Assembly: GCA_009103225.1 (NCBI GenBank)
Contig: RHPI01003389.1
Coordinates: 663,162 to 727,161 of the forward strand
From: Chlorokybus atmophyticus
Taxonomy: Eukaryota; Plantae; Mesostigma and Chlorokybus algae
Reading direction: 5' to 3'
DNA: 64,000 nt
Positions 1 to 64,000 of the stretch are shown piece after piece (within the stretch, counting starts at the first letter, position 1; each line of letters opens with the position of its first letter). The notes under the pieces were generated by a model, which did no database searches, had not been told where the DNA came from, and saw only the letters and a program-made list of their open reading frames with translations. Position numbers and translations under genes: made by a program.

Positions 1-227
1 GCACGTGCGTGCATGTGTGTGAGTGTGTGCAGCATGTGTAGCATGCAGGTGTGCGCGTGTGTGCAGCAAAGGCAGCATGCAGCATGTGCGTGCATGAGTG
101 TGAGTATGCGCTGCATGTCTGTGCGCGTGTATGTGTGTGCGTTCACATGTGTGTGCAGCACGTGTGCCCGTGTGAGTGAGTGTCTACGTGTGTGAGTTTG
201 TGCGAAACACAGCCTGTTGCAACATAC
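1..227 (-). repeat. Degenerate (TG/GC)n low-complexity tract, the start of an intron of the hAT transposase
   Basis: TG/CG-rich imperfect microsatellite. On the minus strand it follows the donor AAG|GTATGT at 228/227. Confidence 0.7.
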
Positions 228-986
228 CTTTTCAATGGCGTTGATAAGCTCACACGCAACGTAGGCAGCATCTTTCGTGTGACCCTCCGTGTCGACGGCA
301 TCCAAGAACATGATGCCTTTGGGGCTGACTTGTAAGATATTCAGCAAGGGATGTTTCACATGGTCCATCCAACCATCCGATGTGATGGAGCAGCCGGTCT
401 TCGCAATGGAAAACTGCACCTCGCTCATGCGTGCTTCAATCAATCTTTTCTCATTGGCAAGATGACTGGTGCGCAATGTACTGTAGCTGAGTGGGATACC
501 TTGACAGCTAGGTCCATAACGAGCAACAGAGCGCATAGCTTGCTTAAAATACTTGCTTCTACTTAGGTTGAAAGGCAAGCCACCCGCATAAAACATCCAC
601 GCTACATCCGCATCAACTTGGCTTTTGTTGCATGCTCGCAATGCTGTACGAATCACTGGCTGCGTAGATGCAGCAGCTGTGTTTTCACCCTCTACTGACG
701 TGCTGGCATGCAACTTTGCATGCATACGCTTCTTTAATGCAACTGTTTGCTTTTGTCTTTCAACAAGCATAAGTGCAACTTTTAACTCTTTGAGCGCTAA
801 TGGGCATGCAGCAACACCTTCCCCTACCTTGCCCAACAGATGGGCTCTAATTCTTACAACACCACCCAAGAACTCCTTATTACAAAACAGGCACTTGAAC
901 TGCGGATGTCCTCCTGGCGCGCGTGGGGGAGCAATGATCTTCACCTTGTTCCATTCCATAATTGCATCCTTATTGCGCCGCGCCAT
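228..986 (-). CDS. hAT transposase, first exon (BED zinc finger + DUF659-like region), continues off the window
   Basis: Open 253-codon exon missing from the ORF track: MARRNKDAIMEW...FKCLFCNKEFLGGVVRIRAHL (BED finger)...WMFYAGGLPFN...GCSITSDGWMDHVKHPLLNILQVSPKGIMFLDAVDTEGHTKDAAYV...IEK. It contains the first catalytic Asp (SDGW) and ends at a GT donor. Confidence 0.9.
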
Positions 987-1152
987 GCTAGCAAACCCAA
1001 CCCTAGCTACGTGGCGCACCCCTCAACGCTGCAACCGCCGTTAGCACCACCCTGCATTGATGCCACCACCGCCTCCGCCGCCGCCGCCATGCAAATTGAT
1101 TTTGACGCATAGTCAGATACACAACGCCAAACCCTAATTCAGACGTACTTTA

Positions 1153-1216
1153 CGCGTACTTTGCCCGCTGCTGAGTACGGTACTAGTACCGTACTCTGCA
1201 GCGGGCAACGTACGCG
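1153..1216. repeat. 64-bp near-perfect palindrome in the hAT 5' subterminal region
   Basis: cgcgtac-t-ttgcccgctgc-t-gagtacggtact|agtaccgtactc-t-gcagcgggcaa-c-gtacgcg, with two mismatched positions. Confidence 0.9.
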
Positions 1217-2658
1217 GCGAGCGCGTACTGTGCAACTATAAAGATAACTTGCGTAATACGTCGCGACCTCGCTTGGGTGATTTGCCTGGTGCTCACTTAT
1301 CTTGGGCGCCGACCCGCTTATCTCGGCAGCCCTGTCGCGCGACTTTAACATAACATTGGCATAATGGTATTATTTTCTATATTGACAACCCCAACATCGT
1401 CGTAATTATAGCATGATTTACTGTTCCTATTGTTAATTATGCCTACATTCATAGGTAGCATATGCTATACGTATATCACATGCGCTTAGTCACTCACGAG
1501 CAGCAAATGTGACGGCGTGAAGTGCCGATCGACGGTTGTAGTAGCGTCCTCAGCACCGTACGCGTCATGGCAAGTAACGGTCGGATGATGTTCGCCGGCT
1601 GTCCTCCGGTCACTGATAAATCAACTGGCATGTGAAGCTCCAACATGTAGCGCAGCGCTTATGTGATACAATCTACCTCGTCAGAAGAATTCGGTTCAAG
1701 AGAATCAACCCGTTAAGATCATGCATTTGCAAGAGACCAATTGTTCCACAGGTAAATATCATCGGTTAGTGGCATAGTCTCGTACGTAATAAGACTAAAA
1801 AGAAGGCTTGAAATTGATGGTGGGCTCAATCTTGTGATTGGGAATACCTTGTTGCTTGTATGGACATTTCAATATTTTTAACATACATCTGATAAAAAGT
1901 ATTAATTTCCATGTGTAAATTGAAAAATTGTTACAAATAAACAAACCCAGTACATATGCCATGTTAGCAATTGATGACGTGGTTTAGGGTTATCAGTCAA
2001 CACCCCTGCTAGTACGATATAAATTGAACTACCGATAAAAGAATGTATGTGCTCTTAAACGCCAAAAGAATAACCCCGTTAGTGGAATGAAAAGCTCAAA
2101 GATAAGCGGGATTCTGCACGGGGGCAGACTTTATTTGTACATGGCATGAAAGCAATTAGTGGTGCAGCTGATTGGGCGGGCCGGGATTAGGGCACACAAA
2201 CACGTCACGCGCAAGGGCCATCAATGGCCCTTCACATACGGCACCCGCGACTGCCGGGCTGCGCAGTTCGCGGCCTGCCTGCCGCTCATTGGCTAGGCGG
2301 CTAACGGCTACTGGCCTTTCGATCTGTTTTAACAGATCGCGCCCATCCAAAGCACAACCCACGTCTTGCAAGTGCTCACATAACATGCGAGTTAATATCA
2401 CAACATGGTGCACATGTGGCGGCATATTGGCCCACATGACAAGGGCATGTAACATATTGATTAAAGTGGTAGATTAAGTACTCACATTCTTGCCACGTTA
2501 TGTGCGAAGTTATTTGTTGGATAACGCAAAGGTTACATTCCATAAAGTTAGCGGTGCGGCTGATTGGGCACGAGGCGGTGGCCGTCACCAGTGAGTCACC
2601 ACACAAGAATTGTCAGTACAGGCTTAGGCCTGCCACACGCACAATTGGCATCCAAACA

Positions 2659-3035
2659 GCGACGGACGGGACGTAGCTCGACATTGCAGCACAGCATATG
2701 ACGTCATTTGATAGAATATGGTTTGATGTGCTAGTATATCGGATTATATGGCGCGATATGCTCAACAGCATATGAATTGACATTACATATATGGTATCAT
2801 GCGTGCAATGTGATCTGAACTCTGTTAACACAGCGACGTTAATGATCACACGCCATGTCACCGCATCAACAGGCATACAAGGAGCGACGGACGCGACGTA
2901 GCGCAACATTGCAGCACAGCATATGGCGTCACTTGATAAAATATCGTTTGATGTGCTAGCGTACGGCATCATATGGCGCGGTATGCTCAACAGCATATGC
3001 GTTGATACCACACATATGGTATCATGCGTGCAATG
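2659..3035 (+). repeat. Two diverged tandem copies (~225-bp period) of a CATATG-rich repeat
   Basis: gcgacggacg...gcagcacagcatatg...atatggtatcatgcgtgcaatg starts at 2659 and again at 2884. Confidence 0.85.
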
Positions 3036-3069
3036 CAATTCAGTTCAGGTCACAAAAAAAGGATTTTCG

Positions 3070-6000
3070 GTTCCGTCATATTAACTGAGGTTATGTCACA
3101 TATTAACTGCACTCTTTCATCAAGGAACTCAGGACATGTCATGCGACATCGCACCATCACAAGCCATATCATACCATATGGTGTCACGGCAATCGATATG
3201 CCGGCATATGATCTCATATGACGTAATATGATATATATAATATAATAATATAATGGCGCGACATCGCTGGACAACGTGAGTTCCCTGTGCGGCATGTTAA
3301 CAGAGTTCAAGTCAAACTGTAGTTCGTGCGTAATGTGTCATGCATATGATGGGATATCATACGCGCCCGGGCGATATGGTTGGCGACTACTAGTGGTTGA
3401 CGACTACTAGGTAGTACCAAGGCACGAAAACCGAAAAAGTCGCATGCAAGCTCTTCGACGGCAGCGACGCCAAGATTGTCGAGCGTAGCCGCCGCGTTGT
3501 TTCGTTGGTGCGCTGCGTCGCCTACTCATGTCCATGGCGGGTTCTCGGCGTGTTGCCACCTTCGAAAATCACTTCGTACGTTGCATCTATGGCTGCAACC
3601 TCACATGCATACGCAAAGGCTGGATCGCCAGTGTGGGAGTGCAAAACTTCAGGTCTCACTCCACGCGGTAGCGGTAGCGGTATCCACAAGGACGCCTTTA
3701 ATGTATTAACACGCCAACAGCAAGACGACTTGCTAAAGTACTGGTTGGATCTAGTGAGTCCTGCATGCATGGCATGCATTGTTGTTCACGGGGCGAATAG
3801 CAAACTGCTCCACAGCCTGGGAGCCTAACAATGTGCAATGTCACTGTCAATTTACTTTGAGTGCATGTTGTTGTCTTCATGATGGCACATTGGATGGACT
3901 TATGTGGGATTCTAATCATGTTTATGTACTTGTTGCCACTTGGGGTCGGGCTGCAGTGGCACGACACAACTTCAATCCTGCTGTGGGTGCATTTATGCCA
4001 GTTGTTAGAATCCCACATAAGTCTTTGCAGCAAACAACCCCCCTTGCCACCGTCGCTGCATGATGTTCTGCACCATGTTGAAATCTTATACGATCTTAAC
4101 CTCATCGAAGACACTAATGTCAGTGCCTTAACGGTGCCAACATGTACGTGACAACTTCGTGGTGACATCAACAAGTTGATTCAGTGCATGCATCCAAACA
4201 GGTTCTCGTGTGACTCCGTCTAAGTGCCGTAGGAACTTGTCTATGGCGCCTGATACTCCCACCACGTCTCATGTCACTGACGCTAAAACAGGTGATCAAT
4301 GTCATCGTTGCAGAGGTTCCATCCTGATCTTGTGAACTATATGAACGCAGGGGAAGCAATGCCGCGTTTGCCTACTCACCAATTCACACCTGAGCTCATG
4401 CGTGCTGCTATTGACACCTTTAGTGCCAATCTGCTTTGTAAAGTACAAAACAACGCTTGTTTACAAATCGAAGGTAAGGCAAATCGGTTATTGTTTTGAC
4501 ACACACCACTGATGGCATTGTTTGCAAATTTTAAACTGGTTGACGAGAACATAGTCCTTCCCAAGCGCAACCTGAAGCAAGCAGAGCAGCTACGCCAAAA
4601 CCAGACACAGCCTGATCCTCAGATCGCTGCAAAGCTGTTGAAAATGATTAGTGGACTCAATGGTTTGCGTGCAGGCCATGCTGCTGCAGAACAACGCTCT
4701 GCTGACCTGGAGCGTGCATTACACGAGCGTTACAAGAGCGTGCTGAGCATGTCAACATGATAGAAAGCGTTAAAAATGCAGATGCGGCAAGCATCGTGGG
4801 TTTATGCAAGCAGCTTACAGAAGCTCAGCGTAGGGTCTCACAGTTGCAGCAACACAATGAGCGTGATGATGAAAAATTGGTGCATTTGCAATGCCAGATT
4901 GGAGAAGCCGACCAAACGATTGCTGCCCCCAAAAAAAAGGTGTGTGTTCTTGCACTGTTAGATTTTCTAGCAACTGACTCGCTGTTGTAGATCTCGGAGT
5001 TGACAAGCGTCCTGCGTCTTCAAACGGCAAACCAGCAATTTCGTGAGCGCTTTGAACCCAATGGCGTGCAGTTCAAGAGCTTCCAGCAGGAACTGGAAGT
5101 CATCAGAAAGGAGTTGGGCAGCTTGACAAAATACATGTTGAAAGAGATCGAGCTTGACGAACAGGTATTGAACAATTATGACATGTATCAACAAATGCAA
5201 CACTTTGGTGACTGGTTGGTGTACCAGGTATCGCTCCTCAATCGTAGATGTTAAAAGGCAGCAGCAACTGCAACCATACCAAACACTCTAGGAGAAGCTT
5301 TGTACCTACCTCTGCACAGTTGCCCCGTTGCTGCGTGAAGCAGCAACAACCGAAGAAATGCAGCAACATGTGCGCCAGGACTACAAGGACAAGCGCGTGG
5401 TACACAGTGAAGATAACACATGCGGGATCTGCTGCGAGCAGAAGCTCGTTGAAGTGTTGCTACCAATGCCATGTTGCGGAGCTACACCGTGCCGTTAGTG
5501 CTTGAAGAAGCTGCGCATAGGATCTCACCCTCAAGTTGAGTGCCCTTTCTGCCGCTGCTTTCAACTTATTTTTATGTATCGCCCACCACGTGGTGCAGCG
5601 CTCCCCGATTTCCCTGTATATCAACTCAGCAGCAGTGACGATGATGAGGATGTTGATACACACAATACCGGTGCTGCTGGCACTGGGCCTTCGCAGCCAC
5701 CCCTCCCTGACTAGACCTGTAACTCATGGAACCCGTTTTGCCCTTATCGATGCATATGTCAAGTTTGTTAATTAAACAATCTTATGCTCTGTTGTTACCT
5801 GTATGTTTATGTTGTTATGGAACATGCTTGTACAACAACACATGGCCGCACACATTGTGTTACTGCGATATGCAGCATATGGATATTTGACCTAAACTGT
5901 GTTAACTTGACGCACAGGGAACTCACGATGTCCAGCGACGTCGTGCGACATTCTGCCATCACACCATATGATATCATATGCCGGCATATCGGTCGATGTG

Positions 6001-6117
6001 ACACCATATGGTATGATATGGCTTGGTATGGTGCAATGTCGCATGACATGTCGTGAGTTCCTTGCTGAATAAGTTTGACTCATAATGTGACATAAACTCA
6101 ATCAATATGACGGAACT
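3070..6117. repeat. ~240-bp imperfect inverted repeats (3070-3316 and 5886-6117) flanking a 2.6-kb interior
   Basis: The reverse complement of 5886-6117 aligns to 3070-3316 (shared caaggaactc.gacatgtcatgcgacat, caagccatatcataccatatggtgtcac, gtgagttccctgtgcg). No TSD found. Confidence 0.85.
3430..5714 (+). pseudogene. Degenerate spliced gene: unknown N-terminus, long coiled-coil region, C-terminal RING finger
   Basis: Coiled-coil-like pieces at 4512-5254 (LKQAEQLRQ..., LTEAQRRVSQLQQ..., FQQELEVIRKEL). RING pattern CGIC...CCGATPCR*C...CPFC at 5421-5552 has an in-frame TAG at 5496-5498. Several frameshifts and stops. Confidence 0.6.
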
Positions 6118-7226
6118 GGTTGATTTACATTGCTGAGTTAATACACTTACACCACACACCACAGCATACATACATCTATGAAGTTACACCAACACAATTG
6201 TACCACCAATATGCACCCACTTGTATCATATCAACACCAAAGCATGGTGTCGCACAAACTGTCCAACACACATGGTGAATCTCACACAAGCAATAGCTAG
6301 TTTCACACTGTTTTTTTGTTTTTATTGCCAAAACCGCTACCACTATGTCCGTGTGACCAAAATGCTTTGAACCTTGCTGGGTTGCTTTCATCCATATTGT
6401 AACCCTTGCACTCGCGAGAGTCGTATTGGGCGATACCTAGCTTCTAACCAATCTATTCGCGCCTTGCAATGTCCTTCATGCAAAACTTCCGACTGCACTT
6501 GCTCTTCAGAAGGTTTACTGCTATCTAAGTCAGGCAACATTTTCTTAGGCGGGTGTCCACGATGTTCCCTACAATTTATCGGCCTTTGGCTTGGTAAATA
6601 GCCCCTCCAGCTTGTCGGGAGTGATACCCGCTGAGTCACATGCTACCAATTGTTTTGCCAGCAGACGACCAGACGCATCACCTCTAGAGCTACTGGTACG
6701 TGGACGCTTAGAGCCAGGTTCGTCATTGAAAATCTAAGCGTGGAGCCTCTCGAACAGGTCTTTCCCGTCGAAGTCCATGCTGTCAACCAGGTGCATTGTC
6801 AATGTAACGCTCGCCAACATGTTGACTCACAGAGTTCAAGAGGTAGACGATGCCACGTTGTTGCCTGTGTCTGGCTGAGGTGACAATTTCCGACGATGGG
6901 CAGGTGCCTGAGGCAGGTGATGCAACAGGCATGTATGCACAGTGCCGTGCGACTTGACATTTTATCTGGTGTACATTTATAGCAACGTTTGATATAATGC
7001 CAATGTATATCTGCGTGGCAAGGGAAAGGGTCTGCATCGGCAGAGCACCACGTGCTAAACCATGTCGTGATGCGATTGGTGATAGAGATGATGGGATGAC
7101 GGAGATGATTGCATACAAAGCAGCTGGTTGGATGACGGGCGATACGGCAATCACCTGAATGTGCCATGTCATCAAACCGTACAATGTGTACAGTGTGTTC
7201 ATGCAGTTCATGTTACGCGACATGGT

Positions 7227-7478
7227 CCAATATCGTCCAACATGGAACCATATAATGCAATGTTGTGCAACATCGTTCACACATGCTTAAACATCATGCA
7301 ATATGCGTTGATATCAAATAACCGTGCGCAACATTGTACCATATCGCCAAAACCAATATCGTCCAACTTGAAACCATATAATGCAATGTTGTGCAACATC
7401 GATCACACATGCTTAACCATCATGCGATTTGCATTGATATCAAACAACGTTGCGCAACATGGTATCATATTGCCAAAA
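7227..7478 (+). repeat. Two tandem copies of a 126-bp unit just downstream of the Helitron helicase
   Basis: ccaatatcgtccaac...ccaaaa at 7227-7352 and 7353-7478, with scattered substitutions. Confidence 0.9.
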
Positions 7479-7536
7479 TGATGCAACATATGTCACCCCA
7501 CTGCGCAACACTGATTAGACTTACCGGTTATCAACG

Positions 7537-8872
7537 TCAATCCCCAGGAAGGGGCGTCATCTCTTCAAAGCGCAGCAAACGCGTCAACCGTAAATAAGCC
7601 CTGTTTGTCACACGCGACAACGCCACATACCACAATCCAGGAGCAAAAGCATCCTGCATGTGGATAACAGTAATTGTTTGTAGCGTTGCACCTTGACACT
7701 TGTGCACTGTCATTGCATACGCTAGCTGCAAAGGAGACACAGCTTTGTAGTACGTTTTGCCTTGAAACGTTGTTGTTTGCTGTATTGTTCGGCGCATCCA
7801 CATGGATTCTGCCAAGTGATCAAATGTAACTTGTATACTGCTCACAATACCTTTGTGGTATCTGAACTGCGTCACTATTCCCAAAGACCCATTGGCTACA
7901 CCATGTTGCAGTGAAACGTTTTCTAAAACCAACACCTTTGCTCCCTTGGAGACTGAAGGTAATAAGTTGAAACTGGGCTTATGAATCCAGTCGTACAGTT
8001 CGGGCACGTTCACTGCATTAGAAGTATTTTGTATTGACACAATGGCATCGGCTGCAAAATGTTGTCTCACAATCATGCTGTTCAAAGCCAGTGTGTTTTG
8101 TACATATGAACACAATACGGTTGCATCACTTGGTAACTGCTGTAAGTACTCCGAAGTGACCACACAGCAACCTAACGCATTTGCTATCTCTTTTGAACTG
8201 GGTATGCCAGAACGAATCCGAATTACAAATTGAGCAAACGGAGGGTCTGCAGCATAACGCACTGAAATAGAAATAACATATTGCCTACGTAATGGCCATC
8301 TCTGTAATGCAGAAATATGGCATTTATGGCAAACCTGCGATGCGTCTTGGACTTTGTGTCCACAAACTGCTGGCAGTTGCTTGTGGTCACCAACCATTAC
8401 AACGCCGATTGTTTGTAGAAATTCTGGTTCATGAACTTGCTGTAAGCGCAGCATCACTAAGTCAAACAACCGCGATGTCATTATGGAAAACTCGTCAATA
8501 ATAAACACTCGACAATGATGTAACAACTAATACATCATCCATAGCAGTTATAAACCGGAGTTGCTGACCGTTGACATGTATTGCGAAGTTGGAATGTACA
8601 GTTGAAGAAAATGAGCTGAGCCGCAAAGCCGCAGAGCCAGTTGTAGCACTGAGTAAAACATGTATCCCAGCAACGCGCAACTTGTAAGTGATGAATTTGG
8701 TCAAAAATGTTTTGCCTGCTCCTGAAAAATCAGATATTACATGTAGACCAACCGGTGCTGCAATAATACTACTTGCGGTGCGTTCTTGCTGGCTGGTCAA
8801 AGACAAATTGTTCATAAACGCAAACTCCTCAACATTCAAAGTACCTTGAAACATATATAGGCGCTGATACAT
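7537..8872 (-). pseudogene. PIF1-family helicase domain of Helitron RepHel (one frameshift near 8510-8530)
   Basis: Motifs in order: SDFSGAGKT (I, degenerate), ATTGSAA (Ia), STVHS (Ib), IIDEFS (II), VGDHKQLPAV (III), SVRYAADPPF (IV), LAYAMTVHKCQGATL (V), YVALSRV (VI). Confidence 0.92.
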
Positions 8873-10268
8873 CCGAGTCCGTTGTCATAGTTGAAGCTAG
8901 AGATGCAAAATTGGATGATGTTGCTGTTGGATACTGCGTAGTAGGTTCTGGTGTAGTTTAGCTGTCTGTCGGACCAGCTGTAGCTATAGACAAGGCATTA
9001 ATAGCATTATCAGTGGTCTGCATCATGTCGTTCATCATATGGTGAACTTGCTGTAAGCGCAGCATCACTAAGTCAAACAACCGCGATGTCATTATGGAAA
9101 ACTCGTCAATAATAAACACTCGACAATGATGTAACAACTAATACATCATCCATAGCAGTTATAAACCGGAGTTGCTGACCGTTGACATGTATTGCGAAGT
9201 TGGAATGTACAGTTGAAGAAAATGAGCTGAGCCGCAAAGCCGCAGAGCCAGTTGTAGCACTGAGTAAAACATGTATCCCAGCAACGCGCAACTTGTAAGT
9301 GATGAATTTGGTCAAAAATGTTTTGCCTGCTCCTGAAAAATCAGATATTACATGTAGACCAACCGGTGCTGCAATAATACTACTTGCGGTGCGTTCTTGC
9401 TGGCTGGTCAAAGACAAATTGTTCATAAACGCAAACTCCTCAACATTCAAAGTACCTTGAAACATATATAGGCGCTGATACATCCGAGTCCGTTGTCATA
9501 GTTGAAGCTAGAGATGCAAAATTGGATGATGTTGCTGTTGGATACTGCGTAGTAGGTTCTGGTGTAGTTTAGCTGTCTGTCGGACCAGCTGTAGCTATAG
9601 ACAAGGCATTAATAGCATTATCAGTGGTCTGCATCATGTCGTTCATCATATGGTGAACTTGCTGTAAGCGCAGCATCACTAAGTCAAACAACCGCGATGT
9701 CATTATGGAAAACTCGTCAATAATAAACACTCGACAATGATGTAACAACTAATACATCATCCATAGCAGTTATAAACCGGAGTTGCTGACCGTTGACATG
9801 TATTGCGAAGTTGGAATGTACAGTTGAAGAAAATGAGCTGAGCCGCAAAGCCGCAGAGCCAGTTGTAGCACTGAGTAAAACATGTATCCCAGCAACGCGC
9901 AACTTGTAAGTGATGAATTTGGTCAAAAATGTTTTGCCTGCTCCTGAAAAATCAGATATTACATGTAGACCAACCGGTGCTGCAATAATACTACTTGCGG
10001 TGCGTTCTTGCTGGCTGGTCAAAGACAAATTGTTCATAAACGCAAACTCCTCAACATTCAAAGTACCTTGAAACATATATAGGCGCTGATACATCCGAGT
10101 CCGTTGTCATAGTTGAAGCTAGAGATGCAAAATTGGATGATGTTGCTGTTGGATACTGCGTAGTAGGTTCTGGTGTAGTTTAGCTGTCTGTCGGACCAGC
10201 TGTAGCTATAGACAAGGCATTAATAGCATTATCAGTGGTCTGCATCATGTCGTTCATCATATGGTGAA
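8432..10268. repeat. Three apparently identical tandem copies of a 611-bp unit inside the Helitron helicase N-terminus
   Basis: Units start at 8432, 9043 and 9654 and end in TGAA microhomology at 10265-10268. Identical 125-aa ORFs at 8495, 9106 and 9717. Confidence 0.95.
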
Positions 10269-10269
10269 T

Positions 10270-13055
10270 CTTACCATCATTATATAAATGACGTTTGGCA
10301 TAGCGCGTGACATGTGTCAACAAACTGCGGTTTGTGTTGTTAATGAAACCTTGCAACACACATTTTTCATAATAAGTGCGTGATTAGTTGTTCAAATAAA
10401 TCAAATCAACTTTGCAACGAAAAGTAACCCGTTGAAGAAGTAAATTGAAATAAAACCCTTCAATGCTGTGTACAGGATGGTAATCTGTGAATCTAATGAT
10501 GCGTGGGACAGCTAACTCTAAACGAATGCATTTAGTCTGTCTCTTAAAGTACGCACGGTGTTATGTGGAACAGTATCTCCATCTCGGTGCATGTGTTGTC
10601 AAAAGTAAATGTACATTGTTACTCTTTCTACCTCGTCAGACCTAACACAATCACGATGAATGGGATGCACAATTACTGTCTGTGCACAACGGTTCACTAT
10701 GCGAGAACGATTGTCAGGCAAACGCGTGTCAACATACGTTACATTGCACGAGGATTTGCATGATGGGAATATCCAAACATATTAAAGCAGCTTCAGCTGG
10801 AGCAATGGGTTTGGACATGTACATTGTGTTCAATATGCGCAATTCGTTAACAGTCAATCCTTGCAAACCGAGTGCATTGGTGTTTAATGTATCATTAACA
10901 GTGCCACAAGATTCCATTTTAATTGTGTACTTGACTAAATACTTGCTCCAATGACTGTCAGTGACTTGCAACACATTACAATGAGCACCCCACAACAATA
11001 AAAGCACTAGATGTGTGGGAACAATGTTGCGGTCACAAGTGCGTTGGTCTGTAATAGTCGCGTTCCGGTGTTGAACTGACGTCGACGATCTGGTTGTACG
11101 GGATACGGAAAGCCCATATCGCACTTGTTGTTAAAATGCTCTGCAGCCACTGCCAACATCAGAACACTTGTGCATCTGCTTGCGTACAAAACATTCATAA
11201 AAGACTCGCAGTTTGAAATCAGTTGGTACAATTATTTGCTGATTTGCATAGTCAAAATCTCCGAGGATAAACGCAGTGATCTCATTGCAAACTCGTTCAA
11301 CATCATCGAGGTGTAACCACAACGTAACATGTGCATGCAAAGATCTACGATGTTGTGTTTGTGTCATACCTGGTAACATAGTGCATCACACGTTCACGAA
11401 TGTCCTTTTGCATGATATATTCTTCAAAAAAGGTGCTGAACCGATGATGAAACAAACGTGCGCACTCCAAATGGGCATCGCGCCAACTGAGTTGCGTGGA
11501 GACGTTGTGGAGAACATTCTGCAAAGCAATGATCTCATGGAATTTGGTATTAGACACTTCATTTGTATGCATGGTGCATGGAGCATGGTGACAAAGAGAT
11601 GAGGCATACCCCAATGCTCAACCAGACACAGCAGCTCACTCAACTTTTGTCGATGCCAACTCGGAGATCCAATGATGTCACCAGGGACACGAAATTTTAC
11701 AGCGTTGTTTATGGCATCGTTGATTGTGGTTGTGGGTCGTTGTTTGAGGAACCTTTCAATATCAGCGTCCACAGCAACTTCGCGGCACTTTTTGACTGTG
11801 AGAAGTGATTAACGAATCTGGTACATCAACAGCAAATAAGGTTTATACAATGTGAAAACCGAGAACGATTGTGTGAGACGGAACTTGACATAATCTGACA
11901 GTCTGATATACACGTTACCATTAAAGAACCCACAATTGTGCGGAAACAACATGGGAAACAGAGCAGACTCAAAAGTTAAACCTGGAATGTTGTACGCACC
12001 ACCGGTATCCATGTGTATAAAAAGAGGAACACAAGGCTCACGCAGCGACATATGTCCAACGCACAACATGGTGTCCACTGTGACTTCAACTGTGCTGCGC
12101 GAAGGAAGTGGCAACAAAGTGGTTAAAACGTATATGTATGCTGATTCACCAGCAATGTTCAAACGATTACGATCCTGTGCACAAGACACAATGCTACGAA
12201 TAGTAGATGAACCAACAGTGGGAATGCCGTCAAAACCAAATGGTTGTTCTGCCAAAGTCTGATATATTTGAACAAGAGTGTTGGACGATAATAGCTCGCT
12301 CAACAACTCTACCAACAAGATGGCATGTTGGTTCTGTTGTGTAAAGTTATCCCAAGTGATAAACGGACCGTTAATCATATTCAACTGCTAAACTTGGCCA
12401 GAAGTGAAACTGTATAAGTTATATAAATCGCGAAGCACCATGGATGTGTTGGCAAGGGACAACATCTGCAGTACCATGGATGTGCCTCTAACAACTTGCG
12501 AATGTACAATGCGCTGTGTAACACGACGTAACTAGAACGCTCCGACCCGTGACTACATCCATGGCATTAATAGTAATCACTATCACACTTGGTATATTGG
12601 GACATAAAGACTTTAGCCAAATCATATGGTGCAACAGTGGGTACTGATTGTCGCTACATTTGACGATAAGTAGCAGCAGGAGAGTAAAACTGTACATGCC
12701 CGCACAAAGAACAACATTGCATTCGCGTGACAAACTTACTTTGTGCATCTTGCCAACAGGAAGCATATCATCGCAGTTGTCCCACAAATCGCAATGCTAA
12801 GACATATCGTAGTGTTGCTCGTGAGTCACAGCGGATGACGAAACAATACCAACCGGAACATATCAACCGCCCTGGCATTTGTCGCCATTCAAAAGAACCA
12901 CCTCGGCACAGTCCAGCAATTAGGGCGTGCACCAATGCAAAGTCCACTTGCACAAACTCTCTGATGTGTTGCAATATGAAGCACATATGTTGCGATGAAT
13001 ACATATGGTGCAATATGGTGCAATATGGTGAGCAACCTGCGGTTAAGTGTATCAA
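10270..13055 (-). pseudogene. Helitron Rep (HUH endonuclease) region with N-terminal Cys-rich remnants, frameshifted
   Basis: ESALFPMLFPHNCGFF (11809-12384 ORF). IGSPSWHRQKLSELLCLVEHWGMPHLFVT (motif 1, ~11584-11610). QHRRSLHAHVTLW (HUH, ~11314-11355). WGAHCNVLQ...YLVKYTIK (Y2 motif, ~10918-10990). TYYEKCVLQG linker near 10350-10380. Confidence 0.88.
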
Positions 13056-13202
13056 AATTTAATATTCAACGTAACGTTTACGCCACGGTACGTGCTGCGA
13101 TATTCAGCAAGTAATGCCGAGGTTACAACCATTAAAATAATACTAACCTAAATTACCTTAACGTTAAGATTCAACAAAACGAAAAATCGCATCGTTAGGC
13201 CA

Positions 13203-13966
13203 CCATTTGGTCACGCATGGATTGGATCAAAGGGGATCGCAACGGTGTCAACAGCCGTTGCTGAAACAGGCAACGAAGTGGCCAATCATTGCAGAGATGC
13301 ACAAAAGATGCTGAAAACTATCTCGGCGGCAACTGCTCGCCAACGGCAACCCAAATTGGCTAGCAATTTGGTGCAATTGCAGCACAGGTAGTGGTTAAAA
13401 CGGCCGCGTTTTTGGCGGTACGAGGTCGGGACAGGCCCCATACCCCAAAGACATGCCGCCACTACTCACCCTTGTTCTAACTGATCAACTCTACCTTTTA
13501 ATGCTAATTGATTACACGCTATAGTCACTGCGTCATCAAACATGGTCAACAACCGAATAATGCTAACTTAAATGGCTTTAACAAAAAAGTTCAACTAAAC
13601 AAGAATTTGCGTGGTTAAGCCGCCATTTGGTCAAACGTCTGCATGAGAAAATGGCATCACAACGGTGACAGCCGCCATTGCTTAAAGAGCCACGGCAGAT
13701 GCCAATCATTGCATAGATGCGTAAAAATATCTCAGAGGCATCTCGGCGGCAACGACACTGCAACGACTAATTTAAACCAAACATTTTCCGGCGCCAACTT
13801 CATAACAATTAGCGGTTACAATGCGCGCGTTTTTTGTATGAGGTCGAGGCGGGAGCCATACCCCAAACACATGCCGCCATCAATAACCAACGCTCTAACA
13901 GATTTACTCTCTACTATTTACCATTAATTGATTGCACGCTGCAATTGAACGGTATTAAACATGGTC
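13203..13966 (+). repeat. Two diverged tandem copies, 420-bp period
   Basis: ccatttggtca at 13203 and 13623. Shared gccaatcattgca.agatgc, atctcggcggcaac, ccataccccaaa.acatgccgcca and aaacatggtc. Confidence 0.85.
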
Positions 13967-14374
13967 TTCAGTTAAACCACAACTCAATCAGCATAACAAG
14001 CTGGGCGAAGCACCATCAGCATACATTTGGATGCATTGCGAGGTTTGCAATGGAGGCGAGATTTGTACCAAATTGTGTATTATAATGCATGATAGGAAGT
14101 TCCACATTGCTGGGCAATCACTCTTGCTGCAAGAACCTTTCACTTCAATAGTGTGGGTGGTTGCTCCCACCTGAGAGGCAATAATAAAAGCGGTAGGAGC
14201 ATTATGCGCAGCACACAATGCGCTCCAAGGTAGCTGCAAAACAAAAGAATGAATGGTACACACGCTGGGCTCGGTGGAACACTGTCTATAATATCAGACA
14301 CATGTTTCAGTCAAAATTATTATTTCTTGTGAAGCCCTGCAGATGCTTGGATAATAGTCTAGTAATACGTGCAC

Positions 14375-17216
14375 TCACAGTGCATGAAAGGCTGCGACCA
14401 AGACTGCAACAAGCACTGCAAACAGCCCGGTAAGACGAACGGACAGCACTGCAGAGTTGGGGGGTGGTGTGCTTGACGCAGGTGCGGGTGCGGGTGCGAT
14501 TGTGGGTGCCAATGTGGGTGCAAGTGCCGGTGTTGTCAGCTGGCAAGAGAAGACAGGTGTTTGCAGCGGCCCATTTATGCTGGTGCAGTTGCTGGCAGTC
14601 ACAATGTCACTTGTTGAGGCAGGCTGCACAGCATACCAAGTAAGTAAAACACGCAAGTCTCGCATGCGTCCCTCTAAGTCGGCTGACTGTGCTTGTGCTA
14701 TAGCAAATGACAGCTACTCAATATGTGTGTCCACATCTGTGATTGCACGCAACAGATGAATGCCACACACGGACTGAGGATATGATAGTGACTGATTGCG
14801 GGCCTTGCCCTGTACCTGAGTGGCGTTGCGGAACCACAAGTTGCGGGGAGCGTTAGCAGCGAGGGAGCTGGTAGGGTGCAGGAAGGTGATGAAATTGCCC
14901 AGCACAGCATCGGGTGTGGCAATGGCACCTTCGAACCAGTCAAGCCCTCCGCCAGGGCTGACAAGCCCATCAAAGCGCAGCACGCCCTTGTTCCGAATGA
15001 ACTTCAATGGCGAATCAACTGGGAAGCCATACACCGCGAGGAAGTCGCTGAAAGTGTGGTTGGTGGGGGTGAAATCATACGACTCATCGACAACAAAGTC
15101 CACGTCCGCAACCGCAGCCTCAAACTCTGCGCGAGTGTTGTACTGCACAGTTGTGTCAAACTCTGCGGGCGCCTGGATGCTCCGCCCGCCGGCACTTGTG
15201 ATTAAGTCCACCTTGTATGCTGCATAGCTGATGCAGTAGGGGTTGGTTGGATTGACAAAACAGCCACCGATGAATGCAACCGCAGGCACCGAGTTAGTGG
15301 CCTTTGCCTGAGCGCTGTAACAAGCATATCTGGCTGCAACCTGAGACAACAAAGTTTGCCATCAAGGTGTGCATGCACCAAACAATGCAACCCCTACCCG
15401 TTTGCCTCTCAGGTGCATGTTTGCTGATAACTAGGCAGCAACCTACCGCATTAAAGTACTGTGTCGCCTCATACTCCTTATTAAAAAACAGGGACAAAAA
15501 CTTGACCCATTCCGCACGTTGCAGCATGCCCTTATCGGTAGTGGTGTCAAAGTCCACATTCTTCGGATTGGTGTCGGGCACATTGGATGTGTAGTTCTCC
15601 AGCAGGAAGCTAGAGGTGTAGGAATCCAAGATAAGCATCCCAACCTGCAACAAGTCGAATGCACTCAAGCCCCACATGCGTTCAGCATGTTCCGCGACTG
15701 CAGTACAAAGTTCATCCACTAATAGTAAGAGTTACGCGTGATAAGAAAGTGACAAGTCGACCAGTCCAGTGCAGTGTGTTTGATTAGGTGGAAGTTAGAT
15801 AGACAAACAGCGCTTGATCCTATGCAGGCTGCACAACTCGCCCGTCTTTCTGACGCCAGCTTCTGACCTGTGCCATCTGGGCTTCATGCTCAGTCTGGTT
15901 TAGCCAACCAATGTAGCTCCCATTCTGAAATGTGCCATTGCTGGTGACTGGAGAGAGCTCCCTGATCTGACCACTTGCGTAGAGCGACTGCACACAGGGC
16001 GAGGAGACATAGCTGCTGCTGCCGATGAACTTCAGCCGGTCCCTCAAACCAAGAACCTGCGCACGCATGTCAGCTCGCTCGTTGTATGCGCGTGCATCGC
16101 ATCACTACGGTTAACAATGAATGCTGCATTGCTTACCTCCAAGAATGTGACTGTTGGCACCGGACAATGGCAGCAGACACAAACAGAATTAGCGGCGTGA
16201 GGAACTGGCATTACAGTAAGCGCATGCAGGCCAAAAGCTGTTGTATGAGAGAGGACAAAGAGGGGGGGGGGGGGGGGGGGGTACACATTAGTGCCCCGTT
16301 GGCTTGTAGACCTCAGCACACTGCAACGGTCCATATGCTCACTTGATATCGTCTCAGTGGTGGCAATGGCCTGAATTGGGACGGCCAAGTACTTGGCGTT
16401 CGGGTACAGGGTTGTCGCAGGGGCAGGCGTGCCACACTGCAGAACATATTGTCAAACAGATTTACTGTTTGGCATCTGGTGCACTGACAAGTGTCAGCTT
16501 GCATACAAGTTGCAGCAACACGTCCCGATTGCAGCATAGCGTACAGAAGCACAGAAATCTGCGGTAAGTACAGGTCAGACAACTCCCACAATGCCACTTG
16601 CCTGATACAGAATGAATTCCTCGTTGCTTTTGTTGTTGAGCACGCGCTTGTAGTTTGCAAAGTACTGCACGCTGAAGTCCCTGGCAACCGTCACGACCGA
16701 CTGGGTTCCGTCACTGCCAACAGCATGCCGAGTCATGAAGGAGACTCAACACAGCGCTTAAACATGAAGCCGTTTCGCAGCAAGCAACGATTGGAGAGAG
16801 CGCAAGTGCAATGGCATTACAATGCTAAGCTCCAATGCTAAGCATGCGCCCAAACTTAGCAGTCAAGCAAGCATGGACAGCAGCCTGCATGCCATGCGAG
16901 AAGGAGAGTTGAAGATAAGGTAGTGGCAAACACCACTTGCATTGTGGGACCAGTATTAGCAGCGGCTTGAGACCAAACAACACTGTAACTGCCACAGAAA
17001 GAATAAGTTTCAATGGTGTGTGGTGTGTGCTGTCGACCATGCAGCTGACCTGCCATCGCTGACGAGTCGGTTGGGCGACAGGTATATATTGGAACCGTCG
17101 TAGGTCTGCACGCATGAGTTCACGTCAAATTGCGCAGCAGCCTGCGCCAGCAAGCACGCCGCCAGCAGCGCCGCCAGCAGCATTGCGGTAGACCTTCCCG
17201 GCGCCGCCGCCGCCAT
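14375..17216 (-). CDS. CBA1: CBA1-like (cobalamin acquisition protein 1-like) secreted periplasmic-binding-fold protein, ~515 aa
   Basis: Hand-spliced, phase-consistent exons 17216-17050, 16713-16602, 16436-16343, 16150-16137, 16056-15868, 15644-15447, 15340-14816, 14623-14375 (1548 nt). Signal peptide, DFSVQYFANYK, ILYQCGTP, MLQRAEWVKFLSLFFNKE, GGLDWFEGAIATPDAVL..FLHP, Pro/Ala/Thr stalk and hydrophobic C-terminal tail. The fold is well supported; orthology to CBA1 is inferred. Confidence 0.75.
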
Positions 17217-17953
17217 GCTGAACCTGATTAGAGGATGGCACAAGTGCCGCCTCAGTTCTATAACAGTGCTGTTGCTGAAAACGGGTTTTGACATTGATAT
17301 CCTTCCAGTCTAGGGAGGTGTAAATCACTACAAAGGACTTTTATTACGTTTTGTAACACATGCAGTCTTGCGCGGCAGGGACGGAGCCGCGTGTGTGGCA
17401 GCCGTACAAGTGCCACCTGTTGGCCTAAATGACCGAGCAACAAACCCCGCCAGTCCGTGTGCCCGAGCAGCTTCCATGGGCAAACGATTAACTCAGGAAA
17501 GTCTACGTTATCGGCGCCTGTGTCTACGTCGTCGCAGAGTGACAAGTCTTGATGCGACGATGCCGGCAAGGGCGGACTCGTCTTCGTCCGTCGACGTGGA
17601 CACACGAAGACCATTTTCTAATGACGGCGTGTGTCGATGTCGACGTGTGGGTGCATTGTTTCGCTCAAGTTTTGGTTTGCTCTGTGTTCCCGCCGGCATT
17701 CATTTGCCGGCAAAAAATACATTGTTCCGGTCATTTCCCGACCGCACTGCACTGGCACACCTTTAGAGAATCACACAACCCACGCAGCGACGTCGACGAG
17801 CGCGGACGATTTCCGCCATGCCTACGTGCGTCGCCGTCGATGCACAGCGACGGCCTACGCGGGAAGGTATCGTCATAAGGAGACAGTCGCTCTCAGTCGA
17901 CATCGCTACAGTCCCATAGTCCAAGCACAACAAAACGTAGACAAAATGAGTTA

Positions 17954-18340
17954 GGGTAAGGTGCCCTAACTTCGGACACTTTTCACTCGTAGCATCTACT
18001 GAACAGCCCACGGCGAGTTTGACGGTGCTGTCAACGCAGCATTGTAGGTCTTGAAATGCCCTATTTCTTGATAAGTTTAGTGAAACTATTCATGGTGTCT
18101 GCCGGCATATATGACTGGCACAAATCGGCTGCCCCACACCCGGACATTCTCCGTACGCGTCTCCATTTCGGACAAGCGATGCCCAGCTGTTATCAATTCT
18201 GCGTTATACAGTGCGCGACCCTCGAGTGTCACTGGGTTCTCATTTTTTTAGTACGACGGCGACACTCAGAGTGTCGCGCACTGCAGCTGGCACGGTCGGG
18301 CGCGGCGGGGCAGACTGTCCGAAATTAGGGCACCTTACCC
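17954..18340. mobile_element. 387-bp MITE with 25-bp TIRs and TA target duplication, related to the pogo element at 41939-46864
   Basis: TA|GGGTAAGGTGCCCTAACTTCGGACA ... TGTCCGAAATTAGGGCACCTTACCC|TA, with one mismatch. Confidence 0.92.
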
Positions 18341-18570
18341 TAATAGGAACCCCTCGGGCACACGGACTGCCGCGCACATGCAACAAGGGACTCCAGTTCT
18401 GTGCAACGACTTCGTAAGTAGGCCTAACGAGCCTTTACTAGCTAAAGCAAAGTATTTTGTATCTCCACTGGTAGGTGCTCGTACGACATGTACTGTACAT
18501 AATGTACCACAAATGGTGGGTGTGACAAGCCATCAACACTACATGACATTATCCATCCAATTTGTGGGTA

Positions 18571-21151
18571 CAGTCTAACCACGATAAGTCGTCATCGATA
18601 AGTGCATTTTTTACAAGGCCCATACTCTCGGGCACCTATGCACTTATCGAGGTAGATTAGGGCTGTTTTGTAGGAAAATTAGGGTTTGCGTGTCCGCCGC
18701 CAGCTACACCGCCGTGGTGACGTGAGGTCTGGTTGTGTGCTCTGTGCAGCAGGAGTGGTGACAGTAAGGTAAGACAGTCAGTATAGGGTGTGCTGGCTTT
18801 CATGCACAGTGCCTCCACATGGCTTCACTATCCAGCTGTGCGACACTCGTGTATGAGATTGTTACCAAGTGCTAGTTGTACGTGTGTAAATGGCTACCAT
18901 AGAGAAAGAGGTCAAGCGTAAAACGCTCAATCTAGCTGATAAGAAGCGCATCGCAGACCTATGCAAGGAGCATGCAGTTGCCAAGCAGGCAGAGAAGATT
19001 CAGTAAATTAAGCATAAGTTAGGGATTGACATCATGCAATCCGCATGGTCTCGGCTGTTCAAATTGCACAAACTGTAGTAGAAGGAGGCAACTTTGTGAA
19101 AGATGTTAAGAGACTCCGGGCAGCACAGCACCCTCTGTTGGAAGCAGCACTCTGCGAGTGGTTTAGTGTTGTCACTGTTGCAAACTCCCCTCTGACGAAT
19201 GCACTGTTAAAGGCCCAAGCCATGAAGTTTCACAATCTGATGAAGTTGCCAGAGTCCTTCAAGGTATCCACTGGCTGGTTGTACAGCTTCAAGCACCGTC
19301 GCGCCACCCGCTCGTTTGCACTGCATGGTGAAGCAGACGCAGAGACTGTAGGTATAAAAGCAACTCGCTGCGAGTTACCCGTCTTGTTTGCTGAATATTC
19401 TGCTGATGATGTGTTCAGCATGGATGAGACTAGGTTGTTTTATGGAGGGCGCCGCAGTTGGACTGTGGGGCTGACGGGAGCTCATGTTAAGGGTTTCAAG
19501 AAGCAGAAGGCTTGCTGCACACTTGCTTTGTGTAGCAATGCAAGTGGCATAGAGAAGCGGCCTCTGTTCATTGACACTGTAATGAAGCCACGGTGCTTTG
19601 GCCGTTGGACTCCCATTCAGATTTGGGTTGCGAATGAGCACGACAACACATCATGGATGACTCGCAGCTGCCATTTGCATTGTGCAAGTTATGCGATTGC
19701 TGGATTAAGCTAATGCCCTTGCTGACATGTTTTTTGCCGATGGCTTACGCAATTCAACTTTGATATGAAGTGCAAAAGCGCAAGGTCCTCTTGCTGCTCG
19801 ACAAACTCTGGTACGCATATTTGCTTGCATGCTACAGAAGTACAAATCAACACTTTTAAGGGACTGAAGTTGTTCAACGTTATTGCATTGTTTCTTCCTG
19901 CAACACAACATATGTCATTCAACCAATGGACGCAGGAAGCATTGCAGCCTTCAAAGCCAGGTATGCCGCTGCGCGTGTGTGCGTGTTAGTGCGTGCATCT
20001 GCGTGTGAGTTTTACGTCTTGTTGCCACGTACAAGCAGAAGTTGGTGATGCACCTGCTGGATTGATATGAAGCAAAAGTAGTTGCAGACATCAGCAAAAT
20101 CAAAGTTGATGTGCGTAATGCCATCATCTAACGCAAAGCACCATGGATGGAAATTGAAGACACTTTCATTCGCGACCACTGGCGAAAGAGAATCTGCCCA
20201 GGTGAGTGGTTTGTAAAGGCGGCATTAACAGCCTCCAATGAAACTACAATCCAAGCCACAGCTCAGTTGGAAGCTATGCTTCCACGCTTACCTATCCCAT
20301 CAGCTGACTTGCCAACAGCAAATGACTTTGTGGTGGCGGATGATCACTTAGCTACACATGCTGCGCACAGCAACGAGGACATCCTTGTTGCGGTTGGGGC
20401 ACCGGTGGAGGCTACCATCGACTTGTTGGATGGTATGTAGGTAAAGCGAGTGCATAGATACAATGCAACATGATAATTATTTGAACAAGTGTGTTGTGCA
20501 GATGATGGCATAGATTTTTACGAGGATGACCCCGTGCGTGTGACAATGCGAGATGCCATTGAGGGCCTCGACAATGCGGACAAGTACATGGTTGGAGAGA
20601 ACGGTGAGGAGTTTACGGAGGTGGAGCAGATGATGATTCGCAACTTAATCACCAAGATGACCCGCTTGCGACTTTTCGATCACACAGTGCACCAGACACG
20701 CATGACACACGTCATGCAGTATAGAGATGCTGATGTGGACACTGATGCTACTAATTGTAGTGACATGCATGTAGATAGTTAGGCAGGTCCTAACACAGCT
20801 CATATTGTGATTAATGAGTAGACATATATGAGTACCTGCCTACTTTGAATGCTAACATAAGCTTTACCTATAAGTTGACACTCGCAGCTTTGATTATATG
20901 TACTATGCCGTTGTGCACACTCATATGTGTGCTGTAGATGCGCATCATTACATACAACCTCGTGGATTCATATAATTATAAAACTTAGGAATTGAAGCAT
21001 ACAGCCTAAATGCTTGCTTGATAGGTGCATAATGTATGCATTTACATTGAGTGCATGTGCATCTTTTATGCACTTAGCAATAGTGACATAAACTTGATAA
21101 GTGCATAAGAAAGCTCGTTCCCGATGGTATGCACTTATCGAGATTAGTCTA
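18571..21151 (+). mobile_element. Degenerate Tigger-like (pogo/CENP-B) DNA transposon
   Basis: Left end TA|CAGTCTAACCACGATAAGTC. The imperfect inverted counterpart cacttatcgagattagtcta ends at ~21151. Inverted pairs of (T)ATGCACTTATCG at both ends. Confidence 0.7.
18891..20782 (+). pseudogene. Tigger/Jerky-like DDE_1 transposase pseudogene
   Basis: KRKTLNLADKKRI (HTH), HPLLEAALCEWF and FKVSTGWLYSFKHR (CENP-B HTH), VFSMDETRLFY, VLLLLD(N) and frameshifted TTYVIQPMDAGSIAAFKARY. In-frame stops, e.g. TAA at 19004-19006. Confidence 0.9.
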
Positions 21152-21187
21152 TCATACAAAACCTTTTCGGTATACCGTATACCGAAT

Positions 21188-21210
21188 NNNNNNNNNNNNN
21201 NNNNNNNNNN
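21188..21210. other. Assembly gap (N run); further Ns at 24334-24397, 26116 and 47256
   Basis: Runs of n in the sequence. Confidence 0.97.
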
Positions 21211-22169
21211 CCAATTCAACACCCCCTCCTACGAGACGCCCTAGATCTGAGTGAATTAGAGTGCATTAAGCGCCCAGATCGCAGCGCAGAATGAATTCAC
21301 TTATTCATTTTCTGTTCACTCGAGTGATTATTCTTGTTCATTTAGAGTGACCACAATCGTATTGGCTTTTGTCGGCTGCTGTAGCCAAAACTACAGCTAC
21401 TGTGCTGCTAACATTAGCGGTGCAAATAAATAAATAAATAATGTGGCCGTTGCTGCTGCAGCGGCTGCTTGACGCTGGCACTGCAGGCTGCTATGGCGGA
21501 GGCGGCGGTAGCATGGGTAAATTAACTTTTGCTTTGGTAATCACGTGATTTTCAGGCTGCGCGGCCTGCTGGGTCTGGGCGTGGGCGTCTTTGCATGGAC
21601 GCCCTTAACCTCCTCATACCTTGATCCCAAGTTCAACCTTTGAGTGACCGCCCTTGCCTTCATTTCAATCCACTTCCTGGCATCTATGTAAACTATTACA
21701 GCTGTTGTTGTTGTTATTGTCATTGCTATTGTATGCGATTATGCCACAAAATGTCTGATTATGAATATTAAACCCTGAAAATTTCCACCTAAACTGAATT
21801 CCTGCCTTTATGGTTCCTGTTGCGTCATAGTTGAGCAGCCTAGTTGCGATAACAAGCAGAGCATTTGATGTAAGTTTGCATGAGCATACATCTGCACGCA
21901 CGCACGCACGCACATTCACACACTGAGCTGCTACATACACATGCACTTCAGTGACATACAAACTCATGCATGCACGCAACCGCATGCAAGCAAGCAAGCG
22001 TGCCTACACGCAGGCAGCCGATGCACTTACAAGCACAAGACAATAAACATGCGCAAACGACACAGCAGTATGCATGCTGACAGAGACACAGACACATGCA
22101 CGCTTACCTACACACAACCAGGGGATCCCTCCCCCCNCCCTCTCTCTCTCTCTCTCTCCCTCTCTCTCT

Positions 22170-24560
22170 CTCTCTCCTTGCGCACCTGTGCACACGCATG
22201 CATCCGCTGAGTTGTGTGTCCATGTGCATACAGAGGCGCCAGCAAATTCCATTAAGCACATACTTGTATGCGGTGGTGAGGTCATGGTAGATAGCTATCT
22301 ACCATGACCTCACCACCGGCCTCATTATGTAACACACACACAAGTGCGCGCGTGTGCGCACGCACGCTCACAACGCTTTATTTACACATACACCACTCTC
22401 TACTTCACCTATCCCTCTTCTTCGCCCCCTTCCCCCACCCCGCAGAAGCAGAGTCCTGTCCTCCACGACACCTCAGCCCCTCCTCCTAGCCCTGTCCTCC
22501 ACGCTCCCCGCCCCAATGTCACCTTTTCCACCATCAGAGCAACCGCGCTCAAGAATGCGCTCTACATTGGGTGGAAGTGAGGGGCAGAGTAAGAGCGCGC
22601 GCACGCACGTGTGTGCGCATGCGCACGCGCGTGCGTGTTTCAAGATAAAAATGCACCACCCCTCTTGACAGTGTTCGCGATTGGCACCAGCACAGTATGC
22701 GCTGTGAACAAACCGAAGCGCGTGTGTGCGTGCATGCGGACTGTATCCCCCCCCCCCCCTCTGTTCGTGGTTCCCGCTGCACCGTCCGGGATGTTGCTGA
22801 GGAGGCTGGTGTTGACAGCGATCAAAGCCATTGAGGTGAGGAACACCACGTGAACAAAAGTAAATATTTTGCATGCACGGTTAAGCGCGCGCGCTTTAGT
22901 TTGCAGCCTGCACTGCACAGATGTATATGTCTATGTTACCTGTCTCGTAGGTAGTCAATACTCACAGCATGATTCGATCGCGCTCAGTCACATTCACACG
23001 CACACTCACGTCTGCAAGCACACAGCATGTACATCCATACAAATGCACATGTACGTATCATTGATTAAGCCGTACATCACCCGTGACACGCTATTCACCT
23101 GTCTTAGATACATAACCATCACGCACATGAGCGCGCCTGCATGCAGTCAGCCCACATATGCCAACCAAACGCTTCAAGTGTAAAGCCCACACATCAGCAT
23201 GCATGCTAATGCTTCGCTCACCGATACATGCACGCAGTCCCCCCCCCCCCCCCCCCATCTAGCATGGACTCTGGGCNTGCATGCACACAAACGCACTTGC
23301 TGTAGAGGGGCGACAGCAGATGGTCTCTGTTACCATTTGAGATAAATTGTGACAGACCTCACTCATCGCAGCGTCTTTTGCTACTATAGCCTAGTTATTC
23401 GGAGCCCACTTGTTACAGTCTCCACCAGCACAACGCCAAGGTAGAGTGACACGCACACGCGCACATATAGCTCGTACAGTCCTTCATTGTCGCTCGCATA
23501 TTCTACGCGCACACATACACTTGTGCAAGCATCAGCACGTAGCCACGCTTCTGCATGCACAGTGATATGTGGGCATGCGGACAACTGAGTGCCTGCACGC
23601 AAACATGCATTGAGGACATGCAAGCACATGCACGCTTCGTGCAAGCACACACGCACCAGCATGCATCTGCACACATGGTGCAGGTCTTCTTTTGCTGCCG
23701 TCTCTGTTAACAACGCCACTGGAAGCGTGCATATGCATGTGTGTGTGTAACTTCTAGGCTGAGCCCGTAAGTTATAGACACACAAGCATATACACGCTGT
23801 GGTGGCTTGACGGAGGGTCCTCGAAGCTTGGCCTCTCCCGACCGCACGCAACAACACTGCAATGACTATGAGGCCTTCATGACCTCGTGCAAGTGCGTGC
23901 GCACATATGCATCTGGGTATGCGCGTGCCGGTGTGCAAGGAGTTTTGAGGACATGATGCTCTTCTACACCTGCGTTACACCGTTCATGAGCAGCCCTTTG
24001 GCTTAGCCACCACCTCCACCTACATCCTCGCATGTGCATGCTCTCTCTATCTCATTCGCTCCTTCCCTCCATGCGCGCCCTAAGCGCATGCGCGCGCTTG
24101 TGTCTGCGTTGAGTTGTGTGTCTGTGCATACAGAGGCCCAGCTGATGCAATTGAAATTCGGCACATTCATGTATGCCATCTACCATGATCTCACCACCGG
24201 CACCACTAGGTATAACACATGCATACGCACGCACGCACGCACGCACGCACGCACACAACGCTCTCCACTTGCCCATACACCATTCTCTACTCCCCTCCCC
24301 CCCCACCCCACCCCACCTCTCCCCGTGCTTCCCNNNNNNNNNNNNNNNNNNNNNNNNNNNNNNNNNNNNNNNNNNNNNNNNNNNNNNNNNNNNNNNNGCT
24401 TTCACTCTGCCCCCCCCCCTATCTTACCTTCCACTGTTACGGCGGCCTCTTAGACTTGCGCTCTACATTGGGCGAAGGTGAGGGGCAGAGTGAAAGCGCG
24501 CGCATGTATGTGTGCGCATGCGTGCACGCGCGCTGGGCCGGTGCATGCATGCATGAATTG
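22170..24560 (+). repeat. Two diverged copies of a ~450-bp repeat (~22170-22620 and ~24080-24560) embedded in microsatellites
   Basis: Shared tgagttgtgtgtc..tgtgcatacagaggc, atctaccatga.ctcaccaccggc and gcgctctacattggg..gaag.tgaggggcagagt. The second copy contains an N gap. Confidence 0.8.
22271..22318. repeat. Perfect 48-bp palindrome
   Basis: cggtggtgaggtcatggtagatag|ctatctaccatgacctcaccaccg. Confidence 0.95.
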
Positions 24561-25664
24561 CCGCACATGTGTTGTTTGCGCTAGTACACATGCTGTCATG
24601 CCAACTACCCTCGCATGCCAGTCTTCCTCGAGCATGCCAACATCCAGCCCTAAGCCCGGGCTACCAGCATGAAGACCGCGCGCGCCCCAGCCTACTGCAA
24701 GCTGTTTTGTACTTCATGTAGCATGTAGCTAGGGCTACTCTATAAACCTCTCTGTAGGAACCGCGCGTAGCTGATTAGTTAGGAATCTGTTATCAGCTCA
24801 TGTATTATATCGAGTCTTAGGGGATTCCCGTAGTATCATACGGCCTCGATGTGACCGTTGGCCTACTGCCCGCGTGGCACTGCACAGTCATGGATTGACA
24901 TGTATACGTAGGAAGTCACGTCACTATACTCGCTGGTGACACGGTGAGTGAGTACTAGGAGTAAAGACTCCAACTTTAAAAGCTTGTGAAGCGACTTGAA
25001 CTGAAAGCACACCGTCCCGGTTGCCAAGGACTGCCTTACTGCGTGAGACACAATGTATGCTCTTATGCGCTGTGCTTGTCATTGCTGCGAGCTTGGCGGT
25101 GGTGTGTTTGCTGCATCAGCCAAGACATAGCATCCCTGAGTTGCTTGTTCATTTACCTCACTCAACAGTGTAGCACATCATTCACTCATGCAAAGAATTG
25201 TGTATACATCAGTACCTATTGTAGTAGCTTGTTGACTGTGTGTATTACAGCACAATAGGTACAGTAAGGAGGAGAGCGTCACCAGCTCCACTACTGGTCA
25301 GATCCTCACATAGGTTCATCCCTAAGCCTATGCATATGTCTGGGGGGTGTCTTTGTTTGTGTTGCTCTCATGCTGCGCGTAGCACCAGCATGCCCACGGC
25401 ATGGGCGCTCGTCTGCAGTGTGCTCAAGACGGCGTGACCCTCGACTATGGCAGGCACGACAATGCGCTGCATTCAGCATGTTCATGCATGTGTTATGCAA
25501 GCGGGGGCCATGTTGGTCATTGAAGAACAACATCAGTATCAACGACAGCGGTAATGCGTTGGGTTCTGCTGTGCCACTACCACCGGGCAGTTGCGCTTGG
25601 CCTCTACACTGACCACCAAGAGCACCACTCTCATCGGCAGAGACCCCCGTCATGGTATGATCTG

Positions 25665-26115
<451 letters not shown>

Positions 26116-27107
26116 NGTCTCTGTCTGCTTCCTCCCTTTCACTAGCTGTTGTTGCTTGCAGGCAGTGAAGCTGTATGGTGCTAACAGGTGTTGTCAGCAA
26201 TGCGTTGGCCATAACATAATACACTGGGCCTAAGCTGGCAAAGCGCAGGTATATATAATATCCTCATTTATGTTGACATCGTGTTGGGATAGTCATGCAT
26301 GTTCATGGGCACATGCCATGAGCACATGCCAGAGTCTGTGCGCGTGCGTGCGCCTGCCTGCAATTGAGCACGTGCGCAAGCACGTTTGCACCGGTAATTT
26401 TAAGCCCCCCCGATTCCTGAATTTTCAGACTGTTTGGTCTGAATAGTCAACAAAAACAGGGGTGAATAGCATAGAATACGGCGTCCCTAGCTCCTGCCTG
26501 TCAGGGTGAATATTCAGACTGTTTGGTCTGAAAGGTGTTAAAGCCTGTTCAATGTAATTGTCGGTGAATATCCCTGTGGCAATTAGATTGCACACTAGTC
26601 CTATATGTGGGGCATTTATTCACTTGCAGTGGAGCTGTACATTCCACCTGTATGGTGTAGTGCTGTGACCATCACATGTACTACACCACCACTTACAGTC
26701 ACCCAAAACTTTCACTTGCAGCAGAGTTGAATATTCACCCTGTATGGTGTGGTGCTGCAACTGTACTACACCACTGAATATGCACGCATGTATTGTTTGA
26801 ATACTCATAGTAATCTAGCCTGCACACTAAGTCCTACATGTGAGTAGTTATTTAATGGCAATGAAGTTGAACAATGGTAAGCTGCTGTTTTACGACCGTC
26901 AATGTTACTATGAATGTTCAAGTGATATTAAGTAGAACAAGACCGATATATGCAGTGCTACTAAAAATATTCACAGCAGTCCGTCCAGCCAGCCCAGCAA
27001 TGTCAGCTGAATGGCAGTCGACTTACAATAACACATTCAATGCTGTCTACAACGTATGTCTGCTACCCAGAGCTGCACTTGCAGGTGGAAATCTCCTGCG
27101 GCAATAT

Positions 27108-30100
27108 CTACTTCCTGCTGCGCCCCCGACCACCCCAACTCCCCTTCCCACGGCCTCTCCCCCGCGGTGTGGATGTGCCTTCCTTTGCTGGCAGCTCCCT
27201 CACCTTGATGGTCTTTATCAACCTAGTAGGCCAAAGTAGCAACAACCCCGCCTCGCACTCTTCACATGCATTAACCACACATGAATACGTCAGACGCAGT
27301 GTGTTGTCATAACGCACGCACAGTCAACACGCAATCATCGTTCACCTCTCAAGTGGGTCGCTTGCACTCCAACCCCATCACGCTTGAAGCTGGTTGGCAA
27401 AGGCACAACCTCTTCTTCCCCTGCACCAGGACGTCTGATCCTAGTGATGTGAAGACTGCGGCTAAACTGGACCACCATGTTACCCTCTCAAATCTGCTTG
27501 CCATAAAACTTGTTGACGGGCTTGATGTCGCTTACGTGCGCCTCCCCTACTGGCTCCTTGCGCCCATCGATGAACAATTTGACTTCATCACCAACCTTCA
27601 TCGTCGGTGCAGTGTCATCCTTGTCGCTCAGGTCTTCCTGCGCATGCAAGTGACAAACACATCAACTGGCAGACACATACACAGATGCACTCTCCTACAT
27701 AACGCTTGCAAAAAAAAACTGCCTTTTGGGAGTCGTTGTCGCTGTCGTTGGGGCTGTTTGCATCGTCCTTAGCGCCATCTTCATCGTTAGCGTCGCTTTT
27801 ATCTGTCTCGGATACTTTTGAATACGATGGCTCATCCTGTGCAACCAGGTGGCACGCCGCGTTATCAAGCTTACAATTGATAGGCATGCATGCGAGTCTG
27901 CTGCAGTGACAGCTTTTCTGCAACCAGAAGGACTCAAGAAGCCTATAAGCGCACATAGATGGTCCTTCATACCTCCTTTTGCTTGCCCCTCTTTTGATCC
28001 AACATCTTCTCCTGCTTGCCAGGCGAGGGGCCTGCCTCTTTAGACTTGTAGGGAGCCGGAATTGAGCGATCAGTCTTTGCTTTCGTTTGGGGGCTTGACA
28101 CCTCAGTCTCCTGCTAACAGCATACACATTAGATTGTAAGCCACAACGTAATGCTATGCCATTCATTGTGAAACAGAGTGGTGCGTACATCACCAGACAC
28201 TTTGCGCTTCCCTTGCCCTCTGCCTTCCTTTTCTTTCATGAGCTCCATGACATTCGCGGCGTCCTGTGTCTACATGTGGTGCGGTTTCTGTTGCAAAAAA
28301 TTGATATGCTTGTTAGATACTTGCTCCAGTCGTTATTGCATACCTTAAGTGCTGAGCTGGTATTACGCACATCAGCATCCTGTTTGGCAGGTGCCTGAAC
28401 ACAACAGTCATGATGACATGTAAAGGAGAGTACAAGCATTTGGCTGCTCGTGTAATGATGACAGACATCTAACCAATGAACCAGTAGCGGGTGACCTTGT
28501 GGGTTGTGGCGCAGTGCCTTCCTTGTTACCTACCGCACGCACAAGGCATTGATCAGAACAGTGTATACACAGAACCTCCCGCAGCGGCCCGCGCGCGCAA
28601 AACATGGCTCACGCTGCGAGGTGACATGTCGGTCGTCGCTGACGTTGCTGGCGGGAGGTGAACGCGTGGGCGCCGTGCATGCACAAGGGACTATCATACA
28701 CACCTCACACCCTGCATACATAAGGCACCATTAAACACAAAGCGTTTCGTTCTCAACATAGTCATTTACCAAACCGTAGCTCACCCTATGAGGTGGCATT
28801 CTCGACGTCGCTGGCAGAGTGGTGCAGCGAGGAGCTATCTCTTGCCTTTGACTTGTCTTTGACCTGCAATTATGCATGGCAAAGGCACTTAAGACATGCA
28901 AACATTGCACAGACAACTCAGTCACTGCATGGCACACACCTTGTTGTTCTTGTCCCTGCGCGCTCCCTTGCGCTTTCGCGCAAACCCCCCTGCTTCAGCG
29001 CGCTCTATCATCTCCTTGTAACGTTCCCTACTCTTATGTCTCTGCCTTTCTTTGTGCTTGGCGTTGGTATATGCCTTTTTGTTGGTAAGAAAGTCCTGAA
29101 TTATCATTATCATTATCGTTTTGGCCTGCACCAGGCCCAGAGTGGTGATTGCCACCGAATGCAAAATCCTTCAAGCTTAAACAATGTTGCATAACAGCTG
29201 GTGACACTCTCACAACCTTGCCAACCTTTTCATGACGGAACTCTGGATGAAGTAGATGCCAGCATGTAACTGCAAGAGCAAACTTAAGTGGGTCCTGCTT
29301 CGTATGAGTCTTCCCCGGTAGCAAACGACAGTACTCATAGCAAATCCGGCCCTTGTCCGCCAGCTTTGTAATATCGCGGCGATCACTGGTATGATGCTGG
29401 CCACGCCAATAAAGGACCTTTAGTGCCTGCACAGTGCAAGTATTGCATACTAGAGCTCTGTTACAACAATATCAACAGTGTGAGTTGCTTGTGCAAACCT
29501 CAGAAATCAAGACAGATTTCGGCAGCACATGCTGATATCGACAGTGGTTGCTTGCACATCATTGTAAGCTCACTTTCAAGGGCATCATTGCTGTGGTCTC
29601 AAGGTCGCGGAGGTGAGCCGTCTCCTCAGATTTTTCCCACTCATGCTGGAGCTGCTCATCTGATGGTGCACCAGCACTTTTGCCCCAGATCTCATCGTCC
29701 AAGTTTTCCCAGCCTCCACTCATGTCGCTAGACCGCCCACCAGACGTCGTGCCTGACATGACCACTGCTCCACCTGTGTATTGAGTAGGTCAAACTAGTG
29801 GGTCGAACTGCTTGTCAAGCTGTGCACAACCGCAACACTGTTCAACCAGATACCCTTAACATCAAACCCAGCCCCGTACAGACCCATAGCAACGCTACCG
29901 GCACCACAAAAGATATCCAATGCGCGTGGCCTGTAACGTCTACCGCTTGAGTCGCATGGTGTGCGAGTTACGAGAAGGGGTGGTGGCCTGGGCCAACGAT
30001 CGAGCTCGCGACCAGGCAAGTCTTGCAGTCTCAGACAGCTTTGACCACCAACTCGAACCATCACTGCAACGACATCTTGCATGCTGTAACCCTCACGCAC

Positions 30101-30897
30101 AGCTGCTTTTTTCCAGTTTTTCAACAAGATGTGGTGCAGCCGCGGGTCCTTATCGTAATCGTCGTGCTCGATGGTATTTCCTGAGCCACATGTTTTACTG
30201 AGCCAGTGCTTGCGTGAACACGCGCACGTACATCACATACTCTGCATTATTTGGACACATGTACCTGTGTTGGCATTGAAAGTAATGATGCGGCCTGCAT
30301 ACCAGGTGCTCATTCTAGGCCAGTATACCACGACGCGGCTTGCTACCAAAGACTGCCCCTCATCAACAATCTCCTTTCGCCACGCAGTTATTATCGCGGT
30401 ATCGTCAACTGCGTCAACTACTGCTACATTCCCCTTCAACATTGAAAAGTGAGTTGCTTACGTATGAGAGCGCTGTTTGTGCGCCAAAACAGGACAGTTC
30501 AACTCACTTTGTTGTTGTGATCATGTTAAACTGTGGACTTGCCGCGACCGTTGCGCGCGAGCTGACGTCGCACCACATCACACTCCTGCCCATCCTGATA
30601 TGCTCAAGGCTGGGCCCAAGGCAGGTGATCCATGAGCTCGCCGTCCCACTCAAACTTAGAGAGCGAGCATTGCAGGCAAGTGCATTCCTCGACAAAGAAG
30701 TCTGGCTTTATGCATTTTGCTAGAAGCCTGCACTGCCTCACATTATCTCCACGGGCCTTATGGTGCCAGCAGGCTTCATAGAAGCCATACTGCTCACTGT
30801 ACAGCTTGCACTTCTCTTCATGCTGTTGCAGCCGTTTCAAGTTGCCGTTTCTAACTAAGTATGCTCTGCAGAAACTGCACACCTTGACGCCGCACAT
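27108..30897 (-). pseudogene. Spliced TnpA-like gene of the En/Spm element: Cys/His-rich N-terminus, Tudor domain, C5-methyltransferase motif I, C-terminal Tnp1/DUF8039-like domain
   Basis: CSFC...CWHH (30897-30740). GQSLVASRVVVYWPRMSTWYAGRIITFNANTG|NTIEHDDYD (Tudor, ~30370-30150). RALDIFCGAGSVAMGLYGAGFDVKG (29926-29854). KVGDEVKLFIDGRKEPVGEAHV...FYGKQI*EGNMVVQF...PLP and GLLLLWPTRLIK (27640-27190). Several in-frame stops. Confidence 0.7.
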
Positions 30898-31236
30898 GCT
30901 GCCGCCACGCAAACTACCATTCAAACCCTAGTAGCTGATGCACTTCACGGAAGAAAAACTGGAGCACGTACGCAAACTACAGAGCACATCCGGATTGAAG
31001 CCGCGGCTTATATTGAATCTGGCTTTCAGTTTAGGATTGACGGTTCCAAACCCTAATTCTACAACAGCGATGCTAGAGCGGCGGCGAAGGCGGCGGTATC
31101 AGCGGCGGCGGCGGCGGTATCAGGTCAGGGCTCTAGATAGTTTGGTGGTTGTATGCCAGGATAATAGTTGACTAAACATCTTTGTAGCATGAGCTACAAT
31201 CGTAGGTGTTTCTGCGAAGATTGCTAAGGGAGCAAA

Positions 31237-34200
31237 GTGTTCACACACAAGCACATCACTAGGGCCAAAAACCATGAGTACCATCGCACAAGGATGTGGA
31301 TGGGCACTCCTAAAGCTGTTGAACCGCAATACCGTGATCTTCTCGAACCCGATGAACTTGAAGAAGCTGACGCTGTTATTGCTGCTGCATCCTCGCACAT
31401 GCTGTCAGGTACAAGAGTAATCTTCCTGAGTTGGTGTACTTCATCAACAGGCTGTCTGATTACCAAGCTTGCCTGCTTCAGATGATGCTGTCCATCACAC
31501 TGAAACACTTCATGCATGGAACTACGCTGCTGAACAACTGCACCGAGCCACGCCATTGCAAACGAGTGTTGCATCTCATGTCAATGTTGCACATTACATG
31601 CGCCCAGCAGGTACGACCCAATCTAATTGCAAGTTGATTGCTTACGTCATTGTCCATGTGCCAGTGCATTTATTCGCATTGACAGGATGTCATTCGTGTG
31701 ATCATGGGGAACAGAGCGAATTGCACCCAGCATTCTCTGGAAGTGAGCATTCTGTATCGCGAGGATATCAAGGTGCCAAAACTCCAGAATACACAGTTCC
31801 GCACGAGCATGATATGCCAGCGCACTCCCCCTCAACCGCTAATGAAGTACATGCGGAGCAAGTTGATAGTGATGGTGATGGCGTAGACCAAGACTCCGAT
31901 ACCGATGTGGAGTCGCTGCAGTATGACACTCATGGTGATGACGATGCAATGTTGCTTGACAAGGTGAATGCTGCGCTGTTGGACAATGTAAGCAACCCTA
32001 TCGTTGCCGGCTCTCGTACAACCCCTTTGAACATTTCCATGCTGCTATTGGTTCTCGCTCAGCTACATCGAATACCCTTCAACTTCATGAACAAACTGCT
32101 AAGGTTGGTGGGCAAGAGGTTTGCAAAATTATATAACACACATTCTGCAAAGACATCAATGTCCAATTTCCAATTGAACCTGACTTTATGTGCCAGGTTG
32201 GGCGTGATGTTGTTTTGTCCAAGGAGAATCAGATGCCAGGCAGCATGCAAGAGCTACTGAAATGCCTTGCAAGCCTCAACATGGGCTTCCACGCGTATGA
32301 CGCCTGTTGGTGTGATCACATGGTGTATTATGGCCGACATGCCAACAGGAAATTTTGCAAAGGTCAGCTATTGTAGCATTTCTTGTGTGATTGAGTTGTC
32401 ATGGGATCACCTGTCAGCATGCAAACTACCTATGGCCTGCAGTCTGCAAGGCTCCTCGCCACCGCAACATTGGAGGCCGACAAGTTCCTTGGAAGATTGC
32501 ACGTTACTTTGACGTGCCTGCTGCTGTGAGGTCTCTTTACCAAAAGCCTAGTGTCGCTTTGGAGATGACAGCGCACACCAATCGCAGTGAGGATGGGGTT
32601 ATACGATCCATACACGATATGTATATGGCAGTGTGGATTGACTAGTTGATGCCCAATGCAGCCTGAATTCTTATATGTTTACTATTATTCATGTGGTTGC
32701 TGCTGTCAGACTCGCCAATGTTCAAGCATACAGAAGAACGCTACATCCGGTTTATTAAAGAACCGCGTAATGTGCGGCTGGCAATGTTTATTGACGGGAT
32801 GAGCCCTTTCAAAGATCCGCACAAAGGTAGTGATTGTGCCTTTTACCTGTGCTGTCATTGCAGTGTGTAAATTCACAGTAGGCAGTGATCGAGGTGTTTG
32901 TGGACTTGCAGGGAATTATGAATTATGAATTTTGGCTTGTCACAATCTCTGTGCTGAACCTGCCCATTGCCAAAATGCACAAGATCGACACTACCTTTCT
33001 AGCTGCGGTGATACTTGGTCCCAAACAGCCAGAGAATCTACAGGCCTATCCCAAGCCAATCATTGACCAGTTGGGAACCCTTTGGGAAGGTATGGTTTCA
33101 ATGTAGTTGAAACAAGCCAGCTCTTGATATATTAGACATGCTCTCAAATTGCTCTGGACTGGAATGTGTAGGGCATCTCAGCTGCCGGTGTTTGTTGTAG
33201 GCATCGACATATATGACGGTTACCGCGACGAAGTTTTCCGGTGCAGATCTATCTTGAAGATTGTAATCCATGATTACCCATGTACGCAAGCAGCAAGTGT
33301 TGGCCATCAGTGTCTATGAATGTACTATCTGACTGGTATGGCAACCATGTTTGCCTTCTCTAAAACATGTAATGATGGTTGCGCAGCTCTGGCAAAAGCC
33401 GCCATGCAGATGGCTCATGGAGCCATCTTTGGCTGTTCCAAATGCGAGTGCAGTGGAGAACATGTGGAACTCCTCAAAAAGGTGATTTATCAAGGCTACC
33501 GCCGGTACTTACCAGATGACCATCCCTACCGAGTTGATGAGCGTTGGCCCCAACCAGAACACAGACCTCCACCTCCCATGCGGACTGCAGAAAGTGTGTA
33601 CCGGTGAGCAACCAATCAATTGACATAGCTGAACGTAGCTATGTCAATCAAGCTTCACCAATGGATGCCATGTGATCAGGTACGCCATGACATCCCGCAA
33701 CAGCAAGCGACCACTTCACTCCAAGAAACATCCATCAAAGTCCTCCGGAATCCTTAGCCTAAGCTGTTTTCACGACCTTCCCTATTTGATGCCTTTACAG
33801 AAATCTGTAAAAGGTCATGTGATTGGCCCTATGCACATTTTTGCCAATCTCGCAACCAATTTGGCCAATCTGCTTGCTGGATTGCGCGACAGCAATGAGG
33901 CTCGAGAAGACCTGCAGCAGCAAGGTCGTATGCCAAAACTCCGGCTACAGGTATTGCAGGCTTATGCGACACTTGTGATGACTGCCTGCCAACTCGTGTG
34001 ACTTTGTGATGATGCGTTGCAGACAGAGATGATGGCGAAAGACGGAAAGGAAGTTGCAGTTAAGGTCAAACCTCAGGCTTCATGGGCAATCACGGATGCA
34101 GGGCTGGTTGAGCAATTACTCTCAGGCGTGAGGGTTCCAAGCACTTTCGGCTCCAAGCTGCAATCTTTCACCAAGCATTTAGGTGAGACAACCACCATGG

Positions 34201-35800
34201 TCCTCAACTGCGTGCAAATCAACTCAGTGTCCTTGCATTGCACATTGTGTCTATTTTTAACAATCTGATGTGATGAGCACACAGGCTCGATGAAATCGCA
34301 CGACAAGCACAACTTGTGGTCCGTGATTTTTCAGTACGTGCTGCGCTCTGCTCGTGACATTGGAGAAGATCAGAAGAAAACAATCCTCAAACTCTGCAAC
34401 ATCTATCAGCGGCTGACTGCATTGGAAGTGAAGCAGTCACACCTTGAAAAACTGCAGGTTTGGGCTTTAACTATACCTTCCATGTGTATGCTTAGCTTCT
34501 GCAGGTTGCATGACTTGCATTATTCATTGCAGGTGCTGGTGCATGAGGCACAGAATGAGGTGGAGCTGTTGTTCCCGCGGACTTCGCTCACAATGATGCT
34601 GCACCTCCTTGGCCATCTACCAGAGCAATGCATGTGGCTTGGTCCGGTGCGTGATCACTGGGAGTGGGCCGACGAACGATTCATGCAGTGGGTGAAGCGC
34701 ATGATTTTTGCCAGGCAGCATGTGGAAGCAAGCATCTGCAAAAGGCAAGTCTGGGCCAACTAAAAGTTGCATGCAACCTTTTTCGTACTCTCGTTCTTTG
34801 ACTTGTGTTAGCTGCAAGTTATGTCTGCAGATACTCCATCCAGCTCATGTTGAACACTTACATGGACACCTTAAAGAGGCTTTTCTTCGGCATCAGTCTG
34901 CGATCGGGCAAGGAGCGAGATGATGATGACTATGTCCTTTGCGGGCGCAGACACCGTGTTGAGTGTGAGAAAGATAGCAAGATCAGGCAGGAGCTGGAGT
35001 GGTGGTTGGCCGAAAATGACGATGAGTACAGGCAGCTAAAAGAGTAAGTTGCTTTAGCAATCGTTGTTTGGTACGCAATGTCCCCTGCACATTGTGACTC
35101 CACAATGGGTTGGTAAACAGAGAATTCAGTCGGGCTGTTCAAAAACGGCGGAAGACATGTGAAAGGGCCCAAGCACAAGGGAATCTCGTGGCCAGTGACA
35201 TGGAGCACATGACTGAGCTGCATCATTGGCGTGGACCTGATAAGGAGCTTACAAAACACGAGATGGAGCTGTTGAGTGGTCCCATTTTTCCAAAGTACAT
35301 CATAAGGTACTACAGAGCGCGCTACAAGGACATTGGCCAGTTTAGAGCAGAGGACACTGAGAAGAAGCTCCGCACTATGGACTGCGGAGTGGTTACCGTT
35401 GGGCGTGACTCAAATGACCCAACCAAGAAGATCCACTAGTATGGCAGGGTGCGATCTTTTGATGTTGTCGTGGTAGCCGGTTGGGAGCACCAGCTCCTCA
35501 GAGCGAGGTGGTACATGAGCAACCAGGTGCAGCACATGGGAGGCTTTGCAATCCTGAGGAAAGACAAGCCCCGCTTTGCAGAACAAACCTACCTTGATTG
35601 CAACCTAGTAAGTAGGTGTGTTGCAGCGGTTTTTACGAGTTGATGGTCGAGTGAGATTGGGTGATACATGTCCTTGCTGGCAGGTCAAGGGCCAGTGGTT
35701 TGAGGGTATTGACCCGTATGACACCAAAATAACAGTAGCGCTTGTCAAAGATCAGCGAAGCCTCATGTGCCGAGGTGTGCACCGCGACACTCCGGTGAGA
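31237..35800 (+). pseudogene. En/Spm TnpD transposase (Transposase_21 + DUF4218 + DUF4216-like), multi-exon, partly degenerate
   Basis: MPGSMQELLKCLASLNMGFHAYDAC, IARYFDVPAAVRSLY, EPRNVRLAMFIDGMSPF, NLPIAKMHK..ILGPKQP, VIHDYP, YRRYLPDDHPYR, PMHIFAN, MKSHDKH, GPVRDHWEWADERFM, KGQWFEGIDPY. Catalytic D/D/E positions are recognisable. Confidence 0.93.
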
Positions 35801-36021
35801 GCAGACTTATTTGTGAGAATCTGGGTGTCCTCATAGTTCCCGGGTCTTGGCATCACATACAACCATCTTGTGTACATGCATATGGTGCAGGGTGACCACA
35901 GCGAAACCAACAGCGCTTCGAGCGAGGTGTCATGGACCACACGCCGTGACTGGCATTTTGAGTATATGAGGTACTCTTTGCTATTGTGATGCTGCATATA
36001 CCTATTGTTGTGTGACTGCAG

Positions 36022-36558
36022 ATCTGGGCACCTAACTTTGGTTTGCATGATGAGACCGGGGCTAGAGCTGGATGCATTGGAGAATCGTGAACACGAAGAC
36101 TATTGCTTTGTCTGCAAGGATGGCGGTAACATATTCGGCTGTGATGCAGAAGGCTGCTGGAAGAGCTACCACGCACGCTGCGTCACTGTACCACCTGTGG
36201 AAGATGACCATTGGGAATGCCCAAGGCACAAGTAAGCTTCAGTATCTAGTGAATGCATGGTGTCTGAAGTCGACAAGTCTCAAAATGATCACTGAAACGC
36301 AGGTGCCATGTGCACAGATACAATGAACCAGCTCGACAAGTGTGCGCGACATGCCCAAACAGCCTCTGTCAACGTCATGCTGTTGGTAACATCTTTGCGG
36401 TCACATGCTCGCAATGCGCTGCGTACGAAGAAGGTGGGACTCCGGCACAGCTTCCAAGGGATAGCCTCGCGCGTCGTTCTCTGCCGGGCAGCAGCGGTAG
36501 GGTTTCACAACCACCGACTGAGAGCGTGGGTAAAAGATTTGTTCAAGAGTGCGGGGAT
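36022..36558 (+). CDS. PHD finger plus partial C5HCH finger (NSD/NERD type) in the En/Spm TnpD gene
   Basis: EDYCFVCKDGGNIFGCDAEGCWKSYHARC...WECPRH (exon 36022-36231), spliced to CATCPNSLCQRH (exon from 36318). Interrupted at 36558 by the nested element. Confidence 0.88.
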
Positions 36559-38593
36559 CACACGGATTGACGTTCGGCGACCATGCATGGTCCTTCCACG
36601 GACCCCGCGGGCCATACATGGTCCGTCCCCGCGGACCACGAGTGTCTGGTCCGCGAGGGACGGACCGTCTATGGTCCTTTTTGGGCCCCAACACCTGGCG
36701 CGCAGTCGCGCACCACATATGGTCCGTGCCGCACCTTGTATGGTGCGGCACGGACCAGTACTCTACGCTGGTTCCTGGATGCGGACCAGGAGTAAGCCCG
36801 CGGCTCAGCGGCCCGGCAGCCGCGCACCGTACATGGTCCGTGCCGCACCATGTATCGGGCGGCATGGACCAGCAATGTTGCTGGTTGGCGGCCTTGCAGG
36901 GCGCGCTAGACGTGTACCATGACTGAAGTATTGTTATTGCATTGTGTGTATCATCATTTAATCAATGACAGGCCGCACCGACTGTCGCCGCTTACCATAA
37001 AGTGGACAGTCGCAAATGGTCGGCGGCTGTCAATGTATGTTGACAGCCGGCTGTCCATGTACATTTTAACTTGACAGCCGCCGACCAGTTGCGGCTGTCC
37101 ACTTGTGGCCTATATATGTATATATGGATATGTGTATATATATAGATATATGTGTATATATACACACATATATATATGTATATATATATGCGCATATATA
37201 CATATGTATACATACACATATGTGTGTGTGTGCATGTAGGTGTAGGCTTAAGGCATTTACGAGCAAAAATTGTCGACATATTGCACCGCAATTTGCAGCC
37301 TTGCAATTACTTCATACCTATAATTTTATGTACATACATTGTTGTAAGTATATTGATGCGCGTACACATGTGCATTTAGACCTGTTATATATATATGCAA
37401 AATTGCGTACGTTTAAAGTACTGTATAACAACATGAATATACAAAGTATTATAATTATTCATAATAAAATTAGCGTAAATACTAATGTTAAATTTACATC
37501 CATGCGTAGCGCGTGTTTATTATATTATATATATTTTGTTGGTCATCACATTATCATAATGTTCACAACCGTTAATATCATGCCATGAATACATATGTTG
37601 ATGCTGTTCGTATGTTGCATTAAGGGTAGTTTATAGTAAGTTTAATGTAACGGTTTATATGAAACGAAAGCAATGTCAGATGTTATGACTTATAGCCTTA
37701 CTTGTATAACCTCATTAATGGCCTATAAAAGCCTCATGCGACCACAGCATCATCGACAGCCCGATAAGGTACACTGGCTGCATTGACAGTCGCAATCTGG
37801 CTACTATCGCTAAGCATTGTCACAATGACAGCCCCTAACAAGTCTACAAATTGTACTGGCCTATTAACAACCGCCGAGTTCGCGGCTACCGGTATGTAGT
37901 TTACCACCGTCCATGTAACTGGTACAGCCTATGAATGCTACAGTTGCATGGGCTCAGCCTATGGGCCTATCAAAGTGACAATCTCGACTGTCCATCGGCA
38001 ATTACTGCCGCCGGCCAACAGTCGCCAAGCGGCGCATGCAACACTATATGACATAGGTTGCCATGCGACCCTACCGGTACGTGCACTTGTAGCTTAGTGG
38101 TTAGGGCGTCGTCTTTGATATGCTAAAGGTGCTGGGTGCGAATCCGGCCGATGCGTGTGTTCTTGACTAATCATTCCACTAACGTCGCGGAGTTGGCCGC
38201 GGCCTCGTGCGCCGCAGGTTGGGTGTGGCCGGTGCCGCCGGCAAAGATATCTCAACTTTTACTGCATTTGCACTCATATACACATTGGTCCATAATAAAA
38301 TACGGTCCATGGTCCGCTGGCCGGACCAGTTATGATTGAAGTATTGTAATAACATGATTTAATCCCTTGTCCGATGGCCGGACCATACCTGGTCCTGATG
38401 CAACAATAATCGGCCGGACCTTGAGTGGTCCGTACTAAGGAACAATGGTACCATTCACGTCATATTCGGACCATGAATGGTCCGACTGTCCATGAAAGCC
38501 GGACCATACATGGTCCGTCAATTTCACTTAGCAGGGGAAAATCCCGGTCCTGCGTCACGGACCATTCATGGTCCTTGAACGTCAATCCGTGTG
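36559..38593. mobile_element. 2,035-bp non-autonomous CMC/En-Spm-type element with CACAC termini, nested in the coding exon
   Basis: GAT|CACACGGATTGACGTTC ... GAACGTCAATCCGTGTG|GAT: 17-bp perfect TIR (~35 bp imperfect) and 3-bp TSD GAT. Dense GGACC..GGTCC subterminal repeats at 36575-36870 and 38290-38575. AT-rich core with (TA)n. Confidence 0.93.
37002..37102. repeat. 32-bp inverted repeat pair (hairpin) inside the nested element
   Basis: gtggacagtcgcaaatggtcggcggctgtcaa (37002-37033) versus ttgacagccgccgaccagttgcggctgtccac (37071-37102), two mismatches. Confidence 0.9.
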
Positions 38594-39736
38594 GATGAGG
38601 ATATGAGTGGTAAGCAGCAACGTGCTGGCGCTTCTTGGTTTGCGTTGCGGCGCTTCTTGCATAATCCTACCTTTTTACGCTGCAGAGCCAGTCCCGATGG
38701 AACTTGATGATGAGGATGCCAACGGGGAACGTCGCCAGCACCCAAGTTAGGGAACCACGACGGCTGCAGCAGCTGTGGACCTCGTGGACAGCGATGATGA
38801 CATCATGGTGCTGGACGGGCCGGGTGCTGAAGTTGAGGCGTCAACACTTGTGCCCCTGTTCATTTACCCTAGTGCAAATGCACGTGATGCGGTGCCAGTG
38901 TTTAAAGCGGACAGAAAGTTGCTGGACGGCAGACAGGAGCTCAACGACACTGTGCTCCACTTCTTTTGCAGGTATGAGCCTTGCGTTGTTGGTGTTGTGC
39001 AGCTGTGTCATGTATGTGTCGCTCACGCGCAGATATAAGGAAGAGGAGGTCGTGGGCAGAGCTGACGGCATTCACGTGAGGCTGTTCAACCCGCACTCTT
39101 ACATCAAGATTGTGCATTGCCATGAACAACATAATTGGCACAATGGCAATCACAGGATATATAGGTGGGAGAACGATCCGTTTTCCAAGAACTTGCTGGC
39201 AGCAATTGTCAACCCAGACAGTCGGTGAGAGTGAAGCCAAGTTCTCGCACTATAGTGCTGCTGTACTTGCTCGCATGGACTCACTTTGAAGTCTGCATGC
39301 CACAGGACTCACTGGAGTCTGCTGCTGGTGTGCAATCCTGGAGAGGAACTTGGAAGCAACACGCCGCCCTTGATCGTCCATCTCGACTCCCTTGGTCTAC
39401 ATCGCAACGTCGACGGACCAATGCGTGCTTATCTAAACTATATGTGGGGGCATGAAAGTGAGTGGCAACAGCGCTTCTCTCCCGCAAACGTCCCGCTACT
39501 TGATCCACAGGTAGGACATGTTGTTTTGGCCTGATGATGAGGTCACGCTCTCTCCTGGCACAATCCCTATGTAGATGCACATACGTTTGGTTCGCCCGCA
39601 TTGACATAGCGTGTTCGTGCAGGTCCCTCAGCAGAGGGATGGGGTTGCGTGCGGGCTGTTTGTCATGGTTTACCTTGACAAGTTTATAGATGGGATACAA
39701 GCTGGTCCAATCAAGCAAAACGCCCCAATATCTTAG
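38594..39736 (+). CDS. ULP1/SENP-type (C48) cysteine protease domain at the 3' end of the En/Spm TnpD gene
   Basis: Exons 38594-38609, 38686-38971, 39033-39224, 39306-39510, 39623-39736. LFIYP..AVPVFKAD..LND, catalytic His (THWSLL), Asp (HLDSL), Gln/Cys (PQQRDGVACG). One premature TAG at 38748-38750 in the linker. Confidence 0.9.
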
Positions 39737-42736
39737 TAGGTACAGCTCATGCATTGGAATGTATCCATATGGCAGCTGCCTTAATGCAAAGTCGTGTAGG
39801 TTGACATGTGTTGAGCAACCAGATGGTGTGGGTGTGTGCAACTCAGATGCAAAAGGATTGGTTTCGTCCAAAAGAGGCAGACAACTTAAGGAGACGACTG
39901 CGAACACTCATGGACAGCATTCCAGCACAGCAAACGTCACGGCGGATGTGAAGTAGCAGGCGGTTGGTACATAGCTAAACTGTGGTCAAGAGCACAGGTT
40001 CATTGGCCAGCTGTGTAATAGTAGCCCAAGCTAACTTTGTGCTTAATAGAATTTAGATTGCAAGCAATTAGCATGCTTGCCTTTTCAATGGCACTTGGCA
40101 CTTGGTGTAATTTCACAGCGGCAGTTTTGCCAAGTGGTGTTGAACATTCAATGGCACTTGGCAATTGGTGTATTTCATGCTATATATTCCCTGAATATGA
40201 CGGTGACTATGCAATGGTATTTAGGATTCAGGGTTTTCGCGGCAAGCCGTAGCCAGCACCACACACGCTGGGTAATTATTCTGCTGTTTGGGCACTGACA
40301 ATTCATTGTACCATATCGTTCATCAAGTACAACTTGACTGACCTTGAATATGCACGAAATACTCAGTTTAAAATTCAAAGCGTACGGGTTGAAACGAGGT
40401 TCAGTGGTATGTACGTTGAATATGAATGCGTCTTGCGGGTGAAGAACGCTGTTCCTTTTAGCAGGGATGGGACAGAAAGTACAATAACCATTGGATATTC
40501 ACGGACAAAAGGCGTGAAACGGATCAAGTCATTAATATTCAGACGAAATGGCGTGAATGATCAGGACTTGGGGGGTCCCAAAATTACCGGTGTTGCTGCC
40601 GCTTGCTGAGAGATCACTGACGCTGTACGCGGACATACAAGCACATCTTGGGCACGCATGCACACGCACAAGCTAGGTTGCATACCCTGCCTGGCTTGTG
40701 ACCCTGGATTACACCCCCGACTTACACCCCCACGCACACACTCACAAGTACGCACTCATGCTCACCCAGCTTGTTGCTCAACCTGATTAAACGCAACGAC
40801 GGCAACACATTATATACCCTTCAGGTGACTAGGAGCCCAACAAAGTGCGTATACGTGTCTGTGAGTGCCTGTGCGATCAAGCAGGTGTGTGCGCGGGTGC
40901 GTCTACATGTGCATGTGCATATGTGTGATGATATCATAAGATCTTGTGCAATAATATGCATGAGTGCGTTGATGTGTTCGTGCATGTTCAAGTCATGTGC
41001 ACTTCAGTTATTGTAACGATGTGAGGGTGTATGGGTGTGCATATCGTTCATGTGCGTGCATGTATCAGTCTGTTCGCCTAACCTTCAACTTCGCCAATAA
41101 AGTGTGCATGATGTCATCATAGCACGAGGAGGCTACCTTCTTGTAGTTTTTGTTGTTATGTGCACCAGTAAAGCGTGTTGCTTGTTGTAGCATAAGGGGG
41201 CTATCCATGCTGCTTATTTATAGACCATTAACATGTAGCAGCATACGTATGAAATTGCTTGTGAATAGCATATCAGATGACACATGTATGACACAGTGGT
41301 ATGTCGGTGTCTTGTTGACAAATCTTAACGAGTATAGCAACATGTATCAATTGTATGGTACTGCACATTTGCGCGCATGCTAGTACTGTTACGAAAGACA
41401 AACTTGCTTAGTGCAAGCATGTTGTTTAAGGAAACTTTATGTGATCGATTGCACTAATTAACATGTTATATGATCATTGCAAAAAAGTTATTCAAACGCA
41501 TAGCTTTATGCCAAGGTAAAGTGTTTAAATATTTTAAAAAACACACATGCTACATTACATATATTGCATAGACAATTCGACAAGTTAAATCGACAATTTA
41601 AATATAGCTGAATTATTAATGGCTTGAGTTGCAGTTTGAATAAGGCATTGGATGCCTTGTTAATTGTGGAATCGATGCATTATTTTTTGGGTCATTATAG
41701 CAAAAAGTTGAAATGAAAAACATATCGCAAGAACGAGTGTGGGTTGTTATATATGTGTCTCCACGGAATATATAAAACATGAGATAATTTGTAACGAATG
41801 TACACATAGGTTACATTGGTACTGATGTTTTAATTTTGTATTAAATTATCATTGATTGACATTGAAGTGTGATTGTATATCAGCCTCTTGGGTGTAACAT
41901 TGTACCTAGTAAACCGTTGGTTTGAGTTTTGAACACTAGGGTAAGTGTACCTAACTTCGGACGATTGCATAACTTCGGACAGTTAGCGCTATAGCCTTCT
42001 AGAGACGGTATTTTGTGTGCTATTGGCGGCCAAAAAGGGTGCCTGGTAGCTTATCGTGTAGGTATTAGCCTATCCTGTGCTCTCCTTAAATTTGAGTGTG
42101 ATTGGTTAAGTTTTGGCGCTAGCACACCTCTTTAGCTGTCCGAAAATTTCTGCGTCAGCATGGTTGGGTGACTTTGAACTTTCAAGGATAGTGTTTAACT
42201 TGACCAGTCAAAAGGCTTGATAGCTCCAGGGGTTGCCACTGTTGTGTAGTTAGTGCGCCCGAAATGGTTAGGTTACTGGAGACGTCATTAATAAGTTGTG
42301 GCGGGAAAAGTGCGAGTGCGGTGAAACCACTTGTGAGTGCATTGTGTTTGCGCTAGACTGTTTGTGCAGTATGTGTGTGTGTGTGAGGGCTGCTAGTGGG
42401 GGTGGCTGTTGGGTGGCGGCCTGGGCTGCTCTGTTGAGTAGCTGGTAGTGTAGATGTGTGAGGTGAGGTGCTGAGGTAGGTAGGAGCATACTCACATGGT
42501 GTGCACACGAGGGCCACAAGGCACACGAGGCACTGAAGATTGGGATGCTGGCACAGAGATAATATTGCAACCATGTATGCGTGCTCATATCTTACTGCTG
42601 CTCGTATCTTACGTGCTAAACCTAAACCTCACTATGGGTTCAGGGTTCTACACCTGCTGCAAGTGGCAAGCGTCCAAGCAGGACACCTTCAGCGCCTGGT
42701 CCTCTTGAACGTGCACGGGGGCGCAGCAAGCAGGCC

Positions 42737-45195
42737 ATGCGCAGTCTTGCTGGTCTCACGCACCGCAAGGGCATGCGCTACATCAACTACCATGGCCAAG
42801 GGTTGATGCTGAAGCTTGGGGTTGCTGTGGAAGATGTTAATATGGGCATGAGCTTAAGGATTGCTGCAGCAAAGCATGGAGTTCCTCGCTCTACCCTATT
42901 CGATTACGTTACCTTACCTAAGAAGCTGCAGCTGCCGCATGGTTGCGGTCGTAAACCAGTGCTTGCTTGCACGGAGGAGGAAGAGCTTGTAGCATGGTTG
43001 ACTTGGATGGCAGACCGTAGCGCTGCTGTAACACGCCCTGCCCTGTTACAAAAGGTTCCTCCGTTACTTGACTGCATGGTTGCTTGTATGCGCTAGTGTG
43101 AGATGTTGCAGTGCTGTGACTTACCTAGTGTTGCAGGTGGTTGAGATGCTGAAGGGGGATCCAGCACAGAGGATGAAGCGTTTTGGGCTGCGTGGCGTTC
43201 CGGGCTATAAGTGGCTGCGCCTCCTAATGAGCAGGCACAACCTGTCAAGTCGCGTAGTGGAGGGGCTGGATCGCAGGAGGTGGCAAGCTTGCACCCGGGA
43301 TAACGTTACCGCCTTCTTTGAGCTGTATGTGAAGACCCTTGATGAGCTTGGTATTAATGACCCTACGAGGATCTTTACTGCCAACAAAACTGGGTTCGAG
43401 CCAGACAACCTAGGTGAGACTGAGAGTTAGCAGTGTGAAAATTTGCATGCATGCAATGGCTGACTCACCGTGTGTCTTGCCAGGTACCGTGAAGGTGATA
43501 TGCAAGAAGGGGTACAAGAACCCCTACTACAATCAGTGTGGCAGCAGGGAGCACATGAGTGTGATGGCTTGCGTCAGTGCGGTGGGCTAGTGGATGCCTC
43601 CGTTCTACATCCTCAAGGGCTCTCGCTTCACAAAACTACATGGATGCAGCACCATATGGAAGCTATATGCGTATGCAGGAGAATGCATACATGACGGTAG
43701 AGCTCTTTGTGGACTGGTTTGTCAAGTTCATACCTGGTGGGGTGAGCGTAGACAACCCAGTGCTGCTGCTGCTTGATGGTCACTCATCTCGGATGAACCC
43801 GGAGCTATTGGAGAAGGCCCGCTGCATGGGAGTGCACATGCTCACCTTCCCTCCTCACATGACGCACCTGATGCAAGTGAGTGCACAAGATGGGTTCATG
43901 CAATGCGTGAGTGATTGCACAAGATCATGACACAGATGCCACTTCAGGTCCTGGATGTCAGCTGCTTCAGGGCTCTGAAACAACATTACCGCACTGAGTT
44001 TCTATCTTGGCGCATGGAAGACCCCAGCTGCCCCATCACCAAGCTCAAGTTCGTTGAGTTGACTGCAAAGCCATTCCTATTGGCTATGACGCCAGCCAAT
44101 ATTGTCAGCGGATTCACAAAGACAGGTTAGTTGAGTGAATCACACGCACATCACATGCATTGTGCATGCACAGTGCACAATGCATGCACAATGCAATATA
44201 CATAGGTTTACATATGCAGGTGTGTGGCCTGTAAACGTGCACGCACTAGACAGCAAAGTTCCAGAGATGCGCAAGCCAACAGCAGAGGATATCACACCTG
44301 ACTTGGCACATGCCCAAGCCCAGCACGAGTTTGGTGGACTTGCTCTGGATGGTGAGGGCGTACCTGTTAACCTTGAGGAGGAAGATTCAGACGCAACATA
44401 AGACGAGGACAGCACCAGTGATAAGGAGAATCATGAACCTCCTGCTCGAGGACCTGCTATCAGCAACGTCAATATCACCAACAACAACAGCATCAACATC
44501 AACAACAACAACCACGTTAACATCAACATCAATGGAGGGGCTGGCAACAACACTAACATTACATCAGGAGCGCAGCAGCAGGGGGATGGGCAAGGGTGGA
44601 GAAGCAAGCCAGCCAAAAACATTACACTCCCTGGTTCTGTGTGCCTTACATCAGAGGGTTATATCAAGGCCTTGCAAGCCAAAAAGGATGAGATTGAGGC
44701 CAAGAAGGCTGCAGTGGACGCACGCAAAAAGGCAGCAGCAATCTGGAAGCAGCTTGGCAGAAGGAGGTTGCTGCACTGCAGAGACAGGCTGCCAAGAGTC
44801 AGAGAGAGCTTGCTGCCTTGCAGAAGCAGCATGCAAAAGCAGATAAGGCTGCTGGCAGGCAACAAAAGCTGCTAACACAGCAAAAGCAGATTGCGCATGC
44901 TGGCCCAACTCAAATCCGCACCAATGCAGGTCACCTGCACGGTGCCAATCCTGTGATTGTTGACCTTGAGACACAAGGTGGGCAACCTCAGCGTTATGAC
45001 AACCCACTGCTGGGTCTCAGCCCCATGGCCAGCCCAATTGGCAGCCCACAACACACGCATGTCATGTCCATGTCTCCCACACCTTCAGAGATGAGAGATG
45101 CCAACCGAGTAGTGGATGCCAGCGTGGCAGCAGTGGCAGCATCAGCACGAAGCGTTCTCAACCTCAGGGCAGCTGCGCGTAGACACTATAGGTAG
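42737..45195 (+). pseudogene. pogo/Fot1-like DD35D transposase, spliced, degenerate
   Basis: SLRIAAAKHGVPRSTLFDY (psq-type HTH), EEEELVAWL, FTANKTG (first Asp lost), LLLDGHSS...FPPHMTHLMQ|VLDVSCF (35 residues between the Asps), IVSGFTKTG|VWPVN, CLTSEGYIKAL. TAG at 43588-43590. Confidence 0.9.
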
Positions 45196-45733
45196 TCGAG
45201 GGTTAGCATGTGTACATAGAGACTCCGCGCTCCACAGAATAGCACCTTGCCATATACCTGTGTCAGATGCACTGCATTGCATTGTTATGCAATGCACAAA
45301 CCACACGCAATCCACACCAAGTATAGCACAGTGTTAAACAGGCATATATACAATTGGATATGTGCACAGAGAATGCCCCCCCTCCCCCCCACTCCCTCCA
45401 CACACACACACACACACTGTCACACACACAGTGGCCCAGCTCACCCACCATGCCAAATGCGCGGCTGCCTCTCTGCTCCCTTGCAGGTTGGGCAGCACTG
45501 CGAGGCCATCTGCATGCAAACATGCAGCAGACTGAGTATCAGTCAACGAGGCAGAATGCAAGGAGTTCTAAGCGTGTAAGCCAGCATCCATGCACACAAC
45601 ACAATCAAGCACAACGTACACACACACACACGCACGCACGCACGCACGCACGCACACACAGGTAGCAGACTGAGTGTCAGGCAGCAAGACAGAATGCAAG
45701 GCATTGTAAGCGAGAAAGCAAACATGCATCAAC

Positions 45734-46305
<572 letters not shown>

Positions 46306-47256
46306 ATTACACATGCATGCATCAACTTGCTTTTGCAAAAGCACACTCACACACACGGGGCAACGCACCGTATGCACATAGGGGCGAGGCAAATAAGAGG
46401 GGGGAGCTTGAGGGCACGGCGGAGAAGAATTGGCAGAGGGGTGGGCACAGGGCCAACGGCGGCGCCTAACTTCGGACAGATGACTACAACAACCTAGCCG
46501 CCCCCAAGCGGCAAACCCTCACCAACTTAGGGTTTCAGTGGCGTGACGGGCTGTCACATATCAGCACACACCGTCAGCACAGCCTGTGGGCGAATAGACG
46601 CCATACGACCGCCACAACAGGCTGAAATGGCCGCTTTGCAGCCTGTCCGAAGTTAGGAAAACAGCCTTTTCAGTTGTTTCAACAAACCACTGACCTTGAA
46701 AGGCTAGAGTGCAGGCTGTACCTACCCATTTGACACATAGTCAAGCAGAGTGCATCCGTTGACAAACCACCTATCCAGCGAACTAACCCTAACCCCAAAC
46801 AGACATATGCTCTGTACGCTAACCCTATCCTTAATTAGGTGTCCGAAGTATGGTACACTTACCCTATAAGGCTATAGAAATGTAAAGAAACGCTGTGTTA
46901 GCTACAACGTACACTCTGCTGCTACTTCAACGCACGTGTGCGTACGCAATTGCTTGCACGAAAGAAAATACGTGACCTTCGCGAAGTTGCTGCCGTCGCC
47001 TACGAGCAAACCCGCTTCCGGATCGCCGGCGGTCAGGCCATCGCGACGTGAGCAGATGATAGCGGAATTTTTGTGACTTATACTGGAAATCGGACCTCGT
47101 GAGAGATTCATGATTCTGTCGCTATTGTACCCCGACCATCATAGGCGTCAGATACACCGTACACCCCCCAAAGACCGTATTTCAAGGCCCTCTCGGCCTG
47201 AGAGTCTCGGGCCCCCGACCCACTATTTCACTCGACCCCCCCCCCCCCCCCCCCCN

Positions 47257-47304
<48 letters not shown>

Positions 47305-47433
47305 GGGGGCGGGCTTTGTCTGACACCCCCCTTTTACGGGCAAAATACTACCCTAATACACCCCCCCTCATTGATTTTGCGGGGGGGCTTTGTTTGTAAG
47401 GGGGGGGGGGGGGTATTATTCGGGCAAATACGG

Positions 47434-47601
47434 TAGTGATCTATACCCTGTCCATTGTTATACACTGTACCTTAAGGTATGGTGGATAGGGTATAGTAAT
47501 CCATACCCTATCCATCACACTCTTAAGGTATATCAATCCATACCCTATCCATCACACTCTTAAGGTGCAGTGTATAACAATAAATATGGTATATATCACT
47601 A
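47434..47601. mobile_element. Small foldback/MITE-like element with nested inverted repeats and an internal 37-bp tandem pair
   Basis: tagtgatctatacc versus ggtatatatcacta. ttgttatacactgtaccttaag (47455-47476) versus cttaaggtgcagtgtataacaa (47559-47580). aatccataccctatccatcacactcttaaggt at 47498 and 47535. Confidence 0.65.
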
Positions 47602-48274
47602 TACCTTAAAGGTATAGTCATGGGTATGGTGTGAATCAATCCGCACATCATTCACAGTCATGCAATGCAAGCATTATGCACAAGCCACAATACATGCACA
47701 TCATGCCGCGCAAACATAACTTGTGTGCCAACACACAAACACACCTACACCACGAACATTCATAGCAACCATCACATTGCAATAATAAACGCATCATCTA
47801 TTACACTTACCACACAACTCACCGGGGGGCTGACTGATACTACAGTAATGTTGGAGCAGCAATATTATCAATGCATCGAGTTTGAAACAATTTGAGGCAC
47901 GCATTTGCAAAAAGTTAATACTTTGCGCAATTAGCAAATGATTTTATGCAACCCTGAGCCGCGCGCCTCTCACCAAATTCTGAACGTGACCAGCAACACC
48001 ATAAGCCTCACCTAACGCTTGTGGGGTGGGGGCATATGCCTCAAGTTATTGAAGGGTGTCATGCTTACTAAGTGTAGTATAGGAGTGTGTTACATGCATT
48101 GTCAGTGACTGTTTGCTTGTACTTCGCAATGGCTACAAACTTTCGCCACAATTTCCACACACTCCAAACAACACATGCTGCTTGGTGAAGTCATGTTTGC
48201 TGGGACATCTAGAAATGGGCATGCAAAACATACACACTGCCTCATGAAAGCAACAGTTGTGTTCCGCCTGATGT

Positions 48275-49845
<1,571 letters not shown>

Positions 49846-50212
49846 TGTTGTTGATTTGCCGTGCGGGTCAGAATAGAACCCTAGTTCTGGCCTGGCCTAG
49901 TTCTAGCATGGCCCGGCATGGCCTGGTTGCCACCTGACTAAACGCGCAGCGGAAAATGCCACACGCTCGCTTGATTTGTGCTGCTGGTCACTGCCCGCAA
50001 GTTGTTGGCGATGTTGGGCGGCGACGGTGTGGCTGTCGGCGCCTGTAGTGTAGTGTAGTGTGGATACAGTGACAGCCAGGGCGGCGAGAGAGGCGAGCTC
50101 GCAAGCAGGCATGTGATAATTAGATTAGTGAAGTGAAGCACGCGCTGGTGGCGAGTCAGCTGCAAGCCGCAAATCTGCCTGTGCTTGCGTTCAGCTTAAA
50201 CGCAAAGACACA
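49846..50212. promoter_or_regulatory. Putative bidirectional promoter between NAT9 and COG7
   Basis: Only 367 bp between the divergent ATGs. GC/CpG-rich, with AACCCTAG at 49877. Confidence 0.6.
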
Positions 50213-53200
50213 ATGCTTGTGGAAGTAACAGCCTTTGGGGAGGATGGTTTCTCTCCTCGAGCTTGGGTCAACCACATCGCCGCTGCAAAGCCAGCCGATG
50301 AACCACTGGAACGGTACACGTACTTCAGCACATGCCAGGCGTCACGACCATTTGCACTGCCATATGTTGTTCGCATTGCATGGGCTGTGTGGCTGCCGAC
50401 AGCAGTCGCATCATCCAGGCATCGCAGTGCATGTAAGATAATAGGTTCGCATTGCTGGTAAGAACCGAATGTGTGTTGCCCATCCGTTCATGTGCAGTCA
50501 GGTTATTTCTCAAGCCGTGTCATTACGTTGAGAATACCAGGCTTGGTTCATCAACCACACTAGACAGGCAAACAGCTGTTACGTGCAATAGTGTCCAGCA
50601 GGTTTCATAATGGACGCTGTATGTGCATACTACACGAACAATCAACTGATCATTTTGCGCTTGCTAAGTCAATGCACCGTCGGTGGTGTGTGCAGTGCTT
50701 GCATGCACACCGCAACTGCTTTTGGGGAGTCCAGAGGGATGCTTTGATCAACACGCTGAGTGCCAACCCAACCCGTTTGCCATTGACCATGTGGTTGGTT
50801 ATCAGATACCTCTCCGAGATAGAGATGAAGGTGCAGCTAGTGGCTGAGGAGGTGGGCTTGTCGCTGGAAGACATCAGTGCACACTCACTCGTGCGCGTGC
50901 CTCGCGCGCACCAGCATGCTAGCCGTCTCGCTCACGATGCTCAGGCGCTCCGCACGCACCTGGCCTCCATCCTTAACCACTTCCAACAGGTGCTGCAATC
51001 CTGCACGCTTGCAATGTGTTTTGTTTAAGTAGTGGTGCTTGTCGTGTGTTGATTATGCCAAGTAAGTGAGTCCAGACTGATTGCAGGTGGAGACGGTGTC
51101 TTCAGCATCAGTGCAAGCTCTAGCCAGCCTCGATCGTGTCAAGCAAAGGATGGAAAGCGCCAGAGACACCTTGCAAGAAGCTGCGGGCCTTGCAGAGCTG
51201 TCCGCGAAGGTATGTAGAAGTGGTTGGCGTGCAGCAACACAACTTGTGCTCACAACCATGTTGACGTGTTTTGAGCGTGCATTAGGCTGCACCATGTGGT
51301 CGCACAAGCCACCTTTGACCATGTTTTGCAACGAAGTACCGGATGCTCCTTGTGTATTGGAATGCGGGCTGGTGTAGGAGGGCCTGATGTAGACTTCAGA
51401 TTGAGGACATGCGTAAAGATAACTACCTGTCGCAGGTGGAGACTGTGTTTGCCAAGGGCGACCTCCCACAGGTTGCCGATGTCTTAGCATCAATGCGGCG
51501 GTGTCTGGCTGTGCTTGGCGATGTACCAGAGTTTGCGGATGGACAGAAGCGCCTGCAGGTACACAACGTACACTCTCACCATGTTATCAACTGTCTACAT
51601 CAGCAGGCGCTGCGCATATACTCAATACAGCAGCAGTTCGAGGTGGTACGGGCACAGCAACTTTGTACACTTTTTCACATGCACTTGATGGTGTAAATGG
51701 AAGCGTACATTGGTTGCATGTGCGGATGCTTATTGATAGGTGTGGTACTCAATTCACTTTGTCAACATAAGTATAACAGTTATTGTGTGCTGACATGAAG
51801 ATGGGCTGCGCGGTGGGATGTGGATTTAACAATCTTGTGCTCTGCTTCCAGGCACTTGAGCAAAGGCTAGAGTCGATGCTCGAGCCGCGCCTGGTGCAAG
51901 TCTTAACAGACCGGAACGAGAAGGAGTCTGCTTCGCTGGCGGCCATACTGTTGCGCGTCGGGCGTGTAACAGCGCTTGAACGGCATTACACGCGTGCCAG
52001 GTCGCAAGCGCCTCTCAAGCTTTGGGAAGCTTTTGGCAACAAACCCGGCAAGGACGGTGACGAAGTGGGCAGTCCCAGCCGGTTTGCCACCTGGTTGCCC
52101 GGCTTGTATGATGAGGTGCGTGAGCTTTGTTGCCATAGCAGCATGACACTGATCGTGCCAAATAGCACAATACTGTAACCTGCCCAATCGCAAATCGCAT
52201 TGGTTAATCAATCATGGTTGCCAATAAATGCATGAATAAGTATTGCGTTGAATATGCTTGCGTGATGAATTGCCAAACTTGCTCTATGTCAGGTCCTGTC
52301 ATTGGTGGAGCGAGAGATTCGCTGGTGCTCCTCAGTCTTTCCAGATCTTTGCATGCAGCTGGTCAGCCAGTTGCTCACGAAGCTGTTCGATTCCATTGCC
52401 GGACCCTTCTCACAGCGCATTGACGATGCACTGGCAGCGATTGACGGGTGAGCATGTGGGTTGCTTTACCATCCTACTCAACACGTGTCAGTTGCTGTCT
52501 GCAAGCCTTGGCATGTTGGCTTCTGCTGAGAAGCGCTTACTATGCTCAGTTGACTATGGCAGGTTTTCAAGGCAAACTCCATTGGGTTTGCTGCTTGCAT
52601 TGCATAGTACGACTGCTGCCTTTGAACGCAATCTGCAACCGGACCTTCAGCAATGCAGGTACTGGTGACTGCAGTGCAGTCGTGCATAGTACAGACCCGT
52701 CATGTATGTACAAGTGCTTGTTCAGCTGAGTTCTGTTTGAGCTCGTGTCAGTTGGCTTATGGCTTATGTCATGTGGTTCTTGGGTCGGCAGTCGGGAGCA
52801 GCTGAAAGGTTGCGTGAGAGTGGTATATTTAGCATATGAACCCCACAAGCAGCAATATGGGGAGCTGGAGCGCCAGCAGCTGCTGCATGATGTCGCCACT
52901 GTCGATCTGACTGAAGCAGAGGAGGTGGCTGACACTGTTGCCAAGATGGAAGCCTCCATCCCTGTGGTACGTGTGTTTGATCTACCGCTGACCTCATCGT
53001 CGGGCATGTTTTGGTGTTTGAGTCGAAGTTGGACGTATCGTTGTATACATTAGATCACAATCATGGTCTATCAGTTGCCGCGTTGTCGGCATCCCGTCCA
53101 GTGTCAGTAGGAAGACTGGCTGTGCTTGCAACTTCAACATCATAAAGAACACAAAGATGTAGTCCAGTTTTGTTGGGCAAAACAAGGATCTGCGCAGGTA

Positions 53201-55788
53201 ACTGCTGCGCTGGAGCGTGCAGTGGACAGGTGTGTAACATTCACGTGGGGGACCGAGAGCGAGGCGCTGCTGCGAGCGCTCGATGAAGCAGCTGTGAAGT
53301 ACCTTGCGGCCATGTTGGATTTGCTGCGGTAAGGCTGCAGGACATGCTACTGGCATTGTTTTCAATTTGCAAGCGTCGCACAGATCTGAGGCCCGAAAAT
53401 CGGCTGAATATGCTTTTGAGAGGGACGCCCAAGCATTGCACTCCTTGCAACTAGTAAAGGAAGTGGCTGTAATATATAATAGCCTGTCGTTGATGCATGG
53501 CGACTATGTTATATGTATCAGATCGCTGCGAGTGTCATGTGGCCTGCAGCCTCCTCCACCTCCAACTCAACAAGCAAGCAAGCAGTCTACTAGTTCGCGT
53601 CCAGCCACACCCGTGTTAGGTGCGCATTGATGGAAGCAGTAGGAAAAGTGTGTAGAGGTGCTCAACGCAGACCAAGTTCATTGCAAGCTCAATTGTGAGA
53701 GCCTTCTGTATGAGCATGCTTTTGTGTATTGCTCTACTCACTATATAATGGTGTGTTGTTAGGTGGAAACGTTACGGCAGATGCAAGCACTGCACGCGAT
53801 GATGGCATGAGGAGCAATGACATTCACGAGCTGGATGGTGAACAAGAATGGGGTTATGTGCAGGTGTGCAACGTATCATGAGTTGGATACTGCGTACATA
53901 GTGGTGTGCATGACTACGCTGGTTTATGAGCGCACCAAAAGCCATAACATAAGTCTGTCACTTGGCATTCGGCTTGTGTGAGGGAGGGTATGTGCTCAGC
54001 ATGCGTTGTTCGCAGGGTGCATTGCAGCTGTTGTCATTGGCCAGCACCCTGTCCACGAGCATGGCAGTGTTTGAAGCAAATGTTTGCAACACTATGAAAG
54101 AGCTCCATGGCAAACTACGGCCCACGGAGAGCGGTATAACGCAAGGTCCAGGTACGCTTGATGTGAAGGTCTTGTTTCGTTATATTGTCCACTTGATGTG
54201 CACTGTCATTGCTGGGCGCTTGCCACCTGCAGCATGTATGCATCTGCTTCTGCGCATCACATTAAGCTTTGGCATGGTCGACGCTCATACACGTATTCGC
54301 TGATGTTATGCGCACATTATGACTGGCAATGTCATTGTGGTCAGTTGACCCAGCGCAGTTGAGGCTGGCAGACTCCCCAGACAGAGCCAGGCGCCTGTTT
54401 GCGTTGCTTGATCAAGCACAGAATGCTCGCCTGCAGGTTCGACACATAAATTGTATCCTGTTGTCATTGCATCTGTTTTGATGGTTTGACACATTTCAAT
54501 CAGTGACTTATGCGGCAATCTGGTACTGTGTTGTTCTGCACTCACAAGCACAACAACCTGAGGCATAGGTTCAGGGTGCAAAACCATAAGCTAGCGGAGG
54601 TTGATACCAAGTGCTGTGTTCAGCATGTGGTTGATGCATCTTGTTGCAGGCGCTGCCACATGCTGCAGGGCGCGTAGTTGCATTTCAGGAGGCTGCGCAT
54701 GCCTTCGTGTATGACGCGCTGGTTCATAAGGTGCGCAGGCTTGGGCTTTGTCTTGCTGTATGCCCTGGTGCTTATGACCAGCCCACGCGTTCCCGGTTCA
54801 TTTTATTACTTAACAGCAGCCTGTCATTCGCAAGGTTTACTGATGTTGCCTGAAAGCGTGCAGCTGGTGCTTCCATCGCTTCAATGCAGGATGGTATCGT
54901 CATGACACCTTGCTCACACTTCAATGTTGTAAACAGGTTCGTGGTCGCGTTGCTGCCGTGCCCACTATGCCAGTCTGGCGAGAGCAGGAAGGCGATAACG
55001 CATTTGATTTGCCGAGCTTCAGCGCTTACCCGCTGCCATACATTACCTTTATCGGTAAGTCCTCCTGCAGACCCACAGGAATGTTGATGTATAAAGGTAC
55101 ATTAACATTCGGGTCAAGGCCACAGCATCGCGTTGCAGTCAGCTGTGATGACACGAATGGGCAGATTTCGAACGACTGCGGTGGCATGGTGGTGTGTGCT
55201 GTGGTCTGCAATATAGCAATGCGATACAGTCTGTGGCATGTTTGGTTGTCTATCAGGAGTAAGTGGCACTTTGTACTAGCGTTGTTGTCCTGTAAACATG
55301 GGCATCTGTCATGTCGGGCACTTGGTGATCCAGTTTCAATGTACACAACCATTCTAACCTGAGACTAGCTGCTGCTTTGTTACACTACTGTTATTTATGT
55401 AGGCGAGTATCTACTGACGCTGCCACAGCAACTTGAGCCGTTGCAAGGCAACGATGCACCAGGCGCGTATGAGGCGACTGAGGAATCCCTGCACTTCGCC
55501 AGCGAGTGGATGTTCCGAGTAGCGGAGGGGGCTGTAGGGCTGTACGTTGACCAGCTCATGAAGATTGCAGAGCTTAGCGACAAGGGTGCTGTGCAGCTTG
55601 CCACAGACATTGAGTATTTGAGCAACGTCCTCGCTGCCCTCAGCGTGTCAACGCCCCCGTCACTCGCGTCCTTCCGTGCTGCCGCTGCCGCATCCAAAGA
55701 AGAACTTGCCAGCCTGGCCAAAGGGTCTAGCAATGCAACACTTGATGCGAGGGTTGTGTCCGCGGTTGCTAAAATGCGTGGCGTGTAG
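50213..55788 (+). CDS. COG7: Conserved oligomeric Golgi complex subunit 7, multi-exon
   Basis: F.EDGFSPRAWVN..YLSEIEMKVQLVAEEVGLSLEDIS..RVPRA, ASLDRVKQRMESARDTLQEAAGL, VFAKGDLPQVADVLASMRRCL, LERHY, CVTFTWGTE, C-terminal FASEWMFRVAEGA..GAVQLATDIEYLSNVL. Exon 1 is 50213-50313, exon 2 is 50806-50989, stop at 55786-55788. Not all internal exons were delimited. Confidence 0.95.
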
Positions 55789-57399
55789 GCTGGCAGTACC
55801 AAGGTTGAGAAGAGACTTGCACGCAGCTGGCTGTCAAGCATCATGTGTTGTGTCATGTTCATAAGTGTATCAACTACTGTTGGTGGTAGTGGCATGATGC
55901 TTGCTCTGGCACATGCATGCAGTATGTGTGCCTGTTGCTCTGTCCTTCAGATTGAGATCATAAGCAGGCTGCACGGGACACTTGCTGCTCCAAATGCAGC
56001 AGCTGCGCTTGTCACCGCTTGGTCTATCGCCAGCAGGTGCCTAACACAGCATCTGTCAACTGTCAGTGTTCTTTTATTTTATTGCTCATTCAAGTAGAAA
56101 AGTACATTGGAAAACACACGACCGCGACTGCACATAGGGGCTCAGTCAGGCATCTGTGGGGTCGTCGTCCAAGCCGTCGTCGCTCCCGGCCTGACCCTTC
56201 GCGCCTGCTGCGCAGGTGGTTTACTTGCCTGCTTCCCATGCCCCAACCCTTGCCCTCTTGCTTGCCTGATGTGCGTCTGGTTTGTTGCTAGTGTAGTAGC
56301 GGTTTTGAGCTAGCAGGCTTGTGCTAGCGCTGCTCTGGGCCCCCACCAACTCTTGATGTAATGGTTGCCATGCGTGTGTGCAATATCACTTGCATCTTTT
56401 TACTTTACACTCAGCCTCAAATGCATGACATGCATTTGAGGCTGTGTGCTGTGCAGATTGACGAAACCCTAAGAGTGCATGGCTAAGAATGACAGGCATT
56501 CGGCTGCGACAGTATTTGTGCGTGGTCGAGGGTGGGGGGCGGTGGCGGGGGGGATCAGCGGGTCATCCTCGTCATATGTGGCATCGGCGCTGACACAGAG
56601 ACGGCTTTGTGGCAGCTAAAACCGCAGTGATGCTTGCATGCCTTATATCCTCAGGTTGGTTGGCTGAGCCATTGCTGCCTGATGCCAACATCCGCACTGC
56701 CATTGCATTGCACAGCACATAGCAGCATCTAAGAGTAGCAAGTAGGTGGCCCCAGATGTGATAGAAGCTGCCTCTGCTTGTGCTTGCTTTGCTTGCCTTG
56801 CTATGCATATGGTATAGAGTCGAGTAGGTAATGCACAGTCATGCACACACCCACGAATATAATTGGCAAGTCAACAAGACAACACGGGCAAACTCAATTA
56901 CACCAGGGGCGTTGGCTAGGTGCTCCACTGTGCCATGTGCAAATGCAAGGCAGGGCGATGGGTATGAGCAAGCAGGCAGCACAATCAACCAACCAACCTG
57001 TTGCACAAAGGCTGCATGCATGTTTACATGCATACGCATGTAAACATGCACAATCCATACCCTACACATGACTAAGAGGGTTGGGCTTAGCGGTAGGGGT
57101 AGGTAGGGTGGGGAGGGGGAGGGGGGGTATTGCACAGAATAGCGCTTTGGACTTTTGATTACACCTACTATGACAGCAGCAAGAGCAGGCCCCAGAAATG
57201 CGTAACAACAAAGTCCAAGCTCTCAACATCACGATGTTGCAAGGGGCCCAGCCGTGCTGCGCGCGATTTACTTGCATTGAAACCACAAGCATATATGCAC
57301 ACAACTACAGCCTACTAGACAGCAACAAGGGCACACTCCAGCAATGCGTGACAAGTTCTGAGCACCGCTGTCCAAAACAGGCATCATCACCTGTGACAC

Positions 57400-59909
57400 C
57401 AAGTGTTATCTAAACCTAAGCTAACTAATGACATCAATGGCAGCGCAGTTGACGGTACACGTCGTCAGCATCAGGCTACAATACAGACCCCAGGAGTGCG
57501 GTTTGGCGTCCAAGCCCATCACGGATTCTGTGCGCGGAACTGTGGGCACAGATAGCATGGAGACAGACTATGCTGGATGACAGGTGTGTCCTTGGCAGCA
57601 CGAGCTGGTGTTGACCCTGGTGGCAGGCGGGGAGACGGCACGCACTCTGGTGCGGGCGACGCCCACTGTGCGTACTACAGTTGATGCTCCCCGTTGGATT
57701 GCAAATGGCTGTCATTGTTGGAATGCACCGCCTCATGTAGGGCAGAACTCTGATCAGGTTGCAACCTCACCAGACCAGTGTGGCCCATGCCGATCATCTG
57801 TGGCCTGGTCATACTCCCTGACACGGAGTTGTCATGGCTGGACACTGGCACCGCTTGAAGGATATCTCCTGGCACTGCATTCACTGCAGGCATCGCCATG
57901 ACTTCCATTGCACCTCCCTGCTCCATTCGCAACCGCTCCTGTACGCAAAACATGCATAAGCACTGTTGCTTATCACACCCTTTGACACACACGCACGCAT
58001 GAGAGCAACAAGCAAGATGGCAGTGGAATTCACCTGCTGTGCAGCGCGCGTCACAAAGTCAATCTGCTGCTGTATTCGTTTTCTCTCAGCAGCCTCTTTG
58101 TACAGTTCCTTTGCCCTTTTTACAATGCCCTTTCTCAGGTCAGTAATGATGGGATCATGTGCAATCCCTGGTGATACACGCTCATCAACCGTCCCATGGA
58201 TAGTCCACCACTGCCAGACAACAACAGACATTAGGCCAGAATGACATAAACCCAGACGTTGCATGTCGCTAATCTCGTATGGTGTATCTGACCATGTCGC
58301 TGCTTATCACATTATACAAATGAATGCTGCTATTATGTTTGGAGCTCAGACACCATGCATGTGGGTTCAGTAACGCACCATGCAAAGGACGTTGGAGCCT
58401 GGAAAGTCATTATGTACACGTGCCAACTTGTTCATCAACCGAATCTTGCGCGCACTCCTTGCTGCATCCTCATTGTGCGTCGGGTCCTCTGGTGCCAGCG
58501 ACTTAGGTGGCTCTGCATGTCCATTGCACAATAGATCTATTCTGAGTCAGCCGTGAACTCACCATTACTGCATACAAACTTCTGAAACAGATGGTAGCAC
58601 AAGGTACCTGCTGGCTGTCGCGATGGTGCTGAACCTGTTGGGCTTTCTGGAGCAGAATCAGCTGGCGCAGCTGGAACAAAACCAAAACGACATCAGTGCA
58701 AACAAAGCAGACACATGTGCCCTGTGAATGGTTGAGGTCTTCGGCTCTTTCCATAACGGTGCGCTGCAAAAACCCCGTTTGCGCATAAGCTCAACAACAC
58801 TTACCAGGGCGAGCCATGGTGTGGCTGGGCTCTGGTGGAGGCACAGGTCTGCCTTCCCGACACTCCCCGCAAAAACCCTTCTTATCCTCTGTTTTACTCC
58901 TCTTGTACACCCAAGCCATGCGCCGATCCTCCCCAAAACATGTGACATGAAACGGTCGCTGACACCTCACACAAGTGGTCAGCGGCTCTGTCCCTGGCTC
59001 TGTTCTGGCCTTCCATTCTGTGCCTGTACACGGTCACCATGCCTTAGTGCAGTCACAAGCATGCATGGACAAGGTGAGCTTTCCCAACCGGCGCTACCCC
59101 ACCCAAGCAGCGACAGACACCAGTTGCCGAACAGACTGGTTCCAGCGCCGCTTCACACTAGACTAGCTTTGAACTGTTTCAGTTCAAAGCTAGTTCAGTG
59201 TGATGCGGCACTGGAACCAGTTAACAAAGCACAACACAACACAAGCAAACTTTACTGCAAACTCAATCAAGCTAGCCGTATGAGAAATAGTGACACTGCC
59301 GTAAGGTTGAGAGAGAATATATTGGCCTTATACAACCTGGTGCTTGACAACCGCGCAAGATGCACTAGACAGATGACGTCGTGCAAGGGGAGAAGCAGCT
59401 GCCAGCAGTACCAACCACAGCGCTATGCTGGGTGTTCCCAACAGACAAGAAATCGGCAGCAATAATGATGTGCATGTTGATGTCATGTAGCTGCTCAGAA
59501 ACATACACTGAGAGACAGTAGTACGAACAACGTAGCGGCGTTGCCCCCATCTACCATGCAAATGAGAAAGAGAAGACGAACTCAATCACCAACTGACTGT
59601 ACCACTAGGTCGGGACCCAACATGATCAGTCTTGCTTCCTGGTATGTAGTTGACGGCTTGCCGATGAGCGTTGTCAAAGGGTGCCAGCAAATTGGAATAC
59701 CGTTAAGCGGGACATCTGTTTGAATGCAGGATAGTTGACTTATGCACTTCATGTTGGAACTGCTGTGTAACGAGGAAGAGGTGACGTAAGCCAAGCTGTG
59801 CTTCAGCACCTGAATAAGCCTGGTTGGTTCCCCACTTGTTACACACAAAGCACCGTCGCTGCTTGTCCCGCCTTGGTTGCTTGCGACCTGAGGCGCCAAC
59901 TTCCATCAT
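57400..59909 (-). CDS. Unannotated spliced PHD-finger protein (both ends uncertain)
   Basis: Exon ending 59810 (RRCFVCNKWGTNQAYSG) splices to exon 59023-58805 (..TTCVRCQRPFHVTCF..GFCGEC), giving C4-H-C3. Further in-phase exons: AAPADSAPESP.., ..RKIRLMNKLARVHNDFPGSNVLCM|WWTIHGTV..KGIVKRAKELYKEAAERKRIQQQ|ERLRME. Confidence 0.75.
59135..59221. repeat. 87-bp near-perfect palindrome inside an intron of the PHD gene
   Basis: 25-bp outer arms (actggttccagcgccgcttcacact / agtgtgatgcggcactggaaccagt, 2 mismatches), a 2-nt mismatch, a perfect 15-bp inner stem and a TTT loop. Confidence 0.92.
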
Positions 59910-61919
59910 CCTGCCAGACTCGCTTGGCAAACGCCGTCGGAGCGCCTGAGCGCCCCGGCGGCGGACACACCGCTACCCCTTGCCTGATGCCGCTGCTGGT
60001 GGCAGCGATGTCGGCAGCAACGTCGCCGCCGCGAACGTTAGTGACCGCCTTGTCGGCGCGCTCGTTCAATACAATCCGATTTGTTGCCAAGTAACCCCAT
60101 AACGTGAGGTAGCCGACAGCAGCGAACGTGCCGCCTGCCAGCTGGTCAACAGAATTCAGAAAACCGCCTGCTGAGTTTGGGAGACCCATAGTCGTCACAC
60201 TCTCAGGGGTCGGTGACAGTCAAGCGTGATGCATGACGGATCGGATCGGCTGCGGATGCGCTGTCAATGGGTTGTGTTGCGTCAGCAGTCGGCAGCGCAG
60301 AGCGGTAGATAAGCACAACGCCAGGGGCGGCCATAGCCGAGTGCGGGTCTTACAGGAGCACAAGCGCCTTGCGGGCAGGCTTCCCGAGGATGCGGCTCTT
60401 TCATGGGATTCGAAGTCCCTCGTTACGCGCAGGCGATTTCAAGCTGGTGCCGCAGCAAACACCCACTGAAGAAAAAAACGGCTACAGGGTCTGTAGCAGG
60501 TGCGCACCTAAAACTTGCAGCAAAGCTGCGAAACATTTGCGCGCACGCGCGCGCGCGCCCTCTGCACGGCCTGCGTCACTTAGCGTTCATGTTAACTGAT
60601 AATTATCATGCAATCACAGACCATGTGTACCCAGAAGAAAGGCACTTGCATGTGTCAACTTGGTGCCAAGACATCCTTGGCTAGTAATCTATTGCATGCT
60701 TGCTACAATGTTCATTACAAGTTGTAATGAATATGTTGAAATTGACAACTTGTAATGACTGCAATTACCATTACACATAATCGCCAATGGGCAACCAAAG
60801 GTCATATACATAATCTATTACTGTAGCAAGACATGGCTAGTAAGTTCAAAATGTGCTTGTTACAATTGTACACGGCATTGCTCATGTGATACATATATAT
60901 CACATGGAAATACAATGCATAAACAGTGCTGGCGCAATGCACTTGTAACATGAATTGTTGTAAAGTTGTTCACATTAAGCAATGCTACTAGCTACTCGAG
61001 TACACGTCCGTTTAAGTGTTGAAGACTCAACTTCGCAAAAGTAAGAGGGAGAGCGGGATGATGTTCTCGCGCGTGATCACATAATATAAGAAAAACTACT
61101 GAATTTTCTTGTTGTATAGCCCATTAAAACAAGCGGCCCCTTGAAGAATTTTGTAGGTGAGGCAAGCGGTGATGGTAATGGTGATTGTGGTATCAAGAGG
61201 CACTGCATACGGTGAATATTGCATATACCAACATTAATACAAGCAATGTCCGCAATATATACATCAAAACACGTTGTTTTATGATGCGTTTTTGCATAAT
61301 TAATTGCGCAAATCGACTCACTTTTGTTATGCACTTTGTGGTATGCATAAATACTTGATAAAGTATATTATTATTTTGAATATTAATTACTACTTGTAAT
61401 AATCCTAGAGCCATGATGATGTTGATTGAATCACTATCCTCACTTTACAATCATGTAAGCGCAGAAAAAAGTTCACATTTATTTTGTATTATATCAAAAT
61501 ATAAAGTGCTACATTGGCACCTTAACCACTAGACATGATGGTACATGTAACATATGCGGCGGTAAAAGTCGCTGCCAATGAAAAATCCACATGACTCATA
61601 TATTTTCCATTCTAAATATGTTACACAAATGAGCTTATTAGTGTAACATATATAATGCGCACGGTGTGTTGTGATTGAATTTTCAATGATCTTGATGATC
61701 AATTATGAATTGATAATACCTCATTTGAACAGCGGTTGATGTCATTATACTACGCATACTGAACTTGTAAAACATAACCATTAATTGATTATAACATAAA
61801 TAGCATGATTTTTATATACTATGGTTATGATGTGGTTGTACAAGTTGGGTTAGCGTTGAGCATATTTTCAGCAATAGTTTGAAAATTAGTAAAAGTCACA
61901 ACACAAGTAACTAGCATCG

Positions 61920-63110
61920 AGTTGTATACGGCAGCAAGGCAAGACATTTTCGCACTCTATATATACACATGTACATGGGCGTGCAAGGCAAGGCAACAGC
62001 AGCTGGCATATAGTCGAACCACATTGATGCGCCTCAAAGAACTTAGCAAAGTTAGTCAGCAAACCTACACGCTGAGATGAAACATCGTACCGGTTGAACT
62101 CATGAGATGATAAATACTCTACCATGAGTACCACAGGTCCAACATCATTTGACTCTTTTAAAGGCCAAGCTCAGTCGAGCTCGTTCACGGCTGACAGATT
62201 GCAAGCTTTAAAGCCATAGTCACATAGTATGCCAAACGCGTATAGTAATGCAGTACGCAAAGTACGCAGCAATTAAGCGTAGGGTTAGCGATAAGCTACA
62301 TGCAGCAACAGTTTGCAAAACTGTAAAAGTCATAATATAAATGATTAGTGATTAGTGAATGACGGCAACAAGGTAAGACCATCTTACTACATATACACAT
62401 GCACATTGGTGCGTGTAAAGCAAGTCAATAGCAGCGAGCGTGTGTTGTGCAATTAAGCACTAACCAACAGTAACAAGCAACTTACACGTTGAGATGCATC
62501 TCGATATTATGAAACATCATGCCGGTTAAACTCGTAAGCCGTTAAAGTACGCTGTCATCAGAATCACAGATCCAACATTCGTCAACGATTTTATATGCCG
62601 AGCTCAATCAAGCTCGTCTTGCGCCTCCACTGCTAACAGATTCGCAAGGCTTACAGTCATGGTCACATATATGCAATATGCGTACTAACATGCAATATGC
62701 AAAATATTCAAGAACTATGCGCAGGGTCAGCATTGTGCTGTATGCAGAAGCTGTTTGCAAAACAGCCAAAGTCGCAACACAAGTGATTTGAGTTGAGCGG
62801 CATACGGCAGCAAGGCAAGGCATTATGGCACTCGATACACACACATGTACATGGGTGCGTGTAAAGCAAGGCAACAGCAGCTAGCATTTAATCGAATCAC
62901 AGTGATGCGCCCATAAGAACTAACCAACAACAGCAAGCAACCTACACGATGAGCTGAAATATCGTGCCGGTTGAACTCGTTAGCCGGTAAAGAACTCTTC
63001 CATCGATACCACATGTCTAACGCTCTCGAGCGCTTTGCAATGCCAAGCATCAATCGAGCTCGTCCAGCGCCTCCACAGCTAACATATTTGTAAGCCCTCA
63101 AGTTATAGTC
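61920..63110 (+). repeat. Three diverged tandem copies, ~430-445-bp period, AT-rich
   Basis: tacggcagcaaggcaag at 61927 and 62803. atatacacatg at 61961 and 62391. Shared cctacacg..gag.tg, cat..tgccggtt.aactc and gagctcgt. Confidence 0.8.
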
Positions 63111-64000
63111 ACATGATAAATCGCAATACGTAAAATAAGCGTAGTATTTTGTTGATTGCCGCGTATTATTTCACTACGTTTAAAATTAATTTTACAATGT
63201 AATATGTTGTTTGTTAAAAATGTGAAGTTATTGTATTGAACAACGCAATTATGTAATATTGTATAATTATGCGTCAGCAGTTATTGTTATTTGTTAAACA
63301 GGTGTTAAATAAAACAACTTATATACTTCCTGCATGATCTTGCATTATATACACGCAAATGCATATGTTTAAAACATTGTGGAACATGGCATAGTATTTT
63401 GATTCATGTCTTATTTTACGCAGCTGTAATGACGTCAAGTCATATGATTGCACATGAAGTAGAGAGCTTGAAAGTTAATTATATGCAATATATGTGCATG
63501 TATATACCTGACAACCACACTATATTTACACCTTTTGAACAACTTGTGTGATTATTGTAAGTGATCTCATGTAATGCGCATCATTAACGAGTGTAAGCAC
63601 ATGTGCTCGCATGCGCACTTTTGACCTTATGGATCGATGCTCCGTCGCTTTCTTATTTATTTGAAAATCAAGAGCGATCGCATGATACAATAATTAAAAC
63701 CATGGCTGTACGCCATAACTCAAATGCTTAAGCTAAAAACCGGGTGCCAATGACAAAAGTTAAGCCATGCATTCATATGAGGGTATGTTAGGTGTTGTAG
63801 TTTATGCCGTTGTTAATAATCTTGTAACTCTGGTTTATCCCCGACGTAATTTTGTGCATTGGTTTGCTATTTGGATTCGTTGCACAGTTGCATGCTTCTT
63901 GCTTGTACTACAGAGTTTGCATTTATGCATTTTATGTGTTTTGTATACGGCATGGGTCTGTTGCTAACCCTTCAGATGTTTCACTTTCTCTTAGATGGGC

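Follow-up and report, generated by a model that had tools for sequence, protein, structure and literature searches.

A damaged 14.2-kb En/Spm-type transposon with CACCG ends and PHD-C5HCH and ULP1 domains on the transposase strand

Introduction

A Ulp1 domain at the C-terminus of the transposase, with or without a PHD finger, is known in Ginger1 and Mutator elements, and a role in SUMO removal has been proposed for these Ulp1-bearing transposases (Bao, Kapitonov and Jurka 2010, PMC2836005). Peptidase_C48 is likewise known in plant CACTA elements, among which the Jozin-type elements carry it in ORF2, and plant CACTA elements also pick up host fragments (PMC8978399). Fusions of PHD and Chromo readers to transposon domains are widespread, and chromatin tethering is the role proposed for them (Grau-Bove et al., bioRxiv 10.1101/2021.11.30.470311).

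Here, we analysed a 14.2-kb element in a stretch of 64 kb of Chlorokybus atmophyticus DNA, called the window below. The original prediction, an En/Spm-type transposon whose CACCG ends are non-canonical and flanked by a 3-bp duplication, holds for the ends, the TTG duplication and the TnpD-type transposase: the element is a real but damaged En/Spm (CACTA) cut-and-paste transposon. The accompanying statement that its architecture had not been described was overstated, given the Ulp1 transposases with or without PHD (PMC2836005) and the CACTA elements with C48 (PMC8978399). A PHD-C5HCH module and a SUMO protease together with a transposase are unusual for DNA transposons, yet precedented.

Results

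Ends of the element

The sequence CACCGGTAATTTT is present exactly at 26389-26401 on the plus strand and, inverted, at 40580-40592 on the minus strand, and the predicted exact inverted ends with a TTG duplication were confirmed on both sides (Table 1). Beyond the exact 13-mer, 31 of 44 positions of the inverted ends match (P about 3e-10). Among the 1,472 inverted 13-mer pairs of the window, a CAC start is combined with a 3-bp flanking duplication in just two, namely the 14.2-kb element and an element nested in it. The left 600 bp (26389-26990) contain 6 of the 10 GTGAATA sites of the window, and the terminal 600 bp of both ends together contain 7 of these 10 and 12 of the 25 TGAATAT sites.

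The CAC trinucleotide is the part of the ends that is conserved across the wider CMC superfamily. The ends found here are CACCG, without a CACTA or CACTG start, and they agree with the plant pentamer only in the first three bases, CAC, which argues against the narrow plant pentamer and not against membership of the CMC superfamily.

Table 1. Features of the 14.2-kb element (positions in the window)
Feature	Position	Strand	Basis
TTG duplication, left copy	26386-26388	.	read directly; same letters as 40593-40595
Left terminal inverted repeat	26389-26445	+	13 nt exact (CACCGGTAATTTT), 57 nt at 77%
Left subterminal region, (G)TGAATAT(TCA) motifs in both orientations	26389-26990	.	motif counts and repeat families D4, D9
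Stop-free piece, the predicted "TnpA-like C-terminus"	27491-27661	-	motif resemblance by reading; in-frame stop after it
Methyltransferase motif I and next strand (RALDIFCGAGS...GFDVKGI), isolated fragment	29846-29941	-	class I SAM methyltransferase matches
Tudor-like first half (SRVVVYWPRMSTWYAGRI...)	30236-30457	-	7de9_A, E 0.01
Cys/His-rich stop-free piece, possibly first large exon of the minus-strand gene	30607-30927	-	reading
TnpD-type transposase coding region, many short exons	32137-35607	+	Pfam; tblastn with distant TnpD proteins
Transposase_21	about 32706-33601	+	Pfam, four colinear pieces
DUF4218	about 34527-34751	+	Pfam
In-frame TAG, likely nonsense mutation	35437-35439	+	inside 162-codon stretch 35122-35607, otherwise open
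NSD-type PHD finger	36083-36229	+	within single exon 36022-36231; PHD_NSD and NSD3 PHD5 matches
C5HCH-type Cys/His domain, directly 3' of PHD finger	36319-36408	+	Pfam and PDB match
Nested non-autonomous TIR element, 2,035 bp	36559-38593	.	17-nt exact ends (CACACGGATTGACGTTC), GAT duplication
ULP1/C48 protease region, about four exons	38770-39735	+	Peptidase_C48 matches and motif reading
Right terminal inverted repeat	40536-40592	-	inverted-repeat search
TTG duplication, right copy	40593-40595	.	read directly

Transposase and PHD-C5HCH-ULP1 module

The transposase lies centrally between the element ends. The Transposase_21 pieces span profile positions 8-207, and one of them passes the Pfam cut-off by itself; DUF4218 was matched at E 4.4e-10, and distant TnpD proteins aligned in colinear order over 32394-34787 in tblastn, bearing out the predicted TnpD. 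The introns are short, about 50-125 nt, with GTAAGT donors. An alternative genetic code was rejected, as the in-frame stops include both TGA and TAG and lie mostly within evident introns. A candidate DUF4216 match around the in-frame TAG was also rejected, with no support from Pfam or from phmmer against the retrieved relatives.

Further along the same strand, PHD_NSD was matched at E 4.9e-7 (30.4 bits against a curated Pfam cut-off of 23.9), and the best match of the PHD exon in the PDB comparison was NSD3 PHD5 (E 2.2e-12), with the Zn ligands of the finger retained. The C5HCH match (E 2.4e-4) reaches 21.7 bits, below its Pfam cut-off of 26.3, and the exon after the PHD finger aligns to residues 60-89 of the NSD2 chain 9gbf_A, the PHD part of which occupies residues 7-55. 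A PHD finger followed in tandem by C5HCH, as in the NSD type, is present, with colinear matches to the PHD5-C5HCH chains of NSD2 and NSD3, and the prediction of a PHD-C5HCH finger was right. Peptidase_C48 was matched on two colinear exons, 39256-39531 (profile 95-120) and 39605-39733 (profile 160-188), at E about 0.0065 each; their scores of 16.7 and 16.8 bits are each below the Pfam cut-off alone, a cut-off (20.7) that is set for the whole protein. Read by eye, the motifs HWSL, HLDS, QQ and ACG carry the predicted catalytic residues in order, that is, His (39310-39312), Asp (39385-39387), the oxyanion Gln (39629-39634) and Cys (39650-39652). A C48 fold with these four residues in order agrees with the claimed ULP1, and we regard the region as a predicted ULP1 protease.

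Candidate GT..AG introns of 51-97 nt with matching phases would join the final transposase exons to those for PHD, C5HCH and ULP1. On this intron chain, the transposase and the PHD-C5HCH-ULP1 module may share one transcription unit; an ATGATG at 36048 could begin a separate gene. In dynamic-programming splice models the outcome shifted with the parameters and some stop-free chain was always found on either strand, so that these models prove neither the fusion nor a number of lesions. All searches were run exon by exon, and no spliced protein served as a query.

Nested insertion and state of this copy

A second element, absent from the original prediction, is nested in the first (Table 1). Its GAT duplication occupies 36556-36558 and 38594-38596, its termini are CACAC, and GGACCATnCATGGTCC palindromes lie near both of its ends. 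Lying between C5HCH and ULP1, it interrupts an open coding exon, and this is the clearest sign from which we judge the copy dead. The TAG at 35437 is avoidable by splicing only via weak splice sites; no homology support for coding was found on either side of it. The nested insertion and this likely nonsense codon support the expectation of a probably dead copy with stops, and with at least one likely premature stop beside the insertion, the copy is, as far as its sequence tells, inactive. With its ends intact, it could still be moved by a relative that is active.

Candidate minus-strand gene

Two divergent genes had been proposed. The domains of the plus-strand gene stood up, and the case for the minus-strand gene is weak, with weak codon-usage support and no significant domain match. 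The Cys/His-rich piece has the top codon-usage score among the minus-strand pieces and no match in Pfam or PDB. The proposed Tudor domain was retained as a borderline candidate for its first half, which matches the 66-residue chain 7de9_A; an intron splits the presumed domain, and its presumed second half (30059-30178) has no match. Pfam finds nothing on the minus-strand pieces for Tudor, and a word-indexed homologue search with the Tudor piece was blank.

As for the cytosine-methyltransferase motif I, a motif I-like stretch is there, and its cytosine specificity did not survive: the matches of the stretch are to class I SAM methyltransferases of a generic kind (E 0.055-0.4), not to C5 DNA methyltransferases, PCQ (motif IV) and ENV (motif VI) are absent from the minus strand, Pfam DNA_methylase has no match, and the word-indexed search with this piece was blank. 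What had been taken for a DNMT-like fragment thus amounts to no more than motif I of a generic Rossmann methyltransferase and the strand after it. The TnpA-like C-terminus found no support in Pfam or PDB, being a resemblance by reading alone, and Transposase_24 has no Pfam match on any minus-strand piece. On the minus strand, a further DUF4218 relic was considered at about 27750-28200 and rejected as not significant (E 0.007-0.6, one subfamily only, conserved core gapped out).

Relatives

No sibling copy of the element was detected within the 64-kb window by blastn, and no close relative was found in 1.84 billion protein representatives, in metagenome or viral contigs, or in prokaryote genomes. 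The DUF4218 exon retrieved only distant TnpD proteins from the 1.84 billion representatives with HMMER, the best with 45% identity over 67 residues. The end pattern had 14 matches in metagenome contigs, all by chance; protein-guided scans of the viral and prokaryote collections gave nothing, and a word-indexed homologue search with a flanking host exon, as well as Rfam and tRNA scans, were blank.

Discussion

The explanation that we favour, with a probability of roughly 0.8, is a defective autonomous CMC transposon with PHD-C5HCH and ULP1 on the plus strand and a divergent accessory gene, present as an inactive copy. Such an element would have inserted by cut-and-paste, creating the 3-bp duplication, and its plus-strand gene would encode a TnpD-type DDE transposase. 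The NSD-type PHD-C5HCH and a ULP1-type cysteine protease would be part of this transcription unit or be contributed by the next gene 3' of it, also on the plus strand. The PHD-C5HCH module may keep the transposase on histone H3 tails and so bias the place or time of its action, and the protease may strip the transposase, host repair factors or host silencing factors of SUMO or a related modifier; both roles follow published proposals (PMC2836005; 10.1101/2021.11.30.470311). The divergent second gene probably encodes an accessory protein that binds the ends at the TGAATAT-type subterminal repeats, and may hold a Tudor-like reader and a methyltransferase-fold remnant.

The strongest rival accepts a true En/Spm-type element and takes the PHD-C5HCH-ULP1 module and the minus-strand Tudor and methyltransferase pieces for captured host fragments with no role in transposition, picked up by one copy or a small sublineage in the style of Pack-type elements. 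Such pick-up is known for plant CACTA elements (PMC8978399), the methyltransferase piece is clearly a fragment only, and PHD, C48 and Tudor are all missing from the 59 TnpD-like proteins nearest to this one. We nevertheless consider capture unlikely, since ULP1 retains all four catalytic-site residues, the PHD finger retains its Zn ligands and matches NSD3 at 2e-12, and both lie in frame on the transposase strand with plausible introns; moreover, unrelated transposases carry the pair of PHD and Ulp1 as well (PMC2836005), a recurrence that speaks for function over chance capture. That the ends match by coincidence, around a patchwork of an old transposase relic and neighbouring host PHD/ULP and Tudor genes, would suit the abundance of 13-base inverted matches and the lack of a sibling in the window, but it is highly improbable against a repeat that reaches 57 nt, a CAC start with a 3-bp duplication confined to two pairs that are both plausible elements, TGAATAT motifs clustered at both ends and a transposase central between them.

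Returning to the defective CMC transposon, a wider proposal would be a deep-branching En/Spm lineage that has conserved the PHD-C5HCH-ULP1 module, along with a second gene bearing a Tudor-like reader, as functional components, with histone-mark reading and deSUMOylation serving insertion-site choice or escape from host silencing. We regard this as rather unlikely; the idea of a family that reads or counters silencing is reasonable speculation. If the module is conserved in the family, this would be the third DDE superfamily, after Ginger1 and Mutator, to have independently recruited PHD and Ulp1. It would make it more credible that SUMO removal and the reading of histone tails have a mechanistic part in cut-and-paste transposition or silencing evasion, and would offer a natural system in which to test whether chromatin guides the integration of a DNA transposon. 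The element is a single broken copy for which no close relative was found, and its main use is as a starting point from which to assemble the family in its source genome.

Comparison with known systems

With plant CACTA/En-Spm elements (En/Spm, Tam1, CAC1 and Jozin-type), the 14.2-kb element shares a TnpD of Transposase_21 and DUF4218, a 3-bp duplication, CAC-initial inverted ends, short subterminal repeats and a second gene, and some plant families also have a C48/ULP domain. It differs in that its ends are CACCG in place of CACTA or CACTG, its second gene is divergently oriented, and its best protein identity to any TnpD relative is 45% over 67 residues. In plant CACTA elements, C48 sits with Transposase_24 in ORF2 (PMC8978399), whereas here it is encoded 3' of the transposase on the plus strand, with an NSD-type PHD-C5HCH before it, and neither Transposase_24 nor Transpos_assoc was detected in the 14.2-kb element.

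The PHD module itself is most like PHD5-C5HCH of NSD1/2/3, as seen in the best match of the PHD exon (2.2e-12) and in the alignment of the next exon to the C5HCH of an NSD2 chain. In contrast to NSD1/2/3, SET, PWWP and the other NSD domains are absent, and it is a transposon gene that carries the module. Across eukaryotes, the PHD finger is also one of the two readers that most commonly occur fused to transposase or integrase domains (10.1101/2021.11.30.470311). The main text of that survey mentions no CACTA, EnSpm or CMC elements, and the survey describes neither a protease partner nor a second reader gene. Compared with Ginger1 and Mutator (PMC2836005), the superfamily differs, being integrase-like or MuDR there and TnpD/CMC here, the PHD finger here belongs to an NSD PHD5-C5HCH tandem, and the fusion into a single protein is presumed. 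As in those elements, a DDE transposase is followed by a PHD finger and then by Ulp1, so that the order of the modules relative to the catalytic core is identical.

Ends of the 14.2-kb element

The En/Spm-type (CACTA/CMC) transposon at 26389-40592 had been proposed on the basis of CACCG-ended terminal inverted repeats flanked by a TTG duplication. The window has two exact copies of the 13-mer CACCGGTAATTTT, and no others, one at 26389-26401 (+) and one at 40580-40592 (-), and TTG adjoins the outer side of both copies. Since the window holds 1,472 exact inverted 13-mer pairs, mostly microsatellite, an exact 13-mer alone has little weight as a transposon end. We found that the complementarity of the repeat extends to 57 nt at 77%, with 31 of the 44 positions past the 13-mer seed matching (binomial P ~3e-10), and that a CAC start together with a 3-bp flanking duplication is shared by just two of the window's inverted 13-mer pairs, those of this element and of an element nested inside it. 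Further, (G)TGAATAT motifs cluster at both ends in both orientations, and the two terminal 600-bp stretches hold 7/10 GTGAATA and 12/25 TGAATAT sites of the window. Taken together, the long repeat, the rarity of such pairs and the motif clusters indicate that the boundaries at 26389 and 40592 are genuine transposon ends, as predicted. The right subterminal region also carries a 29-nt repeat (TTCAATGGCACTTGGCA.TTGGTGTA.TT) in two copies 63 nt apart (40084-40175), with no counterpart at the left end.

Transposase, PHD-C5HCH and ULP1 exons on the plus strand

Stop-free pieces at 32.1-34.8 kb (+) gave four colinear Transposase_21 segments (profile 8-207) and a DUF4218 match (4.4e-10) in Pfam, and 32394-34787 aligned colinearly with distant TnpD-like proteins from a large protein library. 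The stops separating these pieces lie mostly in short introns, outside the coding sequence. A PHD finger is carried by the single exon 36022-36231 (+), which scored above the curated cut-off of Pfam PHD_NSD and matched NSD3 PHD5 at 2.2e-12, and the next exon matched C5HCH (2.4e-4). Because the PHD and C5HCH exons align to successive parts of one NSD2 chain (residues 7-55 and 60-89, respectively), the element encodes an NSD-type PHD5-C5HCH tandem. Farther along this strand, a pair of exons matched Peptidase_C48 (profile 95-120 and 160-188), and frame reading revealed the C48 motifs in order (HWSL His, HLDS Asp, QQ oxyanion Gln and ACG Cys), with an LND..FF motif, typically N-terminal, upstream of them. 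These matches bear out the TnpD, PHD-C5HCH and ULP1 assignments of the original prediction.

The exons from 34844 to 39735 can be linked by hand through GT..AG introns of 51-97 nt with matching phases (donors GTAAGT, GTGAGA or GTAAGC; acceptors CAG), leaving the TAG at 35437 as the sole stop. If this chain is true, it would specify a single transposase-PHD-C5HCH-ULP1 protein, a layout known from certain Ginger1 and Mutator transposases. Our own splice-chain program, whose models vary with parameter choice, yields some open chain every time, opposite strand included, and an ATGATG at 36048 could be the start of a separate PHD-ULP1 gene; domain searches were run per exon. Given the ambiguous chains and this alternative start, we only infer that the three parts form one fusion protein.

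The putative minus-strand gene

A divergent second gene on the minus strand, with pieces within 27491-30927, is plausible and in line with the usual two-gene plan of such elements; its pieces score modestly positive when codon usage is judged with the plus-strand exons as training set. Its content is uncertain, and no significant Pfam domain was found on the minus strand of the element. For the predicted Tudor domain there is a borderline match (E 0.01) of 30236-30457 (-) to the initial half of 7de9_A, a chain of 66 residues which we take to be an H3K4me1-binding Tudor domain from a plant. Through an 81-nt intron, a DD.D...L..W second half of fitting length could be joined to it, but this half had no match when searched alone. 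The predicted motif I corresponds to RALDIFCGAGS...GFDVKGI, for which the label "cytosine" is unwarranted: the matches are to motif I and the next strand in class I SAM methyltransferases of a generic kind (E 0.055-0.4) and not to DNA cytosine methyltransferases, and PCQ or ENV motifs are absent throughout the minus strand. This stretch would thus be at most a Rossmann methyltransferase fragment. No match supported the TnpA-like C-terminus. A second transposase relic at 27750-28200 (-) was rejected: several TnpD-like proteins of one subfamily gave weak tblastn matches (E 0.007-0.6) in which the DUF4218 core is gapped out and an Arg-rich stretch faces the DUF4218 end, and these are probably compositional.

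Lesions of this copy

The nested element, absent from the original prediction, is the clearest lesion of this copy. It lies in an open exon between C5HCH and ULP1, 13 nt upstream of an apparent donor, and deleting it with one GAT restores the frame. Its inverted ends extend to 35 nt at 89%, nine GGACCATnCATGGTCC palindromes occur only at these two ends, and the insertion also contains a (TA/TG)n tract together with a 34-nt hairpin (37000-37104). CAC-ended, non-autonomous and flanked by a 3-bp duplication, the nested element is of a separate family from its host, and the genome therefore has two or more En/Spm-like families whose ends are not CACTA. The TAG at 35437-35439 breaks an otherwise open 162-codon stretch and is probably a nonsense mutation; no homology support for coding was found on both sides of it, and a weak intron could skip it. 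On the minus strand, a stop immediately follows the piece labelled TnpA-like. Overall, the insertion and the two stops indicate that this copy is very probably inactive, as had been suspected; its ends and duplication are still intact.

Neighbourhood and relatives

Features of the window (positions in nt)
Feature	Position	Strand	Remarks
340-codon open frame	3-1022	-	DUF659 1.3e-17; BED-like Cys/His N-terminus; extends beyond window start
Helitron-like element	7540-12387	-	Helitron_like_N, PIF1, Pif1_2B on consecutive pieces
Tandem array	8432-10268		3 x 611-bp units, 100% identical; within Helitron-type PIF1 helicase gene
pogo/Tigger-like transposase remnant	19030-19710	+	HTH_Tnp_Tc5
Short N runs	21188-21210, 24334-24397		Assembly gaps
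Microsatellites (GA)n, (CA)n	25650-26100, 45740-46300		Very long
Nested element	36559-38593		2,035 bp; 17-nt exact inverted ends (CACACGGATTGACGTTC); GAT duplication
pogo/Tigger-like transposase remnant	42626-43927	+	HTH_psq + DDE_1
COG7 (Golgi complex subunit) host gene	51777-55785	+	Last exon 1.2e-32

The COG7 gene marks the window as ordinary nuclear DNA from a eukaryote whose introns are short. The (GA)n tract stops ~290 bp short of the element's left end, and the second pogo/Tigger-like remnant lies 2 kb to its right. The open frame at the window start has features typical of hAT-related transposases. The tandem array contains a 129-codon open frame in three identical copies, and reflects either a triplication that is very recent or an artefact of the assembly.

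No further copy of the element was found in the window, the end pattern gave only chance matches in metagenome contigs, and viral and prokaryote contigs yielded no match in protein-guided scans. An exhaustive HMMER search returned 129 proteins, none below 1e-10, the best with 45% identity over 67 residues. The 59 longest carry only DUF4218, Transposase_21 and DUF4216, plus one Transposase_24 and one Transpos_assoc; none of these 59 TnpD-like proteins has PHD, C48 or Tudor.

Proposed mechanism and comparison with known systems

The element is a cut-and-paste transposon that encodes a TnpD-type transposase and is flanked by a 3-bp duplication, and its PHD-C5HCH finger and catalytically plausible C48 protease lie inside it on the transposase strand. 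We propose that the PHD-C5HCH reader would tether the transposase to H3 tails, that the protease may have SUMO-modified substrates (the transposase, repair factors or silencing factors), and that the minus-strand protein could bind the subterminal TGAATAT repeats, a role like that of TnpA in En/Spm. The idea of countering host silencing is compatible with this scheme, as a proposal alongside it. The original prediction was largely right in what it observed, and the element is real. Its interpretation finds partial support, and the novelty was overstated.

Peptidase_C48 is known in plant CACTA elements, in ORF2 with Transposase_24 (PMC8978399). A C-terminal Ulp1 occurs on the DDE transposases of Ginger1 (Hydra) and of Mutator elements in several phyla, and in Ginger1-9_HM it is paired with a PHD finger (PMC2836005). 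Moreover, in a eukaryote-wide survey PHD and Chromo were the commonest chromatin domains fused to transposon domains, those of DNA transposases among them (10.1101/2021.11.30.470311). What appears to be new is the PHD and Ulp1 pair in a TnpD/CMC superfamily host, the NSD-type PHD5-C5HCH as a candidate transposon reader, the CACCG ends and perhaps the presence of a further reader in the accessory gene.
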